The translations under genes were made by a program, and so were the position numbers. Shown here in pieces: positions 1 through 64,000 of a stretch of DNA of 64,000 bases; positions within the stretch are counted from its first letter, which is position 1; the number at the start of each line of letters is the position of its first letter. The stretch lies in the IMG/VR virus record IMGVR_UViG_3300050821_005889; one strand, written 5' to 3'. This stretch comes from a virus. A model generated the notes under the pieces. It did no database searches, had not been told where the DNA came from, and saw nothing but the letters and a program-made list of their open reading frames with translations.

Positions 1-119
1 CCGTCGCCGTTGCCGTCGCCGTAGCCGTTGCCGTTGCCGTAGCCGTCGCCGTAGCCGTTGCCGTTGCCGTCGCCGTAAGTATTTTGGCTATCCTCGAAGT
101 TTACAGCAATCCGCTCCAT
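1..119 (-). CDS. Gly/Asp/Asn/Tyr-repeat protein, N-terminal fragment (continues past window edge)
   Basis: ATG at 119 (minus). Reads MERIAVNFEDSQNTY, then G-D/N/Y dipeptide repeats (YGDGNGNGYGDGYGNGNGYGDGNGDG). A GGC-GAC/AAC/TAC codon repeat fills 1..78. Too short for the ORF track. Confidence 0.4.
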   Translation of the reverse strand, partial: MERIAVNFEDSQNTYGDGNGNGYGDGYGNGNGYGDGNGD

Positions 120-439
120 GATGATTGATTTACGGTAATGGTATGCACGACTGTTAACCAGTCAAATTCAACTACGCCTTGACATTTGTCCAGTTTTGTT
201 GAACTTGTTATACCATTAACCAATTCGGGCAATCCTTTGGTAGTTCCCCATACACGGATACATGATGCGTTATGTAGTTTACAATCGTTACCATTACGTT
301 CAAAACGACCTACATAAACCCATCCTCGCTGGAGGACGACTATTTTTATTTCTCCGGTATGCTCTGTATTTTTTACAGAATCTTTACGAACATAGAGCTG
401 CCCGTTAATTTCTACCTCATTAATTTTTTGTTGTTCCAT
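101..439 (-). CDS. hypothetical protein (112 aa)
   Basis: ATG at 439. Member of the tightly packed same-strand array. No family recognised. Confidence 0.7.
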   Translation of the reverse strand: MEQQKINEVEINGQLYVRKDSVKNTEHTGEIKIVVLQRGWVYVGRFERNGNDCKLHNASCIRVWGTTKGLPELVNGITSSTKLDKCQGVVEFDWLTVVHTITVNQSSWSGLL

Positions 440-450
440 GTTTATTATTT

Positions 451-954
451 TTAATAACTTATTTCAAATGTGTCGCTGCTTGATTTTGCCGGTGGATATT
501 CTGTGGTCACCTCCCCGGTCTCCTTATCCACAACTTCTTTAGTGGTCTTAAGGGTCTTAAGTGTGGCCTCCAGCTCTTTTAGCTTTACCTTTTCCTGCTC
601 TACCTTAGCGCTCTGTTTGACCCAGGCTTCCGTCTTACTGAAATCCCAGGACACATTAGTCTGCTTTAGAATAGCGGTAGCTCTGTGTTTGGTTATGCCA
701 GCCCTTCCGCCCTTAGCAATCTCTGTGAGAACATTTGGAGCAATTGCCTTACGTGTATCCTCACAGATGTCCTTAAGGGCTTTGAGGCGAATGGCAAGGT
801 CTACAGGGTCAAGGAACCCTTCGGTGACCAGAGTGGCAAGCGTGTTAACTATTTGCTGTACCGAGGACTTGGATATAACACAAGGCTCTTTAAGGGATAA
901 GAGGTCTTGTATATCCAGTGGCTTTGCCAGTTTGTTTTCGTTAGTTGTTTCCAT
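451..954 (-). CDS. hypothetical coiled-coil protein (167 aa)
   Basis: The track ORF 451..1089 overlaps the upstream gene over its first 45 codons. The ATG at 954 lies 1 nt after that gene's TGA (956..958). C-terminal half looks helical (KVEQEKVKLKELEATLKTLK). Confidence 0.6.
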   Translation of the reverse strand: METTNENKLAKPLDIQDLLSLKEPCVISKSSVQQIVNTLATLVTEGFLDPVDLAIRLKALKDICEDTRKAIAPNVLTEIAKGGRAGITKHRATAILKQTNVSWDFSKTEAWVKQSAKVEQEKVKLKELEATLKTLKTTKEVVDKETGEVTTEYPPAKSSSDTFEISY

Positions 955-955
955 A

Positions 956-1708
956 TCAAAAGGGAAGGCTTTCATCTTCATTTGGTGGCGGTGCGTTAAA
1001 TATATCATCGGTAATAGATGGCTCTCTGTCTCTATCCAGGTCTGGATGATATTCAGGTGACTCATCTTGTTCCGGTTCCAGGAAGTCATCCGGGGGTGCC
1101 TGTTGTGATGACGGAGGAGACTGTGGCATAGCCCCTTGCCTCATAGTCATCATGGTAGTATATTCCTTACTGCCCTGCATTTTCTCCTTGATGAACTGGG
1201 GCATCTTATCAAAGATTTCCTGTTTCCAGTCGTCATACACCAGAATCTTAGGCGGGTTGACGGCGGGTGGACAGGTAAGCCCTTCTGGTATAGGAGAAAT
1301 GTTTTGAACCTTTTCCCTTACGGTTCCCTTCTTGGAGGTCTCATGTATAACGTTAATCATACACGTCCTTCCAACCAACTTGGTCAGGTCGACTCCTTTC
1401 TCCACTTGTTCCGGGGTTAACTTCTTACCAAACCATGATTCAATATGGTCTCTCAGATGGGAGCCTTCAAACAGGGAGTTGGTGTATTCCCGGCTAAGGG
1501 CGTATGGTTGTGCTGGGGTGCCTTCTTTGAACACGCGGGTCTTGGTAGGGAACTCCCAGCCAATGCGTACTTTCTTTTGTACCTTCACTTCTCCCATGTA
1601 CTCATCCATCACGGTTCCGATTTCAATTACTTCATAGCACCTGGCCACGTAGTTTCCAGCAGGCAGTAACGTTCTCTGCGGCTGTTCGTTTCTTGCAATT
1701 AAGCTCAT
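956..1708 (-). CDS. putative ssDNA-binding protein (DUF669/SSB-like) with acidic C-terminal tip
   Basis: 250 aa. Beta-rich N-terminal core (LPAGNYVARCYEVIEIG...RIGWEF), then a Pro/Gln/acidic linker. The C-terminus ...PPNEDESLPF resembles the SSB DDDIPF tail. Call rests on motif recall only. Confidence 0.5.
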   Translation of the reverse strand: MSLIARNEQPQRTLLPAGNYVARCYEVIEIGTVMDEYMGEVKVQKKVRIGWEFPTKTRVFKEGTPAQPYALSREYTNSLFEGSHLRDHIESWFGKKLTPEQVEKGVDLTKLVGRTCMINVIHETSKKGTVREKVQNISPIPEGLTCPPAVNPPKILVYDDWKQEIFDKMPQFIKEKMQGSKEYTTMMTMRQGAMPQSPPSSQQAPPDDFLEPEQDESPEYHPDLDRDREPSITDDIFNAPPPNEDESLPF

Positions 1709-1941
1709 GTATCCTTTTGTAGTTTAAAAATGTTTGACCATCCCATTGAATCGTAGCAGTCCTGTGCCGCTACTACAACTTCGTGTATTGCATTGGCGGC
1801 TTCTGCATCAGATTGCCTGCCCTCCATTGCTTTAAGGTTATTCAAGATGCTACGCATGTTTCTGCGAATCTTAAACAAAATATATGCCCGGTAAGAATAA
1901 AATATTACTAACCCGGCAAGGACTGATTTTAATAGTATCAT
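1705..1941 (-). CDS. small membrane protein (78 aa)
   Basis: N-terminal hydrophobic helix (ILLKSVLAGLVIFYSYRAYILF). ATGA overlaps on both sides. Confidence 0.6.
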   Translation of the reverse strand: MILLKSVLAGLVIFYSYRAYILFKIRRNMRSILNNLKAMEGRQSDAEAANAIHEVVVAAQDCYDSMGWSNIFKLQKDT

Positions 1942-2099
1942 TTCATTTGCCTTTTAAGTATCCAATTCTTTTTTGCCCGGCGGTAAATCTTTTTAAAGGT
2001 TACGTCCTTATTTACTGCAAGGCTTTCCTTGCGGGTCTTGATGTCATACATCTGGGACTTCACCAGTCGCCTGATTTTCTTTGCTAACTTCTGTCTCAT
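1938..2099 (-). CDS. small basic protein (53 aa)
   Basis: MRQKLAKKIRRLVKSQMYDIKTRK.... The start overlaps the stop of 2096..2398 (ATGA) and the stop overlaps the start of 1705..1941 (ATGA). Below the ORF-track cutoff. Confidence 0.5.
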   Translation of the reverse strand: MRQKLAKKIRRLVKSQMYDIKTRKESLAVNKDVTFKKIYRRAKKNWILKRQMK

Positions 2100-2398
2100 C
2101 CGAATATGTCAGTGTTGTTTTGTTTCCTGTATTCTTTTTTCTCCTGCTCTATAGCCTGCCTGAAATTAGAGGCCATCTCGTCGTATCCAAATGTTTCTGC
2201 CTGGGCTACACATCGTTCCTTATCTTCGATGTCAAGGAGAGGAAAGGTTGTGGCAAGATAATGTTTTATAGCCCCGTCCTTCACTTCTTCGCTGCTCCTT
2301 TTTACCAGCTCGCCGATAAGGACATCATCCTGTGCCAGCGTCTTAATAAACTCATCCTTCTTGATTATAATAGGATAAGGGATATAAAGTTTACTCAT
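2096..2398 (-). CDS. hypothetical protein (100 aa)
   Basis: ATG at 2398, in the same-strand array. Confidence 0.65.
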   Translation of the reverse strand: MSKLYIPYPIIIKKDEFIKTLAQDDVLIGELVKRSSEEVKDGAIKHYLATTFPLLDIEDKERCVAQAETFGYDEMASNFRQAIEQEKKEYRKQNNTDIFG

Positions 2399-2436
2399 CT
2401 GTTTTCCTGTAGTTTAGTCGTCGTTAAAGTTAAATA

Positions 2437-2712
2437 TTAATCCCCAAAAGCCTTAGTAAAATATCCGTCTCTAAAATCTTTGTCAAGCTGTAGTACATTT
2501 TTGAAGCTGTATGTCAACCCTGATTTCCTTTTAAATTCAAGGTAGTCAGTTTGTTCCTGCTGGCTGAAACCGCCCAGGTCATTACCGTCCTTTAGGATAA
2601 CGGAGACCCCCGGTTTATCCGAACCTATGTTATATTTTTCGTACACAAATCCTTCCTGTGGGTGTGACCCCAGGAAGGCATGGTTCACAAATACAATATC
2701 ACCTACTTCCAT
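2437..2712 (-). CDS. hypothetical protein (91 aa)
   Basis: ATG at 2712, in the same-strand array. Confidence 0.65.
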   Translation of the reverse strand: MEVGDIVFVNHAFLGSHPQEGFVYEKYNIGSDKPGVSVILKDGNDLGGFSQQEQTDYLEFKRKSGLTYSFKNVLQLDKDFRDGYFTKAFGD

Positions 2713-2713
2713 A

Positions 2714-3301
2714 TTATTTAGTTGGGATAAATTCCCCCTTGTTTGTAATTATGTTCTGCATGATGGCGCGAAGGCGTTTGGTATCACTGTATATTTTAGA
2801 GCCAAACAGAAGACTTGCATCTATCTCGTCTTGAGACGGAATATAACCAAATGCACCTCTTGCATAATTAGAAAAACCTGAGCTGTATCTTTTTTCAAAA
2901 GCAATCTCTATCATGGATAATTGCCGTGGAGTAAAATATTTACTCATTAACTCCTTAGCTTCCCCATGAAGCGAACTTTGAAATATGACGTCACGGAACT
3001 TTAGCTTATTTTTGAAATGAGTTATACTCATAAGACAAGAACCTATAGCGCACACGCTACAGGTTTTAACTTTGTTGAAGTTAGACTGAATGTCATCAGC
3101 CTTGTCGGCGTAAAACCCGTTATTATAAATTGGAATCCTTACATACGCTCCAACAGAAGCGCCATATCGCCCGGCATCCAATTGTTTTAATACATCTTTT
3201 GCTATAATGACCCGCTTGCCACCGGGGCTTGCCATTTCAAAACGCCAGTTATTGTACTGCGTTTTCAGGTTGAGCCACCTGAGATTTATATTTAGTTTCA
3301 T
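2714..3301 (-). CDS. hypothetical protein (195 aa), C-x-x-C-A-[IV]-G family
   Basis: ATG at 3301. Shares the motifs TCSVCAIGSC and QLSMIEIAFEK with the 52312..52800 product. Confidence 0.65.
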   Translation of the reverse strand: MKLNINLRWLNLKTQYNNWRFEMASPGGKRVIIAKDVLKQLDAGRYGASVGAYVRIPIYNNGFYADKADDIQSNFNKVKTCSVCAIGSCLMSITHFKNKLKFRDVIFQSSLHGEAKELMSKYFTPRQLSMIEIAFEKRYSSGFSNYARGAFGYIPSQDEIDASLLFGSKIYSDTKRLRAIMQNIITNKGEFIPTK

Positions 3302-3320
3302 CGTTTTAATTTTAAGTTAG

Positions 3321-3416
3321 TGCGGGGAGCTGGAGTCGAACCAGCAAACTATTCACCAACAAACAAAGGAAGTGGAACCTTTCCCATTGGCCGCTTTACC
3401 ATTTGCGTACCCTCGC
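3321..3416 (-). tRNA. non-canonical tRNA-like gene (96 nt), identity unresolved
   Basis: On the minus strand the acceptor GCGAGGG pairs with TCCCCGC at 6 of 7 positions. There is a 3-bp D-arm (CGC-AAATGGTAAA-GCG), a perfect T-arm (GCTGG-TTCGACT-CCAGC) and discriminator A. However, 45 nt lie between the D- and T-arms instead of about 22, so I could not fold a standard 7-nt anticodon loop. Confidence 0.4.
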
Positions 3417-3550
3417 AAAAGTGGGAGCCGGAGTCAATTTCCTTCGTCCGTCTCCCTTTATGTAGAAGCATCTCTTAGGTGGCTTAAGGCTTAAATGCTA
3501 AACGCTCTATCACTAAGCTACCACTCCTTGTTGTATTATCTTTTAAGAGG

Positions 3551-3580
3551 AGCGGGGCAGAATCAGACTGCCGCTTTTTA
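3551..3580. terminator. hairpin with flanking A/T runs (candidate bidirectional terminator)
   Basis: AGCGGGGCAG-AATCAGA-CTGCCGCT followed by TTTTT on the plus strand. It lies about 120 nt downstream of the minus gene 3700..4509. It can also be read as a T-arm-like element (GGCAG-TCTGATT-CTGCC). Confidence 0.3.
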
Positions 3581-3699
3581 GTTTGAAGTACCACCTATAT
3601 GCTTATTACCAATAAGACTAAACCTAAAGCTACTGAACAACACTTACACCACTATATGAACGTAAGCGTGAATCTAAAGCTAAGGCTCAATCAGTTTCT

Positions 3700-4509
3700 T
3701 TATTCTAAACTGCCCTTATGCAGATAGTTGAAAAATTTCTCAGACGTCATTTCAGAAGCAACCACCGGAACTTCATTGGCTACCTTTAAAGCCTCTATGA
3801 CTGCGGTAAGCATCTTGGTTCTACGAGCCAGGACGTTTGCCCTTTCCAGGTGAGACCATTCACCGGAGAATTTCTGATGTGTATAATCTCCAAGTTCCAT
3901 GATAGTATCCCTTTGTGCCAACATAGGGGTGTACTTGGTACCCTTGTCCAATTTGTCAAGATTGGGGTCTGGCAAAATGTAAGCCTCTTTAACCGTTGTC
4001 TTTTTCACACCGGCTCTCATCTCGGTCTCAAATACATTTTTGTTTTTGTATTCAGGATTAGAGGTAGAAGACCAGTTCTCATCTTCTGTTCGCACAGGAA
4101 TGTTTTCATACATGTCCTTTAGCGTAGCACTTTCCAGAAGCGTCTTTAGTCTAAGTAGTTCCAATGAAGTAAATTCTCCAAAGTGGATTCCATCTATGAC
4201 CAGTTTGGTCTTTGCGACCCCGGAAGAATTTGTTTTTTCCTGGCTGAACAAGGCGTCAATATATTCCTTATTCATTGTCTTTAACCAGTCCAGCTTTTCG
4301 TCAACTGTTGTTACAACCAGTTTGCTGTTACGGGCAGAGGGGTCATCTATAACCCCGGCTCTTGGGGAGTAGGTGTTCTTCTCTCCCTTGAATGCGCCCT
4401 GGGAGCCCTTAAAGAACTTTACATAGTCCTCCAGTCCCTTTTTAAAACTTGAGGCCAGATGGTCTGTTACAGCCAGAAGTACATTTAATTTTAAATCTTT
4501 TTTGTTCAT
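3700..4509 (-). CDS. hypothetical protein (269 aa)
   Basis: One of the longer ORFs of the early block. Followed by a 400-bp non-coding, RNA-like region. No family recognised. Confidence 0.75.
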   Translation of the reverse strand: MNKKDLKLNVLLAVTDHLASSFKKGLEDYVKFFKGSQGAFKGEKNTYSPRAGVIDDPSARNSKLVVTTVDEKLDWLKTMNKEYIDALFSQEKTNSSGVAKTKLVIDGIHFGEFTSLELLRLKTLLESATLKDMYENIPVRTEDENWSSTSNPEYKNKNVFETEMRAGVKKTTVKEAYILPDPNLDKLDKGTKYTPMLAQRDTIMELGDYTHQKFSGEWSHLERANVLARRTKMLTAVIEALKVANEVPVVASEMTSEKFFNYLHKGSLE

Positions 4510-4534
4510 TCTGTTTTAGTTTAAGTATTATTAA

Positions 4535-5281
4535 TTAATCAATTTTAGACAGCCACACCTTCTTGTTGTTTTTCCAGTTGAAGATAGTTTCAAGCATGGT
4601 AAGGTATTGTTTTACAGAACCGGCATGAACCAATTCTGTTGACATATATTGTAGTTTCTGCATGAATTTATCAAAGTCAAATTCTGGATGTTCTAAGGCA
4701 TGAACCATAGCAAACACAAAGCTGCGCCTTTTGTATCCATCATAGTATTGTTTTATACGATGAATCTTATCGCCAATATCATTGGCTTTCTTTAGTTGGG
4801 TTATCTTAAATGTCCCATTTTCAAATGCCTCTGGAGCTCCCCCCTTTCCTCCTGCCTGCGCCCCGGTGAGAAGGGATAACGAAATCTGGTGGGCAAATCC
4901 ATACTTTTCCTGGAACTCTTTATATTTAACGTAGTCTTCCTTACCTTCATTGATATATCTGTGAAGGTAATCTTCGGCAACCCATTTATCATGGTTGGTA
5001 TTAGCCCTTGTAACCTGTTCTATACCATAGCCTTTTACAATTATAAAGAATACAGGCTTCCCAAGTTGGGCAATGGCAGACAGCCTGTTCTGCCCGTCAA
5101 TAATTTCAAACTTATCATTAACAATGATAGGTATTTGCAACTGCTCTTCCTCTATGGACTTCATGAGCTTTTGAACATGCCGATTGTCAAGTTCCCTGTT
5201 GCCTTTCAGTTTCTTAAAGACTCCATAGTCTTTAGTTTCGAGGACTTTGTTGACCTCCTTGAAGTGTTTAGCTTTTAACAT
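4535..5281 (-). CDS. ParB/Srx-like N-terminal domain protein
   Basis: 248 aa. GNRELDNRHVQKLMKSI ... IIDGQNRLSAI matches the ParB-like nuclease / DGQxR box arrangement. Motif-level call. Confidence 0.6.
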   Translation of the reverse strand: MLKAKHFKEVNKVLETKDYGVFKKLKGNRELDNRHVQKLMKSIEEEQLQIPIIVNDKFEIIDGQNRLSAIAQLGKPVFFIIVKGYGIEQVTRANTNHDKWVAEDYLHRYINEGKEDYVKYKEFQEKYGFAHQISLSLLTGAQAGGKGGAPEAFENGTFKITQLKKANDIGDKIHRIKQYYDGYKRRSFVFAMVHALEHPEFDFDKFMQKLQYMSTELVHAGSVKQYLTMLETIFNWKNNKKVWLSKID

Positions 5282-5376
5282 CGTTTTACTGTTTGTTTAT
5301 TTCTATGATAATAATTAGCGTAAGTAACAGCAGTATCATAAACAACACTACTGCATCAATTATTTTGGGGTTGATA

Positions 5377-5712
5377 TTATTTGACAATCTTACTACCTTT
5401 ATCAAGGTCGCCAGACATCTTCATCCTGTATAGATTCACTGTCTCGTCCATTGTCTGCTCTATAAACAGACCTACAAATAAGGCTTCATTGTAGGGCATA
5501 TCTTTTGCCATCTCCACCATTGCTGTAAGGTTCCCTCCCAGGTCTGCAACTATACCCTGTTCGTCCATAGCCATATTGGCATCTGTTATAGCCCTCATTT
5601 TGGTTTGAATCTCTTCGCTGCGCTCAAGGGTAAGACCCAGAATCTTATAGGTTTCTTTGGGTGGTGTATTCATTGCCACGTCCCTCATCTGTTGTGCCGT
5701 TCTTTTTTCCAT
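5377..5712 (-). CDS. hypothetical protein (111 aa)
   Basis: ATG at 5712, preceded by an AACTAACTGAACTAAA leader. Confidence 0.65.
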   Translation of the reverse strand: MEKRTAQQMRDVAMNTPPKETYKILGLTLERSEEIQTKMRAITDANMAMDEQGIVADLGGNLTAMVEMAKDMPYNEALFVGLFIEQTMDETVNLYRMKMSGDLDKGSKIVK

Positions 5713-5773
5713 TTTAGTTCAGTTAGTTATAATTTGGGCTGCAAATATAGTATATTATATTGTAGTATAAAAT

Positions 5774-6025
5774 TTATTTTATACGCCATATTCTTATACC
5801 ACCATTGCTGCTACGGGTAGTAAACCTAATTTTTGGATTATTCCTTTTAGCCCAAAGTATAGCAGAAATTCTTAAAGAGTTCCCAAGATTAAGTTTACTA
5901 TCCTTATTGAATGGAATAAAAAAACTGTCTCCTATATTCAGTTTATTAAATGGATATTTCAATGGGGCTCCTGCCCCTTTACTTTTAGGAATTTGGATAT
6001 TCTTTTCAATCTTAATAGGTTTCAT
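5774..6025 (-). CDS. hypothetical protein (83 aa)
   Basis: ATG at 6025, in the same-strand array. Confidence 0.6.
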   Translation of the reverse strand: MKPIKIEKNIQIPKSKGAGAPLKYPFNKLNIGDSFFIPFNKDSKLNLGNSLRISAILWAKRNNPKIRFTTRSSNGGIRIWRIK

Positions 6026-6030
6026 TTCTT

Positions 6031-6351
6031 TTATATGTTTTGTAATGCTTTAAAATAAACTGGACTCACCGGGAACTTAGGTCTGCGTGGAATGCGTAGT
6101 CTCTTATACCCTGCCTTCTTCTTTTTCTTATAGTCCTCGATCTGTTCATTATAATACTTGTCACCATGAACTATCATGGCAAGGACATACGCTGCCTGTA
6201 AGGACATCTCGTAGTTAACCCTTGTGCCCTTAATTCTGAATGAGATAAGGTCGCCGGGTTTAAGCGTGACGGCTACAGGTCGGTTCCTGTAGCGACCCAT
6301 AGGTGAGACCGCTAAGGTCTGCCGGGTAATGGGCTTAAGGAGTTTGGTCAT
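6031..6351 (-). CDS. hypothetical protein (106 aa)
   Basis: ATGA overlap with the upstream gene. Confidence 0.65.
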   Translation of the reverse strand: MTKLLKPITRQTLAVSPMGRYRNRPVAVTLKPGDLISFRIKGTRVNYEMSLQAAYVLAMIVHGDKYYNEQIEDYKKKKKAGYKRLRIPRRPKFPVSPVYFKALQNI

Positions 6352-6788
6352 CGTTTAAATATTTTGCCTTTAGTCGAATTGAGCTTTAATTTAGGAGGGG
6401 TGTTTTCAACAAGGTAATTATTCCATCTATCCGCCTCTTTCTTAACGGAAAACAATTGAGTCGTAATGACTTTTTTAACCGATGTTGAATGCAATCTTGT
6501 TGATACTTGCGCTGGAGAGCCATATTTATGAGAACTTACGGAATACGTTTTGCCTGATTGGCGTACGGTTAAATCCCCGCCAACTAAAGACACTTCAAAA
6601 TGCCACCCTAAATTTTCAAATACCCTCTTTTCCCATTTTCCGCCTACCTCTTTTCCGCATTTTTTTATCAAAGCCTCTGCATCCCTATTTGCTTTTAGAA
6701 ATTCGGCATGAGTACAATCGCCACCACAAGCAGGCGAGCAGTATATTTCACCTTTTCTGATAGGTGTCCATCTTTTTGATTCTTTCAT
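6348..6788 (-). CDS. hypothetical protein (146 aa)
   Basis: ATG at 6788. N-terminal Cys cluster CSPACGGDC. Confidence 0.65.
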   Translation of the reverse strand: MKESKRWTPIRKGEIYCSPACGGDCTHAEFLKANRDAEALIKKCGKEVGGKWEKRVFENLGWHFEVSLVGGDLTVRQSGKTYSVSSHKYGSPAQVSTRLHSTSVKKVITTQLFSVKKEADRWNNYLVENTPPKLKLNSTKGKIFKR

Positions 6789-6812
6789 TTTTGCAATCAG
6801 TTAGTTGTTTAC

Positions 6813-6839
6813 GGGAGGGGACTACTATGAACCCCTCCC
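6813..6839 (-). terminator. GC-rich hairpin between early genes
   Basis: GGGAGGGG-11 nt-CCCCTCCC, an 8-bp all-GC stem in the 107-nt gap after 6896..7252. A second hairpin (ACAGGG-8 nt-CCCTGT) sits at 6854..6873. There is no U-tract. Confidence 0.45.
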
Positions 6840-6895
6840 TTCCTCACAATTATACAGGGGCTTGGAACCCTGTAACTCAACTGCAACACAATATC

Positions 6896-7252
6896 TTAGT
6901 CCCCTATAACATAAATGTTATGGTTCTCATTGGTAGCCAACCAGTCACGAGCTATCTGTTTAGCCCTATCAAGGTTCGATGGTTGAACTACCACATATCT
7001 TTTAATCATGAACACATTGGAAGAACGTGCTGCGGTCTCCCGGTATTTAATGTGTTCCTTTTTTAATGCCTGTTTGATTCCATTTAGTTCCCGTGTGGTA
7101 ATATGGGATGGAGCCGGTGAATCTTCCCATTCTCCTGCATCAGAGCCGCCTACTACGGCATATTTGAACTCTGAATAACCTCTCATCGGGTCGGTGTGCC
7201 TCCAGCGCATAGCCATATTGAATGACTCCGGCTTGTTGGTAGTTGCTTTCAT
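6896..7252 (-). CDS. hypothetical protein (118 aa)
   Basis: ATG at 7252, in the same-strand array. Confidence 0.65.
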   Translation of the reverse strand: MKATTNKPESFNMAMRWRHTDPMRGYSEFKYAVVGGSDAGEWEDSPAPSHITTRELNGIKQALKKEHIKYRETAARSSNVFMIKRYVVVQPSNLDRAKQIARDWLATNENHNIYVIGD

Positions 7253-7255
7253 CGT

Positions 7256-7447
7256 TTATGATTTTTGGTTTGTTATGCCAGTTATATACATCGTTGGCTT
7301 TAGCTTCTTAAACATATCCTCGGCTATCTTAGCCTCTGCTGCCCTTATCTCTATATACTGGCTCTTGGAGTCGTCGTTGAACAGGGAAAAATAAATCCTG
7401 TACTTCTTTAAAGGTAGCGCTGTTTCTTTTCTAAAATTCTGGTTCAT
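7256..7447 (-). CDS. hypothetical protein (63 aa)
   Basis: Overlaps the upstream gene by 4 nt. Confidence 0.55.
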   Translation of the reverse strand: MNQNFRKETALPLKKYRIYFSLFNDDSKSQYIEIRAAEAKIAEDMFKKLKPTMYITGITNQKS

Positions 7448-7758
7448 AAATCTTTGATTGTTTCTGTTTCTAAAACTTGTTCCTGTAATAACTGCTTATT
7501 AGTTTCATTGATAAGACCTATATTCATTTGTATCATCCAGTAATCTATACTACGTTTGTGATACATCATATACCCGGTATCTATTACAAAAAAGTAATAG
7601 CCATTTGTTCCGTCGGTTGAATATACTTTACTGTGCGGAAAGTGTCCCTTTATTTCAAACAGGCACTCCTGTCTTGTTTTAGGAAATAAGTTCCACCTTA
7701 GCAGGTCAATTGTAAGAAAGGTCATAGCCATTATAAACCATAGCATAAATGTTTTCAT
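7444..7758 (-). CDS. membrane protein (104 aa)
   Basis: N-terminal TM helix FMLWFIMAMTFLTIDLL. Confidence 0.6.
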   Translation of the reverse strand: MKTFMLWFIMAMTFLTIDLLRWNLFPKTRQECLFEIKGHFPHSKVYSTDGTNGYYFFVIDTGYMMYHKRSIDYWMIQMNIGLINETNKQLLQEQVLETETIKDL

Positions 7759-7759
7759 A

Positions 7760-8110
7760 TTAGTTCTTTATTTTTTCAAAGCTGAATTTAACCTTTATCA
7801 TCTTCACCGGCTTGAGACCCGTAGGCCATCGCAGGCACTTAATCACTTCGCTTGTGACCTGGTACTGTGTCCTGTCAGCGAGTTCAATCTCATCCATCTT
7901 GGCAAACCATGCAGCAAATATATTCTCTGCCTGCTCCACTATCTTCTTACGTGGTGCCTTGCCGGATATTTGTTCCAGCTCCATTCCGGGCAGCAACCTG
8001 CTCACTTCAAACTTCATAGTAGGTTCAAACCCGGCAAATTCAAGGTCTCCCATTTTGTCATACCGCAGGGTTGCTATCCCTATCTCTAATCCTTTCACAT
8101 TGTCATTCAT
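7760..8110 (-). CDS. hypothetical protein (116 aa), immediately downstream of the isonitrile-synthase gene
   Basis: ATG at 8110, 12 nt after the PvcA-like stop. Confidence 0.65.
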   Translation of the reverse strand: MNDNVKGLEIGIATLRYDKMGDLEFAGFEPTMKFEVSRLLPGMELEQISGKAPRKKIVEQAENIFAAWFAKMDEIELADRTQYQVTSEVIKCLRWPTGLKPVKMIKVKFSFEKIKN

Positions 8111-8122
8111 AGTAGTTCATTT

Positions 8123-9025
8123 TTAAGATTCAAAATTATAAGGTTGTCCATCTTTGTAAACCAGGTGGTACCCGGCAGCCACGGCGTCCTTACGATGCAG
8201 TGTTTCATAAACCCCGTCAGGGTTCACATACACTACACTGTGCCACGGGCTGCGTGTGGCCTTTGGACTACGTATCAATTGGAAGGAATATTTTTTCCCG
8301 TTATTAATACTGTTGTGCATAGATAGCCTTACGCTATCCTTAAACTCATGGGCTATAAGGGCAGAGTATGCTTCATTGCGTAACATCATTTCACGGGTCA
8401 GCAACTTTGCCGCCTTGTGTAATTGGTTACGGGATGGAAATTCTTTGACCGCCAGCTCTTCTTCCATGAATATAGACATTCCCCTGTACAGGTAATTAAC
8501 GTCCGGCTCCATCAGGATGCGGCGCTCTAACTCTACAGGTGTGATGCCGAATTGCTCCACTACCTTAGCCCTCATGTTGGCAAGGTGTCCTTGTCCTCCG
8601 TAGAAGTCTCTAAGGTCATACCAGCGAATAGGGGCTACTTTGGCAAGGTCTATTGACCTCTGCTCATAGTCTTCTACTGTGGTGTCTGATATGCCCAGCA
8701 GGTCTGAGAATATAAAGCCATCACTTACGATGGAGATATTCACGCCCGGAGGGTATATCTTTTTGATTGCATCGTTGAACTGCCCGAAGTTTTTCAGTGA
8801 CAGCTCTTCGCCCAGGTCAGGCAGTGTTCCTATTACCTTGTTCCTGGTATTAGCCGATTTCATCGGGTATCCCAGCATGACAAACGGAATAGGTTCCCCT
8901 GTTGTGACCTTTGAGTTTATCTTGTCGGCAAGTACCTGCTTGCCTACGGTCTCAAATTGGTCAATGGGCGTGGGTGGCATCCTAAAGTCCCGGAACGCCT
9001 CCACAATTGATTCTGTTGTGTTCAT
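8123..9025 (-). CDS. isonitrile (isocyanide) synthase, PvcA/IsnA/Dit1 family
   Basis: 300 aa. Family hallmarks appear in the expected order: GEPIPFVMLGYPMKSANTRNKVIGTLPDLGEE; YPPGVNISIVSDGFIFSDLLGISD; RLSMHNS; SPWHSVV. The length also matches the family. Confidence 0.7.
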   Translation of the reverse strand: MNTTESIVEAFRDFRMPPTPIDQFETVGKQVLADKINSKVTTGEPIPFVMLGYPMKSANTRNKVIGTLPDLGEELSLKNFGQFNDAIKKIYPPGVNISIVSDGFIFSDLLGISDTTVEDYEQRSIDLAKVAPIRWYDLRDFYGGQGHLANMRAKVVEQFGITPVELERRILMEPDVNYLYRGMSIFMEEELAVKEFPSRNQLHKAAKLLTREMMLRNEAYSALIAHEFKDSVRLSMHNSINNGKKYSFQLIRSPKATRSPWHSVVYVNPDGVYETLHRKDAVAAGYHLVYKDGQPYNFES

Positions 9026-9053
9026 TTAGTATTACAGTTTAGTTAGTAGTTTT

Positions 9054-10001
9054 TTATTCAGGTAAAATTATCCTGTCCACCTTACGTTCTATGTTATGGA
9101 ACTTAAGGAACGTGCGGGCAGCAGGCTCATTGAGTTTAAGCAGAACCAAAGGGTCTTTGCGGTACTCCGGGTCAAGCAGTAGCTGGTTGGTTCCGGCAGG
9201 GATTGTTATGGTCTGAGGGCGCAATCCGTGTGGCTTGGTGACAGGTTCCCCTTCAATGATAATGTAGTGCATGCCCAGTTCGGGTACGTTATTGCTTTTA
9301 ACCAGAACCACATCTCCTATCTGCAACCGCGCGGCATGTTCTTCACTGATTCGCACCACATCTTTTTTAGTCAATCGCACCTTGTCATCAAACAATTCAA
9401 GATTAAAAGGAGAGCTCATTAGCTTTGCCGTATCCACATCAGATACAAAGTGCAGTGTGGTACTTGGCAGCAGCGTGACAGCAGAATGTATTAACATCTT
9501 GCCGTCTGCGGGAGTGTGATAAAAGTTAGTATAGACTCCTTCTGTGACAATATCCGTCCTTACATACCTTACGGTATTTTTGAAAGGGTCAGTGCGGTGA
9601 AATACGCTGGAAAGAATCTTTCCTGAAATGAGCGCTTCCAACTGATAGGCTTCATCATGGGCATGTATCTGTGATACCAGTCCAGATTTCCACCGTACCA
9701 TTGTGTAACGGGCACTCGTCATGTCATCAATGGCCAGCGTGGTACGGTCTAAATTGAACTTCATGTCATCAGACGCCTTCGCCCAATTTTGTTTCTTTAA
9801 GGTCTGCGCCAGTTCGCTGAACATATCAAGGGTTACCGCTCTTTTTCGTTGGGCGTCCTGTCCATCTATTACAGGGGTTTCATTCAGGTAATGTTCATAT
9901 CCTGGTCTGTACAGTTTTAGCTGTGCCTCATTGCCCGGAACGCCAGCCGCTATTGTGAGGAGCGGGTTAGTGCTGGCGTGATAATATTTTGTTTCATCCA
10001 T
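9054..10001 (-). CDS. 3-His cupin, cysteine-dioxygenase-type-I-like, with extra C-terminal domain of about 120 aa
   Basis: RYTMVRWKSGLVSQIHAHDEAYQLEALISGKILSSVF parallels the CDO motif (W.xG..S.IHxH...L.G.L....F). A third His (MLIHSAV) lies 57 residues after the HxH. The gene is 28 nt upstream of the PvcA-like gene on the same strand. Confidence 0.5.
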   Translation of the reverse strand: MDETKYYHASTNPLLTIAAGVPGNEAQLKLYRPGYEHYLNETPVIDGQDAQRKRAVTLDMFSELAQTLKKQNWAKASDDMKFNLDRTTLAIDDMTSARYTMVRWKSGLVSQIHAHDEAYQLEALISGKILSSVFHRTDPFKNTVRYVRTDIVTEGVYTNFYHTPADGKMLIHSAVTLLPSTTLHFVSDVDTAKLMSSPFNLELFDDKVRLTKKDVVRISEEHAARLQIGDVVLVKSNNVPELGMHYIIIEGEPVTKPHGLRPQTITIPAGTNQLLLDPEYRKDPLVLLKLNEPAARTFLKFHNIERKVDRIILPE

Positions 10002-10006
10002 AGTAG

Positions 10007-10117
10007 TTATTTATGTTTTGTCTTGCGTTTGAGTTCCCTTTTGTTTTTCACCATGCCTACAAATACCAAGATTACCAGTGAAACCGGTGTGGCAAGGGCA
10101 ACAAAAATGTTCTCCAT
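10007..10117 (-). CDS. micro-protein, TM helix + basic tail (36 aa)
   Basis: MENIFVALATPVSLVILVFVGMVKNKRELKRKTKHK. Fills the gap between 10125..10406 and the cupin gene. Confidence 0.4.
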   Translation of the reverse strand: MENIFVALATPVSLVILVFVGMVKNKRELKRKTKHK

Positions 10118-10124
10118 AATTATT

Positions 10125-10406
10125 TTATTTTAATTGGTCTTCCAAATCAGCCCGTACATCATATACCAGCACATTCAGCTTGCGCTGAAATTCATGCGTG
10201 GTCTTAGATACGGGTTTGTCGTACATCAGTTCATAAATGAACTTGCCAGCTACAAAAGAGGCGTGCAGGGTGCCTATATGTTTTTGGTGGGCATCCGATA
10301 CAGAGTAAACACCCTCTTTAGTAGAGAGGTTAATAGTCAGGTTCTCAAAGTGGAACCCGTCAGTAGTTGTTCCCAGAACGGGAACCTTGTCGGTCAGTAA
10401 TTCCAT
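10125..10406 (-). CDS. hypothetical protein (93 aa)
   Basis: ATG at 10406, in the same-strand array. Confidence 0.6.
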   Translation of the reverse strand: MELLTDKVPVLGTTTDGFHFENLTINLSTKEGVYSVSDAHQKHIGTLHASFVAGKFIYELMYDKPVSKTTHEFQRKLNVLVYDVRADLEDQLK

Positions 10407-10434
10407 AGTAGTTTGTGTTTTAAATTGTTAGTGA

Positions 10435-10803
10435 TTAGTTGTCTCTTTCAGGATTGCTGCTATTAAGCAGGTTTATCAGAATTTCAAACGGGTCTGTGTG
10501 TTTGGCTGCAATGTTGTGATTGGTTCTTGTTAATACCTGCTCCACTACCCATCCTGCATAAAATGCCTGTTGCGGAGTCATTTTATCAAGCCTTTTAACG
10601 GCTCTGGTGTAAACTTCTTTACGGTTCCCAACTACACCGTCCTTGTACACCGTAGCCGTATCCTCGGAGTCGTCCTCTATGGCTTTTGTTATTTTGTTAG
10701 CCTGCTTCTCGGTGATGCCGATAATAGGAATCACGCTGACTTTGGCTTCCCTGTCCTGCTTGGTAAAATCCTCGCTGGAGTGCTTGTCTTTTTTGTTTGT
10801 CAT
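10435..10803 (-). CDS. hypothetical protein (122 aa)
   Basis: ATG at 10803. Confidence 0.65.
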   Translation of the reverse strand: MTNKKDKHSSEDFTKQDREAKVSVIPIIGITEKQANKITKAIEDDSEDTATVYKDGVVGNRKEVYTRAVKRLDKMTPQQAFYAGWVVEQVLTRTNHNIAAKHTDPFEILINLLNSSNPERDN

Positions 10804-10838
10804 TTGAATTTATGTTTAGTTAAATTAAATACCTACGA

Positions 10839-11105
10839 TTAAATGCCTGCTATGTAAACATCCCCGTCCCATGAAATATTCCATCCTTTGTTCCACCACC
10901 ATTTCGTTATGACATAACTACCATTATAAATAAACCAGAGCCTTGTCTCTTCGTGCATTCGGACGCCCTTGATATGGGTCTTATTTTGTTTGATTGCATC
11001 AAGTATAAGCGCCTCAACTCTTGCTATCTCATCTGGATAAGAATTAATGACGGCCTTCTTTACAACTTTAGCAGCCTCGTCTGCGGTTATGAATTTTTCT
11101 TTCAT
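10839..11105 (-). CDS. hypothetical protein (88 aa)
   Basis: ATG at 11105. Confidence 0.6.
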   Translation of the reverse strand: MKEKFITADEAAKVVKKAVINSYPDEIARVEALILDAIKQNKTHIKGVRMHEETRLWFIYNGSYVITKWWWNKGWNISWDGDVYIAGI

Positions 11106-11118
11106 GGCATTGTATGTT

Positions 11119-11484
11119 TTATCTTACTTCAATTATTACCTTCTTTGGCATCACATAAAAGTTCTGGTAGTCCTTTTTGTATTCCTCTTCCTGGTCGGCA
11201 AGGAAGACCTGTAGTGCATCATAGATGCGGTCAGATGTGGTATAATCATCCTTCCATACATGGGTGATTTCAAACTTATCGGTAAGGAACTCTGCAAGCC
11301 GGTAAAGGGCTACAGTGCCACCCTCTTCATATTCAGTGTACCCCATGTGGCTACCTGTGATAGCGCCACCCATAAGGTACAGGGTAACTTCATAGTGTAC
11401 CTCCTGCCAGCTTGTGAACCCGTTAGGGAAGAATTTGCGGTCAGCCTTAGCTACGCTCTTGATGTAATGTCTGCGGGTGTCCAT
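11119..11484 (-). CDS. hypothetical protein (121 aa)
   Basis: ATG at 11484. Confidence 0.65.
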   Translation of the reverse strand: MDTRRHYIKSVAKADRKFFPNGFTSWQEVHYEVTLYLMGGAITGSHMGYTEYEEGGTVALYRLAEFLTDKFEITHVWKDDYTTSDRIYDALQVFLADQEEEYKKDYQNFYVMPKKVIIEVR

Positions 11485-11488
11485 AGGT

Positions 11489-11794
11489 TTATTTTCTTTT
11501 AAAGAACATTCCTGTAGTTTGAAGTATATTTCTTAATGTCTCGGCAGTATTTTTATTATTGCAGTCTGCAATACATACAAGCCCTTGTCCGGGAATATGG
11601 GCAAATACACTATAAAAAGTAGCCTGCTTTTCTTCTACCTGTTCCTCCCATCTCATAACACCTCCATTTTTACCTTTTATACTTACAGGCTTTCTTAAAA
11701 CGTCCATAGGGAAAACTATAAAATCTTCCAGCTTAACACCATGCGGAATCTCTTCGGGATGGAATGTTATCTTGGAATCAAATTTCTTTTTCAT
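11489..11794 (-). CDS. hypothetical protein (101 aa)
   Basis: ATG at 11794. Confidence 0.65.
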   Translation of the reverse strand: MKKKFDSKITFHPEEIPHGVKLEDFIVFPMDVLRKPVSIKGKNGGVMRWEEQVEEKQATFYSVFAHIPGQGLVCIADCNNKNTAETLRNILQTTGMFFKRK

Positions 11795-11807
11795 ATTTAA
11801 AATGGTT

Positions 11808-12017
11808 TTATGAATTTATAGGCGAAACTGTTACCCTTACAAAAACCTCATAGGATATATTTTGCTCCCCCTCAGTAATTATACTTTTATCTAATCCTAT
11901 TCCAATAAGGTCATTGGTTAGTTGTTCTTTTGACGCCTTGCCAATTAGTTCTTTTTGATAAGGGGACAGTTCATAAAAAATGTCACTGCCGTCTAATTTA
12001 TATTCAAGTGTGAACAT
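11808..12017 (-). CDS. hypothetical protein (69 aa)
   Basis: ATG at 12017. Confidence 0.55.
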   Translation of the reverse strand: MFTLEYKLDGSDIFYELSPYQKELIGKASKEQLTNDLIGIGLDKSIITEGEQNISYEVFVRVTVSPINS

Positions 12018-12030
12018 GGTATTATATTAT

Positions 12031-12210
12031 TTAAAGTAAATCATAAATGTCGCTGGGAGGTACAGAGAGCAGGTCTCCTATACGCTCTGCGGCAGCTCCC
12101 GGCTCTACCTCATGGTAGTCCAGCAGTTGATAGATGGTCTCCCGGTCTTGGGGTGACAGTGGGGCTATAGTTTCTGCTATAGCCTTTACTATCTGGTCGT
12201 TTGGTTTCAT
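12031..12210 (-). CDS. hypothetical protein (59 aa)
   Basis: MKPNDQIVKAIAETIAPLSPQDRETIYQLLDYHEVEPGAAAERIGDLLSVPPSDIYDLL. Open frame checked by hand. One codon under the track cutoff. Confidence 0.45.
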   Translation of the reverse strand: MKPNDQIVKAIAETIAPLSPQDRETIYQLLDYHEVEPGAAAERIGDLLSVPPSDIYDLL

Positions 12211-12281
12211 CTCTTTGGTCTTTTGCGTCTTAGTAACCGTAGTATAAATATTACCACGGCGACAATCAGTATTATAGGCAT
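12207..12281 (-). CDS. micro-protein, TM helix + basic tail (24 aa)
   Basis: MPIILIVAVVIFILRLLRRKRPKR. TAATG overlap with the upstream stop and ATGA overlap with the downstream start. Confidence 0.35.
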   Translation of the reverse strand: MPIILIVAVVIFILRLLRRKRPKR

Positions 12282-12562
12282 TATTCTTCTTCCAAAAATC
12301 GTATCAGGTCTCTCTTGGTTTTAAACAGGTCGGTAACACTACCTATTTCATAGGTCACAGGGTCAATTGGATTAGCTGCCCATTGCAGCACTTTGGGTCT
12401 GTCAAACATATCAGAGAACCCGTAAGTGGAACGGATGAGGTAAGGCTTGCCTTTGATGTCCTGCACCTCATAGCTTTCGTCCTGAGAGAATATTTGGTTG
12501 CCCACAGAGAACCATTTTTTATTATTGGACTTGACTTCGGACAGTGTGAGTAGTGTTATCAT
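12281..12562 (-). CDS. hypothetical protein (93 aa)
   Basis: ATGA overlap with the upstream gene. Confidence 0.6.
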   Translation of the reverse strand: MITLLTLSEVKSNNKKWFSVGNQIFSQDESYEVQDIKGKPYLIRSTYGFSDMFDRPKVLQWAANPIDPVTYEIGSVTDLFKTKRDLIRFLEEE

Positions 12563-12879
12563 ATCTTATGTTTAAGTTTTATGACACGGATGATAGTATC
12601 GTCGTAGTTGTGCCTTCTGGCTATAATCTTATCTTTATCAAAGTGAATTAGAGTATATCCTTTGTGACGGTATATACCACCGTCCATTTCAATTAAATCT
12701 ACTCTTTCAGAAACGTTAGTAAGGTCAAATTCCTCCTTTGCAGCTCTGGCTAATGGACAATCTTTCCAATCTCCGAAATCGGCATCCTTAAAATGCTTCG
12801 CCCTTACAATGAGAGGCAACGCCCCGATGCTCCATGCCTGCATCCATGTGATGCGCAGGAGCCATAAAAAGTTTCTCAT
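12559..12879 (-). CDS. paralogue family A member 1 (106 aa)
   Basis: VRAKHFKDADF...DCPLARAAKEEF ... IIRVIKLK. Similar to 12876..13211 and 17226..17480. Confidence 0.65.
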   Translation of the reverse strand: MRNFLWLLRITWMQAWSIGALPLIVRAKHFKDADFGDWKDCPLARAAKEEFDLTNVSERVDLIEMDGGIYRHKGYTLIHFDKDKIIARRHNYDDTIIRVIKLKHKI

Positions 12880-13211
12880 ACCTTAGTTAATTTAATGGTT
12901 CGTATAATATTATCTCCGTAACTAAGCTCGTCTGCGGTAACAGAATCCATTTTAAACAAATGGCTACTATAGTCAGGATGTTTATATGTTACATATAGTC
13001 CTTTGTGATAATCTACCACCATTTCTGTGGTGCTCTCATATACAAGAGTGCCAAAAAATTCTCTTCCTGCTCTTGCTAACGGGCAGTCCGTTGTAGAGCT
13101 AAATCTTGCCTCCTGAAAATGCCTTGCCCTCACAATAAGGGTAACTTCCGGTAAGGTACGTTTGCCGGTTCCGTTGAACCAGTTCCGTATGGAATCAAAT
13201 AATTTATTCAT
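12876..13211 (-). CDS. paralogue family A member 2 (111 aa)
   Basis: VRARHFQEARF...DCPLARAGREFF ... IIRTIKLT. Confidence 0.65.
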   Translation of the reverse strand: MNKLFDSIRNWFNGTGKRTLPEVTLIVRARHFQEARFSSTTDCPLARAGREFFGTLVYESTTEMVVDYHKGLYVTYKHPDYSSHLFKMDSVTADELSYGDNIIRTIKLTKV

Positions 13212-13239
13212 AGTTATTAATTTGGTTTTATGCTGTAGT

Positions 13240-13575
13240 TTATGCCGTCAGCAACATAGGGAACAGGCTGGCGGCTATGATGTCGCTTTCTTTATCCACC
13301 GCTTCCTTAAGGGCTTCTATTGACCTTATTTCAAACAGGCGTTTGAGCAATTCTACACCCCTTTCATCCTCCTGCATATATTTTATATACGCTGCGGTGG
13401 CCTTGTCTTCGTCAAGGCTCTCTCTATCCAGCCCCATATCATTCCATTTGTCTGAGACCTTAGCGGATACCTCTGCATTAATGAGGTCTGCGAGTAGTAT
13501 TACAGCAGGAGGTAATCCAGAAAGTTTCTGCATTCTTATAGCGTCTCTGCGCTGTCTTTCCAAATCGTCTTTCAT
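13240..13575 (-). CDS. hypothetical protein (111 aa)
   Basis: ATG at 13575. Preceded by repeat element copy A and a TAAACTAACTAAAC leader. Confidence 0.65.
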   Translation of the reverse strand: MKDDLERQRRDAIRMQKLSGLPPAVILLADLINAEVSAKVSDKWNDMGLDRESLDEDKATAAYIKYMQEDERGVELLKRLFEIRSIEALKEAVDKESDIIAASLFPMLLTA

Positions 13576-13662
13576 AACTGTTTAGTTAGTTTACACGCCC
13601 CGTGTATCCATTCGGCAGCGTGTGCTCACTATCTTGTTCCGGCTTGCAACGGAGTAAACAGT
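13576..13662 (-). repeat. conserved intergenic element, copy A
   Basis: Minus-strand reading: GTTGCAAGCCGGAACAAGATAGTGAGCACA, then the hairpin CACGC...GCGTG, then AAACTAACTAAAC and the ATG. Roughly two-thirds identical by eye to the core of copy B at 16354..16433. Confidence 0.55.
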
Positions 13663-13995
13663 TTAGGCAGCTACTTTAGCAACCATGTAGTCCACAATGG
13701 TTTTCACTTCCTTGTCCAATACAACCTGGTGGTCTTGTGCGTCAATGATTTCATGAAGCATCTTGATGCCACGGTCTCCGTCAACCATGTAGTCATGGAA
13801 AGCGGTGTTCACTTTGTCGGCAACTTCATCATCATCGGTGTTAACCCCTTTGGCCTTTAAGGCAGAAGTAACAGCAGGTGCGGCAGATGCCATAAGTACC
13901 TGTTGTGTCATACCCATCATTACGTCAGTAAGTGGATTGCTCTGGTTGTCGCCAGTGGTAGTATCAGTACCAGTGGTGTTCTTTTTTGTTCTCAT
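13663..13995 (-). CDS. hypothetical protein (110 aa)
   Basis: ATG at 13995. Weak similarity to the 13240..13575 product (YM.D..RG[VI].[LM]L). Confidence 0.65.
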   Translation of the reverse strand: MRTKKNTTGTDTTTGDNQSNPLTDVMMGMTQQVLMASAAPAVTSALKAKGVNTDDDEVADKVNTAFHDYMVDGDRGIKMLHEIIDAQDHQVVLDKEVKTIVDYMVAKVAA

Positions 13996-14105
13996 TTTTG
14001 TAAAATTTAATTAGTGATAAAAAAATATGGTTCGTGTTCCTCCTGTTTTGACACGCGGCACCATAAGCACACAGGCAATCTGCGTCCTTTAAAACAACAA
14101 TATCA

Positions 14106-14357
14106 TTAGACGTCGTACCTGAACAAATCGCCTATCGTCCGTATAAATGGAGCCACACCAAAGGCGTGTAAGGTATTGGATGCAATATGAGCGCCGGGGG
14201 TGTTCCAGTAGAACTCCACCGCCATCCCTGCTGCAATAAATATCATCCCTATAGACAGATGTCTCATGCGACAATGTATCTGTCGTACTTTGTCTTTAGG
14301 CTGCCCTCTTACGTCAGCCCTGTGCCTGTTTGGCGGTTTGCTCTTGCGTCTCATCAT
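14106..14357 (-). CDS. small membrane protein (83 aa)
   Basis: Basic N-terminus followed by a TM segment (IGMIFIAAGMAVEFYW). Preferred over the overlapping 14089..14274 frame. Confidence 0.45.
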   Translation of the reverse strand: MMRRKSKPPNRHRADVRGQPKDKVRQIHCRMRHLSIGMIFIAAGMAVEFYWNTPGAHIASNTLHAFGVAPFIRTIGDLFRYDV

Positions 14358-14383
14358 TTTAGATTTAGTTAGTGTATCACCAT

Positions 14384-14554
14384 TTATTTAAGGTGTTTCT
14401 TTATAGTTGCTTCAATGCGTTTGGCGGCAAGGAACTTTGCCTGCTTGTCCAGTTTGCCAATGCTGGAAAGGGTTAGTTCCATTGACGTCAGCGTCCATTT
14501 AAGCTGCGCGTTAAGGTCAGAGACTTTAAGGGAATTGATTAAATCGGTGTGCAT
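14384..14554 (-). CDS. hypothetical protein (56 aa)
   Basis: MHTDLINSLKVSDLNAQLKWTLTSMELTLSSIGKLDKQAKFLAAKRIEATIKKHLK. Hand-translated; fills an otherwise empty gap. Confidence 0.45.
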   Translation of the reverse strand: MHTDLINSLKVSDLNAQLKWTLTSMELTLSSIGKLDKQAKFLAAKRIEATIKKHLK

Positions 14555-14560
14555 GGTATA

Positions 14561-14770
14561 TTAAATATTAGTTTGCTCGTCTAAATATTCCCCATATTCA
14601 ATAGGGAAATAAATCTGAATATCCTTCAATATTAAAGCATCATTGGATTGTGGCAGAATAATAGTATGTCTCAGCCACACTTTAATCTCAGCACTTTCCT
14701 GCTCGGTGCAATCTATGTCTCTTTTCTTTCGTTCTATTATTGCAATAAGCTCTTCGTCGTTAGATTCCAT
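14561..14770 (-). CDS. hypothetical protein (69 aa; track ORF extends to 14818)
   Basis: ATG at 14770 (MESNDEEL...) is preceded by an ACTAAACTAAATTAT leader. The longer start would overlap the micro-ORF 14781..14882. Confidence 0.5.
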   Translation of the reverse strand: MESNDEELIAIIERKKRDIDCTEQESAEIKVWLRHTIILPQSNDALILKDIQIYFPIEYGEYLDEQTNI

Positions 14771-14780
14771 ATAATTTAGT

Positions 14781-14882
14781 TTAGTAGTACCACCAGTAAG
14801 GGAATTGTTTGATGTCATCCCACAACCACATCCATGTCAGTACGGAAAGGGTTATCAGGATGACGATTGCGAGGGTGAACAT
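14781..14882 (-). CDS. micro-protein with TM helix (33 aa)
   Basis: MFTLAIVILITLSVLTWMWLWDDIKQFPYWWYY. Confidence 0.35.
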   Translation of the reverse strand: MFTLAIVILITLSVLTWMWLWDDIKQFPYWWYY

Positions 14883-14885
14883 AAT

Positions 14886-14984
14886 TTATATTCCTTTAGT
14901 AAGTCCTCCGTGTTTGAAGAACCTGCGGATGAATTTTTTAATGCGCTCCTTGCGTCTTTTCTTGCGGCTGTATAAGGGTTTCAT
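14886..14984 (-). CDS. micro-protein, highly basic (32 aa)
   Basis: MKPLYSRKKRRKERIKKFIRRFFKHGGLTKGI. Sits exactly between neighbouring stop and start codons. Confidence 0.3.
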   Translation of the reverse strand: MKPLYSRKKRRKERIKKFIRRFFKHGGLTKGI

Positions 14985-14985
14985 A

Positions 14986-15321
14986 TTATGATTTTAATGA
15001 CCTTTGGAATGCTTTGTCGTCACACAGTTCGGCAGCAAGGCACAGGATAGTGGAGCGGAGTTTGTACCCTTCGGCGTTCTTGTCTGCCCAGAAGCCACCG
15101 GGCATATAATCTGGCTTTGATATATTTAATTCAGGAAGATTTTTTGCGTTTATGGGTTCTGAGATAGCTGAGTGATATAACCTTTTTCCTATGGCTGCAC
15201 ACATTCCTATTTCGTGGTCGTATAAATCAATATTATTAAGCTCCTCCGTCTTTTCAATCTCTTCCACCAAAGAGAGATACAATTTTTTACGTTGACGCGG
15301 TGTTTTAATTTTTTGTAACAT
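14986..15321 (-). CDS. hypothetical protein (111 aa; track ORF extends to 15390)
   Basis: ATG at 15321 (MLQKIKTPRQRKK...) lies 11 nt after the stop of 15333..15752. The longer form would overlap that gene by 58 nt. Confidence 0.55.
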   Translation of the reverse strand: MLQKIKTPRQRKKLYLSLVEEIEKTEELNNIDLYDHEIGMCAAIGKRLYHSAISEPINAKNLPELNISKPDYMPGGFWADKNAEGYKLRSTILCLAAELCDDKAFQRSLKS

Positions 15322-15332
15322 AGATTTATGAT

Positions 15333-15752
15333 TTAGTATGCCTTGTCTATTCCGGCATCCCTTGCCCTTTGGGTTGCAAGTGCATCCCAATTGGTTTCAC
15401 CTTCGTTATCTGTAGTTTCATTAAGCCCTTGCTCATTCTCTGCTTCGAGGTAGGCGCGTTTGCAGGCATCCTGTAGTTCATTAAGCAGGTCTGCTTTGCG
15501 TCCTGTGACCTTATCAGAGAAGCCGGAGACGTTCAATGCACCTCTTATTCCACCTCCCAGATAGTTGACGTATGCGCCAAAATGATGGGGTAAATAGTTG
15601 GGGTCGACGTCAAAGGCAGTAGCCACATCGGAGCCGTTAAAGCCCAATGTGCCACCCCTGTATCCTATGTCGTAGGACAAAGCGCCTATCTCCAATGCCT
15701 CAAGGTCTGCAATAGATTGCACCTTGCGCAATTGTTTGATGTTATATTTCAT
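15333..15752 (-). CDS. hypothetical protein (139 aa)
   Basis: ATG at 15752. Confidence 0.65.
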   Translation of the reverse strand: MKYNIKQLRKVQSIADLEALEIGALSYDIGYRGGTLGFNGSDVATAFDVDPNYLPHHFGAYVNYLGGGIRGALNVSGFSDKVTGRKADLLNELQDACKRAYLEAENEQGLNETTDNEGETNWDALATQRARDAGIDKAY

Positions 15753-16110
15753 AGTTAGTCCCTGTTAATTACTTTGATAGTATAACCGTATTTTGCGAAA
15801 AGGTCGGTAAGGAGTTCTATCTTTTTGTCGATGGTAGTGTTTTCGTCATCCAAGGCCACCAAAGCCCCAGCCGTTGTTACTGTTATAGGGTTCTGTTTTG
15901 GTTGCTTTTTTAACAGCAAGATTACGTACCTCCTTGAGTTCCTCAGAGGGAGGTGTCCAGTGCATACTCATGATTTCTCCTTTTTGTCTTTTAGGCAATA
16001 TTTGCAATATCCGCCTACATCTCCTTTATGACCTTTTCAAAAAGGGCACCCGTTATTCTTTTATGGATAACAGGTGCCTCGAATAGTGTAGCCTGCATAG
16101 GTCTTAAGGA

Positions 16111-16353
16111 TTACAAGCTCCTGGCATAAGATAGTGCCTGTGAATAGGTAGCGTCTGCAACCTGTTTAACAGGTGCACTGAAAGGAACCACCGGAACGTG
16201 TTTTGCTTTTTTAGCCCTCTTGCATTTGGGCTTTGACTCCGGTATGTCATAGGGCATAAAGCAGGTTTTGTCTTTTACGTAGGGTTTGGGTTTCCTATCG
16301 TACTTCTCGTTGAACGCGGGAGCGCGCAGTTCATTTTCAGTTAAGTTTCTCAT
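16111..16353 (-). CDS. hypothetical protein (80 aa)
   Basis: ATG at 16353. Preceded by repeat element copy B and a CAAACTAACTAAAC leader. Confidence 0.6.
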   Translation of the reverse strand: MRNLTENELRAPAFNEKYDRKPKPYVKDKTCFMPYDIPESKPKCKRAKKAKHVPVVPFSAPVKQVADATYSQALSYARSL

Positions 16354-16433
16354 TGTGTTAACAGTTTAGTTAGTTTGCAGCCTTTCGGCTGTGTTCACTA
16401 TTATCATTGCGGACTTACAACCGCTAACTGTTT
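16354..16433 (-). repeat. conserved intergenic element, copy B
   Basis: Minus-strand reading: GTTGTAAGTCCGCAATGATAATAGTGAACACA, then the hairpin CAGCC-GAAA-GGCTG, then AAACTAACTAAAC. Matches copy A in order and spacing. Confidence 0.55.
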
Positions 16434-16745
16434 TTATAGTAGTTCTTTAGGTATATCCGGCGTTCTTTTATATTCCCACCATTTACTTCCATCATATTCA
16501 CCCCTTTCAAGCCACGTACCATCCTTTAACCATACATAGCCAAAAAGCTCCTGCCCTCCATATCCGTTATCGTATTCAAAATCAAGCTGTTTAAAGAAGT
16601 TCACCTCCTGTTTTTTGGTATGTTTTACAGGGAGTATAACTGTTGCGTGTTGGCTTACGTCCCATTCCTTTCCATGATTAATGCTGGCGCATTTAACAGG
16701 TGCCTTATTTTTGAGGATGTCCTGTAATTCATTTTTTGCGTTCAT
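16434..16745 (-). CDS. hypothetical protein (103 aa)
   Basis: ATG at 16745. Confidence 0.65.
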   Translation of the reverse strand: MNAKNELQDILKNKAPVKCASINHGKEWDVSQHATVILPVKHTKKQEVNFFKQLDFEYDNGYGGQELFGYVWLKDGTWLERGEYDGSKWWEYKRTPDIPKELL

Positions 16746-16751
16746 AGTAGT

Positions 16752-16847
16752 TTATTTACCTCCTTTAATCTTTGCCCACCTTGTAATAATGAGGAACATT
16801 GCAGGGAGGCAGGCAAGGATTGTAATGCCTTGTTCTACGTGGTTCAT
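16752..16847 (-). CDS. micro-protein with TM helix (31 aa)
   Basis: MNHVEQGITILACLPAMFLIITRWAKIKGGK. ATGA overlap with the stop of 16844..17026. Confidence 0.4.
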   Translation of the reverse strand: MNHVEQGITILACLPAMFLIITRWAKIKGGK

Positions 16848-17026
16848 ATTTTTGTTATTTCGGTGACAGGTACGTGTTCTCTATTGCCATTTTCAAACTT
16901 AATCTCATACCAATCGAGTTCGTTTGGGTCGTTGGTTTCCTTTCCTAACATAATGGTAATAGTTGCAGGCATACCCCACACAGTTACCTTTTCGCTAATA
17001 TTATAATCTATGTTTAACGGGTTCAT
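16844..17026 (-). CDS. hypothetical protein (60 aa)
   Basis: 4-nt overlap with the upstream gene. Confidence 0.5.
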   Translation of the reverse strand: MNPLNIDYNISEKVTVWGMPATITIMLGKETNDPNELDWYEIKFENGNREHVPVTEITKI

Positions 17027-17226
17027 ATACCCATGAATTTAGCGCCTTGCCTGCTCATTTGCTTTGCCTCTCCAATGGTTTGCTTTGTTAAAGCCCTCCA
17101 TGAATGAGGTTGCAGGGGTAGTATTGTGTACATAGCGTACATTTTGGCCTGTTGATTGATACCACGTCTTGTGATAGCCCTTAATGTCATAAGGGTGCGA
17201 CAGGTAATAAAGAATTGTGTTTCCAT
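17023..17226 (-). CDS. hypothetical protein (67 aa)
   Basis: Coupled to both neighbours. Confidence 0.5.
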   Translation of the reverse strand: METQFFITCRTLMTLRAITRRGINQQAKMYAMYTILPLQPHSWRALTKQTIGEAKQMSRQGAKFMGI

Positions 17227-17480
17227 TAGGTTAGTTTTAGTGTTCTTATGACTTTATTGGAGTAGTGCAGTTTTTTGGCTTTTGCTTTATCTTTGTTAAA
17301 TACATCATTATCGTATCTCATGTTAAGACTATGATATACGTCTGCTATTCGTACAATATCAACCCCCGCTCTTGTGTACTTGCCTGTTAGTTCTCTTGCC
17401 GCTTTGTCAATTGCGCACCCATGTTCGGGGTCATAAAAGTCTGTACCTTTAAAATGCTTTGCTTTCAGTTGTAGTTTCAT
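17226..17480 (-). CDS. paralogue family A member 3 (84 aa)
   Basis: LKAKHFKGTDF...GCAIDKAARELTG ... VIRTLKLT. Confidence 0.6.
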   Translation of the reverse strand: MKLQLKAKHFKGTDFYDPEHGCAIDKAARELTGKYTRAGVDIVRIADVYHSLNMRYDNDVFNKDKAKAKKLHYSNKVIRTLKLT

Positions 17481-17485
17481 AACAC

Positions 17486-17656
17486 TTACGGTTTTAGATG
17501 TTGTACGTATGAAGCGAGGGAATAGGTTGCCGGTGTAAGCCCGTACACGTTTATACGCTCCTTAATCATAGGTGTATGCACCTTTACAGGCTGCATTGAC
17601 TTAATAGTCTTAAGGGCACTGATACGTGCCTTTTTGCGTGCTTTGCTTGTTCGCAT
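17486..17656 (-). CDS. hypothetical basic protein (56 aa)
   Basis: MRTSKARKKARISALKTIKSMQPVKVHTPMIKERINVYGLTPATYSLASYVQHLKP. Hand-translated. Confidence 0.45.
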   Translation of the reverse strand: MRTSKARKKARISALKTIKSMQPVKVHTPMIKERINVYGLTPATYSLASYVQHLKP

Positions 17657-17661
17657 AGGTA

Positions 17662-18003
17662 TTAGTTTATGTAATTAGATTTATTGAGTTTAGGTAATAG
17701 TCCAACGGGATAAGAATCAAAGGATTGCAAGGCACCTGCGAGGGAATTAAGCCCTTTGGATATGCGCATAGCATAGCGCTCCAAATGGAACACACCTTTA
17801 CTATCTTGCCACAGTACCCATTTGCCCGAACGTCCGTTATTGACGCGGGTATGAGTAGTCACACGGGCAACGTTAGCCCTCTTTGATTTAGGTATATTTC
17901 GGTATATACCTACATTGTGTTGAATGTCCATAAATGTAAAAATTAGCATAACAGGCGCGGTTTGACCGTAGTTACTATATGCTTCTATGCCGAATCTTAT
18001 CAC
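17662..18003 (-). CDS. hypothetical protein; first gene of the leftward block, start uncertain
   Basis: The track start at 18003 is GTG. In-frame ATGs occur at codons 19 and 25. Confidence 0.5.
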   Translation of the reverse strand: MIRFGIEAYSNYGQTAPVMLIFTFMDIQHNVGIYRNIPKSKRANVARVTTHTRVNNGRSGKWVLWQDSKGVFHLERYAMRISKGLNSLAGALQSFDSYPVGLLPKLNKSNYIN

Positions 18004-18429
18004 GGGAGTATCTTGACAATTAACTAAGAATAGTTAACCATGTATAGAAGGTATTTAACAGCCTGTTACGTCTGACTTTATTTATTCCGTTACGGGTGGA
18101 AGGTGAATATATCGACCTTTTAACCTACCTTTGGTTATTGCGCGTTCGGTGGAATCGGACTTGCTTATCCCCTACATTGTGGAACTTAGTTCCTTGCGGC
18201 CTTTTTGCTCTTTATCCTATATACAAGGTATATAGACTTATTACAGTAACGGGAAACGTCCGAAACGAGGCACCCGCTTTGAAACCGTATATTTAGTAGT
18301 TAAGAAAAGGATAGGTACATTTGTAAGCTATTTAACCGCCCTCTTAATGTCCGTTATCATAGTCGAACGATGCAAACATAGTATAGGGAGGTGTACAAAA
18401 AGTAGTACAATAAGTTAGAATGATATATT

Positions 18430-18463
18430 TAATCGACTAACGGAATAATATAATCGACGAACG
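18430..18463. repeat. direct repeat TAATCGAC[TG]AACG x2 with 21-nt period, in AT-rich DNA
   Basis: Copies at 18430..18442 and 18451..18463. The nearby CACAAAACACAAAACA is a second tandem repeat. Confidence 0.6.
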
Positions 18464-18619
18464 TATATATAAATCAGTTAAGCCATATAAGGCACAAAAC
18501 ACAAAACAGATCAAAAATGAGGTTTCCGGTATATTAGACAAGGTGTATAGAAGAATGGAATAGCATTAACCATGCCAAACATATTAAAACTTATGCGTCC
18601 TATATACAGTACAGTGTGT

Positions 18620-19061
18620 GAATAAGTTACCTACCTAATGGCAGGCAGGTACCTATATATTAGTACTCACTTATAATCCCAATACACACAAAGGACTACC
18701 CATTTTCTACGTCCAAAGGACTACCCCGAAAGCGCTACCATGTGCCACAACAAACCAGCTACCTACAAAAGGGTAACCACAAAGTTACTCATGTATGACA
18801 AAGTGGCAGGATGTAGGAAGGAAAGGAAGGGTAACCTTTTCCCCCTATGTTCCACGTGAAACAGGTTACCTAATTCCTTGTAACCCAATGAGTTACCCAA
18901 TTATAGGTAGTGTTTCACACGTGGTTACCAATGACCTGTTAGACATTTATGACTACCCATAAATAGGTAGGACATGACATAATGTCAGGTAGCCGAAAAG
19001 GAGTAGCCATGACATGGTAGGGCACACAAAAAAAAGAAGTACCCCGAAAGGACTACCCCCA
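18620..19061. repeat. iteron-like array of TACC-core motifs
   Basis: I counted about 17 forward [TCA]TACC/TAACC motifs and about 6 reverse GGTAG motifs in roughly 440 nt. AAAGGACTACCC occurs three times (18690, 18715, 19047). TACCCCGAAAG occurs twice (18722, 19040). GGTNACC occurs four times (18772, 18830, 18864, 18923). Confidence 0.7.
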
Positions 19062-19503
19062 CAGGAACCACTTTACCCCTCCCCCCGGTAGCCGGGGTGG
19101 GATATAGGAGTATCGGACTCCCGGACAGGGACATGAGCCTTACTCCCTCATAGCCTCCCACCCATTCATGCACCTTCCTTATCCTTCCTTGAGGGTCACA
19201 AGCCTTTTCATTGACGCAGGGCTGTCATAACCTTTCCATATCCCGGCACACCTACGGTAAAGGACACCTTACCCCCTGCAGGGGTACCTGGGGGTCACAC
19301 AAGGACGTATAGGGGTCATGGGTATTGAGATGGACAGAAGCAAATCACCTGTGCCCAGGTCGTCTGTAAGGGGACGTAGGAGGGGAATAGAAAAGGATAT
19401 TGTCTCTATTATTGTAGCTAAGAGACGAAACCTCATAAAGTATTGATTATCAGTATAGGTCAGTTCAATCGAACTTGATTTTTGTTCAATAGTTCTGAAC
19501 AAG

Positions 19504-19534
19504 TTTGATGTTAGTAACTATTTTAATAGTTTTG
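19504..19534 (+). promoter_or_regulatory. Bacteroidota-type promoter for the rightward block
   Basis: TTTG (19504..19507), 19 nt, then TAGTTTTG (19527..19534). Sits 20 nt upstream of the ATG at 19555. Confidence 0.5.
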
Positions 19535-19554
19535 GTATAGTTCAATAATATTGT

Positions 19555-20151
19555 ATGATGATTAGTAATAAATACAGCACAAAGCCGGTATATGTGAATA
19601 ATCCATTTTCTAAGGAAGCAGTTAGTTCTTTTAAATCGGACTGGATAGATTACAGGGAGAAAGGAGTAAGGATGATAGTAGAGGAGACCGGAGAGGTTAT
19701 GGACTTTAAAAAGCCGGAAAGCAGCGTCCAGGTCTTTGAGGATACAGCAAGGTTTGTTAAGTTCTATGCAGGCTTCGGGGAGCAGTTCCGTAAACTAAAA
19801 GAAAGCGGTCAGAGCATCTTCTGGTTTATATTTCTTAAACGCCTTAAGCGCAACAGGGACTTTGTGTATATAGACATGGCTGAATGCGTAGCGTACTGCG
19901 GATGGAAAAGCAAGACCGGGTTCTACACCGGGCTGTGTGACCTCATTGAACATGATTTCATTGCTAAAAAAGCGCAGGAGGAAAACTGTTTCTTTATTAA
20001 TATCACCCTGTTCTTCAATGGTAGCCGCAAACACTTACAGGTGTTCAGGGATTGGGTAACAGCAGAGAAAGCTAAGGTTCCGCCGGAAGTAAATAAATTA
20101 CAAGATAAAAATACAGGTGGGCAATTGGAATCAGAGAAGGGGGGTGAGTGA
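19555..20151 (+). CDS. winged-helix DNA-binding protein, replication-initiator-like
   Basis: 198 aa. The pattern FVKFY...LKESGQSIFWFIFLKRLKRNRDFVYIDMAECVAYCGWKSKTGFYTGLCDLIEHDFIAKK...FFINITLFFNGSR is typical of wHTH Rep/MarR-like phage and plasmid proteins. First gene next to the iteron array. Confidence 0.45.
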   Translation: MMISNKYSTKPVYVNNPFSKEAVSSFKSDWIDYREKGVRMIVEETGEVMDFKKPESSVQVFEDTARFVKFYAGFGEQFRKLKESGQSIFWFIFLKRLKRNRDFVYIDMAECVAYCGWKSKTGFYTGLCDLIEHDFIAKKAQEENCFFINITLFFNGSRKHLQVFRDWVTAEKAKVPPEVNKLQDKNTGGQLESEKGGE

Positions 20152-20323
20152 CCAGTGCGCATCACTTGCAAGGGGGCTTACCACAGAACAAACCCTGGAC
20201 TGTCGTCAGGACAGGAACTGGGAACAGTTTGATAAGCTGTCCATTGAAAATAAACTTTATGCCTGCCGCCGGGAAATGGAGTTTTACCTTGAGCATGGAT
20301 ATTCTATTTATAAAAAATCATAA
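20117..20323 (+). CDS. hypothetical protein (68 aa), doubtful
   Basis: Only a GTG start is available. Overlaps the end of 19555..20151. Confidence 0.3.
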   Translation: MGNWNQRRGVSDQCASLARGLTTEQTLDCRQDRNWEQFDKLSIENKLYACRREMEFYLEHGYSIYKKS

Positions 20324-20416
20324 TTAGTAAACATGATTAAAATTAGTACAGAAATATTTGTTTATTTCAAATAAAGGAAGTAATGTTGCACAACTAACTA
20401 AACTAAAAAAACGAAA

Positions 20417-20752
20417 ATGGAAGACTGGAATCCCGGAGACACGGCTATCTGTATTGACAATAGCCCAGTAAATGGTGCTGATGGAAACCCATTGCGAAAA
20501 GGGTCTGAGTATATGATACAGGCTATTACAAAGTGCAAATGCGGTGGTACCTTTTTTAACGTAGGAATCTCTTCATCGTCATTTTTTACAAAAACAGGAA
20601 CAACCTTTACCTGTTGCGGGGAAGAAACATCGGATGGCATCTGGTGGTTTGCTGCCAGGCGCTTTACCAAAAAGAAGACTCTACAGGCCACAGAGTTCAA
20701 AGAGGTATCCTACTCTAAAGTAATTGAAACCGAAAAACAAACAGCTAATTAA
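20417..20752 (+). CDS. Cys-rich paralogue family B member 1 (111 aa)
   Basis: W.PGDTAICIDNS ... ITKCKCGG ... FTCCGEE ... WWFAARRFTK. Preceded by an AACTAACTAAACTAAAAAAACGAAA leader. Confidence 0.65.
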   Translation: MEDWNPGDTAICIDNSPVNGADGNPLRKGSEYMIQAITKCKCGGTFFNVGISSSSFFTKTGTTFTCCGEETSDGIWWFAARRFTKKKTLQATEFKEVSYSKVIETEKQTAN

Positions 20753-20753
20753 T

Positions 20754-21047
20754 ATGGAACAAAATCATAAAGACTGGAAGGTAGGCGACCTGGTTCTTTG
20801 TATGAATGACTCTTCATTAAACAAAGACCCATCACTACCCTTCTATGGAGTGGAATGCAAGGCAGGATTGATTTATAAAATAAAAGCAATAAGCTATTGC
20901 CCCGGCTGCGGTAATATGAATATAGATATTGGTGCCAGAAATGGTAATGGTATATACGAGACGCATTGCTGCGTCTGTGATGAAAGAACAATTAGCAAGG
21001 TGGGATGGTGTAAAGCGGAGAGATTTTTTAAACTAACTATAAACTAA
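20754..21047 (+). CDS. Cys-rich paralogue family B member 2 (97 aa)
   Basis: ATG at 20754, 2 nt after the upstream TAA (the track start 20724 is TTG). WKVGDLVLCMNDS ... ISYCPGCGN ... HCCVCDE ... GWCKAERFFK. Confidence 0.65.
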   Translation: MEQNHKDWKVGDLVLCMNDSSLNKDPSLPFYGVECKAGLIYKIKAISYCPGCGNMNIDIGARNGNGIYETHCCVCDERTISKVGWCKAERFFKLTIN

Positions 21048-21051
21048 AAAC

Positions 21052-21210
21052 ATGAACTACAAGAACGTAAGAACATCAGAGGTCATAGGGGTCTCTGATT
21101 ACAATAAACTCTCCACTACCCAGCGCTACCTGTGGCTGGCAACCAAAGACGCGGTGACACATTACCTGGACTTTAATAAGACCGGAGGGTATGTGGCAAA
21201 GCTGATGTAA
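21052..21210 (+). CDS. hypothetical protein (52 aa)
   Basis: MNYKNVRTSEVIGVSDYNKLSTTQRYLWLATKDAVTHYLDFNKTGGYVAKLM. AAACTAACTATAAACTAAAAAC leader. Confidence 0.45.
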   Translation: MNYKNVRTSEVIGVSDYNKLSTTQRYLWLATKDAVTHYLDFNKTGGYVAKLM

Positions 21211-21214
21211 TTTC

Positions 21215-21379
21215 ATGGATAACTGCGAAAATTCAGAACGCCTGGATTCTGTACAGACAACCTATTTTTACAGGTGGGCAGGAAGCCTTATAGACAGAGA
21301 AATAAAGGCCATACCGGCAGAAAAAAATATATCACAAATACGAATCATTACCAAAGATAAAGATGAAACCAAAGGATAG
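21215..21379 (+). CDS. hypothetical protein (54 aa)
   Basis: MDNCENSERLDSVQTTYFYRWAGSLIDREIKAIPAEKNISQIRIITKDKDETKG. Overlaps the next start by 17 nt. Confidence 0.4.
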   Translation: MDNCENSERLDSVQTTYFYRWAGSLIDREIKAIPAEKNISQIRIITKDKDETKG

Positions 21380-21656
21380 ATGGGACAACCCGGCATTCCC
21401 GGTTGACTTCGCACCGCAGACCACACAGGAAATAGAGAGCTATGCTCAGGACTGTGGTCTTACCAAGAGGGAATATTTCTATGCCAAGACCTTACAAGGG
21501 TTACTGGCAGATGGTATATATACAAACCCGGCTCTGCAAGAACAGGTAAGAGGACATGGATTTGACCCGGATAAGGATGGGGTCATGGACTCATTGGTTG
21601 CTATTACAGTGAGTGTAGTGGCAGAAGCAGTATTAAAAGAACTTGAAAAAAGATAA
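21363..21656 (+). CDS. hypothetical protein (97 aa)
   Basis: ATG at 21363. Confidence 0.6.
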   Translation: MKPKDRWDNPAFPVDFAPQTTQEIESYAQDCGLTKREYFYAKTLQGLLADGIYTNPALQEQVRGHGFDPDKDGVMDSLVAITVSVVAEAVLKELEKR

Positions 21657-21663
21657 AAATAAT

Positions 21664-22545
21664 ATGGGACTTATAAGAGGACACATAAAATCAAGGGGTA
21701 TAGAATATGGTATGGCGCATATTGTTTTTGAACCCAGCCCGGATGGACTTTTCGTTAAGGATGAGAGCACTAATTTTATCTCACCATTCATAGAATCAAA
21801 AAAGCCGGACTGCGATAAGTGGCAGAAAGACTTTGAGATACTTAAGTGTAAGAGAGAATGCTATAATTACGCACATATAGGTATACATGATTATAATGAA
21901 GTCTGTTTAGCTCCACCGCAATGTGACATCTGGTCAGTACGCAGGCTAAAGGATAATACGGTATGGACTGTAGGAGACCGGGACAGGCGTTATGGAAAAA
22001 TATCCGGCTTCAATCGGATATGTAATGAAAAAGAAAATTTTGGCGTTCCTTATATCATGGCTCTGTTCGGAGAGCGAACAAAGGTTAACCTGTCCTGCCT
22101 GGAGGTGCCGGAAAAGGTAAAACCTAATAATTGCGTATGCTATGATGAGTACGGAAACCCTTTATATAAAGGAGAAAAAGTATATTGGGTAGACTATCCT
22201 GAAAATTTATTATATAATCTTCCTGCTGAATCCGGCGAATGCTATGCAGAGGATGTGGCAAAATCATTTGAGCTGAACAGACATTATTTTAAATATAAAT
22301 CCAATATGGGTACGTGGATAAGTAGTAGGATAAATGAGTTTGGGGAACAGCTTAATAAGTCAGTATGTAAAATAATGACGGTTACATTAAAACATTCATG
22401 CTTTAACGGAACTGGGTATCAGACAACCATGAGTGATATTCCTATTTGCTGGCGTGACAGGGTGAACAAAATGATTGGAGAATCTTACAATGATATGATA
22501 AATAAACTTAACCTTAACGACATAGAAAAAATAGAAATAAAATGA
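21664..22545 (+). CDS. hypothetical Cys-rich protein (293 aa)
   Basis: The track start 21643 is TTG. The first ATG at 21664 follows the upstream TAA by 7 nt. Confidence 0.65.
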   Translation: MGLIRGHIKSRGIEYGMAHIVFEPSPDGLFVKDESTNFISPFIESKKPDCDKWQKDFEILKCKRECYNYAHIGIHDYNEVCLAPPQCDIWSVRRLKDNTVWTVGDRDRRYGKISGFNRICNEKENFGVPYIMALFGERTKVNLSCLEVPEKVKPNNCVCYDEYGNPLYKGEKVYWVDYPENLLYNLPAESGECYAEDVAKSFELNRHYFKYKSNMGTWISSRINEFGEQLNKSVCKIMTVTLKHSCFNGTGYQTTMSDIPICWRDRVNKMIGESYNDMINKLNLNDIEKIEIK

Positions 22546-22823
22546 GCGAACAAACACATACAAGACCCGACATCATAGCAGAAACAACCTATGAGTCACT
22601 AACAATAATAAAAGACGCCCTCTTTCGCAAACTCAATCAAAAAGGAAATCACGCCTTCGTTTCCACACATGAAATACTTGGAGTGGTGACAGAGGAGTAT
22701 CATGAGGTCATAGATGCAGTGAAGTATAATAATAAAGATAAGGTGCGCAAGGAGCTTATAGACCTGGCAGTGGCCTGTGTACATGGAATATCTTCGATTG
22801 ATAATGGTAAAATAGATTGGTAG
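22542..22823 (+). CDS. MazG-like nucleotide pyrophosphohydrolase
   Basis: 93 aa. HEILGVVTEEYHEVIDAV...VRKELIDLAVACV fits the EExxE...ExxD four-helix MazG pattern. ATGA overlap with the upstream gene. Confidence 0.55.
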   Translation: MSEQTHTRPDIIAETTYESLTIIKDALFRKLNQKGNHAFVSTHEILGVVTEEYHEVIDAVKYNNKDKVRKELIDLAVACVHGISSIDNGKIDW

Positions 22824-22867
22824 CAACAAATCATAGTAATTTTTTAAATCGCCTTGAAGAACTTGCC

Positions 22868-23095
22868 ATGTCAAAAGACAATTTAAGAAAGCCTCCTAAA
22901 CTTGAGAGCAACGAACCACCACCTTCACCATCTAATCCTAAAAACAATACAGCAATGAACAAACACATCAAAGGCATGACAGCGCCGGGACAATCGTTCA
23001 ACACCCTATCAAGCGGAGCCAGCTTCACAAAGTCCAATAAAGGCAAAAGGAGCAAGCGCCGGGCACAGAAAAAGTCACGTAAGAAAAACAGGTAA
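22868..23095 (+). CDS. small basic low-complexity protein (75 aa)
   Basis: ATG at 22868 (the track start 22817 is TTG). C-terminal tail KGKRSKRRAQKKSRKKNR. Confidence 0.45.
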   Translation: MSKDNLRKPPKLESNEPPPSPSNPKNNTAMNKHIKGMTAPGQSFNTLSSGASFTKSNKGKRSKRRAQKKSRKKNR

Positions 23096-23097
23096 TC

Positions 23098-23706
23098 ATG
23101 AAAGCACTAAGACGAAAAGACAATAAAGAATGGGTTGTTTTTAGTGACGCCGGATTCTTTGTATCTAAGTATCCAGATTCGCTTGCGGACGAAGCTACTA
23201 TGGAAGGCATTAAAGAATACATAGAAGTATTAGGAGAGCCACTTAGCCAGGAGCTTATTGAATCTCTTGAGCAATACGAAATAGTGGATGTGGAGTTTTG
23301 GGTGCCTGCGGATAACCCGGTACCGGATAGTATTGAAGGAGACATACGAAGCAATCAGGATGAACTACTATTTAAGGGTTACACAAAAATGCCTGTGTAT
23401 GACAAGAAAGCAGATGATGAAAAATCAATGCTTGACATATTGTTGAAGTGGCTTGCGGATGCCAGTGCTTTTGGTTTTGGAAAAGTTCTTATATCGTTTG
23501 ACTCAAAGGATAAGGCTGAAAAATTCAGAACTACACTTAAACAGGAGTTCAAACCTATACGAACACACAAAACTAAAGGTGACGATGTTATGGTTCATGG
23601 ACTTGATAGCCTTTGGTTTGGTAGAGTTGTATTATATTATCCTAATGACAGCGAATGTGACGACCAGATTATTGAAGGAGACATACGAAACGAAATACAT
23701 CTATGA
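23098..23706 (+). CDS. hypothetical protein (202 aa) with internal exact 20-nt repeat
   Basis: TATTGAAGGAGACATACGAA occurs at 23331..23350 and 23670..23689, encoding IEGDIR both times. Confidence 0.65.
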   Translation: MKALRRKDNKEWVVFSDAGFFVSKYPDSLADEATMEGIKEYIEVLGEPLSQELIESLEQYEIVDVEFWVPADNPVPDSIEGDIRSNQDELLFKGYTKMPVYDKKADDEKSMLDILLKWLADASAFGFGKVLISFDSKDKAEKFRTTLKQEFKPIRTHKTKGDDVMVHGLDSLWFGRVVLYYPNDSECDDQIIEGDIRNEIHL

Positions 23707-24032
23707 CCATCGGCGACAGTCCATTTAATTATTCTAAATCGCCATCACAGGCCGCAGCATTGCCTAACTCACGCAAGTTGGAAGACCTGTTTTTCAAAGG
23801 CTACTTCACTATGAAGCCATCCGCCAAAGATGTCCTGATGTATATTGTTGGGGTATTACCTGCTGGTAAGGACTATGTAGAACTCAAGGCTCCAAAGGTC
23901 ATGAAGTCCACCGGCATCAAATCCAATGAGACCTATTACCGCAGCCTTAAGACCCTCATGGAAAGGGGGTATATTGCCAGGTCGCTAAAGCAGGGGACTT
24001 ACTTCATTAACCTCAATAAAATGTTTATATGA
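23703..24032 (+). CDS. winged-helix DNA-binding protein (109 aa)
   Basis: VLMYIVGVLPAGKDYVELKAPKVMKSTGIKSNETYYRSLKTLMERGYIARSLKQGTYFINLNKMF. Same wHTH pattern as the 19555..20151 product. Confidence 0.5.
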   Translation: MTIGDSPFNYSKSPSQAAALPNSRKLEDLFFKGYFTMKPSAKDVLMYIVGVLPAGKDYVELKAPKVMKSTGIKSNETYYRSLKTLMERGYIARSLKQGTYFINLNKMFI

Positions 24033-24112
24033 TAGCTGTTATTTTGTCTGTAGTCAGCTTAGTACTAAGTGTGTATAGTCTTTTATCGGCATTAAAAAAT
24101 AAAAACAAATGA
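24029..24112 (+). CDS. micro-protein with TM helix (27 aa)
   Basis: MIAVILSVVSLVLSVYSLLSALKNKNK. ATGA overlaps at both ends. Confidence 0.35.
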   Translation: MIAVILSVVSLVLSVYSLLSALKNKNK

Positions 24113-24219
24113 TGGGCTGGCATAATTTTATTACAATCGTTGTAATGATAATTTTATTGTCCCTGTTCCTGGGAGCATACCTTAATAAAAAAGACGATGA
24201 TGAACAAGATAACCCTTAA
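24109..24219 (+). CDS. micro-protein with TM helix (36 aa)
   Basis: MMGWHNFITIVVMIILLSLFLGAYLNKKDDDEQDNP. Confidence 0.35.
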   Translation: MMGWHNFITIVVMIILLSLFLGAYLNKKDDDEQDNP

Positions 24220-24862
24220 CGACAAAGTGTTTATAGAGATTCCTATAGCGTTGTGTACTAATGAACAACTTGATTTCAATGAAGGATTTCATCCTGTAAC
24301 AGTAGTTGAAAATAATCGCAAGACCTTTCACTGGGCAAGATATAATGGTGCTAACTGGCATTCAGATACCACCGGGGCGCATGTTATACCTATTTGTATA
24401 TATATACCCGAAGACATGGTTCCAATAGAGCTTAAGGAAGAGCCGTCACAGCAGGAAATAGAATCCGGTCTTATGTTTGGAATTATTCAACCTGTACCTA
24501 TCCGGCTTAAGGCGTATGATAAGAAGAATAAAATTATATCCCAGGTGCTGTGTGTGAACTGGGAAGATAAATTTATGACAGTGCGAAGCGGGGCGAGGGG
24601 AGCTATATTGAGGCCGCTCCACGAAATGCACATCTTAAGGATGAGTGAGTTTTTTGATTGCAATGATACAGAGTGTAAAGAGCTTGATGTGGTAGAGGTG
24701 CCGGAGCCACGGCATCTTACACGGATTATAACTTATCATAAGACCGGGGAATGGAGGCTTGCCGATAAGCGTGGCAGGAGCCAGCGTATATTTCAGAAAG
24801 ATTGGAAAGGACTTAAAATAATAGGGCACTATCTCATTAACAAGGAGGAACTAAAAGATTAA
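24197..24862 (+). CDS. hypothetical protein (221 aa)
   Basis: ATG at 24197. Confidence 0.65.
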   Translation: MMNKITLNDKVFIEIPIALCTNEQLDFNEGFHPVTVVENNRKTFHWARYNGANWHSDTTGAHVIPICIYIPEDMVPIELKEEPSQQEIESGLMFGIIQPVPIRLKAYDKKNKIISQVLCVNWEDKFMTVRSGARGAILRPLHEMHILRMSEFFDCNDTECKELDVVEVPEPRHLTRIITYHKTGEWRLADKRGRSQRIFQKDWKGLKIIGHYLINKEELKD

Positions 24863-25143
24863 TGGGAACGCTGCAAGAATCTATTTTTATGCAACACAGG
24901 ATGACCATTATGCTTATGGATAAAGATGACCAGCCATCTGACGTGATACAGATAATGATTTTCACTGTACCTAATGCCTGTGTTGCAGACCTGGCGGATG
25001 GATATGGATTATGGAATACCGATACTAATAAGGTGTTGTTGCTGGAAGAAAGATATATAGAGTTCCTGTCATGCAGGACACAAAAACAACAGGGAGAATT
25101 TTTTGCCAGGCTCACTAAGACATCCAGCAGGCTACTCGGTTAA
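24862..25143 (+). CDS. hypothetical protein (93 aa)
   Basis: TAATG overlap with the upstream gene. Confidence 0.55.
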   Translation: MGTLQESIFMQHRMTIMLMDKDDQPSDVIQIMIFTVPNACVADLADGYGLWNTDTNKVLLLEERYIEFLSCRTQKQQGEFFARLTKTSSRLLG

Positions 25144-25176
25144 AAGATATTAACATTTTATATGTTTACATGACAC

Positions 25177-25209
25177 TTTGTCAGTATGACATTTTGTCTG
25201 CTAAATTTG
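25177..25209 (+). promoter_or_regulatory. Bacteroidota-type promoter of the capsid operon, overlapped by two direct repeats
   Basis: TTTG (25177..25180), 21 nt, then TAAATTTG (25202..25209). ATGACA[CT]TTTGTC occurs twice, at 25170..25182 and 25186..25198. Confidence 0.5.
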
Positions 25210-25234
25210 GGGTAACCAAAAATAGCTACACAAA

Positions 25235-26488
25235 ATGCCTGAAAATCAAACAGCGCCTGCGCAAGACCAGACCTCGGTAATACCACCGGAGCTGCTTAGC
25301 GTATTATCTCTCGCAGAAGCCAATGGCGGAGATGCCCTGGCAGACGCAATGAAAATCCTGGAACGCAATGACATTAAAATCGTAGGAGCGGACAACAAAG
25401 GAATTTATGACGACAGGAATACCCCAGGCCAACAGGCTCCTGTACAGCAGAATGCACCGGCACCTGCCCAGGCTCCTAATCCAGCCCCCGCTCCGGCAAA
25501 ACAGAACACAGACCCAAACAACATACTCAATGATTTTATAGAGCCCAATGCGGCTCCGGCAAATAGTATCGTAGCCAACTCCATCGAAGACATCACAAAA
25601 ATCCTTAAGGATAAGTACAATATCCAGGATATACCCACATTCCTTGAGTCGGCTGACAAGTGGCGTTCAAAAGCCACCCAGTCCGAACAGGAGATACAAA
25701 GACTCCAGAACTTTAAAGGAGCATGGGACAACCTTCCCCCTGACTTACAGGACGTAATGGTTGCCTATTATGAGAACCGGGACTATACAGAAATATTAAA
25801 CAGTCCCAAATTCATCAATCTTAATAAGCCTTTTGAACAGCAGGATATAGCTAAGGTAGTTCGCTATCTTAATCCTGACATCAACCTTAGCAATAAGGAT
25901 GCAGATGATTATGTTGACTTGGGAGACATCAAAGACCCCAGCGTAAAGGCTTTAATCAATACAGCAAAGACTCAATACGCCCGTGAACAGGCTTCTTATA
26001 AAGCCAACCTGACCTCGCAAAAAACTGCACAGCAAGAAGACCAACGCAAGTTCGTTTCCTCTGTCGATGCGTCGTTGCAAAAGTTGACTACAACTCTTCC
26101 TACCACAGCCGCAGAGCGCGTCAAAGACGTTGCCGGTGTGCTTAAGAGCGGAGATATAGAAGGCTCTTTGTTCTACCAGGGTGATTTATTGAGAGAGGAT
26201 GCTGCCGAGCGCGCCTACTATGCCCTTCATGGTAAAGCACTTATTGCTGCTGCAAAAGAAAAAATTGCAGAGCTCAATAAGACCATTGAGACCACGGTAA
26301 GTGGCGGTAGCGGTGACCAGCCTCGCCAGTTCAAGAGAGGGTCTAATGGTCAGGCTCCAAAACCACGGGAAGTGGAACATGCAGAGGAGTTCGCAAACGC
26401 GGTATCAAAGAGAGGGTCTGTTTACGACCCTGACCCGCAGAAAGATGAGAACGCCCGTAAAAATGCACGTCCTGCCTGGGTCAGTTAA
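25235..26488 (+). CDS. putative scaffolding protein
   Basis: 417 aa. Contains a Pro/Ala/Gln low-complexity segment (QQAPVQQNAPAPAQAPNPAPAPAKQ) and long helical stretches. Lies directly upstream of the putative capsid gene. Position-based call. Confidence 0.45.
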   Translation: MPENQTAPAQDQTSVIPPELLSVLSLAEANGGDALADAMKILERNDIKIVGADNKGIYDDRNTPGQQAPVQQNAPAPAQAPNPAPAPAKQNTDPNNILNDFIEPNAAPANSIVANSIEDITKILKDKYNIQDIPTFLESADKWRSKATQSEQEIQRLQNFKGAWDNLPPDLQDVMVAYYENRDYTEILNSPKFINLNKPFEQQDIAKVVRYLNPDINLSNKDADDYVDLGDIKDPSVKALINTAKTQYAREQASYKANLTSQKTAQQEDQRKFVSSVDASLQKLTTTLPTTAAERVKDVAGVLKSGDIEGSLFYQGDLLREDAAERAYYALHGKALIAAAKEKIAELNKTIETTVSGGSGDQPRQFKRGSNGQAPKPREVEHAEEFANAVSKRGSVYDPDPQKDENARKNARPAWVS

Positions 26489-26514
26489 TTTTTAACCCCT
26501 AAAGAAAACAACAA

Positions 26515-27771
26515 ATGCAACTTTTCACGTTTCCCTCACCTTCATTCAACAACGCAGAGTTGAATGCGCCGGGCTCCAATTATGCCCAGCAATACGGTAA
26601 GGATACGACCAAGCTCATAATGGAAATCATACGCAAGACCATCTTCGATGCCGTTCCTGCTGATTACTATGACCTGGCAATCCTTAATATGCAAAATGCG
26701 AAATTTGTCTCTGGTGACGAGCATATATACTTTGAAAAAAGTATCCAGCGCCAGGGTATCCTTACCACTGTCCTTTCAGGTAATATTGCTGCCGGTAGCG
26801 TACAGATCATCCCCATCACTAATATTGATGATGCTGGCGTAGACTACATTGTGCAGAATACAACCACGCAGGTAAGGGGTACTATCACCTCCGTGAATAC
26901 AACCCTGGGCACCATGACCGTTCAGGCTTATTCAGGGCAGACCTTGCCACAGCTTAATTCCGGGTCTCAGTACACCTACATCCTGTCTACCTCTGTAGAT
27001 GGTGACGGAACAAGCAACATCACCCAGTCTCAGCGTTTGGACAACCTGATTGAACGTTATAATTATGTTCAGCAGTTTGCAAGGCGTACAGACTATGGTC
27101 GTATGGAAAAGTTCAAGTATGACAAAATCGGCACTACCGATTACGTTACCGAAAACAAGAAAGAGCTTATCAACCAGTATCGTATGGACTTGTCCAACGC
27201 TATGTGGAACGGTGAGCGCGGTGAGGTAACATTGTCAAACGGGACAAAGGTTAAAACAATGGGCGGCCACTATCCAACCATGTTGGCAGCAGGCTCTGTT
27301 CAGATTTCAACCACCATTTCCAACCTGCCGGATGCAGTGATGCAGGCTCACTACCTTTCCCGTTACGGGACAGGAAACTACGTGCGTATGTTATATGCCG
27401 TACCTGAAATGATTCACAACATTGCTGTTGCCCTCAAACAACCTTTGATTCGCTGGCAGCCAAAGAATGATACTGCTGCTGATTTAGGGCTGGAGTATAT
27501 GAGCTTTGGTGATGGCAAACTGGTGTTTGTTCCAATGCAACGCTGGGAACAGAAGTCTAATTGCTTCTCTGCCGATTGGGAAAAGAGGATAATCCTTTTA
27601 GACCAGCAGAACATCATACCTGTTCTGGCATGGGGCGAACGTACCGGGTACATTGGAGACCGTTCCCAGAATCCATATACTTTCAATAACTACTCAACTG
27701 AGTACATTGAAGGAACTATGAGCGTGGAGCACAACAATCCACTTGCCGGTGCAATCATCGACGTAATGTAA
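26515..27771 (+). CDS. putative major capsid protein
   Basis: 418 aa. Follows the scaffold-like gene, has its own strong promoter upstream and a 13-bp hairpin directly downstream. No motif-level proof. Confidence 0.55.
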   Translation: MQLFTFPSPSFNNAELNAPGSNYAQQYGKDTTKLIMEIIRKTIFDAVPADYYDLAILNMQNAKFVSGDEHIYFEKSIQRQGILTTVLSGNIAAGSVQIIPITNIDDAGVDYIVQNTTTQVRGTITSVNTTLGTMTVQAYSGQTLPQLNSGSQYTYILSTSVDGDGTSNITQSQRLDNLIERYNYVQQFARRTDYGRMEKFKYDKIGTTDYVTENKKELINQYRMDLSNAMWNGERGEVTLSNGTKVKTMGGHYPTMLAAGSVQISTTISNLPDAVMQAHYLSRYGTGNYVRMLYAVPEMIHNIAVALKQPLIRWQPKNDTAADLGLEYMSFGDGKLVFVPMQRWEQKSNCFSADWEKRIILLDQQNIIPVLAWGERTGYIGDRSQNPYTFNNYSTEYIEGTMSVEHNNPLAGAIIDVM

Positions 27772-27789
27772 CTGTTTGTTTAGGTTTAA

Positions 27790-27826
27790 GTAACAGGGTG
27801 GGTTCCGTTCCATCCCATCCTGTTAC
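27790..27826 (+). terminator. strong hairpin after the capsid gene
   Basis: GTAACAGGGTGGG-11 nt-CCCATCCTGTTAC, a 13-bp stem with one G-U pair. No U-tract. Confidence 0.45.
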
Positions 27827-27836
27827 CCACACCTTT

Positions 27837-28106
27837 ATGATTTCACAACCAATCAATATGGCAAGCAAAGAAGGAATCTGTAACGTCTGTATAGACAAAG
27901 CGGACAATGGCGTAACCCTATGCTGGGAAGTAAGGACTAAAAGACCTTCCGGCGGTAAGGGGACTTACGACACAATGGACATGAATTACGAATACAAGAA
28001 AGAGGTATATACTAAAAATGATATACCTAAAGCTCTTGAGCGTATTGAAGACCTCATTGAAGAAATGACAGGGGTAGAAAAAGCAGAAACAGAAGAAGAA
28101 TATTAA
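27837..28106 (+). CDS. hypothetical protein (89 aa)
   Basis: The track start 27798 is GTG and lies inside the hairpin. In-frame ATGs at 27837 and 27858. Confidence 0.6.
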   Translation: MISQPINMASKEGICNVCIDKADNGVTLCWEVRTKRPSGGKGTYDTMDMNYEYKKEVYTKNDIPKALERIEDLIEEMTGVEKAETEEEY

Positions 28107-28121
28107 AACCAAAACCAATTT

Positions 28122-28364
28122 ATGATACCATCAATAGGAAGAATCGTAATTTACAAACCTCGCGAAAAAGAACTCATCAAACTTGGCGGCAACCATGAAA
28201 ACGGGACAACCGAATGCCCTGCCATTATAGTTAATGTTTGGGGGGATACAGAGGATTCCTGTGCCAATCTTAAAGTGATAGGCGATTCGGATAGAAACAT
28301 CTGGGTTACTTCTGCCTCGCAAGGTGAAGCGGAAGGCGAGTGGCATGAACCAACAAAAAAATAA
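28122..28364 (+). CDS. hypothetical protein (80 aa)
   Basis: Leader AAAACCAAAACCAAT is shared with the next gene. Confidence 0.6.
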   Translation: MIPSIGRIVIYKPREKELIKLGGNHENGTTECPAIIVNVWGDTEDSCANLKVIGDSDRNIWVTSASQGEAEGEWHEPTKK

Positions 28365-28376
28365 AAACCAAAACCA

Positions 28377-29192
28377 ATGAAACTTTACGATAAAGACGAC
28401 ATCTTTGGTGGCGCAGAAGAAGCTCCAAGAGACCCACAGAAACAACCACAGAGACCGGGAGCGCCTGTAGAACAGGAAAAGCCAGCGTCCCCGGTAAAAC
28501 ATCTGACCCAGAAAGAGGGAACTAACATCACCGATATTAAAGGTGTATTGGAAGCCCTTCGCGGCAACCCGGAACTGTTAGCTCAGTTCAAGACCCTTAT
28601 GGGCACCGGCGTCATTCCTTCCAATAATGATAACTATAATGACATTGACCTGGAAGACACGTTGGATGTCCCGGTTACTTTCTTTACCTATTGTATAGCT
28701 TATGTCACCCTGGATGATAAACGCTTTGGCAGGGAAGTAAAAAACCCGGCAGGGCGCAGGATAAACTTCAAGCATGTGCAGACCCTGCGTATTGCAGGTG
28801 GTCGCCCACGGGATGATAAGTGGATTCAGATTTCCACTTATACCACCTGGAGCAAGAAGGAAGCTATGTGGCTCGAAAGACATTCCAAGTTCAATGTGAA
28901 GTTCCACAAGACTGTACAAAAGGAACATGCCGAAAACACAGAGCTTATGCTTGCACAGATGGAAGCCAGCTCTTACGTATCGGCGCTTGGTCAACATGAA
29001 CTCCTTGCTGACTATAAAAACAATATCAACCCGGTACCTAACACAGACTTTGATTTTATGAAGAGCAAGGTATATGAATGGCATGTGAACCGCATCCTGG
29101 AGATACACAAGAGAACACGCCAGGCTGTAGTACAGCAAACATTCAATACACTGGAGTCGCTCAACCCGGCAGGAAGCCCACAGCGCAAATAG
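28377..29192 (+). CDS. hypothetical structural-module protein (271 aa)
   Basis: ATG at 28377. Confidence 0.7.
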   Translation: MKLYDKDDIFGGAEEAPRDPQKQPQRPGAPVEQEKPASPVKHLTQKEGTNITDIKGVLEALRGNPELLAQFKTLMGTGVIPSNNDNYNDIDLEDTLDVPVTFFTYCIAYVTLDDKRFGREVKNPAGRRINFKHVQTLRIAGGRPRDDKWIQISTYTTWSKKEAMWLERHSKFNVKFHKTVQKEHAENTELMLAQMEASSYVSALGQHELLADYKNNINPVPNTDFDFMKSKVYEWHVNRILEIHKRTRQAVVQQTFNTLESLNPAGSPQRK

Positions 29193-29250
29193 GCCGTGAC
29201 TGTTTAGAAACAGTTTGATATAATCAGTTTATTAAATACTGTAGCTGCAA

Positions 29251-29258
29251 TAACTTTG
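29251..29258 (+). promoter_or_regulatory. -7 box TAACTTTG, 4 nt from the ATG
   Basis: TAACTTTG-CTTC-ATG(29263). No clear -33 element. Confidence 0.35.
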
Positions 29259-29262
29259 CTTC

Positions 29263-30009
29263 ATGCCAATAGTTTGTCAGGATATAGTGAATCAGGTAGC
29301 TGCGGAGTTAGGGGCAGAAGGCAATGATTATTATTTGTGGACGAGGGATTACATGCCTGCCATAAAACTTGCTATCAAGGACATGGTGAAGGCTATCCGT
29401 GACAAGCTGGGCAGCAATTCCTTCACAGAGCAGGCGGCGCAGGAACTTAAGCAGAACATTATCTATCAGACCAATGCCTTTAGCCGGTTCAGGATTACGG
29501 ATGACATATTTTCATTGGTTGCCGTCATACCAGAGCCTACTATGTCTCCATCTAATCCATCTATCACATCTGGCACTACTTCACAATCATTCAAGCGTAC
29601 CGATGTGGCTTTCCTGGGGTCAACCCATACCGCTACACGCCAGACAGATAATGAGTTCTATCTTGGTCAGGGCAATCCTTTCCAGGACGGATTTGCACTG
29701 GAACCGGAAAGAAATATAAGGACATACTCTTATATTCTGTATGGTGATTCTACAGCAGGAAGCTATGCAGCAGGAGGAAGCGAAATAGGATTGAGTCCGG
29801 CTGTCAATGTTGGGTTTGTGGCTATATCCCAGCTCATCAATCCTACAGAGCCGGTAAATATTACGGACTCCATTCAGTTCCCAATGAACCTGAAAAGTAT
29901 TATAGTGTTATTTACCAAACATCACATAACTTTTAAACCCTTAGATTCCAGTCAAATCAATTTAACTACAATGGATGAAATCACGCAAGCATTAAAAGCC
30001 TTTGAATAA
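29263..30009 (+). CDS. hypothetical structural-module protein (248 aa)
   Basis: ATG at 29263. Confidence 0.7.
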   Translation: MPIVCQDIVNQVAAELGAEGNDYYLWTRDYMPAIKLAIKDMVKAIRDKLGSNSFTEQAAQELKQNIIYQTNAFSRFRITDDIFSLVAVIPEPTMSPSNPSITSGTTSQSFKRTDVAFLGSTHTATRQTDNEFYLGQGNPFQDGFALEPERNIRTYSYILYGDSTAGSYAAGGSEIGLSPAVNVGFVAISQLINPTEPVNITDSIQFPMNLKSIIVLFTKHHITFKPLDSSQINLTTMDEITQALKAFE

Positions 30010-30644
30010 TGAAAAGAATAGAAATGATAGGACAAGTTTTTGAAATGCTAACGGTTATGGAATACGCTGGCAGCAAAAAGACAAGTACGTATTACTTATG
30101 CCAATGCTCTTGCGGCAACAAAATAACAACAACTCGAAGATGGCTGATAAATGGTAGAGCTAAAAGCTGTGGGTGTAGTAAAAATAACTTTATATCCCGC
30201 TCAAATACAAGGCACGGAGAATCGCAACCAGGAAAAAAGACAGTTGAGTACATGACATGGAATGGAATAAAAAATAGATGCTATAACGAAAAAGACCATA
30301 ATTATGACAAGTATGGGGGTCGTGGAATATCGGTATGCAGCAGATGGATTGAGAGTTATGATAATTTTTTATCCGATATGGGGAGACGTCCTCCTGGTAA
30401 ATATTCATTAGATAGAATAGATAATAATAAAGGATACTCTCCAGATAACTGTAGGTGGGCTACAAATAAAGAACAGTCAAGAAATACAAGGACAAATAGA
30501 ATCATTGAATTTAAGGGTCAAGAAATGACCTTAACAGAATGGTCTGAAACATTAGGATTGAAAGTATTCACGTTAGCCATGAAATTAAAAAGTAAAACAA
30601 TTCCAGAGATAATTAAAATTCAATCGCTCTGTAGAGCAGTCTAA
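30009..30644 (+). CDS. homing-endonuclease-like DNA-binding protein (Zn-ribbon + YGGRGI/DRIDN/NCRWAT motif family)
   Basis: CQCSCGN...SCGCSK followed by WNGIKNRCYN...YGGRGISVCSRW...SLDRIDNNKGYSPDNCRWATNKEQSRN. This pattern is common in free-standing phage HNH/AP2-type genes. Inserted between structural genes. Confidence 0.55.
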   Translation: MKRIEMIGQVFEMLTVMEYAGSKKTSTYYLCQCSCGNKITTTRRWLINGRAKSCGCSKNNFISRSNTRHGESQPGKKTVEYMTWNGIKNRCYNEKDHNYDKYGGRGISVCSRWIESYDNFLSDMGRRPPGKYSLDRIDNNKGYSPDNCRWATNKEQSRNTRTNRIIEFKGQEMTLTEWSETLGLKVFTLAMKLKSKTIPEIIKIQSLCRAV

Positions 30645-31369
30645 TGAAAAGAGTTTCTTACAGATATTTAGCTTTTAGCTCTTTGGCTGCACTCAAGAAA
30701 GTGTTTGCCGATAGCGACATTAAGTTGCTCGACATTTTATTCTGGGTCAAGATGGCCGTCAACTCCGTTGTTGCCAAGACCCTTACCGGCAAGCCTCCTA
30801 CCGGCTCCTATCTTGCCACCTTTACTAATGTTCCTGTTATCTATAATAATAAAGACAATGGCAGCCTGTTGTTCCGAAAAAAATACCTGTCCCTCCCGGC
30901 AAACATATTTGACCTGCCACTGGACAATGCTATAGACTGGATGAACTTCCGTAATCCTTCCTTCATTCCTAATTGCGGGTGTAAAGAACATTTTACTTTT
31001 CAGCGCTCCACACTGGTTCAGATAAAGCTCATGTATGATACCGCTTTTGAAAAACCGGGCATAGAAGATAATTTCTATTTCGTAAGGGTCAACGACCTGT
31101 TATATTTATTTGGAATAGAAGACGTGCAGGTCAAGGCGGTAGATATGGCAATAAGAACCTCAGTTAGTCCGTACATCAGCTCGATGACGCTGGACGATGA
31201 AGTAATGCTTAATGACGAACAGGTTCTGGATGTCATCAGCAAAGTAGTCAGTATAGGGCGTTATGTCATGATGGTTCCAAAAGAAAGAGTGGAAGACGGA
31301 ACGGATACTACAGCTACGCCTCCAGGAAGGGTTATACAGCCGGAACAAACTGCCGGTATTGGACAATAA
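30644..31369 (+). CDS. hypothetical structural-module protein (241 aa)
   Basis: TAATG overlap with the upstream gene. Confidence 0.7.
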   Translation: MKRVSYRYLAFSSLAALKKVFADSDIKLLDILFWVKMAVNSVVAKTLTGKPPTGSYLATFTNVPVIYNNKDNGSLLFRKKYLSLPANIFDLPLDNAIDWMNFRNPSFIPNCGCKEHFTFQRSTLVQIKLMYDTAFEKPGIEDNFYFVRVNDLLYLFGIEDVQVKAVDMAIRTSVSPYISSMTLDDEVMLNDEQVLDVISKVVSIGRYVMMVPKERVEDGTDTTATPPGRVIQPEQTAGIGQ

Positions 31370-31411
31370 AAGTAGTTAATAAAATTACTGTGAATAGATT
31401 GGCAGTCTGGA

Positions 31412-31419
31412 TAACTTTG
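31412..31419 (+). promoter_or_regulatory. -7 box TAACTTTG, 5 nt from the ATG
   Basis: TAACTTTG-TCGTT-ATG(31425). Confidence 0.35.
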
Positions 31420-31424
31420 TCGTT

Positions 31425-32210
31425 ATGATTACAGTCAACGATTTTATTCCACTTGGGCAAATGCTGCGTGACGTAAGCACCCGCACTGGTGACCCTGAAT
31501 ATAAGAGCGGTCTTACCCGTGGATGGTACATCCAGGTGATAAGGGACGCCCTGGATTCGTTGGCTTTCTCAGGTTATCCGCAAAGGGTCACACTTGATTT
31601 TGATTTTCCTAAAGTAAGTTTCAGGATGGATTGGCCTAAAGGTGTATTTAACATACAGGAAGTATATGGTATCAACGGAGATGATTGCAGTGTTACCAAT
31701 GCACAAAATATATATTGGAAAAGAGAGTTCAACCCTTTACCATACGGTAAAGGATATACAGCAGCGAGACAGGAATCAGGTAGCGCCAATGATGCCGCCA
31801 GCGATATAGTGAACACAGACCCTTTTAATGGAAAATTCTTTTCGTTCCTGGCAATGGAAGGAGAGACGCTCTATTATTTTAATGTACAGAATGGGGTATT
31901 GTTTTTTTCCAATACCTGTAGCACATTTGATAAAATACGTATAGTGTGTTCCGGTACCTACGGCGACATAGATAACCTCCCTTGCGTTCCAAGACCATTA
32001 AAGAAATTTGTGATGGATTATGGTCGTCATGAGTTTTATATAGCTAAAGCAAATGAATCTCCCGGTTTATTAAAGATGGCAGAAAAGGCATATCAGGATA
32101 TGTATGACGTAAAAGTAGGAAGCTGGTGGCAGGCAATGAAATTTATGAAGTCTGTGGATAAGAAAAAGAATGAAGACCTGGATGAATATAACAGAAGGGG
32201 GAACTGGTAA
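31425..32210 (+). CDS. hypothetical structural-module protein (261 aa)
   Basis: ATG at 31425. Confidence 0.7.
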   Translation: MITVNDFIPLGQMLRDVSTRTGDPEYKSGLTRGWYIQVIRDALDSLAFSGYPQRVTLDFDFPKVSFRMDWPKGVFNIQEVYGINGDDCSVTNAQNIYWKREFNPLPYGKGYTAARQESGSANDAASDIVNTDPFNGKFFSFLAMEGETLYYFNVQNGVLFFSNTCSTFDKIRIVCSGTYGDIDNLPCVPRPLKKFVMDYGRHEFYIAKANESPGLLKMAEKAYQDMYDVKVGSWWQAMKFMKSVDKKKNEDLDEYNRRGNW

Positions 32211-35200
32211 ATGAAACCTGTAAAATTTTCAGAAGAAGTCTGCGTATTCAGCAATGGTATAGGCTATACGGTTGATGCTGAGTACCTGGGTCTAATTACA
32301 GGTAAACGTTACTATGACGCACTCAACATCCGTCTTCGGCAAAAGTCCGGTGTCAACTCAGGTGTCCCGGTTGCCATCAACGGAGAGCAGCTTAAGTATC
32401 CATTGATTGTTCCTTATCACCTGGGGGGTGGGGGCTTTACCAGCGAGTGTATTGCCAACGCCTTCCTTCCCGCTCAACTATCCTATAAGTGTATCCTTGC
32501 CACAATGGTACAAGGACACCTGTTTGAGATATGGGCAGATAAGGACAGAATCCTTCCTACATTTTTCAGGGCGGACGGTCATGTTGTTGCCGGTGGAAAT
32601 GGGAATCACACTATACCATTCTCTGTTGATTATCCTATACAATATTCTACAAACAATACACCTCTTGGCGGAGAAATTTTTCTTACCGATAACCATGTGG
32701 TTCCGCAGATATATGTAATAAGCGACATGCTTATCAATTCTGGTATTGACCTTGCCTCCGGCATTCGCACAGGGGCATGTACTGATAAATACTTTGCATC
32801 TTACAACTACACAGATTATTCTATCAATACTGCCACACAGGCAGACCATCCTGTTTTTATAGAACTTGCAACTGCACAACCGGCAGGAAGTATTATACTT
32901 GGAACCAGTGGGCTGTTCCCCGGAACCTATCAGTATTCTATTCAATACGTGGACTCACAAGGCAATACTACAGACTGGAGTGAACCTACACCAAATATCC
33001 CGGTAATAGCTAATATAGATTCAGCAAACAGTAATACTTTTCCTTATTTACAGATGGTTGGAGCAGCGCCACAGCCGCTTGCCACAGAAGGTATAGGAAT
33101 TGGTATTCATATCCGTTTCAGGGTCACAAACATTAATAACTACAGCAGCATGAATATAAGACGGGTTGCTTATAATTCAGGTTCGCCTATAGGAACACAA
33201 GGCACAGAGACTATTGTTTATCAATTTAATATTACGGCAGGCCAAATAGGCATTGTAGATATATTTGATTTTGGGGCTACAGGAACATCACTTACCGTAA
33301 GCGCACAAAGAACAACGCAGGCGGTAATAGAGACAGCTAAAGGAATCCGGTACTATGACCGCACTCTTTATCTTGCTAATATTAATTATGCTTCCAGGGA
33401 TGTAAGTGGTGTGACGTTTTTAACGTCCCCTGACACGGCATGGCCTGTGATGAAAAATATCGGAACCATTGGACATCACGACCCGTACAATTCTGTTTAT
33501 TATAAACACTTCATGAACCGGGAGCGTTATGGTTTTGGAGTAAAGTATATAGATGGATTTAATACCCAATCTTTTGTAGGAGCTTTTCCGGGCGCTGGCA
33601 ACCCAACCAATTACGGAGGAGCGTTTAATAATTATATGATGCCCAACCGCAGGGATACAGCTACTTCTATAAACAACTATAGCCAGGATGGGACTACAGT
33701 AACAGTAACAGCATCCGATGTAACCAATACGCCCAATCCTACATTTGAAATATTTGACATGAGTAATGCGGCATCAAAGAATGATACCATTACCTATAAA
33801 AATATATTTGCCACCGCATCTTCTTTTAATGTTAAGCCCACGAGCCAGATTACTATGTATAATGCCAATATAGGTGCCGGGGCTGTAAGCGGAAGTAATG
33901 TTGTTGCTCCGTATTATCCATTCACCCCCAAGAATGAGAACGACCCTGATGTATCGGGGCATAACTTTGTGGTTAACACTGCGGTTTATACCGGCATAGA
34001 TAGTTTTGGGAACCCATTATCAAAAATATCACTACTCAGCACCCCGGCTTATCAACCGAAAGGGTTTGCACAACAGTATCTTACAATGGGAATGTCTATG
34101 GCTGGACTTGCTAATATTCCATCATGGGTTTCTGCATTCTCTATACAGGTAACCCCTCCCGCCGGAAGAGTGGTAACACAGGGGATAGCATTCTATTCCC
34201 TTAATGAAAATCCAACAACCCCAGGAGCAAGCGGAGCTACCAAAGACACCGATAAGATAGTATTCTACTCTCCTGATGCCGAGACAGGACTTACGCTCAT
34301 GCAGGATATTATAGACAATCCAAGTATATACAGCGTGGAGTTTATTTGCCCTCTTGGTTCATTCAGTGAAGTATATAGTTTTCGTATAGCGCAGGATGGA
34401 ATTAATTTCAGTGTACCTACATCTTACGCCGGGTACAATGTTGACATGGTTAATTATGCCAGGGTTTATTACGATAATTCTTTAATCAATACGGACGGGT
34501 TGACCCAAATTGGCAACGGTGACGGGTATGTTAATTTTGGCAGGTTTAGAAACGTTGCCTCTGCTGGCGGGTCTGTAGCAAACATTTTTAATAACTCCAA
34601 TCCTGGCAATGCACAGGTAGGGGTAACAGGAGCTACTGCTGTAACTACTAAATCAGGCAGGCAAACATTCTATAAGATTCAATTAGATGCACCTCTATAC
34701 AGTACCGGCTCTCCCGGAAGTAATATAGACGCTGCTTATGGAACAACTAATCTAAAGAGGTTCACAGAGCCTTTTTATATTGTTAACATAGTTCGCAAGG
34801 ATGCTGTTGTTGACACTTCTGTTAACCAGACACAATATGTTTCAACAGGGCACTATCAGAAAATATCATCTATCATAGGTCAATCAAACGGTGCCGCAAA
34901 GCAATCATTTTTGCTGGTAGACGAAAATCCAGGAGACTGCATTGTAAAAAACGGGACGGATATAAAATACATCTGGATAGAAGACATTAACGGGAACCAG
35001 TTGCCGTGGGTAAATATTTCTATGGCAGGAACGGGGTCTTTTACACTGGCTAATATATTTGGAGATATAGCTAATGGTACCAATAACTCAGGAGCTAACC
35101 CAACCAATATATTAGCAGGAGTTTATTCCCAATCCATTACGCAGGTGAATGGCCTGGATAGATTTTATACTATAATATTTGAATCCATACCGGGACAGAA

Positions 35201-37319
35201 CCAGGCTTATTGTATTCCAACCGGAGGGTACAACATACTTGTTAATTATGATAACAGATTCCCGGTAACCTGTTTTGGCGATAATATAAATGGGGACGCC
35301 GTTTGGGCTCCTATAGATGGAAGTGTTGGTAACGGCGGAGATGCAGAACAGCTATCTCCTGTAGCCTCTGACCATCCGGGAAACTTTAACCTGGACATAG
35401 GATTCCCTTACTTTCATTATGAATGTAACCCCAGGCTGTATATACCTAATTACCTGGGGGGAGGGTCTATTCCTTCCGGCGCTCCGTGGATACAACAGCT
35501 AAACTCAACGGCACTTCACCTCATCAGGCAAATGCTTAATGTATTTACCTGTTCTTCCAAGACACATGTACCATATTGTTTTAACGAGTTACAGGTGACT
35601 GCCAATTACGGGAACCAATACTTTCCTCTTATGAATTATGTAATGAGGTCAAGCAACTGGGACGCCTCTGTGACAGATGTGTCTACCACACAACTTGCAG
35701 GCGGATATTATTCTACCGATTACCTTGATGAGTTCTCTGCCGGAACTTCACCTCATTTTAAAATACAGAACTGGATTTATGGTGGCTTCCGTTTCAAACA
35801 GTCTACTCTCAATTGGAATATAGATTACTCAGAAGGAGAAGTAAATTTTCCTTCCTTCGGTCGTCCGGTAGTAGGATATAATCCACAAACATTTTTCCCA
35901 ACCAGGAGTGTTTGGTCTGTTCAAAGACAGATTAATGACATTAACGACCCTTCGCTTCGCACTTTCCCTGCATTAAACTACAGGGACATTGATGATAACA
36001 CCGGGGAAATAAAACTATTATACTCCGCCCAGAGTGCAGGCCGTGGCGATAACCTGTATGCCTTTACAGAGCATGGCATTTGTTTACTGATGACTGACAA
36101 GTATGTGGTGAGGCAGGGGGCAGGAACTGATTGGACGGTAGTGCAGGGGAGTGGGGATGAGGCGGTAATGCTGGAAGAGTGGCTGCACCGCGATATTGGA
36201 TTAGGTGATGAGATGTGGCGCAGTTTTGCAGAACATGATAATGTTGCCTGGTTTGCCAACAAGCAAAGTATTTATAAATTTGAAAATGAAAAGGCGCATG
36301 ATATTGCAATGCCCTATTTTCACTGGAGGTACCAGCAGGACATACTGGATAATATGCGCCCTGGTTTTCTGTCAGACCTCACAGGGTTCTACGACATCTA
36401 TCATGGAGAATATTGGCTATCCTATAAGGACAGAACTTTTACCTGTTACGGAACAGGAACGTATGAAATACAATCCCCGGTAAACTACAATGGGCTGTAT
36501 TATCAAATAGATGGAGAGTTAGGTGCTGTATTATTGCCCACTCCCCAATATGCAATAGAACAATTGTTTATTTACAATAATACAAACTCTCCTGTTCAGG
36601 TGCAGTTTTTCAGTGGAACAATATATCCTACTTTATGTTTTATAGCGCCCCAGATGTACCGCTCCTTTAATATATACGGGTATGGCAGTAATCTTACAAA
36701 TCCTTTCTTGTGGGAGTGTTCGCCGGATGATATTGCATGGAGCGACTCACTTCTCAATCCGATTGTCCTTGTATGGCAGGACGAACCGGATACCGAAGAG
36801 CGTGGCAAATGGGTGAGCCGGTTTACTTATGAATTTGACAAGTTCGCTTCCGATAATAATAATTCGTATGGGTTCAGAAATGTTATATCGGGACAGGGTG
36901 GAGCATGGCAGCTTGACCGTGGTAACCAGATAAACGGAGCGAATGTGGCGGCAGAGATTACCGGGTTTTGTACAGGAGATAATCATATCCGCATTCAATA
37001 CGGAGCCGAAGCAGAGCAGCCTTATTCTAAGGAGTTTCATAAATTGAGAATCAATGGTAATGTCAAACCTACGCGCATTGAGTTCTTCCAACATTCAGAC
37101 CAGGTAGATAATGATGCCCCTGTTTGTTTCCTGGATATTTCTACAGATTCCCTGTACCTGAAAGACTACTACGGATTTGAGGCTCTTATACCACGCAAGA
37201 GTGCAAGCCCAAATGACAGGCTACAAGGAAGGATGCTTTATTACAAAATAAAATACAATGGAGGAAGTCCACTTTTCCGTGTGACAGACTCAGTTGTCTC
37301 ATTCCATAAGATTAAATAA
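32211..37319 (+). CDS. giant virion-associated protein (1702 aa), function unknown
   Basis: Uninterrupted 5.1-kb ORF in the morphogenesis block. Beta-rich, Gly/Asn/Thr/Ser-rich composition. Confidence 0.6.
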   Translation: MKPVKFSEEVCVFSNGIGYTVDAEYLGLITGKRYYDALNIRLRQKSGVNSGVPVAINGEQLKYPLIVPYHLGGGGFTSECIANAFLPAQLSYKCILATMVQGHLFEIWADKDRILPTFFRADGHVVAGGNGNHTIPFSVDYPIQYSTNNTPLGGEIFLTDNHVVPQIYVISDMLINSGIDLASGIRTGACTDKYFASYNYTDYSINTATQADHPVFIELATAQPAGSIILGTSGLFPGTYQYSIQYVDSQGNTTDWSEPTPNIPVIANIDSANSNTFPYLQMVGAAPQPLATEGIGIGIHIRFRVTNINNYSSMNIRRVAYNSGSPIGTQGTETIVYQFNITAGQIGIVDIFDFGATGTSLTVSAQRTTQAVIETAKGIRYYDRTLYLANINYASRDVSGVTFLTSPDTAWPVMKNIGTIGHHDPYNSVYYKHFMNRERYGFGVKYIDGFNTQSFVGAFPGAGNPTNYGGAFNNYMMPNRRDTATSINNYSQDGTTVTVTASDVTNTPNPTFEIFDMSNAASKNDTITYKNIFATASSFNVKPTSQITMYNANIGAGAVSGSNVVAPYYPFTPKNENDPDVSGHNFVVNTAVYTGIDSFGNPLSKISLLSTPAYQPKGFAQQYLTMGMSMAGLANIPSWVSAFSIQVTPPAGRVVTQGIAFYSLNENPTTPGASGATKDTDKIVFYSPDAETGLTLMQDIIDNPSIYSVEFICPLGSFSEVYSFRIAQDGINFSVPTSYAGYNVDMVNYARVYYDNSLINTDGLTQIGNGDGYVNFGRFRNVASAGGSVANIFNNSNPGNAQVGVTGATAVTTKSGRQTFYKIQLDAPLYSTGSPGSNIDAAYGTTNLKRFTEPFYIVNIVRKDAVVDTSVNQTQYVSTGHYQKISSIIGQSNGAAKQSFLLVDENPGDCIVKNGTDIKYIWIEDINGNQLPWVNISMAGTGSFTLANIFGDIANGTNNSGANPTNILAGVYSQSITQVNGLDRFYTIIFESIPGQNQAYCIPTGGYNILVNYDNRFPVTCFGDNINGDAVWAPIDGSVGNGGDAEQLSPVASDHPGNFNLDIGFPYFHYECNPRLYIPNYLGGGSIPSGAPWIQQLNSTALHLIRQMLNVFTCSSKTHVPYCFNELQVTANYGNQYFPLMNYVMRSSNWDASVTDVSTTQLAGGYYSTDYLDEFSAGTSPHFKIQNWIYGGFRFKQSTLNWNIDYSEGEVNFPSFGRPVVGYNPQTFFPTRSVWSVQRQINDINDPSLRTFPALNYRDIDDNTGEIKLLYSAQSAGRGDNLYAFTEHGICLLMTDKYVVRQGAGTDWTVVQGSGDEAVMLEEWLHRDIGLGDEMWRSFAEHDNVAWFANKQSIYKFENEKAHDIAMPYFHWRYQQDILDNMRPGFLSDLTGFYDIYHGEYWLSYKDRTFTCYGTGTYEIQSPVNYNGLYYQIDGELGAVLLPTPQYAIEQLFIYNNTNSPVQVQFFSGTIYPTLCFIAPQMYRSFNIYGYGSNLTNPFLWECSPDDIAWSDSLLNPIVLVWQDEPDTEERGKWVSRFTYEFDKFASDNNNSYGFRNVISGQGGAWQLDRGNQINGANVAAEITGFCTGDNHIRIQYGAEAEQPYSKEFHKLRINGNVKPTRIEFFQHSDQVDNDAPVCFLDISTDSLYLKDYYGFEALIPRKSASPNDRLQGRMLYYKIKYNGGSPLFRVTDSVVSFHKIK

Positions 37320-37340
37320 CTTTACCAAAATTCACTCACT

Positions 37341-38090
37341 ATGCCAGCAGCAGATTTAGGAACAACCCTTAGTACACTTGATGCCTTTGCCCCACTTGCC
37401 GGTAACATGATTGATACCGGGTTACAGGCAGGGCTTGGCGCTTACCAGTTACTATATGCCAATAAATTAAAACGGCAGGCAAATGCACTTTTCCCTACTT
37501 CTGTAGACCCGCAGGAACAGCAATACAACCAGGAATTAAATTCTATACGCAAGGGTAGTTATAGCGGTGCTTCTTATGCCAACGCCATACGGAGCCTGCG
37601 TACACAGCAGATGAACTCAGGGCGTGATATAGTGGCCAAAGCTGGCGGGTATGGTGGTGGCGCTATTGCAGGGCTTGCCTTAAATGCGGGAGAGGCAGAT
37701 GATGCCTATGGCAAGATAGCCTCAACGTTAAGCCATGACCTGATGGGATACCAACAGATGTATGGAGCCAGTACAAATAGTATGGTTAAACGCAGGGCTG
37801 ACCTGGACATGATGAAATATGGACAGGCAGAAGCAGATTATCGCGAAGATAAAGCAGCCGGATATTCCAATTTCTTTGGAGCCACGGCAGGCAAGGGAAT
37901 ACAAGATGTGAATTTTAAGAATATAGCCACTGCGTTAACAGCAAACAAAAGACCTCCGGTTCAAGGCGAGGACTACGGAATAGCAGATGATGGTACCCAG
38001 CCTCCTGTTATGAACGCTCCTATGCAGTCTTACGGGACAGAAGCGGATAACATGCAATCTCCTTACGCGGCATACAATCCCTATCACTAA
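37341..38090 (+). CDS. hypothetical virion-module protein (249 aa)
   Basis: Gly/Ala/Gln-rich. Confidence 0.7.
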   Translation: MPAADLGTTLSTLDAFAPLAGNMIDTGLQAGLGAYQLLYANKLKRQANALFPTSVDPQEQQYNQELNSIRKGSYSGASYANAIRSLRTQQMNSGRDIVAKAGGYGGGAIAGLALNAGEADDAYGKIASTLSHDLMGYQQMYGASTNSMVKRRADLDMMKYGQAEADYREDKAAGYSNFFGATAGKGIQDVNFKNIATALTANKRPPVQGEDYGIADDGTQPPVMNAPMQSYGTEADNMQSPYAAYNPYH

Positions 38091-39886
38091 TGGCTGACGA
38101 TTTAAAATATAATGACATAGGGGAAGACCAGGTAGAAGACTCTAATGACTCAGAGGTAATTACCGGGCAGGACACCCCTGCGGAAGCATACGGTGCCGGT
38201 GTCGCCGCTTACCAGCAGGCTGCAAGAAAAAATAAAGACAACGGCTCAACTCCGTATAGCCCCATAGCCGCAGCCCTTTCCAGAACACGCAACAGTGCGC
38301 AACAGATTCCGGGAGTCCCCGGAAGTATTTCTACAGACCCTGGTACACCAGGGATAACAAGAGACCAGGCATATCCTTCCGCTCCTGTAAGGATGCAGGA
38401 TTTGCCGGGAAGGTATTTTGGTGCCACTCCTATATTTCTTGGTGGCCAGCCACTGTATCCTGTATCATTGGAAGAAGCCCGTAGGCGTTCCAATAATGAT
38501 TACATGGCGTCACAGGAACAGGCAAGGCAACAGAATGAAAACACGCTGTTCACAAATCTTACAAGGCAAAAGGTAGCCCCTGCATACCAGGAAAAGGCGG
38601 ATAAGATGCTGGATGACCTTTATGATGATTACTCAAAAACATTTGCGCAGAAAGGAAGATATGGTGCAGTAGCCGCTTATAACGACCCTAATAGCCCTGA
38701 GTTCAAAGAGTTTACACAGAAGTACCATAACTACCTGCAATCTACAGAGGCCATCAATCACATGGACACTCTTTTGTCGCAGGCGCAACAACGTCCACCC
38801 GATGAATTATCCCCCGCTACCAAAGCCCAAATTATAAAATTCCAGACCGGAGGGTTTATGAACCCGGACGGCACTGTTGATACACAGACCCTACAAAAGT
38901 CTTATGTTGACCTGGCTAAATATATGGGCTATGATGGTATTATAAAAAGCATTGCACCCTATATAGCAAAGGATAGTGAATCATTTTTCCAGCAAGGAGC
39001 CAAAGATGCAAACGGGAAAGAAATATCTCCTCTTGATAATGACCACCAGTTTATAACAGAGGTTAAGAAAAATCCAAATTGGGACAAGCTCATTGATAGT
39101 AAGTATGTTCCTATGCTGCTTAGTCATGCCGGATTAAACCCTGCTCTCAATGACCCTAAAGCAGCGCACGATTATCTTAAGCAGATACTTCCTGAGTTCG
39201 TAGAAAAGCATTTCTATGATGTGCAAAGGTCTTCTGCAAGTGCCGGAGAAAATAAGGTGGCCAATGAAGGTAATTGGGTAGTTGATTTTGCCAACCAGGT
39301 AAGAGGCAGTAATGTAGATGGAGCCGTTCACACCGGCGGAGAAAATGATAACAACCCTCGCGGTGTGATGATGCAGGCTCCGGGAGACATGTCTACCAAT
39401 ATCACTAATCCTAATTTCTTAAAATATATTGTAACAGGACAGGATGCCAACGGCAACGCTATTACAGCCCAGGACACCCGCAAAACAATAGTTAATCCTA
39501 TATCCGGTTTATGGAAGGACAATTCCACCGGAGATATATATAAAGTTCCTGCTGCTGCCAAAAATCCAACTACAGGAGATATTGATTGGGGGCAGGTACG
39601 CACTCCGGCTAATAAAGTAACTAATATGTGGACGGATGTAATAGTTCCGTATTACAGAAGTGTAGGAGGGACTGGGGCAGAAACTAAATTGACCCAGATT
39701 CAAAAGAAAATGTGGACACAGCAACCGCAGGAAGCACAGGCTCTTGGTATTCCTCCACTCCCTAAAGGTGGAAATGCAGCCCCGGCAGCATCTGCCCCGG
39801 CTAAAACTATAGTAAGAACAGGAGTTGACAAGACAGGGAAAAAAGTAGTTCAATATTCAGACGGTACTGTAGGATATGCCCAATAA
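38090..39886 (+). CDS. hypothetical virion-module protein (598 aa)
   Basis: TAATG overlap with the upstream gene. Confidence 0.7.
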   Translation: MADDLKYNDIGEDQVEDSNDSEVITGQDTPAEAYGAGVAAYQQAARKNKDNGSTPYSPIAAALSRTRNSAQQIPGVPGSISTDPGTPGITRDQAYPSAPVRMQDLPGRYFGATPIFLGGQPLYPVSLEEARRRSNNDYMASQEQARQQNENTLFTNLTRQKVAPAYQEKADKMLDDLYDDYSKTFAQKGRYGAVAAYNDPNSPEFKEFTQKYHNYLQSTEAINHMDTLLSQAQQRPPDELSPATKAQIIKFQTGGFMNPDGTVDTQTLQKSYVDLAKYMGYDGIIKSIAPYIAKDSESFFQQGAKDANGKEISPLDNDHQFITEVKKNPNWDKLIDSKYVPMLLSHAGLNPALNDPKAAHDYLKQILPEFVEKHFYDVQRSSASAGENKVANEGNWVVDFANQVRGSNVDGAVHTGGENDNNPRGVMMQAPGDMSTNITNPNFLKYIVTGQDANGNAITAQDTRKTIVNPISGLWKDNSTGDIYKVPAAAKNPTTGDIDWGQVRTPANKVTNMWTDVIVPYYRSVGGTGAETKLTQIQKKMWTQQPQEAQALGIPPLPKGGNAAPAASAPAKTIVRTGVDKTGKKVVQYSDGTVGYAQ

Positions 39887-42800
39887 TAAAAAACCAGACC
39901 CGCAGGATATACAGTGGGACGCTCCGCATCCAAGTGATGTAACCTGGGATACACCCGCCACACCCCAGCCAGCTCCTGCCATGCCTGCACCTGCCCAGCA
40001 GGGAGGCAACATTGTACCTATGTGGTCTCATCAACAGGAGCCTGCACCTAATGCGCCGCTTGCATCTACTAACTATGGCGTGTCAGAAACAAATCAAAAT
40101 GCACCTGCGCAGCCCCCTTTAGAGTCTTCGGTTCCCGGTCAGCCAGATGCAACAGACAAGGCTCTTAAAAGGGCTAACGATTTTATAGACCAGGCGTCTG
40201 AGTTTTTACCGGAAGGAAATGTAAAGGATGTATCAACGCTGGCAGCAAAAGGTGCATTAGGAGCTGTCCAACAATTTAAGCAAGGTTCAGAACAGGTAGC
40301 ACAGGCCGGAGGTGTTCAGCAGGGAGCACAAGCTATTCCCACTTCGCAGAATGCACAGGTAGAACAGGATGCCTCAAAAGAAAATGTCGCATATAGTGGC
40401 GTAGCCACAATCGTAGGTCTTGGCAAAATGCTTATGGGCGTAGGGGCTCTTACTGTACCTGAAATTAATGCCTGGAACTATGGGTCTGCGGCATTGGCAC
40501 AGTCCTCTCCGGGCGTAGCCACTCAGGTTAATAACTTCTTTTCTTCTAAAGCAGAAGATGACCCAAATTCTCCCAACTTCGGTAAGGTGATTATTCCTAC
40601 AGGGGCGGCTCCTATAATCCTTGACTCTAATAAGCCGGGACAAAAAGCTGTCCTGGAGTTCCTTGATTTCCTTCCGCAGTTAGTACTTGGTGGTATGATT
40701 GCCGAAGGCGTTTCGGTAGACCAGGCAAACGAAATAGCATCCAAGATTAAAAAAGGAGAGGTGCTCACCCCGCAGGAAGATGCCATTGCCGCAAAAGGAA
40801 CACAAACATATCTGTCAGACCCTAAGAATATTATCACCAATGAGACCCTGGGCAAAATAAAGCCCGACCTGTCAGATGGTAAGAAGGTAGCCGTGGCTCC
40901 TCTTATTGAACAAAAGCAGGCACTGGAACAACGTAATGTAGGGCTACTTGAGTCTAAGGGCAAACTGGATTCTTCTTTTCATGATGACGTGGATAAAGAA
41001 GTTGCCGATAACGAGAAACAAATAGCTACCTTAACCCAACAAATAAAAACTAAGGCAAATGAAAAAGAAACTACGCCAGGCACTGCGCAAGGTGCCAATA
41101 CCCAAGCCGACAACAGACCCGGCGAGAGCCAAGAGGGAGAAGGAGTGGGACAGCAGCAATTACAGGGAGGAGTACAAGGACAACAGCCTGGAGCAGATAC
41201 AGGCACCCAACCTGATACCCAAGAAACTGTTGCGTCGAATGAAAAACCAGGGATAATCAATGCCCCTACAAAGCAAACGTCAGATGCGCTGGATGTTCAA
41301 GAACCATCCGCAGATGGCAAAGGAATGGGCGTCGGAGACACCCAACCTCAAGGAACTACCGGAAAAGAAGAAGGTAGCGGAAACGCTAAAGGCGCACCGA
41401 AAGAAGAAATAAAACTGGAGTCACATCCTGGTTTTGAAGCCCCTGACCTCAAGGACTATGAAGGGAAAGATTCAGACCTGTTCCCGGAAAGGGAATGGGC
41501 TAACAATCCTGACCGCGTTACCATGCGTGATGGCAATGAAGTAGGAACAACTTTCCGACAACTGGCCAAGCAGACCCAGGATGGAATGAAAGATGTTAAG
41601 GACAATGCGCCTGATAACACTCTTATCACCACTCATTCCAAGAATGGCAGGATGATTAATGCCTTAAGAAAAGTGGGTGATGATATAGACCTGGATAGTG
41701 ATGAAGGAATAAAAAAAGTAGCTAAGGCATATCTTGCAGAACCCGATATAGAAAAGGGGGAGCCCCAAACCACAAAACTTGATAATGGAAAAACAGTGCA
41801 TGTCGCTATGCACGGAACTACCGAGGACGACCTGAAAGATTTTAATTCCGGGCAGAGTCCAGTTAATCTTTCTAAGGAAGGCATCAAGGACAGCAAGGAT
41901 ACAGCACAGGCAGTTGAAGATAAAAACATAAGCCATATTATCAGCTCTCCTACAGAGAGGGCAATGAAGACGTCTAAGATTATCCAGGAGCATCTTAATA
42001 AACAGATAGCTGAACAGAAATCCAAAGAGCCTGTCATGTCCGCAGAGGACTTTGATAAACAAGGGCTCAACTACGGCCTACAGGAAGATGGTACACGTAT
42101 GGAACCTGAGTTAAACATCAAGTTCAAAAAACCTATTACCAACAACCAGATGCGCCGCATCAACGAGGTGATGGATTTACCTAAAGGCGCATTATCCGAA
42201 GATGGTAAGGAGCTTACTATAACCAACGATTCTAAAACAAAGACCCATGACCAATTCATTGCCGACGTCGCAGTCCTCAAAAACAAACTCAATGAGTTCA
42301 AGCGAGTTCCAACAGAAATTAACCAACGTGTTAGGAGACTGGCTTCCGAAGTTGAAGGGGGCACCGAAGCTGCTACACAGCCAGAAACCGGCAACAAGCC
42401 AGCCGAAACTGAACCAGCAAACACCAACACAGTCAATACCGGCAGTGAAGGCGGACAACCTGAACCAGTCCCCGGCGAACCCACTGGGACAACTGACGCC
42501 GCCAGACCAAACCAAGAATCAGAACCTGTAACACAGGCTGCTGGCTTTGCCGGTGGCGCAGAGCCTCCACAACCACCAGATGTGACAAGAGAGGGAGTAT
42601 ATGACGATACGCCTGACTATAATAAATCTTCTTCACCTGTACAGGATTTCCTTAATGATACAAGAAGCGCCCCTAAGTTTGAACGAGATATAGCACAGAA
42701 TGTAAAACAGCTCAACGGTATCAATAAGGCCAATACGCTCCGCGCTGTGAAGCTCATGGAAATGCTGCCGGATAAATTTAAAGACCCGGTACTCCAGGAG

Positions 42801-45152
42801 AATGTATATCACCACATGGAAGACCCAACACTGACACTTACCGCAGACGAGATGGAGTTCAGGGATAAATATGTGGTTCCGGTGCTTAATGAGATTCAAG
42901 GGCTGTATCGTAAACTGGAAAAAATAGACCCTGAATCTGCGGCGGCGGCAATGAAAGATGCTGTTAATTATTTCCCGCGTCTGGCTAAAGACAAGCAGGG
43001 AATCATTGACCGTATAATAAATGGAACTAAATACATAACCGGCGGCGGCTTATTAGGTAAAACAGCATCTTCTCTTAAAAGCCGTATTTATAAAGCCCTT
43101 ACAGATAATAATGGCAACAGGACGCTTGTAACTATGAAGGATGGAAGGGTTACGGCTTTGCATGGATTTGACGAAGATGGCAATTCTGTAACACAAGACC
43201 TGGGTGGATTTAAAAGAAGTGATAAAGGTCTTAGTACAAAAGAACTGAGAGATAAACAACTTAATGATGACCTGGGCTATGATAAAAAGATGGGCAAATT
43301 ACAGGCGGAGAAGAAAAATATCCAACGCTTCGCTGATGACCCTAAAGGACAAAGAAGGCTTGATTACATTGAGAAGAAAATTAATGACCTCAATGCAGCG
43401 AAAGACAAGATAAATGAACATTATGACGGTGTGCAAAAAGTAGATGACCTTAATGCAGAACGCACAGACCTTCGCAATTCATTAATTACTATAAAGGATA
43501 AAGAGCAAAGACAACAAGTGCAGGCTCGTATTGCAGACCTTCGGAAACAATCAGAAGACCTGGAAAACCAGATGCCTAAATACTGGGTAGACAAAAACGG
43601 TAAGTTTTATTCTATAGGTGAAGCTACAACCAAAGAGATTGAAGAAAAGTCCCCTACTCAATATTATCATACCCCATTTGCAAACGTGATGTCATCCTAT
43701 CTTGACTTACAGAGGGCTGACACAGCAAATACATTTATTGACCACTTTAAAGAATCTCCAGAATTTAGTAAGATAGGCGTTCCTAAAGGCGACAAAACGG
43801 TTCCGGGAGATTGGCGCGAGGTATTACCTATACAATTTAAAGGATATGTTTTCGACCCTAAAACGGCGGCTAACTTAGATTTACTTTATCGCAATGGTAA
43901 AGCCGACCCACTTCAATCCCTTACTAATATAAATACATTCTTTCGGGATACTATAGTGCTTGGGCCGGGCGTAAAGCACTGGTATAATATTGCTGACCAA
44001 TGGATAAAACAGGGAGGTTTAGTTACAAGGTTAACTAACCCGGTACGCACCACTAAGGCCATGATGAAAGCGTTCCATGATGTATCTACGCAGAGCCCGG
44101 ATTATTTTAAAGCCCTTGAGAATGGAGCAGGGTTAATGTACCGGGAAACGCAGGACGCTTCTAACCTGCTGCTTAAAGTAGCGCTGGAGCAAAAGAATCA
44201 GACATGGTTCCAGAAGCTATCTGACAAGATGGGGTATGCTAATCCAGAAACATTATTTGAAGCACTTCGCAGCACTTCTCATAAATCTGCATTTTACGTA
44301 AATGATATGTTGGTTATGCAGGCTATAAACGAAGAGGTTGCAAAAGGTAAGCCGTGGAGCGAAGCTGTAAAGGAGGTTCATAAATATCTGCCGGATTACC
44401 AGATACCGGCTCAGGTGCTTGGCAGCGAGAACCTTGCAAAAGTCCTTCGCAACCCCAACCTGTTAACATTCGGCTCTTACCATTATAACATCATGGACTC
44501 ATACGCTAATATGGCAAACGACCTGGGCAGGGCAATGAGTAATTCAGGTATGAGTGCTGCAGATAGGGGGCTTGCTGTCGACCGGGTGGCCACTGCTGCA
44601 TTTATGCACTTTGCTTTCTATGCAGGACTTACGGCTCTGTATCATGCTGTTGGGGGAGATAAGGATAAAAAGATAGGGTCTTCCGGTGGCACTAAGTTCA
44701 TGGATGATGCTATAGATTTCATTAAAGGGAATAAGAATTTAAGACAGTTTGTTCAGGGGTATTTCATGCCAGCCGTAGGAACACAGGCTGCCGCAGAGCT
44801 GATAACCAATACCAAATTATCTCCTTACGAATCCGGTAATATATATACCCCCACCGATGTAAACAACCATCCCGGCGAAGCGCTTAAAGATATAGGCAAA
44901 TACCTTGAAACTAAAGTAGCACCACAGACATCACAGCTACAAAGCGGCAAACAGACCGCCGGTGATTTTATACAAGACCAATTACTCAATACAAAAATTG
45001 ACCGTACCGACCAGGAGCAGAAGTTTATGCAGCTCCTTCATGAAAGAGACCAGATAAACCAGAAGGTACATGACCTTAAGAAAAAGGGGAAGTATTCGGA
45101 GGCCACACAACTTCAACAACAGTATAACCAGGACTTGAATAATGCCAGGTAA
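39876..45152 (+). CDS. giant multidomain protein (1758 aa), candidate internal/ejection protein with embedded histidine-phosphatase-like segment
   Basis: Pro/Gln/Glu low-complexity N-terminal third. HVAMHGTTEDD...LSKEGIKDSKDTAQAV...ISHIISSPTERAMKTSKII (nt 41796..42000) resembles the RHG...SSPxxRAxxT phosphoglycerate-mutase-like pattern but has MHG. Central region is coiled-coil. Hydrophobic stretch near the C-terminus. Confidence 0.6.
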   Translation: MPNNKKPDPQDIQWDAPHPSDVTWDTPATPQPAPAMPAPAQQGGNIVPMWSHQQEPAPNAPLASTNYGVSETNQNAPAQPPLESSVPGQPDATDKALKRANDFIDQASEFLPEGNVKDVSTLAAKGALGAVQQFKQGSEQVAQAGGVQQGAQAIPTSQNAQVEQDASKENVAYSGVATIVGLGKMLMGVGALTVPEINAWNYGSAALAQSSPGVATQVNNFFSSKAEDDPNSPNFGKVIIPTGAAPIILDSNKPGQKAVLEFLDFLPQLVLGGMIAEGVSVDQANEIASKIKKGEVLTPQEDAIAAKGTQTYLSDPKNIITNETLGKIKPDLSDGKKVAVAPLIEQKQALEQRNVGLLESKGKLDSSFHDDVDKEVADNEKQIATLTQQIKTKANEKETTPGTAQGANTQADNRPGESQEGEGVGQQQLQGGVQGQQPGADTGTQPDTQETVASNEKPGIINAPTKQTSDALDVQEPSADGKGMGVGDTQPQGTTGKEEGSGNAKGAPKEEIKLESHPGFEAPDLKDYEGKDSDLFPEREWANNPDRVTMRDGNEVGTTFRQLAKQTQDGMKDVKDNAPDNTLITTHSKNGRMINALRKVGDDIDLDSDEGIKKVAKAYLAEPDIEKGEPQTTKLDNGKTVHVAMHGTTEDDLKDFNSGQSPVNLSKEGIKDSKDTAQAVEDKNISHIISSPTERAMKTSKIIQEHLNKQIAEQKSKEPVMSAEDFDKQGLNYGLQEDGTRMEPELNIKFKKPITNNQMRRINEVMDLPKGALSEDGKELTITNDSKTKTHDQFIADVAVLKNKLNEFKRVPTEINQRVRRLASEVEGGTEAATQPETGNKPAETEPANTNTVNTGSEGGQPEPVPGEPTGTTDAARPNQESEPVTQAAGFAGGAEPPQPPDVTREGVYDDTPDYNKSSSPVQDFLNDTRSAPKFERDIAQNVKQLNGINKANTLRAVKLMEMLPDKFKDPVLQENVYHHMEDPTLTLTADEMEFRDKYVVPVLNEIQGLYRKLEKIDPESAAAAMKDAVNYFPRLAKDKQGIIDRIINGTKYITGGGLLGKTASSLKSRIYKALTDNNGNRTLVTMKDGRVTALHGFDEDGNSVTQDLGGFKRSDKGLSTKELRDKQLNDDLGYDKKMGKLQAEKKNIQRFADDPKGQRRLDYIEKKINDLNAAKDKINEHYDGVQKVDDLNAERTDLRNSLITIKDKEQRQQVQARIADLRKQSEDLENQMPKYWVDKNGKFYSIGEATTKEIEEKSPTQYYHTPFANVMSSYLDLQRADTANTFIDHFKESPEFSKIGVPKGDKTVPGDWREVLPIQFKGYVFDPKTAANLDLLYRNGKADPLQSLTNINTFFRDTIVLGPGVKHWYNIADQWIKQGGLVTRLTNPVRTTKAMMKAFHDVSTQSPDYFKALENGAGLMYRETQDASNLLLKVALEQKNQTWFQKLSDKMGYANPETLFEALRSTSHKSAFYVNDMLVMQAINEEVAKGKPWSEAVKEVHKYLPDYQIPAQVLGSENLAKVLRNPNLLTFGSYHYNIMDSYANMANDLGRAMSNSGMSAADRGLAVDRVATAAFMHFAFYAGLTALYHAVGGDKDKKIGSSGGTKFMDDAIDFIKGNKNLRQFVQGYFMPAVGTQAAAELITNTKLSPYESGNIYTPTDVNNHPGEALKDIGKYLETKVAPQTSQLQSGKQTAGDFIQDQLLNTKIDRTDQEQKFMQLLHERDQINQKVHDLKKKGKYSEATQLQQQYNQDLNNAR

Positions 45153-45158
45153 TCATAC

Positions 45159-45166
45159 TATATTTG
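45159..45166 (+). promoter_or_regulatory. -7 box TATATTTG, 4 nt from the ATG
   Basis: TATATTTG-TAGT-ATG(45171). Nearly identical to the context at 55619. Confidence 0.35.
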
Positions 45167-45170
45167 TAGT

Positions 45171-45398
45171 ATGTATCAAATGCTACTAACACTACTTGCT
45201 GAACTGGGCGCACGTCAGCATAAATTGATTGTTACATTCGGGAAGACCCTCACAGAAGAGGATTTAATTTCTATGGAGCTCACTATATTTTCCAAAAATG
45301 TACATAAGTTTACTTCTGTTAAATTCAACAAGGATAAAGATGCAGCGCTGGATGCAGCATCAAAAGAAGTACTTGTCAAGATTCTTAAAGATTTCTAA
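45171..45398 (+). CDS. hypothetical protein (75 aa)
   Basis: Last gene of the rightward block. Its stop overlaps the convergent gene's stop. Confidence 0.55.
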   Translation: MYQMLLTLLAELGARQHKLIVTFGKTLTEEDLISMELTIFSKNVHKFTSVKFNKDKDAALDAASKEVLVKILKDF

Positions 45399-45838
45399 AC
45401 CGTCTCCCCTACAGCATGCACCGTAAGCATGAATGGTTCTCCGCCAAACAAATCATGTATAGCATCGAAGGCGACAGTACTGCTGAGTATATCGGGCTCT
45501 GTGTCACCGGGCAGTTCTCCATAAGACAATCCGGGAGCAACACAGCCCTCAAGCTGAGATACCTTATTGGCCGGGTGAATCCTGATACCGGAACGGTTAG
45601 GAACATTCTGTAACTCATACGTGAATACATTATGCCCTGCCAGGATAGTAAGGTGCGGACTAAGATTCCATATACACTGGTAAACTCCTGGTGGAATACA
45701 ACTGACATCCGGGTCGTTATTTAACCACGGGCGCTCCAGGGTAAGGCATTTATATTGCCCTGTCTGGCTATTCCCTGTAAATGAACCACGGGTTTCTGTA
45801 CCATTATCCGTGTTGCGGTATAGGTCTGCTGTATTCAT
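45395..45838 (-). CDS. DUF5675-like / YkuD-fold putative cell-wall peptidase (endolysin candidate)
   Basis: 147 aa. TLERPWLNNDPDVSCIPPGVY ... VPNRSGIRIHPANKVSQLEGCVAPG matches the TLE...ScIPaGxY...gIxIHxgN...GCi pattern. Lies next to four membrane-protein genes. Confidence 0.5.
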   Translation of the reverse strand: MNTADLYRNTDNGTETRGSFTGNSQTGQYKCLTLERPWLNNDPDVSCIPPGVYQCIWNLSPHLTILAGHNVFTYELQNVPNRSGIRIHPANKVSQLEGCVAPGLSYGELPGDTEPDILSSTVAFDAIHDLFGGEPFMLTVHAVGETV

Positions 45839-46035
45839 GATTTTTTATTTTCAAGTGCGGCTAAACGTTTTGTTATTTCGTCCCTGACAAACCGTTCCAT
45901 TTCATCTTTGCAATCATTAAGCTCCTGCTGTAAGGCAGACCTGTCAGCCTTAGCTGCCTTCTTGCTTTGATTGTACTGGTTCATAATAAGAGTTATCACA
46001 CTTATTATTATTGCTATGAGCGCTCCTTTATCCAT
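45835..46035 (-). CDS. TM + coiled-coil protein (66 aa), holin/spanin-like
   Basis: ATG at 46035 (MDKGALIAIIISVITLIMNQ...). The track ORF to 46140 would overlap the upstream gene by 113 nt. Confidence 0.5.
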   Translation of the reverse strand: MDKGALIAIIISVITLIMNQYNQSKKAAKADRSALQQELNDCKDEMERFVRDEITKRLAALENKKS

Positions 46036-46429
46036 CGTCCCTGTGATAAATATAAATAGCCCAACCATGAAAAAAGGCAAAGCCAACCTTGAATAAATAA
46101 TCAATCCCCTGTGCCATCTGGCCGTGAGATACAGCAACAAATGAATTTACCATTACCCACACGGCAACCTGTGTAAGTATTAATTGCTGAGGGAACAATA
46201 ACAGCACGCCAAGTAATGAATGTTTAATATTCATGGCTATAAACGGAAGGAAAGAAGATGTAAAAAGAACCGTACACATAATAGTATATCCCGGTATGAT
46301 TTCATGTATAGCCCTTATGCTAAGTGTGTCTTTAGAAGCCGGGTCTACAAGCAATGCTACAGCCCACCATATATGAACCAGTGACGAATAGTATATTATC
46401 GCCTTTTTGTATATGCTAAATGTGAGCAT
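46028..46429 (-). CDS. multi-pass membrane protein (133 aa), holin-like
   Basis: The track start 46444 is TTG. The ATG at 46429 forms a TAATG overlap with the upstream stop. About 4 hydrophobic segments. Confidence 0.5.
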   Translation of the reverse strand: MLTFSIYKKAIIYYSSLVHIWWAVALLVDPASKDTLSIRAIHEIIPGYTIMCTVLFTSSFLPFIAMNIKHSLLGVLLLFPQQLILTQVAVWVMVNSFVAVSHGQMAQGIDYLFKVGFAFFHGWAIYIYHRDDG

Positions 46430-46617
46430 TAGTATCTGTGCCAATGTCCAAGTCCGTCAAATACCCCGAAGTATTGCAATACAATTAGAAGCAGTATTAA
46501 AAGGAGTATTACTATTACCCAATTTTTTCTTGGTTGAGCTATAGGCAGGTAATTTATTATAGCTCCGGCTATAACAATTACAATGGCTAACAATATTAAA
46601 AATTCAATTATTCCCAT
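46429..46617 (-). CDS. two-TM small membrane protein (62 aa)
   Basis: MGIIEFLILLAIVIVIAGAIINYL...VIVILLLILLLIVLQYF. Confidence 0.5.
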   Translation of the reverse strand: MGIIEFLILLAIVIVIAGAIINYLPIAQPRKNWVIVILLLILLLIVLQYFGVFDGLGHWHRY

Positions 46618-46627
46618 GTGAATTATT

Positions 46628-46939
46628 TTAAGGCGTTACAGTTGTGGTTGCGGGTGGGGCAGTAGCTGCGGCATCAGCATTAGATTGCATTTTTTCCCAA
46701 TCCACAGAAAGCATAGAAAGAATAGACCCTATTCCACCTATAGCCACTCCATGAGTTGCCAGGGTATAAACGAAGTGTGGGAGCCCGGTCATGACCAGGA
46801 CGCTGCCACTTGCTCCGCCAATTGTTAAAAGGATGGCCAGCATCTTCTTCCAGAATACAGGCATTGGCGCTTTAATTCGTTGCCACAGGGAGCGAATTGT
46901 TATCTTGTCCCTGTTGGCCAGCAGACTTAGGTTGTTCAT
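46628..46939 (-). CDS. membrane protein (103 aa)
   Basis: Two or three hydrophobic segments. Ala/Thr-rich tail. Confidence 0.55.
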   Translation of the reverse strand: MNNLSLLANRDKITIRSLWQRIKAPMPVFWKKMLAILLTIGGASGSVLVMTGLPHFVYTLATHGVAIGGIGSILSMLSVDWEKMQSNADAAATAPPATTTVTP

Positions 46940-47020
46940 GTCGGATTGGTTTTTTTCTTCTGAATGCGTGAATTAGAAACAAAAGTATTAATACGTCGAA
47001 AATTAAGAAAACTATTTCTT

Positions 47021-47320
47021 TCATAGAAATTGAGATTTGAACAGTGAATTGTCATCATCTGCACGTATAAATTTATCGCGCTCCATAGCCTCTTTTATCT
47101 TTTCCCGGTAGGCTGACTTATATTCTTCCCCTATACTGCTTTCGCTAAGAACCTCATGTATGGTCATTACAGTAAGGCGTAACAACTTATTCTCCCTCTG
47201 CCTCCTGTTTGCCTTAAGGTTAAGGGTTCTTAATGCCCAGGCACAGGTACCCATAAATATAGTTATAACCAGGTCTTTAACCAGGGCTACATTATCATCA
47301 GAGAGTATGTCAAGCAGCAT
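47021..47320 (-). CDS. membrane-anchored protein (99 aa)
   Basis: N-terminal TM segment (VKDLVITIFMGTCAWAL) followed by a charged helical part. Confidence 0.55.
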   Translation of the reverse strand: MLLDILSDDNVALVKDLVITIFMGTCAWALRTLNLKANRRQRENKLLRLTVMTIHEVLSESSIGEEYKSAYREKIKEAMERDKFIRADDDNSLFKSQFL

Positions 47321-47328
47321 GGCGATAT

Positions 47329-47733
47329 TTATGTTACAGTTAAATTAAGGGTCATATCGTTATTAAGTCCTCCAAGCTCATATACACACCACATGAGTAT
47401 ATCTTTTAATTGTGTGTTTGTGTAAGTGGTAGTAAGGACATTAGTTCCATTTAAAGCTACCAGCGCAGCAATGACATCGTTTCGTTTTGTTATAATTGCC
47501 GTCATAGCAGCCGTAGGAGTAAGGTCTGATACGCTGAATGTTTTGCTTGCCAGGTTAGAGGCGGAGGGTGACCAGGTATAGGTATCAGCCTTATTTACAC
47601 TACCAATACTAAACCCATAAGGCAACGTAGAATCCTGCACCGTAATTATTACAGAATTGGAATCCGTAAATACTACGTTTCCAGTTCCTGTTATAACAGG
47701 CGGATTTGTGTTCCAGTTTATTGCTATCTGCAT
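47329..47733 (-). CDS. hypothetical tail-fibre-associated protein (134 aa)
   Basis: Starts 1 nt after the tail-fibre stop. Confidence 0.65.
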   Translation of the reverse strand: MQIAINWNTNPPVITGTGNVVFTDSNSVIITVQDSTLPYGFSIGSVNKADTYTWSPSASNLASKTFSVSDLTPTAAMTAIITKRNDVIAALVALNGTNVLTTTYTNTQLKDILMWCVYELGGLNNDMTLNLTVT

Positions 47734-47734
47734 A

Positions 47735-49606
47735 TTATGATGTCCTCCAAAGTGAAATTAAATTGAATGTAAAGGCATAATTGCTACTGCTTGAATTTTT
47801 ACCTGTTACTTTAATGGATAAGGTATGTTTCCCTGCCGTTACTACCTGTCCTGTGATAGTAAGATAATAGGCTCCTGTTGGGGCGGAAGACAAATATCCA
47901 TCTGCTGTTCCTATACTCGTTCCGTCTAATAAAAAGGCTATCTGTCCCCTGTTGGTTCCTTTGAAATATTGAATATTGAAAGTGTAGGTTCCCGCACTGG
48001 TTCCTACAATAAAATTTATCTGGTCATTAATCGTTACCGAGCTATTATAAAAATCTCCGTTAAGTAATTCGTTTACCACCTCGCTTACCCATGTACCCTG
48101 TGTTGTAGATGATGCGTTAGCGGGATATAATGTAAGATGAGCGTCGTGATAACTTATATTATCAACATAGGCATCTGTGGCCACTTTAGTATCATTACTG
48201 CCCACTGATTGAGTGGTAGCTATAGTTCCGTTAACAAGAGCTGTACTTATACTCCATACACCGGCAGCTACCTGTGCAATACCGGTAGATGCAGATGTAT
48301 TTATTCCTGTTCCTCCGTATGTTGATGATATTGCTGTCCCGTTCCACGTCCCGGAAGTTATCGTTCCCACAGTGGCTATATCTGTACCTACTAATTTAGA
48401 GGCGGCTATAGAACCGGCAAGCATGGCATTTGTTACAACTCCGGCTCCTATAGTAGTGGCAATAGAGGTGGTTCCTGAACCAGTAACATTTCCAGATAAT
48501 GTTATTGATTGGTTCGCTGTAAGGTATCCGCTATCATTAGTCCACTGCGATATATTTCCGGTCTTATTACTTAATGCCTGGCTGCCTGTAAGGGTTACCA
48601 CACTGGAGCCTATATCAAAAACATTAGAAGAACTTATAGTGATATGGTTTGCCGTACCGGTAAGAGGAACCGCCCCGGTGAGCAAATTAACAGAGCTCAC
48701 CCCTGTAGTTAGGGCTCCTATATTCCCATTAAGTTTCTCAATCGCCGACAGGACAGAATCGGTAGCTGAAATTGTTCCGGCTCCAGAAACATAACCTGTT
48801 ATAGCCTGTCCTGTGACTGAGGTATTGGTTAGTGAAACAGTAATAGACGTTGTTCCGGTTCCTGTAGCTCCACCAGATAACGTTATTGATTGATTGGCTG
48901 TGAGGTAACCTGCGTCATTAGTAAACGAAGAAACGTTTGTTGGAAAGGTTGCAAGGCTTAAGTCGCCCCTGAAATACTGGGCAGTAGTTCCTGTGGTGAT
49001 AGCTGCCTGCTTTCCATTAAATGTATTCCAGTCCGTATGACTCAGGTACCCATCTGTTGTAGTATTGGCTTTTGTGATTGATAACGTCAGGTCAGCAGAC
49101 AGGTTCCCGCCACCGGATAGCGGCGCTGTGGTTCCTATGTTCCTTGAGGTGGGAACATACCCGGTAACAGAGGTAAGATACCCCACATCGTTTGTCCATT
49201 GGGAAATAAGGCCGCTCTTATTGGTGAGGGTGTCAGAAGAGGATGCTGTTATATAGCCTGGGTCGTTTGTAAAGGAAGATAGGCTGGTAGGGAAGGTGGC
49301 CAGCGATAGGTCACCACGGAAATACTGTGCCGTAGTACCAAGTGTTATAAGCGCCTGTTTAGCATTGAGGGCATCCTGTAAATCTGTTTGATTGGACAGT
49401 GTTCCGGTTATGTTACCCCAGGTTGCAGAAGTGGAAGAGGAGGATGTTTTCTGGTATGGAACCAGTGTTCCAAGTTTAGTTCCTATATAAATTATTCCAT
49501 CTGTACCAAAATATATAAAGTCCTCAATGATGAGCTGTTTATTCTGCTTCGTTTGCCTTAGCAGTGGAGGCGACTGTAAATATAATTGGGCATTGATGGT
49601 TTGCAT
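47735..49606 (-). CDS. tail fibre protein with internal repeats
   Basis: 623 aa. Duplicated modules GTTAQYFRGDLSLATFPT..SSFTND.GY.TA and NK[ST]G.ISQWTND.GYLT(ANQSITLSG). Contains the motif SIAASKLVGTDIATVGTITSGTWNGTAISSTYGGTG and a jelly-roll-like C-terminus. Confidence 0.7.
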   Translation of the reverse strand: MQTINAQLYLQSPPLLRQTKQNKQLIIEDFIYFGTDGIIYIGTKLGTLVPYQKTSSSSTSATWGNITGTLSNQTDLQDALNAKQALITLGTTAQYFRGDLSLATFPTSLSSFTNDPGYITASSSDTLTNKSGLISQWTNDVGYLTSVTGYVPTSRNIGTTAPLSGGGNLSADLTLSITKANTTTDGYLSHTDWNTFNGKQAAITTGTTAQYFRGDLSLATFPTNVSSFTNDAGYLTANQSITLSGGATGTGTTSITVSLTNTSVTGQAITGYVSGAGTISATDSVLSAIEKLNGNIGALTTGVSSVNLLTGAVPLTGTANHITISSSNVFDIGSSVVTLTGSQALSNKTGNISQWTNDSGYLTANQSITLSGNVTGSGTTSIATTIGAGVVTNAMLAGSIAASKLVGTDIATVGTITSGTWNGTAISSTYGGTGINTSASTGIAQVAAGVWSISTALVNGTIATTQSVGSNDTKVATDAYVDNISYHDAHLTLYPANASSTTQGTWVSEVVNELLNGDFYNSSVTINDQINFIVGTSAGTYTFNIQYFKGTNRGQIAFLLDGTSIGTADGYLSSAPTGAYYLTITGQVVTAGKHTLSIKVTGKNSSSSNYAFTFNLISLWRTS

Positions 49607-49624
49607 TTGATACCATAAATTAAC

Positions 49625-50164
49625 TTACATTAACCTTCTCCATTTAATTGAATTTGCATCCCATGCCCACATAACTACAAGACCGGCAGTTGCGGATGTT
49701 AATGGGCTTTCTATTGTACCTGCACCAGATGACATTGTTAGTAATGTTACTGCCGGGACAAAACGTATCATAACAATTCCCTGCAAACTGGAATCTACTG
49801 TGCCAAAACTAATAGAACCGCTTGTAATAGTTCCGGTTCCATCCAGTATCATAATTACATCATATCCATTATTAGGGAAATTAATACCAACAGAAAAACT
49901 ATTTGTAATAGTGGTGCCAACGATATATCTCGAAGATATTGTTGGTTTATTTTTAATATAATCAACAGCCGCAGAATTACTCTCATTCCAATCTGACTGC
50001 ACTTGTACTAATCCGGCACTATCGTCTATTTTATTATAAGTAGAATCAATTATATTTTGAAGAGTAATCCTACCTACATCACCAGACAGTGAATTGCGAC
50101 GACTATTATTAAATGTATTATTATTTACTATAGAAGTCAGTTCGGCTCTTGAAAATTGTGGCAT
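49625..50164 (-). CDS. tail-fibre-module protein (179 aa)
   Basis: Same-strand neighbour of the fibre gene. Ser/Thr/Gly/Asn-rich. Confidence 0.65.
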   Translation of the reverse strand: MPQFSRAELTSIVNNNTFNNSRRNSLSGDVGRITLQNIIDSTYNKIDDSAGLVQVQSDWNESNSAAVDYIKNKPTISSRYIVGTTITNSFSVGINFPNNGYDVIMILDGTGTITSGSISFGTVDSSLQGIVMIRFVPAVTLLTMSSGAGTIESPLTSATAGLVVMWAWDANSIKWRRLM

Positions 50165-50190
50165 GTCTTATGTTTTTTAATGTTGGTATT

Positions 50191-50616
50191 CTAAAGCCAT
50201 GAAGTTGTTGCACTGTCATAAACCAGTTTCACATAACCATCCTTAGCAATGGTAGTAGGGGCAGAAACAACCGTCCCGCCGGTAAATGTAACAGCCGTCA
50301 ATACCTGGGTAGATTTAATTTCTATGGTATCATTGTTTTTTGGAGATGCAGGAAGGGCAAAAGTTAATGCCGCAAGTGTCCCTGCCGGGTTAATCAGGTT
50401 GTAGTTATTGACTTGAAGGGTTACCGTTCCGGTTGTAACGGGTATAAATATTACGTGAGGTAGTTGCCCGTTATCATCTACAATGTTTTCCATAGAAGCT
50501 ATACATATTTCCATGAAGGCTCCTATGTCACTGGTGTCAGAACCTCTCTGGGAGGCTATGTATTTTATGTTATAAAGGGCTGTTAGTAACCCTGTTCTGC
50601 CCGTTGGATTTGCCAT
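50191..50616 (-). CDS. tail-fibre-module protein (141 aa)
   Basis: ATG at 50616. Confidence 0.65.
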   Translation of the reverse strand: MANPTGRTGLLTALYNIKYIASQRGSDTSDIGAFMEICIASMENIVDDNGQLPHVIFIPVTTGTVTLQVNNYNLINPAGTLAALTFALPASPKNNDTIEIKSTQVLTAVTFTGGTVVSAPTTIAKDGYVKLVYDSATTSWL

Positions 50617-50619
50617 TGT

Positions 50620-50653
50620 CTGTATTTTTTGTAAAAGTCATCAGAAAATACAG
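50620..50653 (-). terminator. AT-rich hairpin between the regulator and fibre genes
   Basis: CTGTATTTT-16 nt-AAAATACAG, a 9-bp stem. Confidence 0.3.
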
Positions 50654-50671
50654 CATATAGAAACGCTTTTA

Positions 50672-50998
50672 TTAATCAATATTCAAATCATCGGGCTTGT
50701 TAAGAGACGCCTCTCTTTTGATTTTAACTTTATTCTCCACTTCGTTTCTTACCACCCCGTTTATATAGTCATGATACTTCTGCATCTCGGTACGCAGTTT
50801 AAGGTACCTGCGCCGGAACTCCATAACCTCTTCGTTAATATTTTTAACTTCCAGGTTGGCAAGTGGGATAGCAAGCTCCATCATCATTGCGCATAACTCC
50901 TTATAAGTAAGAAGGTTCTGTGGAAATGTACTATCCCGGTCAAGCAAGCTCCTTATTTTTAACGTAGCCTTGCTGTGCCGAACCTTTTTGACGCCCAT
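50672..50998 (-). CDS. hypothetical protein, start uncertain (50998, 51052 or 51082)
   Basis: The track ORF 50672..51082 overlaps the end of the upstream gene. Helical, charged. Confidence 0.45.
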   Translation of the reverse strand: MGVKKVRHSKATLKIRSLLDRDSTFPQNLLTYKELCAMMMELAIPLANLEVKNINEEVMEFRRRYLKLRTEMQKYHDYINGVVRNEVENKVKIKREASLNKPDDLNID

Positions 50999-51321
50999 TT
51001 CTTGTACGCCTTCTTCGTTTTGAGCTTCTGCTCCTTGCTCCCGAAGTTCCATTCCTTGTGTGCCAGGTATTTCTTCGCCCATAATTTTCTATCTGTTTTT
51101 ACTTGTTGCGGAATTTCATTTTTTATAAATACTACCTTTGAGTCCGGCTCCGGCGTGACCATTAATTCGACACCAAGATAAGCAAGCATTTTCACTATTT
51201 CATCAATGGTCAAATTGAGTTTTCTTTCATTACGCAATTTAAAATTACAGGTTCCGTAGTTGTACCATATAAACCACTTGGTCATATCATCATCTGGTAC
51301 GCCCATCATTCCAAGCAGCAT
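50959..51321 (-). CDS. hypothetical protein with HTH-like segment (120 aa)
   Basis: ATG at 51321, 13 nt after the upstream stop (the track start 51507 overlaps that gene). LTIDEIVKMLAYLGVEL. Confidence 0.45.
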   Translation of the reverse strand: MLLGMMGVPDDDMTKWFIWYNYGTCNFKLRNERKLNLTIDEIVKMLAYLGVELMVTPEPDSKVVFIKNEIPQQVKTDRKLWAKKYLAHKEWNFGSKEQKLKTKKAYKKWASKRFGTARLR

Positions 51322-51334
51322 AGGATAGACAATC

Positions 51335-51784
51335 TTAGCTTCTTTTAACCTTTGCTGCACCAACATCCTCAACCCCTTGCTTTGAATCAGGATTGTCTTT
51401 AAAAGATTCAAATGGTGCAAAGATTGTTTCTTCATGACATCTTGAAATGACCTGTAAATATAGGGAAGTAAACATAGAATCGTTATAAGACATTTTATCC
51501 CTGGCATAATTGGAGTAATAAACTACCATAGTACTCTTTTTGCACTTAAGCTCGTCCCTTATGATATTGAGGGACAGGCTGGGATAAAGAAGGACACGCA
51601 TTATGTGGCAGTAAATAGCCCTGGCAATGGTCAGATGAGCACTTCCCCGGACGTTACTGCCATCCAGCTCAATGCTGGCTCCGTCTGTGACCACTTCCTC
51701 ACACAGTTGTCGCAGGCAACTCTTTACTTTGTTGATGTATTGCAGGGAGTAGATGTTCTCCTGCACTTTCAGTTTGGCTGGCAT
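51335..51784 (-). CDS. DnaA-domain-IV-like HTH protein
   Basis: ATG at 51784 (the track start 51793 is TTG). SAHLTIARAIYCHIMRVLLYPSLSLNIIRDELKCKKSTMVVYYSNYA resembles the DnaA C-terminal DNA-binding fold pattern. Weak call. Confidence 0.4.
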   Translation of the reverse strand: MPAKLKVQENIYSLQYINKVKSCLRQLCEEVVTDGASIELDGSNVRGSAHLTIARAIYCHIMRVLLYPSLSLNIIRDELKCKKSTMVVYYSNYARDKMSYNDSMFTSLYLQVISRCHEETIFAPFESFKDNPDSKQGVEDVGAAKVKRS

Positions 51785-51790
51785 GATAGC

Positions 51791-51798
51791 CAAATATA
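51791..51798 (-). promoter_or_regulatory. -7 box TATATTTG, 6 nt from the ATG
   Basis: Minus strand: TATATTTG-GCTATC-ATG(51784). Confidence 0.35.
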
Positions 51799-51799
51799 C

Positions 51800-52138
51800 C
51801 TATTTCTTTATCCTCCAGGTATGGTTTGGTTTGGTAAATGCTCCTTTGCGCATTGTGGACATCTTTTCCAGGAATGGCTCCTTACAGTTAGTAAGGCTGT
51901 GCATTGCCCGGCGTATATCTGTAAGCAGGAATTTATAGCCGCTTTCGTTCAGTATCTTAAACACGTCAGCCGGGGTAAATCCGTTACGGGGGTCAAACTT
52001 AGTAAAGATGAGCCTGACGGCCTCTTCCTGCTTTAAGTTCTGAGTAAAGGCTATTTCCAATTGTTCCCCCTTGAGGTGGATGGTGTTATAGAATTGTCCT
52101 TTAGGAATATCTGTTTGATTTTGTATTTTAGGCATCAT
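51800..52138 (-). CDS. hypothetical protein (112 aa)
   Basis: ATG doublet at 52138/52135. The longer track start 52186 overlaps the upstream gene. Confidence 0.55.
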   Translation of the reverse strand: MMPKIQNQTDIPKGQFYNTIHLKGEQLEIAFTQNLKQEEAVRLIFTKFDPRNGFTPADVFKILNESGYKFLLTDIRRAMHSLTNCKEPFLEKMSTMRKGAFTKPNHTWRIKK

Positions 52139-52319
52139 TTTTATTTTCAGTAGGTGAACCAAGCAATGCAACTTCTTCAAGGTCAAACTTAAAATTCCAT
52201 TTACTTTGTGTGATAAGATATTCCGCTTTATTCTTCGGTCTTAATAACTTATATATATCTCCAACAAGTACCTTATTTCTGTCTTTAAGTTTCTGATATG
52301 ATGATTTACTATTAGGCAT
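52128..52319 (-). CDS. hypothetical protein (63 aa)
   Basis: ATG at 52319 (MPNSKSSYQKLK...), an 8-nt overlap with the upstream stop. Confidence 0.45.
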   Translation of the reverse strand: MPNSKSSYQKLKDRNKVLVGDIYKLLRPKNKAEYLITQSKWNFKFDLEEVALLGSPTENKNDA

Positions 52320-52800
52320 ATTGTAGCTCCAGTTCCGGGTGGTGTTTAAATGCGTCCTTGTAGGATGGGTCATTAATACCATCCAGTTCCATGAGAACAT
52401 CCATGACAGCCATCAACCCGTTATATTGGTCGGCTATGATTTCGGATTCAGAATAATTTTTATAAGAGATACTTCTTTCTATTTTAGTGGCAGATTCAAA
52501 TGCGTACTCTATTTTAGCTATATCAGATGGATTATACCCGGTTAGCGCCTCAACCTTTTCACCAATACCCTTCTCATAAAATACACTACTACCGTTCACT
52601 ATAAACAAAATTATTCCGTACCAGTAAATTCCCCTATCGACCACTTTATCACATCCATCTTCATGTATAATTACAGGTAATCCTTCTGCATGTCGAACAA
52701 TATTTCCAACTGCACAAGCGCTACAACTCCCCTTCTCTAATGTCCCATTATAAAACCCTTTAACCAGGGCGTCATAAGCATTCTGAAATCTTTTTGTCAT
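52312..52800 (-). CDS. hypothetical protein (162 aa), C-x-x-C-A-[IV]-G family
   Basis: GSCSACAVGNIV and DIAKIEYAFES motifs shared with the 2714..3301 product. Confidence 0.65.
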   Translation of the reverse strand: MTKRFQNAYDALVKGFYNGTLEKGSCSACAVGNIVRHAEGLPVIIHEDGCDKVVDRGIYWYGIILFIVNGSSVFYEKGIGEKVEALTGYNPSDIAKIEYAFESATKIERSISYKNYSESEIIADQYNGLMAVMDVLMELDGINDPSYKDAFKHHPELELQYA

Positions 52801-52804
52801 CGTT

Positions 52805-53242
52805 TTAGTTTTTAGTTTGTTTATTAATTAGTTTAAATTGAAAGCATAACATAGCACTATCCCTGGCATGTTCATTTGTTTTGCCGGTATAGCCTGTGAC
52901 CTTACTGAAATAGTCAGCCTTCATCTTGGTTCTATTATTCTTAGGGGCTACCATTTCATGAGGAATCTTAAGGTCTGTAAGGAAGTCTTCCCATATTTTA
53001 GAATCCCGTTTCACTGACCCAGCCCCTTGCAGCACCTCCCGTCCCCGGTCTTTGGGAATCCACTTGCGTTTACGGGCATCTTCTACCCGGACATATAAGT
53101 CACTATCTTTTCTGAACATAAACTCCACCAAACTCAAAGCCTGGTGTACCATACCAGATTCACACATAGTCAACCGCTTCTGTTCTGTGTCCCAAATGGA
53201 AATACCTGTGTTTACACCTACATCTATACCTATCACCTTCAT
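52805..53242 (-). CDS. RuvC-like Holliday junction resolvase
   Basis: 145 aa. MKVIGIDVGVNTG at the N-terminus, VRVEDAR in the middle and EHARDSAML near the C-terminus, in RuvC-fold catalytic order. Confidence 0.6.
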   Translation of the reverse strand: MKVIGIDVGVNTGISIWDTEQKRLTMCESGMVHQALSLVEFMFRKDSDLYVRVEDARKRKWIPKDRGREVLQGAGSVKRDSKIWEDFLTDLKIPHEMVAPKNNRTKMKADYFSKVTGYTGKTNEHARDSAMLCFQFKLINKQTKN

Positions 53243-53406
53243 TTTCCCTTAGCCTGTTTATGTAATATCATAGTGAACATCAAGTCACCGGCTATTGAAC
53301 TGCATGACCTGCGGGTCTTTTTGTGTTCCTTCTCAATATAAGATACCACATCGGCATCTATTGTCCAGCAGACCGCTACTTTATTCTTTCGTTTTATTGT
53401 TGGCAT
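53239..53406 (-). CDS. ribbon-helix-helix-like small DNA-binding protein (55 aa)
   Basis: MPTIKRKNKVAVCWTIDADVVSYIEKEHKKTRRSCSSIAGDLMFTMILHKQAKGK has a beta-strand then two helices. ATGA overlap with the RuvC-like start. Confidence 0.45.
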   Translation of the reverse strand: MPTIKRKNKVAVCWTIDADVVSYIEKEHKKTRRSCSSIAGDLMFTMILHKQAKGK

Positions 53407-53412
53407 TGTTTG

Positions 53413-53420
53413 CAAATGTA
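53413..53420 (-). promoter_or_regulatory. -7 box TACATTTG, 6 nt from the ATG
   Basis: Minus strand: TACATTTG-CAAACA-ATG(53406). Confidence 0.35.
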
Positions 53421-53445
53421 GTATATTATATTCATAGTATGAAAA

Positions 53446-53925
53446 CTATTTTCTACCATGCTCCTTTCTATGACAATCTATACAGAGTATAAGTAAATCG
53501 CCTGGCTCCTCTTTAAAAATTCTATCGTACGTTAAATGATGTATATGTAAATACCTTCTATCGCAAGATTTGCCGCAGCGCTGACAAACTTCACCCCTTT
53601 CAGCTAATAGCCTTAGCCTTATATTTCGCCATTCTTTACTCTTAAGGTAATCGTGATATTCTTTCTTATATGCCGCTATTTCCTTTTTAGTCCTTCCCTT
53701 GAAGCCCCTTACTGAATCAGGGTTAATATTTTTCTCGTTTCTATAAAAATCAATAAACCACCGCTTAGGACTTCCGTGAATCTGATACCCGTACATTTCT
53801 GCAAAGGCTATTATCAAAACATTCTGTTTCGACATTGGATATACTACATAGCCACCCTTGCGTAAATGACTAATAAGATACCTTCTCGCCTCGTTTAAAA
53901 ACCGTAAATTAGCTCTTTTTCCCAT
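53446..53925 (-). CDS. HNH endonuclease
   Basis: CQRCGKSCDRRYLHIHHLTYDRIFKEEPGDLLILCIDCHRKEH is the canonical CxxC...HH...CxxCH HNH zinc-finger motif. Confidence 0.8.
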   Translation of the reverse strand: MGKRANLRFLNEARRYLISHLRKGGYVVYPMSKQNVLIIAFAEMYGYQIHGSPKRWFIDFYRNEKNINPDSVRGFKGRTKKEIAAYKKEYHDYLKSKEWRNIRLRLLAERGEVCQRCGKSCDRRYLHIHHLTYDRIFKEEPGDLLILCIDCHRKEHGRK

Positions 53926-53940
53926 GCCTTATTTTTGAAT

Positions 53941-54759
53941 CTATATTAAGCCGGTAATGTGGTCTGGCCTTGCCTGCCATATACATCCCTCTCTAAAATA
54001 TTCGTAAGACCTGTGTATATACCAGGATAGCCTTTCCAGGTACACCTTATAAGAAACTCCTGCGAGAATCAGTTCCGGCTTAGATTTTTTAAACCTGATG
54101 ACCTTCTTTTTATGAAGTTCCTTTTTAAGTCTACGTCCTGTTGATTTACTTCGCCCACAAAGGATTCCTGATAATTTATCTGATATAAAAACAATGGGTT
54201 TATGTCCATATTTATTTTTACCTTTTACCGGCATTGACTGTTGACATCTTTTCCTATTGTAATTAGATTTGATAAGCAATCCTCTTATGTGTACTACTAC
54301 GTCATGTTTGGAGCCATTTTTAAATGAAATTATTTTGTATGTGTGGGTGTATCCTGTCAGTTCTTTAGTGGCTCTGTTGATAGATACTAAATGCCATCCA
54401 TGCTTATTTTTCCAGGCAAGTCCAAGCTCCCTTAAGGCTTTAAGCCAGTTTGCAAGTGTGTTACGGTTAATGCCCTGATGTGTTAAGTTATGGATGTGTC
54501 CTGATTTCCATTTTCGTTTGAGCTTAAGCCAGATGGCAAGCATTGGGATATGGTTATTATCTGCCGCCCATTTAACTAAAGGGAATGAGACCTTTATAGT
54601 GTCTCGGTTGAAATGCGAAAGCCCCCTGGGTTGAACAGGAGGCTTTGCAGTATGCTTAGGCGTGCGGGTGCTTAGTCCGCTTATTACCGTTGGAGAATCT
54701 TTCGATTCAAACGCCTTTAGCGGGTCTTCAACTGTACAAATATAGGCACTATTATTCAA
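53941..54759 (-). CDS. hypothetical DNA-binding-like protein (272 aa), non-ATG start
   Basis: The track start is TTG and the first in-frame ATG is codon 73. INRNTLANWLKALRELGLAWKNKHGWHLVS looks wHTH-like. Basic C-terminal half. Confidence 0.55.
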   Translation of the reverse strand: MNNSAYICTVEDPLKAFESKDSPTVISGLSTRTPKHTAKPPVQPRGLSHFNRDTIKVSFPLVKWAADNNHIPMLAIWLKLKRKWKSGHIHNLTHQGINRNTLANWLKALRELGLAWKNKHGWHLVSINRATKELTGYTHTYKIISFKNGSKHDVVVHIRGLLIKSNYNRKRCQQSMPVKGKNKYGHKPIVFISDKLSGILCGRSKSTGRRLKKELHKKKVIRFKKSKPELILAGVSYKVYLERLSWYIHRSYEYFREGCIWQARPDHITGLI

Positions 54760-54934
54760 CGGTAATAAAATTTAAGCATCACAAATATGTTAATAATTTT
54801 ATTACCTGCCAACTTTGTTTATCCCCACAACAAATGTTAATATTGCAGGCAGGAAGGAGGCTGGCAGGAGTTCAAATCTCTCTTGGTGCCGCAAGGCGCT
54901 ATAGTTTAATTGGCGGAGAACACCTTCCTTACAT

Positions 54935-55007
54935 TGCGGTGTAGAGCAGTTGGTAGCTCGTCAGGCTCATAACTTGAAGGCCGGTGGTTCGAGTCCACTC
55001 ACCGCTA
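54935..55007 (+). tRNA. tRNA-Met-type (anticodon CAU)
   Basis: Cloverleaf folded by hand. D-arm GAGC-AGTTGGTA-GCTC. Anticodon arm TCAGG-CTCATAA-CTTGA. T-arm GGTGG-TTCGAGT-CCACT. The acceptor has 6 bp plus a U1:U72 mismatch, with discriminator A. No encoded CCA. Confidence 0.7.
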
Positions 55008-55025
55008 CAACTAAACTAAAAACGA

Positions 55026-55484
55026 ATGTGGGAACGATTCAGACACAGGTGGTTCAGACGACATCACCATCACAAACATCACTTAGTATTCAAATTAATT
55101 CACAAACATAATAATCACATGGCCAACTACATCACAACCCTGGAACTTCCAGATTCAACCCCGGCTCCCATTACAGTACAACTGGTGGGACTGGCGGCAG
55201 ACGGCGTTACCGTACTGCCAATTACCAACATTGCCTTTGCTTCTACAAGCACAGCCGTATTCACTATTGCCCAGGAAACAGCTAATCCTGCCAATGTAGA
55301 CATTACCATTGTAGCTGCCGGAACAGGCACTATTAATGGGACTGCTACATTCTCAGATGGCTCTACCGGGTCAGCAGTACTTACTGTAATCTTCGATGCT
55401 ATTGCTAAAACAGCTTCACTGGTATGGTCTTTAGTTAGCCCTGCACCAGCAGCTCCAGCAGCAGCACCTGTAGTTACAGCGTAA
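55026..55484 (+). CDS. Ig-like domain protein with His/Arg-rich N-terminal extension
   Basis: The ATG at 55026 is preceded by ACAACTAAACTAAAAACGA, nearly identical to the leader of 20417. N-terminus is MWERFRHRWFRRHHHHKHH. The beta-rich body has an Ala/Pro tail. Alternative start at 55119 (MANYITT). Confidence 0.6.
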   Translation: MWERFRHRWFRRHHHHKHHLVFKLIHKHNNHMANYITTLELPDSTPAPITVQLVGLAADGVTVLPITNIAFASTSTAVFTIAQETANPANVDITIVAAGTGTINGTATFSDGSTGSAVLTVIFDAIAKTASLVWSLVSPAPAAPAAAPVVTA

Positions 55485-55570
55485 AAAATGGCGGGGACAT
55501 CTATGGCGGGGCTATAGATTCATAAGGGTACCCTGATAATGCAAGAGAGCAATCTCTTTTTTGGAAGAAG

Positions 55571-55615
55571 GCCGAAAGGTGGTTCCGTCAGACGTACCAT
55601 TCTTTCGGCTTTTTT
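55571..55615 (+). terminator. rho-independent terminator
   Basis: GCCGAAAG-23 nt-CTTTCGGC followed by TTTTTT. Lies inside the 5' part of track ORF 55539..55889. Confidence 0.6.
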
Positions 55616-55618
55616 GTG

Positions 55619-55626
55619 TATATTTG
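55619..55626 (+). promoter_or_regulatory. -7 box TATATTTG, 5 nt from the ATG
   Basis: TATATTTG-TAGAC-ATG(55632). Confidence 0.35.
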
Positions 55627-55631
55627 TAGAC

Positions 55632-55889
55632 ATGATAGTCAGAAAAGAGAAGGATTTGGCAGATATAATAAAAGCTGCCATGAAGGCCAGCAAGCATAAT
55701 AAACTCAGTTTATCTTCTGCATCCGGCGTACAGCGCTCAGGTATCTATGGGTACCTGTCCGGTAAAAAATCTATTACCATGAGGACGTTTGTAAAGCTGA
55801 TGGCTGCTATGAATTACGAGGTGGATATGAAGTTGATTCTTCTGCCGCCTGTTGTTAAGCAGGCAGAACCAGAACAACAAAAAGTTTAA
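55632..55889 (+). CDS. XRE-type HTH transcriptional regulator (85 aa)
   Basis: LADIIKAAMKASKHNKLSLSSASGVQRSGIYGYLSGKKSITMRTFVKLMAAM. The start was moved to the ATG downstream of the terminator. Confidence 0.55.
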   Translation: MIVRKEKDLADIIKAAMKASKHNKLSLSSASGVQRSGIYGYLSGKKSITMRTFVKLMAAMNYEVDMKLILLPPVVKQAEPEQQKV

Positions 55890-55943
55890 TACCTTTGCTC
55901 CCTCCAGGGGTGTCATACCCTCCAGTTTAGTTAGTGTTTAGAG

Positions 55944-55978
55944 GCCGGAAGTTTCTCATCGTTCTTCCGGCTTTTTTT
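55944..55978 (+). terminator. rho-independent terminator
   Basis: GCCGGAAG-12 nt-CTTCCGGC followed by TTTTTTT. Confidence 0.75.
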
Positions 55979-56038
55979 ATGCCTGTTAATTTCTTATTTT
56001 AATAACTATCTGTAAATAATCTATATTTATCGGCTATA

Positions 56039-56653
56039 ATGAACGTTGTAGACGACCAGCAAGATAGTACCGGGATAAAGGTGAGGTTATTCATGCCTCC
56101 CAAAAAGCCCAAGACCATGAAGGAAGCCTATCCCGAATTGGCAGCCGTACCGGAATTTGAAGAGCTGGACGACAATGAACTTCGTTATGTATATTATTTT
56201 GCCTGTAAGGATTCCCCTTTCTATAATGATTTCCCTATACGGGTAAAAGAGTCTAAATGTTTTGATACAGCCTTTGGTAAACACAGGGAAGTGGAAGGAA
56301 GGAAAGCGGCTTTTATAGGCGACATGAAGGATGAGCACATCGTTAAGGCTATCATAGCCATGAAGATGTATTCTCCTACTATTCGCCAGCGCGCCCAGAA
56401 GATGACCAATATGATGCTGGATGAATATGAGAATATGATTCTTGCATTCAAGAACAGGATATGGCTATCACCCGATGATGCAAAACCTTATGTGGAACTG
56501 ACTGTGAAGATAACCTCTGCATTGCCGGAACTTGTTAAACAGGCAGAGCATGGGTATGGTATAACAGAAAGAGCAAAAGGGAACAATGCTTCGGAAGAAC
56601 GTGAGGAAGATGGAATTTTTGAAAACGCAATGAACACAATAGACCCAACTTAA
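56039..56653 (+). CDS. hypothetical protein (204 aa) upstream of portal; a small-terminase role is possible but unsupported
   Basis: ATG at 56039. Position only. Confidence 0.6.
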   Translation: MNVVDDQQDSTGIKVRLFMPPKKPKTMKEAYPELAAVPEFEELDDNELRYVYYFACKDSPFYNDFPIRVKESKCFDTAFGKHREVEGRKAAFIGDMKDEHIVKAIIAMKMYSPTIRQRAQKMTNMMLDEYENMILAFKNRIWLSPDDAKPYVELTVKITSALPELVKQAEHGYGITERAKGNNASEEREEDGIFENAMNTIDPT

Positions 56654-56656
56654 AAC

Positions 56657-58888
56657 ATGATATTCCCAACAGTCTCCCAAACCATGCACCCTTCCAGAAC
56701 CTTACCGGAATCCGAGAAAGGGGAAGAGTATCACGTACAGTGGGGTAGGTACATACTATCACAAACCAATAACCCCATGTCGTTGTATAATATATACAAG
56801 TATATTATCAACTGGAATTTCTATAAAGGCAATCAATGGATAATGAATGAAGACCTTGAGCCGTTCCTTAAGGACGATAGCGGGGATGTGCGCAACCGTA
56901 TTCGTTGGTGTTACAATATTATACGTCCTTTTGTGCGTTCCCTTACCGGCAATTCCATTCTTAATTCCTATACAGTACGAGCTTATAACACTTCTGCTTA
57001 TGTTGTTAAGCAGCGAGAAGAAGAGAAGGCCAAGCGGCTCCAGGCACATAAAATGATGGAGGGCATGCCTGCTTTAAAAAAATCATGGAGCAGCAAGATG
57101 AACCTGGGAAAGACTCCGCAGGAATCGCTGGATAATTTCAGTAATGATAATATTGACATAGGAGAAATGCAGATGAACGCCCTTTTCCGCAGGGTGGAAC
57201 GTATGTCAAACTTCACCATGATGGACGAAGAGATAGTAAAGAACCTGGCGCTGGGCGGAATAGCCACTGTAAAAGAAGAGGTGATAAACGGAGAGTGGTG
57301 CGAACGCGTGATAGACCCTACTTATACTGTTATAGATACTTCTGCAACCTTGCCCGACCTGTCAGATGCTTCCTTTGGAGGAGACCTTGACCTGGATGAT
57401 GTGACCCAGACCTTTGAGAAGTGGCCGGGACTCACAGATAGCGAAAGAGAAAAAATAGAACACTATGCAATGGCTGCCCAATGGCTCCAGAGCAGGTTTG
57501 ATTTCTGGACAAGGTTATTTGGTTCTATGTATGGAAGGGTGCCTATGTATAACTTATACTGGCACGACACAGAACCGCTTAAGTATGGATATATTAAAGA
57601 TGAGAACGGTCTTACCATGTCTATCATCGACCATCCCAACAGCAAGTACACACAGAAGGATATAGTTCGTAAATCAAAACTACCTGCGGAGAAGAGAATA
57701 AAAGAAATGCAGGAGAGCGGGGTTCACATTAAGCATAAAGATATTATACGCTATATCTCTTTCATACCGGCAGAACTGGTTGGAGAAAATATAGTGGGCG
57801 AATATGGTGTGTATCCTTATGATGAGGTGTATGATGAAGCCCCATTTGTAAATAAGCTACCTTATAAATATGCTACATACGATTACCGTTACGGAGAACT
57901 ACTTACTCCTACCGATACAATAGTTGACCCGCAACGTATGATGAACAGGTATCTTTCTATGATGGAGGGAGCCCTTAATAGTATGCGTGGTGCCAGTTAT
58001 ATTTACGATAAGGGTATTATGGCGGACGAGGATGATGGGGAGTCGGAGATGAAGCGCAAGATGAATAAATCAGAGCCTATCGGGGTAGACGCTTCGCGTT
58101 ACGGAGGCAATGTGCAGAATGCTATTGTGCCTTATAGTAATACCGATATGCTTAACGCCGCCACCGGGTACACTACCATCCTCAATAATATAAAACTGAT
58201 GACCGAAAATACTACCGGGGTCAACCAGTATATGCAGGGGTTGGGAGCCGGTAAGAAATTAGCCGTGGGAGTACAGCAAAGCTCCATCGAACAGGGCACC
58301 CTAATGCAGCAGTCCTTCTATGCCCGTGTAGCTAATTTGTACCTGGACATCTATAAGAACATAGCTAACAGGGGACGTAAGTTCTACGCAAAAGATTCAA
58401 AGATTATCTATGAGATGCTTCACGGTTCTTTGCAGGAGTTTAAATTTTTAAAGGATAACAGGTACCAGAATTTCCATGTAGAGCTTCGCAGGGTACCGGA
58501 TTCCTTTACGGACATCGACCAGGTGAACCAGATGTTGTTCCAGTTAAAGCAACTTGACCTTATAGGAGATGAACAATTTGCTACCCTGTTTAGTCGCGCA
58601 GAACTTGACCAGGTTTCTTCTGCTATATTGGAATATACGCGTAGTAAACAGAGGTTATCAGACCACATGCAGCAGGAGCAGCAACAGCAAAAACAGGAAG
58701 CGCAGGGTCAGCAACAGCAGGAGCGCCAGGATACATTTAACATGGCCAACAGCGATAAGCAGTTTAAGCTCATGGAGGAACATCTTAAGGGAGCCAATAA
58801 AATTGATGCCATAAAAGCTAAGGGAGATACCGACCTGGCATACCAGATGCTGATTGCAAAAAGTAAAGAAAATCAAAACCAGGAATAA
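56657..58888 (+). CDS. putative portal protein
   Basis: 743 aa. No Walker A motif, which argues against terminase. Has the N-terminal INWNFYKGNQW motif and a Gln/Glu-rich coiled-coil C-terminus (QQEQQQQKQEAQGQQQQERQ). Confidence 0.55.
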   Translation: MIFPTVSQTMHPSRTLPESEKGEEYHVQWGRYILSQTNNPMSLYNIYKYIINWNFYKGNQWIMNEDLEPFLKDDSGDVRNRIRWCYNIIRPFVRSLTGNSILNSYTVRAYNTSAYVVKQREEEKAKRLQAHKMMEGMPALKKSWSSKMNLGKTPQESLDNFSNDNIDIGEMQMNALFRRVERMSNFTMMDEEIVKNLALGGIATVKEEVINGEWCERVIDPTYTVIDTSATLPDLSDASFGGDLDLDDVTQTFEKWPGLTDSEREKIEHYAMAAQWLQSRFDFWTRLFGSMYGRVPMYNLYWHDTEPLKYGYIKDENGLTMSIIDHPNSKYTQKDIVRKSKLPAEKRIKEMQESGVHIKHKDIIRYISFIPAELVGENIVGEYGVYPYDEVYDEAPFVNKLPYKYATYDYRYGELLTPTDTIVDPQRMMNRYLSMMEGALNSMRGASYIYDKGIMADEDDGESEMKRKMNKSEPIGVDASRYGGNVQNAIVPYSNTDMLNAATGYTTILNNIKLMTENTTGVNQYMQGLGAGKKLAVGVQQSSIEQGTLMQQSFYARVANLYLDIYKNIANRGRKFYAKDSKIIYEMLHGSLQEFKFLKDNRYQNFHVELRRVPDSFTDIDQVNQMLFQLKQLDLIGDEQFATLFSRAELDQVSSAILEYTRSKQRLSDHMQQEQQQQKQEAQGQQQQERQDTFNMANSDKQFKLMEEHLKGANKIDAIKAKGDTDLAYQMLIAKSKENQNQE

Positions 58889-58889
58889 G

Positions 58890-60968
58890 ATGAAGAAGAC
58901 AGTAGGATTAGTACTTGCGATAATATTAGCCTTGATGTTTGTGCTCAGTGCCGGGGCGCAAACAAAACCAATTTCATTTCATTATCATGAACGCCGCGTA
59001 ACAGTAAGGCACAAAGGAATAGAATCATTTACACATCCATCGTATCCCGGATATAGGTTTGTGGTGGATTCGGATAGGGTTTATAAAGGTATAGCTATTG
59101 ATAAATTTCACCACAGGGCTATGCGTATGATATATTTATCAAAAGGGAAGGATTCAATTGCATGGCTCCCTATTGATATTCAAAAGGTTCTATGTGATAA
59201 AATGGCTACACCCCCAATGCCAATGCAGTCACCACCTGTTACCATACCGGGTATTGTTCCTTCATTGCAATCCTTGCCGGGATGTCCTTATGTTCTTTAT
59301 ATGAATTTCAGTGGCGGCAGAATTTATAATATAAATTGGTGCGACACTGCCTTTACTTGTGCTGCTGCACAATTGACAACAGCTCAGATTATAGAAACAT
59401 GGGCTCGCGTAGCAGAGAAATACAGGTTGTTCAATGTAAATATAACAACGGATTCAAATGTTTATAATGCTGCGAAGTATAAAGGGTATTGTATGATAAC
59501 CCCTACATGGCAATGGTATGGGGAGCTACCTGGTGGAGTTTCTTTTGTAGGTGCAGGATGGAATCTTATTGCATACAACCCATGTTTCAGTTTTACTACA
59601 GGGCTTGCTAATACACCTCAGTATATAGCAGAGGCTACCGCGCATGAGTTTGGACATTTGATACCTGGGTTTATTCATCACGGACAATTTAATTCGTCCT
59701 GTGTTAATATTAATCAATACAATCAAGGCCACGGCTCAGGCATAAATGGCTGGGCTCCTATTATGGGTAGCGGGTATGGCTTCCAATGGGATTTGTGGGC
59801 GGATTCTGCCACTACAGCAGCTACCTGTTATTTACAGCCACAACATGATTACAAACAGGCAAATAGCAATGGGCTTACTTATAGGGTAGACGACATAGGC
59901 AATAATATAAATACAGCAAGGGCTGAAACGATAATCAATAATTCCTTTTCTGATAGTGGTGTAATTACTCCGGGGGATACCGATGTACTTAAGATTAGCA
60001 CAACAGGAGGGTCATTAACAGTAAATGTTAATCCGTGGTCATGGAATGGCTCCGGCACATGCCTGCTCCCAAAGATGGTTATAAAGAACAGTGCAGGACA
60101 AATTATTAGTATTGATACACCTAATACCATTGGTATAACACGGACTATTACCGGCTTGCCATCCGGGTCTTATTATGTTTTTATTACCGGCAGGTATCTT
60201 ATATCATGGCTTGATTACGGGTATAAATTAATTCCGACAGCAGGACAATTTTACATTACCGGAACCATTACACAAACAGCGCAACCTCCAGTAATCCAGG
60301 TAAACAATTCATCTATATGCAAAGGACAGACAACAACACTGATAGTGAGCGGAGGCTCCAGCTATTCGTGGACGCCGGGGACAGGGTTGTCCGCGACCAG
60401 TGGGGCAACCATATTAGCGTCACCTACTGTCACTACTACCTATACTATCGTTGGGACGGGGTCGAATGGGTTGAGCGGCTCAACCACCTCCATAGTTACA
60501 ATCAATCCCCCACCGACCATAACGACATCTCCATCCTCACAAACAATTAGTGCAGGTAAGACTGCGCAGATAGTTGCTTCGGGTGCAAGCGTTTATTCCT
60601 GGAGCCCAACAGGGCTCACGGGGTCAGACGTAACAGTTTCTCCTGCGATAAGTACAACTTATACAGTTACAGGAACCAGTAGTACCGGGTGTACTTCTAC
60701 CTCTACTGCGATAGTAGATGTGACTACAACAAGCTGTGCTACCCCTGTAACAACATTAAAGTTTAATACAGCAAACAGAACAAGCGCCCTGCTTCAATTC
60801 CCTGACAATGGAGCGTGTAGTTACACCGGAACAATCACTCCTGCCGGTGGAATTGTAACAATTCAAAAGAGCAGTCCTAACCAGGTGCATGTGACAGGAT
60901 TAAAGACCCAGACTTTATACACCCTGACTATCAATGGCGGGGTGCCGGTTCAATTTAAAACGCAGTAA
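58890..60968 (+). CDS. secreted HExxH zinc metalloprotease with tandem Ig-like repeats
   Basis: The ATG at 58890 gives MKKTVGLVLAIILALMFVLSAGAQ, a signal peptide. Zinc site AHEFGHLIPGFIHH at nt 59644..59658 onward. Two repeats of about 80 aa (...SYSWTPGTGL...TTTYTIVGT / ...VYSWSPTGL...STTYTVTGT), then an FN3-like end. Confidence 0.6.
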   Translation: MKKTVGLVLAIILALMFVLSAGAQTKPISFHYHERRVTVRHKGIESFTHPSYPGYRFVVDSDRVYKGIAIDKFHHRAMRMIYLSKGKDSIAWLPIDIQKVLCDKMATPPMPMQSPPVTIPGIVPSLQSLPGCPYVLYMNFSGGRIYNINWCDTAFTCAAAQLTTAQIIETWARVAEKYRLFNVNITTDSNVYNAAKYKGYCMITPTWQWYGELPGGVSFVGAGWNLIAYNPCFSFTTGLANTPQYIAEATAHEFGHLIPGFIHHGQFNSSCVNINQYNQGHGSGINGWAPIMGSGYGFQWDLWADSATTAATCYLQPQHDYKQANSNGLTYRVDDIGNNINTARAETIINNSFSDSGVITPGDTDVLKISTTGGSLTVNVNPWSWNGSGTCLLPKMVIKNSAGQIISIDTPNTIGITRTITGLPSGSYYVFITGRYLISWLDYGYKLIPTAGQFYITGTITQTAQPPVIQVNNSSICKGQTTTLIVSGGSSYSWTPGTGLSATSGATILASPTVTTTYTIVGTGSNGLSGSTTSIVTINPPPTITTSPSSQTISAGKTAQIVASGASVYSWSPTGLTGSDVTVSPAISTTYTVTGTSSTGCTSTSTAIVDVTTTSCATPVTTLKFNTANRTSALLQFPDNGACSYTGTITPAGGIVTIQKSSPNQVHVTGLKTQTLYTLTINGGVPVQFKTQ

Positions 60969-61018
60969 TATTTTAAAGGTGATTAACAAAACAATTATCT
61001 GGGCATAATCAACAAACC

Positions 61019-61026
61019 TAATTTTG
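61019..61026 (+). promoter_or_regulatory. -7 box TAATTTTG, 4 nt from the ATG
   Basis: TAATTTTG-TCAC-ATG(61031). Confidence 0.35.
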
Positions 61027-61030
61027 TCAC

Positions 61031-61759
61031 ATGGCACATTTCCAGGCAAGCCTTACTGAAAATAATATCCCGGCAATAAGCCTTGACGCAACGACCGGGA
61101 TTATAACTTTTGTGGACTCCTCAAACTACGGAGCTAACACAGACCCTGGGCATACCCTTTCTAACTTTTCGGTTTACAGGCGTTTTGTGGTACTTGATTT
61201 TAATAATGTTGCCACAGTATATGATGCAGAAGGAAATGGAGGGGTTACAATTCAGCCTCCATCTACAGCTCCCGATAGCGGTAATGACCCACAGACCTAT
61301 CAGACTGATGGGGATGGAGTTTATACTGTAACATTATATACTGTTCCGGTTTATAATTCCGGTGTATCCTATAGCCTGGGAGACCAGGTTTGGTACGCTG
61401 GAAGTTTTTACAACAGTCTTCAAAATTCAAATAGTGCCAATACTCCGGGCTCTGCCCCTTCATGGTGGTCTTTGCTTGGTGCTGATGCTTCTGCTACCAA
61501 TCCAGACTTCCTGTCTTCCAAGTACCGGGTGTGGATTAATTTTTCTATTACTACAGCTCTTATCAATTGCTGGATGAATGCAGTGGTTAGTGCAGCTAAT
61601 GTACAATACAGTTCTCTCAATCCATGCAAGAACGAGGATATGATGAGGGCAAACCAGATGGACATGATACTGACTGCCATTAACATCAATGCCACTAATG
61701 GGAAATGGGATGAAGTGACGGCTCTTATTACACAAGCTCAATCAATTTGTAACTGCTAA
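61031..61759 (+). CDS. hypothetical virion-module protein (242 aa)
   Basis: ATG at 61031. Confidence 0.65.
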   Translation: MAHFQASLTENNIPAISLDATTGIITFVDSSNYGANTDPGHTLSNFSVYRRFVVLDFNNVATVYDAEGNGGVTIQPPSTAPDSGNDPQTYQTDGDGVYTVTLYTVPVYNSGVSYSLGDQVWYAGSFYNSLQNSNSANTPGSAPSWWSLLGADASATNPDFLSSKYRVWINFSITTALINCWMNAVVSAANVQYSSLNPCKNEDMMRANQMDMILTAININATNGKWDEVTALITQAQSICNC

Positions 61760-62040
61760 TGCCAACCCAGGTACAATATAGCGGACTCACCTTTGCACAA
61801 CAGGTATCTATTGTGGATGGCTGTTATGCAGACAGGTTCTCACAATATATATGCGACCCATGCAGGGCTATCAAGTGCTGCAGTGATGAATGCTTTTGGG
61901 AACTAAGATGGTTGCAGATGGTAGTGAAGGTTCTCAGTCAGGGGACAGTTCAGAATACACTTACTGAACAACAGCTCCAGGCCATGATAGCCGATACAGA
62001 GTGTTTAAATTTTATTCCAGCTTCATTAAATGGCTCTTAG
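61759..62040 (+). CDS. hypothetical Cys-rich protein (93 aa)
   Basis: TAATG overlap with the upstream gene. Confidence 0.55.
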   Translation: MPTQVQYSGLTFAQQVSIVDGCYADRFSQYICDPCRAIKCCSDECFWELRWLQMVVKVLSQGTVQNTLTEQQLQAMIADTECLNFIPASLNGS

Positions 62041-63561
62041 ATGAATCAATGTTTTAATCCTTTACAGTTTCAGAGTGGCAGTCCACTACCCCCGGTTACA
62101 ACCAGCGAGGTGACATGGAATGGCGGAGCCCTGAACTTTTTGGGATTCAACGACGGAGCTAATTATAACAATATAGGACTTGCTATAGATGCGGCTCTTC
62201 AAACTTTAACTACAGCCCTCTCAGGTTCTACATGGAACTATACGCAGATAACCAGCAATGCCGCTATTACTAATGGGGGTCTTACTATTAATTCAGGTAC
62301 CCGGCTTGATAATGCTTTCTCGCAGGTGCTTGGATATATAGGTACAATTAATACTACTATATCAGGCTTAGGGCTTACTTCTATAGCCGGTGGGACATTT
62401 GCCAATATCACAGGTAGCCCTTTTGCAACTCTTAATGCGATTATTACAGGGCTTAATACGGATATAGGGACATTAAAGACAGCAGTGGCTCCTATAGGTA
62501 CCTTTGAAACTACAGCCGATGTAATATCAAGGGAGTCAGACCATTTTGTAAACTTTATAGTAGCTTCCGGGTTGGGGCAATCTTCTACCGGGTTGAGTTA
62601 TACTATAGCTGCCGGTACCGGATACGTAGGAGGGGTAAGGTTAACTATAACTTCTGCAACAGGAGCGCTTACAGCCACTTCTGACAACTATCTTTATTTG
62701 CAAAACAATAGCGGGACAGGAACTATTATTCCGGTAGCCGTTCCTATTAGCGGGTCTCCAACACCGCCTTCCAATTCTATTGTTCTTTGGAAGCTGACCA
62801 CTAATGGTTCTGCGGTAACAGCCGTTGCAGACCTGCGTAATTTCAGGTACCTGGCAGCAGGTCAGTTTAATCCAAGCGATATAGGCTCAGGCGACATAAC
62901 TTCTGCTATGCTTGCTAACACAGCAGTTACAGCAGGCTCTTATGTAGCAGCAAACATTACTGTCAATGCACAGGGGCAAATAACAGCCGCCTCCAGTATC
63001 TTCAATATCACATCAGTAACTAACGGGCAATTATTACAATATAACTCTACAGCAACCGCCTGGGAGAATGTCAATCTTATTGGCTCCGGCGGTTTATTCC
63101 CAACAGGAACTAACGGCCAGTTCCCGGTATATAATGGCTCCGGCGGATTTACAGCTACCACTATAACTTCATCCAACCTGTCAGACTTCAACCTTACATC
63201 ACCTGCTAATTTTGCAAGGTTGACTTATGATACCGCTACCAGTAAGATTATATTCCGCAATGAGTTCAACAGGGTTACCCTAACAGGAACCGCTACACTT
63301 ACTATAGAACAGACCCTGGCAGCAGTTAATACAACGAGTGCCGCCTTTACATTAACACTTCCCGCCGCCAGTACTTTCCCGGTAGGGGTAATGTATATCA
63401 TTAAAGATGAGGGTTATGATTGCGCTACCCACAACCTGACCATAGCTATACAGTCCGGTGATAAGTGGAATAATGGCAGCGTTGGCGTGGGTACGACCAT
63501 GAGTTCTAACGGACAGGTTATAAAATTCTACAGCGACGGCTCTGCATTTCATTTGGTGTAA
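62041..63561 (+). CDS. tail-fibre-like protein
   Basis: 506 aa. Contains ITSAMLANTAVTAGSYVAANITVNAQGQITAASS, a fibre-type motif. Thr/Ser/Gly/Asn-rich. Confidence 0.6.
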   Translation: MNQCFNPLQFQSGSPLPPVTTSEVTWNGGALNFLGFNDGANYNNIGLAIDAALQTLTTALSGSTWNYTQITSNAAITNGGLTINSGTRLDNAFSQVLGYIGTINTTISGLGLTSIAGGTFANITGSPFATLNAIITGLNTDIGTLKTAVAPIGTFETTADVISRESDHFVNFIVASGLGQSSTGLSYTIAAGTGYVGGVRLTITSATGALTATSDNYLYLQNNSGTGTIIPVAVPISGSPTPPSNSIVLWKLTTNGSAVTAVADLRNFRYLAAGQFNPSDIGSGDITSAMLANTAVTAGSYVAANITVNAQGQITAASSIFNITSVTNGQLLQYNSTATAWENVNLIGSGGLFPTGTNGQFPVYNGSGGFTATTITSSNLSDFNLTSPANFARLTYDTATSKIIFRNEFNRVTLTGTATLTIEQTLAAVNTTSAAFTLTLPAASTFPVGVMYIIKDEGYDCATHNLTIAIQSGDKWNNGSVGVGTTMSSNGQVIKFYSDGSAFHLV

Positions 63562-63615
63562 AACTTTATTTGTTTAATTGTTGGCGGTGTGTATTTTTAC
63601 CACTAAACAACACTC

Positions 63616-64000
63616 ATGCAATTAACATACGACGACATTGGAGTAACAGGAAATATCCTTGACGCACTTGGTTCTGTTCCATCAGAGATAGCCGGTGATG
63701 TCATTCTCTGTAAGATGGATATAATAGACCATTACAATAAGTATAAGGAGTTCAAGAAAGAAATTGTTTCCAAGTATGCCATCAGGGATGAGAAAGGGAT
63801 TTATAAAATGAAACACAATGATGGTACCGGTCAGGACGAGATTGACTTCGGGGAAAATAAAAAAGATGTAGACGATGTTTGGGAGAAGTTCTTAAAAAAG
63901 AAAGTGGATGTAAAGATAACCTCTTCTATACCCACATCAAAGCTGGCGGCAGGGTTAGCCAAAATAGGAGTACCTCCTAACCAGCTTGAACCATTGTTCG
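63616..64000 (+). CDS. hypothetical protein, 5' fragment (runs off window)
   Basis: ATG at 63616. Open to the window end (MQLTYDDIGVTGNILDALGSVPSEIAGDV...). Confidence 0.55.
   Translation, partial: MQLTYDDIGVTGNILDALGSVPSEIAGDVILCKMDIIDHYNKYKEFKKEIVSKYAIRDEKGIYKMKHNDGTGQDEIDFGENKKDVDDVWEKFLKKKVDVKITSSIPTSKLAAGLAKIGVPPNQLEPLF

Follow-up and report, generated by a model that had tools for sequence, protein, structure and literature searches.

Isonitriles are rare, strongly reactive, metal-binding natural products and, to our knowledge, every isonitrile pathway described so far is cellular. A gene of the isonitrile synthase family in the DNA of an uncultivated phage of about 72 kb raises the question of what such an enzyme could make in a viral setting, and with which partners. 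We analysed a 64,000-nucleotide stretch of this phage (the window), which carries a cassette of three co-oriented, closely packed genes occupying 2.2 kb of the minus strand (10001 to 7760). From upstream to downstream they code for a 315-aa two-domain partner protein (9054..10001), a 300-aa isonitrile-synthase-like enzyme of the IsnA/PvcA/Dit1 family (8123..9025), and orf116 (7760..8110), a protein of 116 aa that has an IELADR motif and whose fold is unknown. The initial annotation had described the first two ORFs as a pair separated by 28 nt (9026..9053). Both ORFs and the spacer are as it had them, and many phage contigs of related type have these genes side by side. None of the three outcomes that it had named as refuting its reading (of the PF05141 match, of the cupin site and of the co-occurrence in related phages) came about. 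The unit has three genes, however, with orf116 and the C-terminal domain of the partner protein as near-constant components.

Twelve nucleotides (8111..8122) separate the stop codon of the synthase gene from the start codon of orf116, and a consensus-match scan found no terminator-like site in this spacer or in the 28-nt one. The terminator-like minus-strand matches in or near the cassette are located at 8733-8718, within the synthase ORF, and at 10328-10312, and their total is near chance level. The common strand and short spacing suggest, by inference, that the synthase and orf116 are co-transcribed. Early expression is likewise inferred, solely from the place of the cassette within a run of small genes that point leftward. 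The G+C content of the cassette is 46.1% versus 40-41% in its flanks, which suggests that it was acquired horizontally. The 36-aa hydrophobic ORF on its upstream side (10007..10117), which had been pointed out as a neighbor, does exist but has no homologue in the related loci, and none was found among them for the 93-aa ORF 10125..10406.

The 300-aa protein was confirmed, at the level of sequence, as a full-length homologue of the PF05141 isonitrile synthases. It matches positions 1-272 of the 273 in the profile (E 4e-65; 220.5 bits, cut-off 26.4), and a search of the PDB returned the solved synthases PvcA 3e59 and 9dhm/9dh4 at E ~5e-28, with about 30% identity; no match was found in PHROGs or PADLOC. 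All the sequence blocks on which the assignment had originally been based (GEPIPFVMLGYPMKSANTRNKVIGTLPDLGEE, YPPGVNISIVSDGFIFSDLLGISD, RLSMHNS and SPWH) were located. The protein sits in a clade of about 300 proteins that show 52-61% identity, and some 20 residues invariant in this clade are identical in 3e59 and 9dhm, among them K56, S57, N59, K63, P69, D70, E73, D102, G103, F106, Y120, R233, S235, H237, K245, W261, and H262. This comparison concerns conservation only and does not single out the catalytic residues. Against the NCBIfam equivalog NF045653 (L-tyrosine isonitrile synthase PvcA) the score was 112.9 bits, below the cut-off of 600, so that the protein belongs to the family but its substrate cannot be transferred from PvcA. 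The synthase would be the catalytic core of the cassette, its activity, substrate, and product being inferred.

The small downstream gene had been mentioned in the initial annotation only as an optional candidate for co-expression and was found to be a constant partner: in all 27 informative loci the synthase is directly followed by an orf116 homologue, which in locus L029 is part of the same ORF. The alignment of these proteins (A5) includes the invariant residues G11, G21, A61, E76, D79, R80, and G98, and orf116 had no match in Pfam, PHROG, NCBIfam, PADLOC or the PDB. The idea that it could be a diverged copy of the C-terminal domain of the partner protein, prompted by the fusion protein P0372, was discarded: hhalign gave a probability of 0.2%, and P0372 does end in a true C-domain.

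This C-domain (aa 198-315 of the partner protein; 9054..9410 with the stop codon) had been recognized as an unassigned extension. Its existence was borne out. In 24 of 25 informative loci it precedes the synthase; it stands alone in L004, L005, and L011, and is fused N-terminally to the synthase in four cases (P0068, P0289, P0326, L042) and in the order synthase-C-domain in P0372. Residues G229, S236, H245, I247, G251, K256, G259, R261, and H302 are invariant, and the AF2 model is beta-rich with a pLDDT of 90. The domain had no Pfam, PHROG or PDB match, the best result of a PDB profile search being L24 at E 0.62, and Foldseek returned nothing below E 0.5 for the model; a KOW/SH3-like barrel, to which only this L24 result and low-probability Foldseek matches point, was not accepted. 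The constant order of the genes and their fusions are observed, while a physical complex of the three components is inferred from the fusions only.

The N-terminal portion of the partner protein (aa 1-197; 9411..10001) had been proposed to be a cupin with a 3-His metal site. The proposed core WKSGLVSQIHAHDEAYQLEALISGKILSSVF is present at aa 104-134, and a further histidine, H172, is found 57 residues past H115. The 315-aa protein taken alone had no Pfam, PHROG, NCBIfam or PADLOC match and no CDO_I (PF05995) or PCO_ADO (PF07847) match at E <= 1; the sole match of a single-sequence PDB search was cysteine dioxygenase (CDO), at E 1.1. A cupin can therefore not be called from the single sequence. 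When a family profile of 70 sequences was compared to the PDB, the top 20 matches were all CDO (E 3e-4 to 4e-3), and weak CDO_I matches were found in 35 of the 70 members (best E 6e-5) and PCO_ADO matches in nine. The AF2 model of the domain has a pLDDT of 92.6, and its top 19 or so Foldseek matches, with E values of 6e-8 to 1e-5 and a probability of 1.00, are all thiol dioxygenases, including Bacillus subtilis CDO (3eqe/4qm9), mercaptosuccinate dioxygenase MSDO (8vni), rat and human CDO, PCO4/5, and MDO.

The putative ligands H113 (9663..9665), H115 (9657..9659), and H172 (9486..9488) are invariant in the 70 sequences and align to CDO H86, H88, and H140, a correspondence of alignment and not of geometry. 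R86, E122, and H184, as well as W104 and G127, are also invariant. As in the thiol dioxygenases (CDO, 3-mercaptopropionate and mercaptosuccinate dioxygenases, PCO, ADO), which share the cupin fold and the HxH...H motif, the canonical cupin glutamate position is not acidic. The family has in common with CDO an SLH motif that aligns to S153-L-H155 and a C-terminal hairpin motif, and its RDGRDN loop aligns to RTGHKN of CDO. An invariant arginine, R86, is located in the strand equivalent to that bearing Arg60, the residue to which the substrate carboxylate binds in true, 'Arg-type' CDO. The register of R86 is uncertain: HMMER pairs R86 with CDO R57, the conserved i/i+2/i+4 pattern F84-R86-I88 would fit Y58-R60-L62 better, MAFFT and HMMER disagree, and hhalign spans aa 99-144 only. 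Other features of CDO are missing. The equivalent of C93 is Q120 in the window and leucine in the consensus, and the Ser153-His155-Tyr157 triad is not met: the histidine is kept (H184), the serine is found family-wide but is T182 in the window, and the tyrosine is at +1 and not +2 in the consensus (SLHYL) and is replaced by phenylalanine in the window (TLHFV). Fusion to a novel C-domain within an isonitrile cassette further sets the phage cupin apart from CDO. The assignment of the domain as a 3-His cupin closest to the thiol dioxygenases (CDO, MDO, PCO) is thus confirmed at the family level, as far as profiles and a predicted model allow, whereas thiol oxidation by Fe and O2 is an inference.

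Whether the copy in the window is active is less certain than its motif suggests, since it is unusually diverged. Of the 72 positions with a conservation of 90% or more in the other 69 members, it deviates at 29, when the family median is 2 and the next most divergent member has 8. Twenty-six of these deviations fall in the cupin, where the near-invariant PEHTRDGRDN loop is lost together with R167 and F84, and the C-domain is nearly intact. The cupin is moreover facultative: about a quarter of the cassettes lack it, and these (L004, L005, L011, L036, L042) are polyphyletic and scattered through the synthase tree, from which we conclude that the core function does not depend on it. It is therefore conceivable that the cupin of the window is a decaying or non-catalytic relic and that its cassette works like those consisting of the C-domain, the synthase, and orf116. 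We consider this explanation a doubtful one, as the diverged copy still has R86, W104, H113, H115, E122, G127, H172, and H184, which comprise all the family-invariant cupin residues, in an intact ORF and with a confident domain model.

The setting of the cassette is viral. The window includes a P22-like portal, a small terminase, HNH endonucleases, a Holliday-junction resolvase, and a phage replication initiator; its large terminase has at best 28% identity, to Synechococcus podophages, and a 417-aa ORF without family match (25235..26488) found no match by tblastn in 50,697 phage records. Hundreds of phage contigs carry the cassette and no cellular reference genome searched does. Members of the synthase clade were found in IMG/VR (6 matches) and in phage-like metagenome contigs, and the related loci are phage-like. 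None was found in the 50,697 phage records (megablast of 7400..10500 and tblastn of the synthase) or in 185,579 GTDB species genomes by two exact-pattern scans with clade-specific peptide patterns. The clade consequently looks phage-restricted, with the caveat that divergent cellular copies could be missed, as the GTDB scans were exact-pattern and the protein of the window itself fits just one of the two patterns. Cellular relatives of the synthase, at about 31% identity, carry a TauD fusion and have neither the C-domain nor orf116, as is the case for L047. In a scan of 80 ORFs of the window at E <= 0.001, with a separate scan of the synthase and cupin ORFs, no TauD-type, P450 or glycosyltransferase gene was found, in agreement with the earlier remark that the usual partners are missing. 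The initial annotation also knew of no pairing of an isonitrile synthase with a CDO-like cupin, and of none on a phage; the literature searched describes neither a phage isonitrile synthase nor such a pairing.

The target could be a macromolecular amine, such as a protein N-terminus, an aminoacyl-tRNA or a base of DNA or RNA with an amino group, instead of a free amino acid, with the C-domain or orf116 as a targeting or adaptor module. PCO and ADO oxidise N-terminal cysteine, and enzymes of this type, acting on proteins, are among the sequence and structure neighbors of the cupin; the C-domain has its faint, non-significant likeness to KOW/SH3 barrels, and a CCA-adding-type nucleotidyltransferase, a PTPase-like phosphatase or a methyltransferase-like ORF is found near some related loci. 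The likeness of the C-domain to nucleic-acid-binding folds remains below significance, however, and the flanks of the related loci include no further conserved gene family, in particular none that looks like a target or serves DNA hypermodification; the window has neither. DNA hypermodification was rejected in particular, as the Pfam and PHROG matches in the window include no gene of the thymidylate-synthase-like, kinase, aGPT-Pplase or deazaguanine type. Characterised PF05141 enzymes, as is well established, take free amino acids (PMC7345447). A macromolecular substrate accordingly appears unlikely.

We instead favor, by a modest margin over doubt, the interpretation that the cassette is a self-contained, horizontally mobile phage unit coding for a multi-subunit isonitrile-forming enzyme with its partner modules. 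By homology, the PF05141 subunit would join the alpha-amino group of an amino acid to C2 of ribulose-5-phosphate to render an alpha-isocyano acid or, as in the case of yeast Dit1, the N-formyl compound formed from it by hydration. This subunit would act with two modules that only the phage clade has, the C-domain of about 115 aa and orf116. The thiol-dioxygenase-like 3-His cupin is attached to the C-domain in most cassettes, that of the window among them, and could be an O2-dependent tailoring or substrate-supplying enzyme with a cysteine-like thiol/carboxylate compound as its substrate; one option is that cysteine or isocyano-cysteine is oxidised to the sulfinate. The product may be a small reactive metabolite of the host-takeover phase that hits metalloproteins or metal pools of the host or of competitors.

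The proposed unit can be compared to the IsnA/IsnB and PvcA/PvcB systems, with which it has in common the synthase family, at full length and with its core residues, and the proximity of the synthase to an oxygenase fold of the non-haem-iron type. In those systems the partner is of the TauD type, whereas the phage has a 3-His cupin of the 2-oxoglutarate-independent type, and the cellular loci examined lack the two near-constant partners. Fungal ICS-TauD fusions and the ICS-NRPS-like CrmA also exist. Yeast Dit1 and the fungal synthases are PF05141 enzymes that take amino acids and show that the family as a whole is not restricted to tyrosine and tryptophan; their partners are P450, TauD or NRPS-like proteins, and none is known to have the C-domain, orf116 or a CDO-like cupin. 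Dit1 gives N-formyl-tyrosine, so that at least one PF05141 member releases no isonitrile (PMC7345447).

It could also be argued that the product is irrelevant and that the enzyme sabotages metabolism by draining ribulose-5-phosphate or an amino acid, or by releasing formaldehyde. The known reaction of IsnA and PvcA, as is established, does use up a pentose-phosphate intermediate and an amino acid, and phage auxiliary genes often rewire central metabolism, but the two dedicated, co-evolving partners and the frequent tailoring-type oxygenase would be hard to explain, and we regard simple drainage as quite improbable. The occurrence, in hundreds of phage contigs, of a synthase together with its two partners and, in most cassettes, a CDO-like domain suggests that these phages probably produce some reactive small molecule, as yet unknown, while they infect. 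Only as a tentative hypothesis, held well below that of the isonitrile-forming unit itself, do we propose that phages of uncultivated, mostly soil-type hosts use a dedicated three-component machine (the synthase, the C-domain as a novel adaptor, and orf116 as a novel subunit, in most cases with the thiol-dioxygenase-like oxygenase tethered to it) to make a previously unknown, probably sulfur-containing isonitrile as a chemical effector, which might, for example, inhibit a metalloenzyme or a defence enzyme or be a weapon against competitors; this biological role is inferred.

At 2.2 kb and self-contained, the cassette is directly testable by heterologous expression. It defines two new protein families with clear invariant residues, in one of which, the C-domain, the fold is modelled with confidence. 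A seemingly phage-confined synthase clade in which a CDO-like oxygenase takes the place of the Fe/2-oxoglutarate partner would represent a new enzymatic logic for isonitriles. If real, the system would constitute a new class of phage auxiliary function, the synthesis of a small-molecule warhead in the course of infection, and a rare, possibly the first, case in which a clade of natural-product enzymes for making a reactive warhead is restricted to phages.

The cassette includes three genes on the minus strand, and two of them, 28 nt apart, were confirmed at the positions initially assigned: the synthase gene (nucleotides 8123..9025, 300 aa) and the gene for the partner protein (9054..10001, 315 aa). 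All the sequence blocks given in the initial annotation were found, and membership of the 300-aa protein in the isonitrile-synthase family is supported by an end-to-end match to PF05141 (DIT1_PvcA; E 4e-65, 220.5 bits vs a curated cut-off of 26.4). Residues 14-298 also match isonitrile synthases of known structure, namely PvcA (3e59) and 9dhm/9dh4 (E ~5e-28). The protein reached only 112.9 bits with the PvcA equivalog model, below the cut-off of 600, and therefore the PvcA substrate cannot be transferred to it; judging from these scores, it is a member of the family and not a PvcA ortholog.

HMMs for the synthase, the two domains of the partner protein (the N-terminal cupin and the C-terminal domain, C-domain) and the 116-aa product of 7760..8110 (minus strand), named orf116, were run against all 52 fetched loci, and distinct phage-clade loci were counted. 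In each of the 27 loci whose sequence extends that far, orf116 is found directly downstream of the synthase; the C-domain is directly upstream in 24 of 25, the exception being L044. The cupin is present in about three quarters of the loci. It is absent from L004, L005, L011 and L036, where the C-domain is a standalone ORF of ~110-170 aa, and from L042, where the C-domain forms part of the synthase ORF. The synthase and cupin genes proposed before as a pair are adjacent, but the unit, on sequence evidence, consists of three genes with the cupin as a facultative part. The C-domain, previously unassigned, can now be described as a near-constant partner of the synthase; its model is confident (pLDDT 90) but has no analog in the PDB.

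Fusions tie the parts of the cassette together: C-domain-synthase in P0068, P0289, P0326 and L042, synthase-C-domain in P0372, and synthase-orf116 as a single ORF in L029. The C-domain profile recovered only 160 cluster representatives out of 1.84 billion, including ~84 fused to a cupin, ~62 short proteins and 4 fused to a synthase. Invariant residues of this half in a 70-sequence alignment are G229, S236, H245, G251, K256, G259, R261 and H302. Some cassettes have two C-domain copies (L030, L035; proteins P0241, P0163): either the extra one is a separate ORF that lies between those of the cupin protein and the synthase, or both are stretches of one ~460-aa protein. Relatives of orf116 were undetectable in any library searched. 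The possibility that orf116 is itself a relative of the C-domain was tested and rejected.

As a single sequence, the 315-aa protein had no match in Pfam, PHROGs or NCBIfam, and its sole PDB sequence match was a rat-type cysteine dioxygenase (CDO; E 1.1), located exactly at the HxH block. The initial word-indexed search recovered a single homolog, P0002 (33% identity), whose gene immediately precedes a PF05141 gene; the contig bears a terminase. A second search, using a profile made from homologs recovered in IMG/VR loci, yielded 156 proteins of ~330 aa in which no Pfam domains were found. PDB matches of the family profile were almost exclusively to CDO, with 20 distinct sequences (E 3e-4 to 4e-3); PF05995 (CDO_I) was matched weakly by 35 of 70 family members, and PCO_ADO by 9. 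The AlphaFold model of the partner protein, generated from the 70-sequence alignment, was confident (pLDDT 92.6, pTM 0.89), and its best Foldseek matches were B. subtilis CDO, mercaptosuccinate dioxygenase, rat and human CDO, 3-mercaptopropionate dioxygenase and plant cysteine oxidases (E 6e-8 to 1e-5, probability 1.00). By profile and predicted fold, the cupin is a relative of the thiol dioxygenases.

The invariant residues of the N-terminal half are P43, R86, W104, H113, H115, E122, G127, H172 and H184. The CDO-like 3-His site suggested earlier is borne out by alignment, with H113, H115 and H172 falling on the CDO iron ligands H86, H88 and H140. The SLH motif of the family aligns with CDO S153-L-H155 and the RDGRDN loop with the CDO RTGHKN hairpin. 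The canonical cupin Glu position is non-acidic in both the family and CDO. Tyr157 of CDO is not conserved in the family. The periodicity of F84-R86-I88 makes R86 the likely equivalent of the carboxylate-binding Arg60 of CDO, although alignment leaves the point undecided.

Of the 72 positions with at least 90% conservation across the remaining 69 sequences, 29 differ in the 315-aa protein (family median 2, next worst 8), making its cupin the most aberrant of the family. The cupin accounts for 26 of these changes, which extend over the entire near-invariant PEHTRDGRDN loop, and the C-domain is almost unchanged. A relic cupin in this phage is a rival explanation; the strictly invariant residues, His triad included, are all retained. 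Since 26 conserved positions changed but the invariants were kept, the cupin may be active with altered specificity or may be heading for loss.

No other gene conserved in the cassette flanks was found. The G+C content of the cassette (7760..10001) is 46.1% vs 39.8% and 41.3% in the two 5-kb flanks, within the top 6% of equal-sized windows and consistent with horizontal acquisition. Cassettes with and without the cupin are interspersed in a simple NJ tree. The lack of conserved flanks, the G+C shift and this scatter indicate that the cassette is mobile and that the cupin was repeatedly lost or gained. A family of small proteins (83-106 aa) without a Pfam match, missing from the window, is encoded within or next to the cassette of five related loci (L016:2247-2567, L017:3701-3952, L019:2982-3260, L026:2983-3243 and L035:965-1267) and may be an optional fourth component. 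In L003 two ORFs, one weakly methyltransferase-like, are inserted amid the cassette genes (5453-5980 and 6906-7649). Adjoining other cassettes are a DSP-PTPase-like phosphatase (L004:4274-4732), a PolyA_pol/CCA-type nucleotidyltransferase (L007:7483-8868), and a phosphoribosyltransferase with a LOG-like protein (L011:5165-6593).

The synthase has about 300 relatives, with 52-61% identity among the 119 listed. Clade-specific patterns detected 6 contigs in IMG/VR and, overall, 39 metagenome loci, ~30 of them in the phage clade, and nothing in 185,579 GTDB species genomes. The contexts examined were phage-like, one 134-kb phage was seen again in more than 24 samples, and the clade looks phage-restricted. 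The canonical PF05141-TauD fusion is, in contrast, a feature of cellular matches (~31% identical, on large cellular contigs), which have neither C-domain nor orf116.

The setting of the cassette is a phage, with genes for a P22-like portal, small terminase, 506-aa large terminase, HNH endonucleases, Holliday-junction resolvase and MazG. Three independent assemblies of 72,060, 72,070 and 72,202 nt, near-equal in size and with different start points in at least two, point to a genome that is complete, circularly permuted and ~72 kb long; no relatives were found among 50,697 deposited phage records. The cassette is part of a leftward block, ~19 kb long and with about 40 small genes of unknown function, inferred to be an early or host-takeover region. 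This leftward block also contains genes for an NGO0469-family phage replication initiator (956..1708, minus strand, E 3e-53), a DUF7873 protein (3700..4509, minus strand) and a ParB/GmrSD_N-like protein (4535..5281, minus strand). Three small paralogous minus-strand genes (12559..12879, 12876..13211 and 17226..17480), the first two overlapping in tandem, have the common motif ...VRA+HF...DCPLARA... A tRNA-like gene at 3320..3394 (minus strand) was reported by ARAGORN as 'tRNA-???', of undetermined identity with a two-base anticodon 'gt'; a normal tRNA-Met is at 54935..55008. The structural block includes two giant plus-strand ORFs, 32211..37319 (1702 aa, no PHROG match when scanned singly) and 39876..45152 (1758 aa), and structural or polymerase families are absent from the listed window-wide Pfam and PHROG matches. 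A His_Phos_1 (histidine phosphatase) match in the window was not tied to a given ORF.

In the start regions of the window's ORFs (e.g. at 20417, 5712, 6788, 13575, 14357, 16353 and 9025), a Shine-Dalgarno-like 4-mer is present for only 6 of 82. Leaders are A-rich, many with ACTAACTAAAC-like or ACTACTATG motifs, and Shine-Dalgarno-like motifs are likewise rare (0-20%) in related cassette-bearing loci of 27 to 63% G+C. This pattern resembles Bacteroidota-type translation signals, without a positive control.

No paper connecting isonitrile or isocyanide synthases with phages or with cysteine dioxygenase was found in the searchable literature. The enzyme family is already known, unlike the viral clade, its two partner families and the CDO-like oxygenase. 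Our reading, which infers chemistry, complex formation, timing and role from the observed homology, synteny, fusions and fold, is that the cassette encodes a multi-subunit isonitrile-forming (or N-formyl-forming) enzyme. Its PF05141 subunit would use an amino acid and ribulose-5-phosphate; a rival explanation is that the cassette modifies a macromolecular amine. In the multi-subunit enzyme, the C-domain and orf116 would be obligatory subunits, the former tethering a thiol-dioxygenase-like oxygenase that would tailor or supply a cysteine-like substrate. Tailoring seems more likely than obligatory supply because the IsnA-type synthases of cupin-less and cupin-bearing cassettes intermingle in the tree. 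Metabolic sabotage is a rival account of the role; under the reading we prefer, the phage would make the product during takeover, as a small reactive effector.

Follow-up and report, generated by a model that had tools for sequence, protein, structure and literature searches.

A probable replication-origin and early-control region beside a predicted RepL-family initiator gene in a crAss-related Bacteroidota phage

Results

A long gene-free gap separates two divergent gene blocks

The stretch of DNA analyzed here, called the window (64,000 nucleotides of IMG/VR virus record IMGVR_UViG_3300050821_005889), contains a leftward and a rightward gene block that face away from each other. The original prediction had placed an ORF-free divergent region between 18003 and 19555, and this was borne out, as only short ORFs (33–77 aa) are listed there, mostly with GTG or TTG starts. 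It had also pointed out non-ATG starts or low-complexity products for the three ORFs that it saw there. Independent gene calls on the ENA contig k141_4960875, which comes from the same genome, leave nothing called from window position 17932 to 19554, making the gap 1,623 nt long. Across the ~45 kb that these calls span, the next-largest gap is ~360 nt and contains a tRNA.

The first gene of the leftward block (17662–17931, minus strand, 89 aa) is present in the ORF list and in the ENA calls (contig positions 1106–1375), with a codon score of +0.117 bits per codon. The independent gene caller starts it at ATG 17931; the GTG at 18003 is an alternative start that would lengthen the protein to 113 aa. 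The ORFs of the gap have codon-usage log-odds of −0.24 to +0.12 bits per codon, where most real small genes of the neighboring block reach +0.15 to +0.54. There is no credible gene between the leftward block, with its probable start at ATG 17931, and the rightward block, which starts at ATG 19555.

IMG/VR yielded no near relatives of either flanking protein. The 72-kb genome is nearly devoid of recognizable genes, and a screen of about 50 predicted proteins, including most of the larger ones encoded in the window, recognized no gene for a polymerase, helicase, or primase. A ParB-like protein (4535–5281) considered as a centromere clue was dropped, being better described as GmrSD_N/ParB_N-like, below threshold.

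Repeats, palindromes, and base composition of the gap

The central iteron array of the original prediction could be confirmed by 12-mer counts. AAAGGACTACCC has three exact copies in the 64 kb, all on the plus strand and all in this region (18690–18701, 18715–18726, and 19047–19058), and about four degenerate copies in the same orientation (18729, 18947, 18997, and 19033), the array spanning 18683–19071. At least three direct repeats of one orientation thus lie near the initiator gene described below, as in iteron origins. Textbook iteron arrays consist of phased 17–22-bp repeats; no regular (about 22-bp) phasing of 17–22-bp repeats was found here, the core being 12 nt long (19 nt at 74–84% identity) and the spacings irregular (25, 14, 232, and 100 nt). 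In addition, all four copies of GACTACCC in the window fall within the region, and TACC/GGTA cores number 22 in 18600–19100 against a background of 10.3 per kb.

Elements of the GGTTACC type are found at 18768–18930, three forward (18864, GGTTACCTAAT; 18891, AGTTACCCAAT; and 18923) and two reverse (18772 and 18830), and these 160 nt hold 4 of the 13 GGTTACC/GGTAACC sites of the window. The repeat search and the fold z-scores also located an imperfect inverted repeat at 18852–18924, its 21-nt arms (18852–18872 and 18904–18924) separated by 31 nt; each arm carries one of the two CACGTG sites of the whole window (18853 and 18918). As single-stranded DNA, this palindrome folds with z = −3.09, and sliding windows around it give −2.4 to −3.6 on both strands, that is, a symmetry at the DNA level.

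The AT-rich left part with short repeats was likewise as predicted, 18400–18560 having 27–34% GC. By its composition and repeats, this first block (18390–18560) is a candidate unwinding element. It contains AATCGAC(T/G)AACG twice, 21 nt apart (18427–18463), and 2.3 copies of CACAAAA (18493–18508); AATCGAC has two copies in the window (18431 and 18452, 21 nt apart). A second AT-rich block (19400–19554, 20–32% GC in a genome of 42% GC) could serve as an unwinding element as well.

A GC-rich cluster of hairpins and palindromes had also been proposed, and its components are there: a block of 50–66% GC (19000–19340), C-rich and then G-rich with a switch at ~19276, which includes inverted TACCCC/GGGGTA cores, a small hairpin (CCCCGG-TAG-CCGGGG, 19083–19097), and a palindrome (CCCCTGCAGGGG, 19273–19284). 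The block as a whole shows no folding beyond that of shuffled sequence (z = +1.57 for 19050–19450). DnaA boxes (TTATCCACA with at most one mismatch) matched 22 times in the window where 21 matches were expected, and the region has no cluster of them.

Promoters and other elements near the rightward block

The predicted Bacteroidota-type promoter is present as TTTG-N19-TAGTTTTG on the plus strand (19504–19534; −33 element TTTG at 19504–19507 and −7 element at 19527–19534), 20 nt 5′ of the ATG of the first rightward gene. The full motif, TTTG-N15-22-TAnnTTTG, has six matches on both strands of the 64 kb. Because it also stands (at 25177) ~26 nt 5′ of the gene that begins with ATG 25235, we take it to mark gene starts in this genome. 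Two of the six matches lie in the region, the second being a candidate leftward promoter on the minus strand (TTTG-N15-TATGTTTG, 18373–18399), which the motif match suggests could drive the leftward block; its spacing is shorter than that of the rightward promoter, and the leader to the first leftward gene would be ~430 nt. Scans for sigma-70 promoters and terminators gave matches at chance level only.

An inverted repeat, TGTTCA-N7-TGAACA (19483–19501), abuts the −33 element of the rightward promoter, is unique in the window, and might act as an operator. GTTCAAT has 3 of its 14 window sites within 85 nt here (19463, 19484, and 19540). Further upstream, 119 nt 5′ of the initiator ATG, the minus strand carries an IHF-consensus-like element, AATCAATACTTTA (WATCAANNNNTTR, 19436–19448); only four IHF-consensus matches exist in the entire window.

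The first rightward gene encodes a predicted RepL-family initiator

The first gene of the rightward block (19555–20151, plus strand) encodes a 198-aa protein that homology and a structure model point to as a winged-helix replication initiator of the RepL family. RepL has been classed with the winged-helix replication initiators (10.1101/2024.09.03.610885). The protein itself had no direct match in Pfam, NCBIfam, or PHROG even at E ≤ 5, and its assignment to RepL is transitive, through homologues that match this family: phmmer retrieved 671 homologues, and among the best 80 of these, 24 match Pfam RepL (PF05732, best 2.8e-11) and 6 match Rep3_N. With tblastn, the protein matched RepA/‘RepL’ genes of 2.7-kb plasmids from Bacteroides, Parabacteroides, Empedobacter, and Elizabethkingia (27–31% identity, E = 5e-9 to 1e-7). 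A tblastn search of phages with a plasmid RepA and the family consensus gave no match, a PDB sequence search nothing informative, and a word-indexed protein search only the initiator itself, its profile version adding little.

As AlphaFold2 run on the single sequence reached a pLDDT of only 38.5, the alignment-based model was used instead (pLDDT 87.6). In the PDB, Foldseek gave this model weak matches only (best E = 0.028); nearly all were DNA-binding proteins of the winged-helix type, suggesting such a fold for the 198-aa protein. The best viral matches in BFVD were proteins of crAss-like phages, some of them named RepL-domain protein (E = 1.7e-8 to 7e-5) or plasmid replication initiation protein.

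A family-profile hmmsearch identified a short winged-helix paralogue of the initiator in the same genome (23703–24032, plus strand, 109 aa, E = 2e-19). Its translation lacks the C-terminal FFNGxR motif, and it has weak matches to the PHROG ‘replication initiation protein’ and to Pfam RepL (E = 0.12). The role of this paralogue could be regulatory, or it could be another protein that binds the origin.

Homologous loci share the layout and an upstream element

Homologue loci were found with a degenerate DNA pattern for FINxxxFFNGxR. The homologues sit downstream of long ORF-free regions that carry repeats, and they often open a divergent block. On a 71.2-kb NCBI contig and a 72.2-kb IMG/VR contig, the homologue lies behind divergent gaps of 992 and 865 nt, respectively; among Logan contigs, one has a 920-nt gap with a 26-nt repeat in four copies and another a gap of at least 900 nt; and a 2.78-kb Bacteroides plasmid has three copies of a 22-nt repeat 60–190 nt 5′ of repA. 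The only gene common to the compared loci is the initiator. Since the gaps upstream of homologues range from 128 nt to ~1 kb, the 1.6 kb found here exceeds what an origin needs. TTCC-N-GGAA palindromes precede three of the homologues, with a single copy here (18086–18102).

In a pairwise alignment with the analogous region of homologue locus L022, the overall score was no better than with shuffled sequences, and one exact 14-nt match led us to a conserved IHF-like element. This IHF-consensus-like element (TAAGTAGTTGAT) was found in 7 of 15 RepL-like loci, 31–321 nt upstream of the gene, when elements of matching orientation up to 330 nt before the gene were counted. The enrichment has a post hoc binomial P of about 1e-8 or below (a calculation with 8 of 15 loci gave 4e-10). 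As to the conservation in relatives that had been proposed as a check, the architecture and the TAAGTAGTTGAT element recur; neither the region nor its surroundings have any DNA similarity to GenBank phages or PLSDB plasmids. How RepL-type plasmids replicate is poorly characterized, and the conserved upstream TAAGTAGTTGAT may be a core site of this poorly understood family.

GC skew of the rebuilt genome

The rebuilt genome is a 71.9-kb circle (71,919 bp). Cumulative GC skew, another proposed check, does have its minimum in the region (19276), but this minimum coincides with a gene-strand switch. As both extremes (19.3 and 68.6 kb on the circle) sit asymmetrically at such switches, GC skew cannot be counted as independent evidence for an origin.

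Discussion

A probable origin and early-control module

We propose that the region from 17932 to 19554 is probably a replication-origin and early-control module of a crAss-related Bacteroidota phage. This agrees with the main reading of the original prediction, a replication origin and/or master early control region, which is now supported by the adjoining RepL-type initiator gene, the similar homologue loci, the shared cis element, and the divergent promoters. The origin reading is favored because the adjoining gene encodes a plasmid-type RepL/RepA-like initiator; the origin activity itself is what we infer from the sequence.

In the mechanism that we envisage, the rightward promoter (19504–19534) would drive synthesis of the initiator, which would bind the iterons (18683–19071), possibly aided by an IHF/HU-type protein at WATCAANNNNTTR (19436–19448), open an adjacent AT-rich block (18390–18560 or 19400–19554), and recruit the host replisome. 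Feedback control might operate through TGTTCA-N7-TGAACA at the −33 element and/or through the 109-aa paralogue, and the leftward early operon would be fired from the same region (17932–19554).

Transcriptional control alone, with divergent early promoters and operator arrays, regulation of transcription by the RepL-like proteins of 198 and 109 aa, and an origin elsewhere, is an unlikely alternative. It would account for the outward direction of the two promoter motifs, for the unique inverted repeat beside the −33 element, for Foldseek PDB matches to MarR/CAP-type regulators (weak E-values), and for a GC skew that gene orientation explains. Yet the family is annotated as, and homologous to, plasmid replication proteins and is the sole candidate initiator in the 2.7-kb plasmids; homologue loci, two-gene plasmids included, keep repeats and a conserved element upstream of the gene; an origin and promoters are, moreover, compatible in one region.

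We consider it quite improbable that the region holds a site for packaging or the physical termini of the genome (pac/cos or a direct terminal repeat), collapsed in a circular assembly. In podoviruses, terminal repeats are typically located where the early genes begin, in non-coding DNA rich in repeats, and IHF-type sites are found at cos sites. One assembly is indeed broken inside the region (18896–19036), but the break has an overlap of exactly 141 nt on a ‘k141’ contig, the mark of a circle opened at an arbitrary point, and the contig of the window itself ends at another place, within a tandem repeat of a hexamer.

Long structured non-coding RNA, whether one or several, was an alternative in the original prediction; it found no support and is very unlikely. 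The region is long, ORF-free, and has a GC-rich core in a 42% GC genome that carries three twister ribozymes elsewhere, but there is no Rfam match at E ≤ 5 apart from a chance miRNA match, the GC-rich part folds no better than its shuffles, the only low-z window (18800–19000) is equally low on both strands, as expected of a DNA palindrome, and no alignable relatives were found on which covariation could be assessed. Unrecognized small protein genes or decayed pseudogenes are hardly plausible as the content of the region, even in a phage rich in tiny genes: a 55-aa ATG ORF (18795–18962, plus strand) scores +0.117 bits per codon, overlapping the low end of the real small genes, but it overlaps the palindrome and iterons and was left uncalled by the independent gene caller, all other gap ORFs score +0.07 or less, and the region lacks DNA similarity to phage or plasmid records.

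Comparison with known replicons

For the origin and early-control module that we favor, one close counterpart is the RepA/‘RepL’ replicon type of 2.7-kb Bacteroides plasmids, which share a homologous initiator (28–31% identity, E = 5e-9 to 1e-7), direct repeats and a TAAGTAGTTGAT/WATCAANNNNTTR element upstream of the rep gene, and a host of the phylum Bacteroidota. They differ in the non-coding length (a few hundred nt, against ~1.6 kb in this 72-kb phage) and in their unrelated repeats (TTTTCCATATTGGAAAATCAG there, AAAGGACTACCC here). These plasmids (for example, NZ_CP036545.1 and CP103175.1) are probably of the mobilizable pBI143 (U30316) type, as judged by size, host, and gene content.

The iteron theta origins of pSC101, R6K, F, and P1 oriR (Rep_3) also have an initiator beside a direct-repeat array, an AT-rich block, an IHF-type site, and an inverted repeat at the rep promoter, and the 6 Rep3_N matches among the best 80 homologues fit this likeness. 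Here, in contrast, the repeats are short and irregular, DnaA boxes are not enriched, and the promoter inverted repeat is unrelated to the iterons. The P1 lytic replicon is another case of a phage replicating with a RepL-named protein, but its oriL lies inside repL, whereas no repeat array or AT-rich island was found inside 19555–20151 and the candidate origin lies upstream.

The crAssphage genome (Carjivirus communis) opens its plus-strand block with repL, immediately downstream of a predicted origin; it also carries a second, divergent copy of RepL, and its GC skew switches at the block boundary (PMC10983915). That origin was only predicted, from OriFinder and coverage (PMC10983915). The phage studied here has the same order of RepL-type gene and candidate origin at a strand-block boundary with a skew switch, and its 109-aa paralogue recalls the second copy; crAss-like phages also give the best structural matches of the initiator, and the portal protein is weakly crAss-like. 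Unlike crAssphage, it has a 72-kb genome with almost no recognizable genes and no tblastn similarity to any GenBank phage. Because the layout had already been predicted for crAssphage, the region adds a further example of it but does not represent a novel type.

More tentatively, a long ORF-free origin with a RepL/RepA-type gene heading a divergent block and a TAAGTAGTTGAT core could be a portable replicon cassette, shared between 2.7-kb Bacteroides plasmids and several otherwise unrelated ~72-kb phages with almost no recognizable genes, and letting these phages persist as plasmids, the phage-plasmid lifestyle proposed for crAssphage; we regard this as a possibility with the odds against it. 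The origin reading ties replication of this phage to replicons of the RepL/RepA kind, those of crAss-like phages and of plasmids abundant in gut Bacteroides, and it offers a concrete candidate fragment, 17932–20151, for an uncultured Bacteroidota phage. Should the fragment replicate autonomously, it would provide a new origin for Bacteroidota vectors and support the persistence of crAss-related phages as plasmids.

The RepL plasmids of the pSN2 family of staphylococci, from a different host phylum, are traditionally filed as rolling-circle replicons, with a dso and an ssoA (PMC5703833). By transitive homology, the 198-aa protein belongs to the same Pfam family, and both are small HTH initiators of ~18–23 kDa.

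Coding content of the gap and genome assembly

Between the leftward gene block and the rightward block that begins at ATG 19555, the sequence and the ORF list hold only short ORFs (33–77 aa, mostly with GTG or TTG starts). With the window's 26 longest ORFs as the training set for a codon log-odds score, we obtained −0.24 to +0.12 bits per codon for these ORFs, and +0.15 to +0.54 for most genuine small genes in the leftward block. ENA has the same genome as contig k141_4960875 (72,060 bp), and the independent gene calls on this contig leave window positions 17932–19554 empty, the leftward gene starting at ATG 17931. By these calls the gap is 1,623 nt long, the next largest within the ~45 kb that they cover being ~360 nt, with a tRNA-Met. 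Hence, the ORF-free gap of the original prediction is real, and hidden genes are disfavoured by both the codon scores and the gene calls.

The ENA contig starts at window position 18896 and ends at 19036, an overlap of 141 nt in a k=141 assembly, which means that the genome is a 71,919-bp circle in the assembly, opened arbitrarily. The window's own contig breaks elsewhere, its start (1–75) falling inside a (GCCGTN)n hexamer tandem repeat. The ENA assembly is otherwise identical but has 39 nt less of this repeat, which identifies the latter as a coding repeat of variable length that probably caused the contig to break.

The full circle was rebuilt from the window and the missing 7.9 kb. Its cumulative GC skew has a global minimum at 19276, inside the region, and a maximum at 68574. 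As both extremes fall at changes of gene orientation and are not opposite on the circle, they are consistent with an origin but are not independent evidence for one.

Repeats and promoter motifs in the region

The region stands out chiefly by its length and its composite make-up. A first AT-rich block (18390–18560, 27–34% GC) contains AATCGAC(T/G)AACG twice, with a separation of 21 nt, and both AATCGAC sites of the entire window lie in this block. A leftward Bacteroidota-type promoter motif, TTTG-N15-TATGTTTG, is found on the minus strand at 18399–18373, possibly leaving a leader of ~430 nt before the leftward gene. Then comes an iteron array, with exact copies of AAAGGACTACCC at 18690, 18715, and 19047 and degenerate copies at 18729, 18947, 18997, and 19033, all in one orientation; the exact 12-mer and the 8-mer GACTACCC are confined to the region within the 64 kb. 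GGTTACC-type elements in both orientations are interleaved and partly make up an imperfect 21-nt palindrome (18852–18872/18904–18924), and TACC/GGTA cores reach about four times the background density in 18600–19100. Each palindrome arm carries one CACGTG, the only two sites in the 64-kb window (18853 and 18918), where ~10 are expected from base composition. This scarcity may reflect restriction-site avoidance everywhere but at a functional site.

A GC-rich block (19000–19340, 50–66% GC), C-rich then G-rich, contains small palindromes. The second AT-rich block (19400–19554) combines a minus-strand IHF-consensus-like site (19436–19448), three GTTCAAT copies, a unique inverted repeat, TGTTCA-N7-TGAACA (19483–19501), and a rightward promoter motif, TTTG-N19-TAGTTTTG (19504–19534), ending 20 nt before ATG 19555. 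Six full copies of the promoter motif exist in the window, two of them in the region and a third just upstream of the gene start at 25235.

A structured RNA encoded by the region, one of the alternatives first proposed, is disfavoured: at E = 5 or below, Rfam returned nothing for the region except one chance miRNA match, and sliding-window folding gave z-scores near zero everywhere but over the palindrome, where both strands are equally low, which indicates DNA symmetry rather than RNA. The GC-rich 19050–19450 even folded worse than its own shuffles (z = +1.57). DnaA boxes in the region were at chance level, and no DNA similar to it was found in phage or plasmid collections.

The adjacent gene encodes a RepL-family protein

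The 198-aa product of 19555–20151 (plus strand) has no direct match in Pfam, PHROGs, NCBIfam, or PDB sequences and no close relative among 5.8 billion proteins. An exhaustive phmmer search recovered 671 distant homologues (~30% identity); among the best 80 of these, 24 match Pfam RepL (best 2.8e-11) and six match Rep3_N. In a tblastn search against plasmids, genes for RepA or "replication/maintenance protein RepL" were matched (E 5e-9 to 1e-7), both on 2.7-kb mobilisable plasmids of Bacteroides, Parabacteroides, and Phocaeicola and on small plasmids of Empedobacter, Elizabethkingia, and Hymenobacter. The 2.7-kb plasmids resemble in size and gene content pBI143, which codes for mobA and repA alone (10.1101/2023.03.25.534219).

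The AlphaFold model built from the family alignment was confident (pLDDT 87.6). Its PDB matches were weak (best E = 0.028) and nearly all to winged-helix DNA-binding proteins; RepL is classed with the winged-helix replication initiators in a recent survey (10.1101/2024.09.03.610885). The best predicted viral structure matches were crAss-like phage proteins (E = 1.7e-8 to 7e-5), several of them named RepL-domain or plasmid replication initiation protein. A truncated paralogue of the winged-helix domain (109 aa, 23703–24032, plus strand) is encoded 3.5 kb downstream.

The layout recurs around distant homologues

Because no relative was close enough for the non-coding DNA to be aligned, the architecture around initiator homologues was compared instead. 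On a 71.2-kb NCBI metagenomic contig (JAWVHB010000671.1), the homologue opens a rightward block and is separated from an opposite leftward block of small genes by a 992-nt ORF-free gap with three copies of TTACCCAAA and paired TTCCCA-N-TGGGAA palindromes. Divergent gaps of 865 nt and 920 nt were found on a 72.2-kb IMG/VR contig (IMGVR_UViG_3300033075_001328) and on Logan contig L003, the latter with a 26-nt repeat in four copies, and upstream of the homologue on Logan contig L004, at least 900 nt are gene-free and contain exact 22-nt repeats. The gap is 427 nt on IMG/VR contig L012, with tandem 21-nt repeats, and only 128 nt lie upstream of the homologue on IMG/VR contig L010. On a 2.78-kb Bacteroides plasmid, a 22-nt repeat occurs three times, 60–190 nt upstream of repA. 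No protein besides the initiator is common to the compared loci, so that the initiator and its upstream region behave as a module.

The NCBI contig, the 72.2-kb IMG/VR contig, and this genome are nearly equal in length (71,217, 72,152, and 71,919 bp), and each has the RepL homologue first in a divergent block behind a gap of ~0.9–1.6 kb; no other shared protein was detectable in the 12–20 kb compared.

Several upstream regions share a composition plan, in which a C-rich part is followed by a G-rich part and then, before the gene, by an AT-rich one. Starting from a 14-nt exact match between the region and the NCBI contig, we found a conserved element on the opposite strand to the gene, which fits the IHF consensus WATCAANNNNTTR and mostly reads ATCAACTACTTA. 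It lies 31–321 nt upstream in 7 of 15 loci, this one included, against a background rate of 7e-5 per nt and strand; the window as a whole has four matches. The binomial P is ~1e-8 or below, post hoc, the calculation for 8 of 15 loci having given 4e-10.

Probable origin and early-control function

The RepL-family neighbour gene, the repeats and promoter motifs of the non-coding region, and the recurring layout support the original prediction of a replication origin and/or early control region, and an origin combined with an early-control module is the best-supported reading. They also support viewing region and gene as a RepL-type pair of iteron origin and downstream initiator, such as Bacteroidota plasmids and crAss-like phages have. 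Rival explanations are a pac site or terminal repeat within the region and a region for transcriptional control alone, the latter being harder to reconcile with the plasmid homologues.

For the origin and early-control module, we infer that the initiator would be made from the promoter at 19504–19534, bind the repeats upstream, perhaps aided by an IHF/HU-type protein on the conserved site, melt an AT-rich block, and recruit host replication proteins to fire the origin, both divergent early operons also being fired from the region. Feedback control might rely on the inverted repeat next to the promoter or on the paralogue.

In phage P1, the lytic origin is inside repL, whereas nothing suggests the same within the initiator gene here. 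The arrangement here is one already described for prototypic crAssphage, where repL opens one strand block, the predicted origin is directly upstream of it, and a second repL copy is present in the genome (PMC10983915), a parallel to the 109-aa RepL-like gene here. RepL plasmids of the pSN2 family, on which there are few studies, are by tradition assigned to the rolling-circle type (PMC5703833). The module would be of greater interest were it a portable plasmid-type replicon on which a plasmid-like persistence of such phages rests.

Other genes of the phage

Little of the phage is recognisable: the portal is a distant match to the portal of crAss-like phage cr10_1, and almost no other phage protein has a family match. 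A 300-aa protein (8123–9025, minus strand) matches Pfam DIT1_PvcA (E = 4e-65; isocyanide synthase/pyoverdine-dityrosine biosynthesis family), which is unusual for a phage. The 1,758-aa protein at 39876–45152 (plus strand) contains a His_Phos_1 (histidine phosphatase) segment at residues 646–713 (E = 1.4e-12) and no recognisable family outside it. ARAGORN placed a tRNA-like gene with a two-base "gt" anticodon at 3320–3394 (minus strand), in a 398-nt gap, where Rfam gave no tRNA at its gathering threshold.

The product of 4535–5281 (minus strand) is ParB_N/GmrSD_N-like (PHROG "ParB-like partition protein", E = 5e-34; Pfam matches below threshold), and 55539–55889 (plus strand) encodes an HTH_3 (Cro/CI-type) protein; the two genes may function in maintenance or regulation and are relevant to a plasmid-like lifestyle. 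Finally, three type-P3 twister ribozyme matches (6797–6879, 13578–13661, and 16361–16431, minus strand; 41.2–47.6 bits, above the Rfam gathering score) each fill the space between adjacent small genes in the leftward operon, in the orientation of the genes, which suggests self-cleavage of a polycistronic early transcript.

Follow-up and report, generated by a model that had tools for sequence, protein, structure and literature searches.

The divergent gap and its surroundings

The stretch of phage DNA analyzed here (the window, 64 kb in length) contains a gap of 1.55 kb without open reading frames. Small leftward genes lie on the left of this gap and a divergent, rightward block of genes lies on its right. 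The gene calls of the source contig also leave the DNA from window position 17932 to 19554 empty. The gap coincides with a sign change of the AT skew and with the minimum of the cumulative GC skew, the latter being inseparable here from the direction of transcription. The features of the region are the following.

18004-19554: gap of 1.55 kb without ORFs, which separates the leftward block (to 18003) from the rightward block (from 19555), from the ORF lists
18391-18500: A/T-rich stretch of low stability to the left of the repeat cluster, candidate DNA-unwinding element
18620-19061: repeat cluster with 13 TACC and 7 GGTA cores (sub-types TACCC and TACCTA)
18688-19060, + and - strands: ten copies of an extended 12-mer, AAAGGrsTAmCC (iterated PWM scan; repeat families D1 and D2)
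18759-18777, 18892-18910 and 18953-18970: palindromic TACC-N8-GGTA units with A/T-rich spacers (inverted and direct repeats)
18852-18924: central imperfect palindrome of 73 nt with the arms CCACGTG..AAACA..TTACCTA
19062-19330: G+C-rich continuation of the cluster (50-68% GC) with TACC-N9-GGTA units and GGGTCA
19416-19461, + strand: diverged copy of a conserved block, CTAAGAGACGAAACCTCATAAAGTATTGATTATCAGTA (alignment A3)
19474-19554, + strand: A/T-rich stretch before the putative initiator gene, with a -7 motif, an inverted repeat and low stability
19555-20151, + strand: gene for a RepL-like winged-helix protein of 198 aa, putative initiator, first gene of the rightward block
23703-24032, + strand: gene for a 109-aa paralogue with the common winged-helix domain, second candidate binder

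Both A/T-rich flanks of the cluster combine low stability with promoter-like motifs. Among the 100-nt and 200-nt stretches of the 64 kb, the left flank (18391-18500) belongs to the ten with the lowest stability. A motif scan found leftward TAnnTTTG motifs at 18373-18380, at 18576-18583 and also at 18780, all on the - strand. On the right, only one 100-nt stretch of the window is less stable than the region 19474-19574. Here a -7 motif of the Bacteroidota type (TAGTTTTG; 19527-19534, + strand) is located 28 nt ahead of the ATG of the putative initiator gene, and a 14-nt inverted repeat occupies 19488-19501 and 19509-19522. Three copies of GTTCAAT lie near the same promoter (19460-19554); these repeats do not contain TACC. 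Judged by its motifs, the stretch 19474-19554 is the probable promoter and operator of the gene. The G+C-rich continuation of the cluster contains GGGTCA three times (19193, 19292 and 19313).

The source contig of the window, k141_4960875 (ENA ERZ27253562; 72,060 nt), starts at window position 18896 and ends at 19036. It is identical to the window in the parts that were compared, and its ends share a 141-nt k-mer overlap, so that the map closes to a circle of about 71.9 kb. The portal protein of the phage is P22-like and distantly crAss-like (24.6% identity over 39% of its length); homologues of its major capsid protein (MCP) carry PF17236. In relatives that were recovered with the MCP (43-59% identity) the locus is not syntenic, and the flanks fetched from them contain no TACC array. 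The Bacteroidota-type -7 motif TAnnTTTG precedes phage genes in the motif scan, and the start codon of the putative initiator gene has, by eye, no upstream Shine-Dalgarno sequence. The host of the phage is probably a member of the Bacteroidota. Most proteins of the window have no family match in Pfam and PHROG scans; the phage is a new member of a poorly charted lineage, almost without annotated genes.

A dense cluster of TACC repeats

A sequence-only reading of the window had described 18620-19061 as a dense array of TACC-type repeats. Counts, shuffles and a position weight matrix (PWM) all bear this out. The 442 nt contain 20 TACC or GGTA cores compared to a window-wide mean of 4.56 (sd 2.3) for stretches of this size; the next best non-overlapping stretch has 11. 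The longer form CTACC/GGTAG occurs 11 times with 0.9 expected (Poisson 3e-9), and TACCTA occurs seven times with 0.24 expected. As a conservative control the region itself was shuffled 5000 times with preservation of its dinucleotides. The observed number of TACC/GGTA cores was reached in one of these shuffles and the count of the most frequent 5-mer in 11 of them. The region contains 42 pairs of identical 8-mers; the shuffles contain 6.3 +/- 3.4, and none of the 5000 reached the observed value. The statistical motif analysis that had been proposed as a check revealed an enrichment over both a composition-matched and a whole-window background. On these two controls, chance and base composition were rejected as explanations of the cluster.

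The individual copies had been counted too generously. Instead of about 17 forward copies we found 14 (11 of [GCA][TC]TACC and three of GTAACC), and GGTAG occurs four times on the reverse strand; the number of about six given earlier is reached when the wider pattern GGTA[GA][TGC] is counted. The longer repeats embedded in the array were all recovered. AAAGGACTACCC is present at 18690, 18715 and 19047 and TACCCCGAAAG at 18722 and 19040; these are the only three and the only two copies in the window. The palindrome GGT[AT]ACC occurs at 18772, 18830, 18864 and 18923, which is four of its 13 occurrences in 64 kb. The inverted pair is present as 18852-18872 and 18904-18924, and the purine tract at 18816-18830 has its near-complement at 19172-19189 (18 nt, 78% complementary).

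Units and layout of the cluster

The PWM for AAAGGrsTAmCC finds ten copies with at least 13 bits in 18688-19060; in the rest of the window nothing reaches 14 bits. The 16-nt matches start at 18688, 18713, 18727, 18765, 18885, 18995, 19031 and 19045 on the + strand and at 18827 and 18862 on the - strand. The three TACC-N8-GGTA palindromes listed above represent three of the four such units in the whole 64-kb window. The cluster extends beyond the end that had been assigned to it, as TACC-N9-GGTA units are present at 19074-19090 and 19270-19286, that is to about 19290. Its center is occupied by the 73-nt imperfect palindrome, which contains the only two CACGTG sequences of the window and has a folding energy of -13.6 kcal/mol as single-stranded DNA (z = -3.5). 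The four GGTWACC sites are arranged symmetrically about position 18850 or so.

The term iteron array, which had been used for this cluster, is only partly appropriate. The clustering and the over-representation stand. Iterons in the strict sense are regular, helically phased tandem repeats of 17-22 bp, and this does not describe the cluster, which has a core of 4-5 nt with a degenerate extension to 12 nt. Its cores occur in both orientations at irregular distances of 4 to 196 nt, and they show no helical phasing at 10.5 nt (Rayleigh p = 0.4-1.0). Host DnaA boxes are found in many, but not all, Rep/iteron origins. In the window they are not enriched (22 matches with up to one mismatch vs 21.2 expected), and only one match is located at the edge of the cluster.

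The adjacent gene encodes a RepL-like protein

The 198-aa protein encoded by 19555-20151 appears to be an orphan in a word-indexed search. An exhaustive HMMER search with the same protein recovered 671 representative homologues with E <= 1e-3. The family aligns well over 150-200 residues (alignment A1) and has the signature NPF...TGE...F.K.Y...LS..G.KV..YI......CGY.S....Y.GL.ELL...FIAR....YFIN.N.FFNG.R. The Pfam family RepL (PF05732) is matched by 16 of 50 family members and Rep3_N by four of 50. One homologue, P0073, reaches 43.6 bits with RepL, vs a cut-off of 20.3, and covers model positions 5-142 of 164; it is related to the window protein with E = 6e-25 and 32% identity over residues 5-158. 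The window protein itself is below every Pfam, PHROG and NCBIfam threshold and has no Pfam match even at E <= 10. Its assignment to RepL follows from the homologues, which pass the PF05732 cut-off. On this basis we consider the protein as RepL/Rep3-related and as a putative replication initiator. Its predicted recognition helix comprises residues 118-135 or thereabouts.

The 109-aa product of 23703-24032 is related to the 198-aa protein (BLASTP E = 5e-8). It weakly matches phrog_428, 'replication initiation protein' (7.5e-4), and has weak matches to winged-helix and RepL families of Pfam, all of them under the cut-offs. Three proteins had been nominated as binders of the array from the sequence alone. 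Two of these, encoded by 19555-20151 and 23703-24032, are indeed related winged-helix proteins of the RepL type; the third, encoded by 4535-5281, turned out to be ParB/GmrSD-like. An AlphaFold model of the 198-aa protein, computed without an alignment, had a pLDDT of 40 and was unusable. Sequence searches in the PDB returned nothing useful, and neither the initiator nor P0073 had a tblastn match among the phage records.

The family occurs in probable mini-plasmids and in other phages

Members of the family are the main or the sole sizeable ORF on contigs of 1.3-3.4 kb with terminal k-mer overlaps. These contigs come from bacterial assemblies, and their circularity was read from terminal overlaps of the k-mer length of the assembler. 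Four of them are listed here.

L116: inferred circle of 1267 bp, Arsenophonus; the family gene is the only ORF of at least 80 aa
L108: inferred circle of 1689 bp, Bacteroidales MAG
L110: inferred circle of 3433 bp, uncultured bacterium (bin-14315)
L120: inferred circle of 3305 bp, Undibacterium; coverage 163, with three copies of CGGTCTATCAAAA directly upstream of the gene

The genomic context of these genes provides strong circumstantial support for the view that the family acts as the initiator of tiny circular replicons, i.e. of mini-plasmids.

In IMG/VR, 15 loci encode members of the family, several of them on contigs of 60-72 kb, which is the size of the present genome. The architecture could be judged in the 11 loci with sufficient upstream sequence. 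In nine of these the family gene opens the + strand block behind an ORF-free gap of 450-1350 nt, and the genes on the other side of this gap are divergent. L097 adds a tenth example, with a gap of 1079 nt, when the ends of its circular contig are stitched together. Several gaps contain repeats of their own. TACGA/TCGTA occurs ten times in L105 (1.3 expected), where three TACGA-N6-TCGTA units are 25 nt apart, and seven times in L092 (1.7 expected). L101 and L096 have two 20-nt tandem copies at a distance of 24 nt, L100 has three to four GTGTA-N5-TACAC palindromes, and about four copies of a GGTAAAATAG-type motif are visible by eye in L097. The array of the window is the largest example among the gaps examined. 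Lineage-specific cores beside a fast-evolving protein are the pattern that is expected of sites which co-evolve with their binder. The repeats of the relatives are located about 190-540 nt from the gene; the cluster in the window is 500-930 nt away from the start codon of the putative initiator.

The gap of the window has no blastn similarity to the gaps of these relatives; only the block at 19416-19461 aligns. The consensus of this block, TAATATATATAAGAAGGAAACCTyrTAAC....TGAnnATCAAT, is about 45 nt long. Around 20 of its positions are invariant, at a protein identity of only about 30%. In most phage relatives the distance from the block to the RepL-like gene downstream is approximately 85-140 nt; in L215 it is about 590 nt. 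It occurs once per related locus, and the gene is found downstream in all eight loci that were recovered with the block alone. In the 64-kb window GAAAYCTNRTAA occurs once, at 19427. The mini-plasmids of the family do not contain the block, and the block together with the leader downstream yields no consensus RNA structure (-0.35 kcal/mol). The block is probably read by a conserved factor and not by the variable initiator. It may be the core of an origin, a promoter element or a terminase signal.

Other searches were aimed at the array itself. The DNA of the gap has no match among 50,697 phage records, and no close relative was found in IMG/VR with two neighboring proteins or with an exact 20-mer of the array. 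A gapped iteron pattern recovered 76 IMG/VR loci, none of which has an enrichment comparable to that of the array in the window. The one of these loci whose sequence was inspected, L032, is a phage of high GC content in which the match lies inside a winged-helix ORF. A stricter pattern gave seven loci in JGI metagenomes, and the three inspected (L086, L087 and L090) are unrelated 12-nt tandem satellites with high-GC flanks.

A candidate origin and control region

On balance we think it probable that the cluster is a set of initiator-binding sites that forms the origin and control region of the phage. The earlier proposal of many sites for one or two DNA-binding proteins remains, from context and comparison, the best-supported explanation for the repeats. 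The cluster, from 18620 to about 19300, would most likely comprise some 25-30 short sites for a winged-helix protein of the phage, and the most likely binder is the RepL-like product of 19555-20151, possibly together with the paralogue from 23703-24032. Who binds, and that replication starts at the cluster, is what we infer from the following evidence. The cluster statistics (enrichment, PWM and shuffles) support this interpretation, and so do the location in a gap at a strand switch, the skew minimum and the two flanks, which are among the ten least stable stretches. Further support comes from the RepL-family gene adjoining the gap and the existence of its paralogue, from the dominance of the family gene on small circular replicons, and from the recurrence of the gap-plus-gene architecture with lineage-specific repeats. 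Finally there is a precedent in crAssphage, and the present portal protein is distantly crAss-like.

Other observations argue against an origin at this place. The spacing is irregular and unphased and the core only 4-5 nt long, unlike classical iterons, which are spaced by about 22 bp. The cluster is farther from the start codon than the repeats of the relatives, and DnaA boxes do not cluster in it. In P1 the RepL-dependent origin is placed inside repL, and pSN2 plasmids are classed as rolling-circle replicons. The GC skew is confounded with the direction of transcription, and the window protein itself scores under all family thresholds. In addition, the searches recovered no close relative of the phage with the same array.

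The TACC sites might instead be purely transcriptional operators for one of the winged-helix proteins or for a different regulator of the phage, which time two divergent early operons while the origin is elsewhere. We consider this unlikely. It is true that the cluster lies between leftward (18373, 18576 and 18780, - strand) and rightward (19527) promoter-like motifs, that the TACC-N8-GGTA palindromes resemble dimer operators, and that covarying inverted repeats overlap the initiator gene's promoter in the relatives (ATACGTCA/TGACGTAT, ATACGC/GCGTAT and ATATGCA/TGCATAT, found by eye). However, 25-30 sites over about 700 nt far exceed the needs of ordinary operators, and most of them are 100-900 nt off any promoter-like motif. 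The repeats close to the promoter of the initiator are GTTCAAT and not TACC, and the neighboring protein belongs to a family of replication initiators. Operators and an origin are compatible and not mutually exclusive, because Rep proteins commonly autoregulate via inverted copies of their own site. A further explanation starts from the fact that assemblies break in the gap unusually often. The physical termini of the genome (direct terminal repeats or a pac site) could lie here, with the repeats serving the processing of concatemers. The circular contig of the window is cut at 18896-19036 and the 65-kb circular contig L097 at the left edge of the conserved block; contig L095 begins 18 nt before the block, and L093 stops 557 nt upstream of the gene. 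Yet the two cut contigs have exact k-mer overlaps (141 and 127 nt), as is typical of a circular assembly in which the cut can be arbitrary. The pile-up of contig ends at the block was also not repeated in a wider sample, where one of the eight loci recovered with the block has an end there (L211, which is the same contig as L095). The near-invariant 45-nt block, with a single copy per genome, would be in keeping with a conserved terminase signal, and dense arrays of short repeats adjoin the ends of T7. The terminase and portal genes, however, are about 37 kb distant from the gap (18004-19554), and a fast-evolving specific binder would account better than a conserved packaging machine for arrays which vary from lineage to lineage. 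Termini in the gap are, in our view, quite improbable.

Two more explanations have even less in their favor. Short repeats, direct and inverted, often make up the array of a centromere, and the cluster could be a plasmid-type parS. The 4535-5281 product could be its binder, as it is ParB-like (phrog_12305, 4.7e-34). The phage would then live as a phage-plasmid, a lifestyle that has been proposed for crAssphage (PMC10983915). A centromere is nevertheless very unlikely. The protein matches the GmrSD_N/ParB-nuclease type with scores below the Pfam cut-offs, and a linked parA-parB operon was not found; the ParB-like gene is 13 kb off the cluster and none of the 45 window ORFs scanned encodes a ParA. 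In the relatives, moreover, it is the RepL-like gene, and not a ParB gene, that the gap and its repeats accompany. The least credible explanation is a structured non-coding RNA in which forward TACC pairs with reverse GGTA. Nested inverted repeats (18732/19012, 18759/18946 and 18852/18904) and a local folding z of down to -4.6 around 18850 are consistent with such an RNA. But this excess of folding is due to a single palindrome, which is equally a feature of the DNA; the z value of the whole region is just -1.7 to -1.9 on either strand, and the G+C-rich part (19062-19330) has no excess at all (local z about 0 or positive). Rfam 15 has no match in 17500-20000 at E <= 1 or at gathering thresholds, a promoter/terminator pair bracketing the cluster was not found, and neither were alignable homologues for a covariation test.

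If the cluster is the origin and control region of the phage, replication could start in the following way. The initiator would bind the direct 12-mers (AAAGGrsTAmCC) as a monomer and the TACC-N8/9-GGTA palindromes as a dimer. In this manner a large nucleoprotein complex would assemble over approximately 0.5-0.7 kb of DNA and destabilize one of the neighboring A/T-rich stretches (18391-18500 or 19474-19574). Replication proteins of the host would then be recruited, and bidirectional forks would move in the same direction as transcription of the divergent gene blocks.

The distribution of the family allows a more general and rather doubtful proposal. A large group of uncultured phages of 60-72 kb, which probably infect Bacteroidota, might share a plasmid-type replication module. 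It would consist of a fast-evolving RepL-like initiator, a lineage-specific array with a 5-bp core that provides replicon specificity or incompatibility, and the near-invariant 45-nt block, which a conserved factor would read. Among its examples, the TACC array would stand out as the largest and the most elaborate. A plasmid-like carriage of the kind proposed for crAssphage could be supported by such a module. Alternatively, the 45-nt block could mark the physical ends of the genome. A phage-plasmid lifestyle has been put forward for crAss-like and related phages of Bacteroidota. If our interpretation is correct, the array, the block and the RepL-like gene provide a concrete candidate origin, which can be cloned, for a scarcely annotated lineage, and the apparently orphan first gene belongs to a widespread family of mini-plasmid initiators. 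Autonomous replication and the specificity of the initiator could then be tested directly, and the elements could be used in vectors for Bacteroidota.

Comparison with known systems

The prototypic crAssphage (Carjivirus communis) has two ORFs with a PF05732 RepL domain near strand switches (PMC4111155). Its origin was predicted with Ori-Finder, GC skew and coverage, and was placed directly upstream of the repL gene that is first on its strand (PMC10983915). The present phage resembles crAssphage in several aspects. A gene for a small winged-helix initiator of the PF05732 type leads its strand where the coding direction switches, the genome has a second and distantly related copy, the host is probably a member of the Bacteroidota, and the origin is assigned to the non-coding DNA ahead of the gene. 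The two differ in that the crAssphage origin is described, in the text compared, without a repeat array. They are also very distant from each other, as judged by the portal (24.6% over 39%, vs a crAss-like phage) and by the MCP family PF17236.

RepL-named initiators are also known from P1 and from small plasmids. The RepL-dependent origin of P1 (oriL) lies within the repL coding sequence and the binding sites of RepL are not known (PMC9948254); plasmids of the pSN2 family are classed as rolling-circle replicons (PMC5703833). The likeness to the lytic replicon of P1 consists of a small initiator, similar by name, and of an A/T-rich element, which in P1 is important for replication driven by RepL (PMC9948254). 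pSN2 shares with the present phage a small initiator of the same name, in its case an HTH protein of about 18 kDa (PMC5703833).

A resemblance of another kind exists to T7. In both phages copies of a short motif are densely packed in non-coding DNA where the early region of a podovirus begins. Dunn and Studier reportedly described in 1983 the SRL and SRR arrays of 7-mers beside the terminal repeats of T7; a role in the processing of concatemers has been proposed for these arrays. The T7 repeats are regular 7-mers in one orientation that adjoin known physical ends, whereas the present cluster is irregular, has both orientations and is known from circular assemblies only.

A further parallel is provided by the iteron origins of theta plasmids and phages, such as those of pPS10, F, RK2, P1 oriR and lambda ori (PMC4980987). 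As in these, short repeats lie beside the gene for a winged-helix initiator, and direct and inverted copies have a common core, as do monomer sites and dimer operators. Next to the repeats lies an A/T-rich stretch, with G+C-rich DNA in the vicinity, as in RK2 oriV. Classical iterons, however, are 17-22 bp long, occur in 3-7 copies and are spaced regularly by about two helical turns (about 22 bp). The present cluster has a core of 4-5 nt (12 nt at most) and about 25-30 copies in 700 nt, which are irregular, unphased and not accompanied by a cluster of DnaA boxes. In its layout it is closer to a chromosomal, oriC-like cluster of boxes than to the iteron set of a plasmid. The cluster is an element of an expected kind, with an atypical, irregular layout and no new principle behind it.

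Conserved sequence upstream of the RepL-like genes

In most of the phage-group loci that were compared, a block of about 45 nt (TAATATATATAAGAAGGAAACCTyrTAAC....TGAnnATCAAT) is found 5' of the gene for the RepL-like protein, a putative replication initiator. The block is nearly invariant, occurs once per locus and lies about 85-140 nt upstream of the gene; in L215 the distance is about 590 nt. It is not present in the mini-plasmids that carry the same protein family, and no consensus RNA structure was found in it.

Occurrence of the 45-nt block
Window, 19416-19461: diverged copy
Relatives: L092, L094-L101, L105, L140, L180, L186 and L215

The RepL-like family also provides the main ORF of four very small contigs, L116, L108, L110 and L120. 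The ends of these contigs overlap, which implies that they represent circles of 1267-3433 bp. Two of them, L108 and L110, have in common the element GTGAGCGAAGCGAACACC, which contains a GCGAAGC mini-hairpin motif.

Sequence and contig ends in the origin-like gap

The gaps of relatives contain a CG/CA-rich, Z-DNA-prone tract of 50-60 nt (CGCACATACGCACGCATACGCGC...). The ATACGC units in this tract are similar to the arms of the inverted repeat found at the RepL-like gene's promoter. In the 64 kb of the window, the hexamer CACGTG has just two copies (18853-18858 and 18917-18922), both within the central palindrome of the short-repeat array. The genome as a whole may avoid CACGTG as a restriction site, or the hexamer may be a specific site.

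More assembled contigs than chance suggests are cut inside the gap 5' of the RepL-like gene. Among them are two circular contigs, which were assembled with different k-mers. The excess of cuts could result from physical ends, from an (AT)n tract or from strain variation.

CG/CA-rich tracts and contig cuts in the gap
L100, 2212-2268: tract
L096, 2158-2204: tract
L097, 1-45: tract
Window, 18896-19036: contig cut
L097, 1-127: contig cut
L095, 1-19: contig cut
L093, 1-557: contig cut

RNA elements, repeats and other genes

Three type-P3 twister ribozymes (RF03154) exceed the Rfam gathering score of 39.9 bits in the window. All are intergenic and lie amid the small genes of the leftward block.

Twister ribozymes
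6797-6879, minus strand: 41.2 bits
13578-13661, minus strand: 47.6 bits
16361-16431, minus strand: 41.4 bits

ARAGORN detected a tRNA-like gene at 3320-3394 (minus strand) with an abnormal anticodon of two bases; Rfam does not call it a tRNA at the gathering threshold. The very start of the window (1-77) is a tandem repeat of 12.7 CCGTTG hexamers, which can also be read with an 18-nt period and is probably a piece of a gene extending past the window edge.

The gene at 8123-9025 (minus strand) strongly matches the PvcA/DIT1 family of isonitrile or dityrosine biosynthesis (PF05141, 4e-65), a family also listed in the source contig's own gene calls. Within the structural block, 39876-45152 (plus strand) encodes a 1758-aa protein in which residues 646-713 match a histidine-phosphatase domain (PF00300, 1.4e-12).

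Genome layout compared with relatives

The portal and scaffold genes of the window phage (56657-58888 vs 25235-27771) are separated by about 38 kb going round the circle, an interval of mostly small unknown genes that includes the origin-like gap. Relatives (compared in L003, L004 and L008) have their portal, scaffold and capsid genes side by side; L008 shows an intermediate state in which a 5 kb block is inserted.
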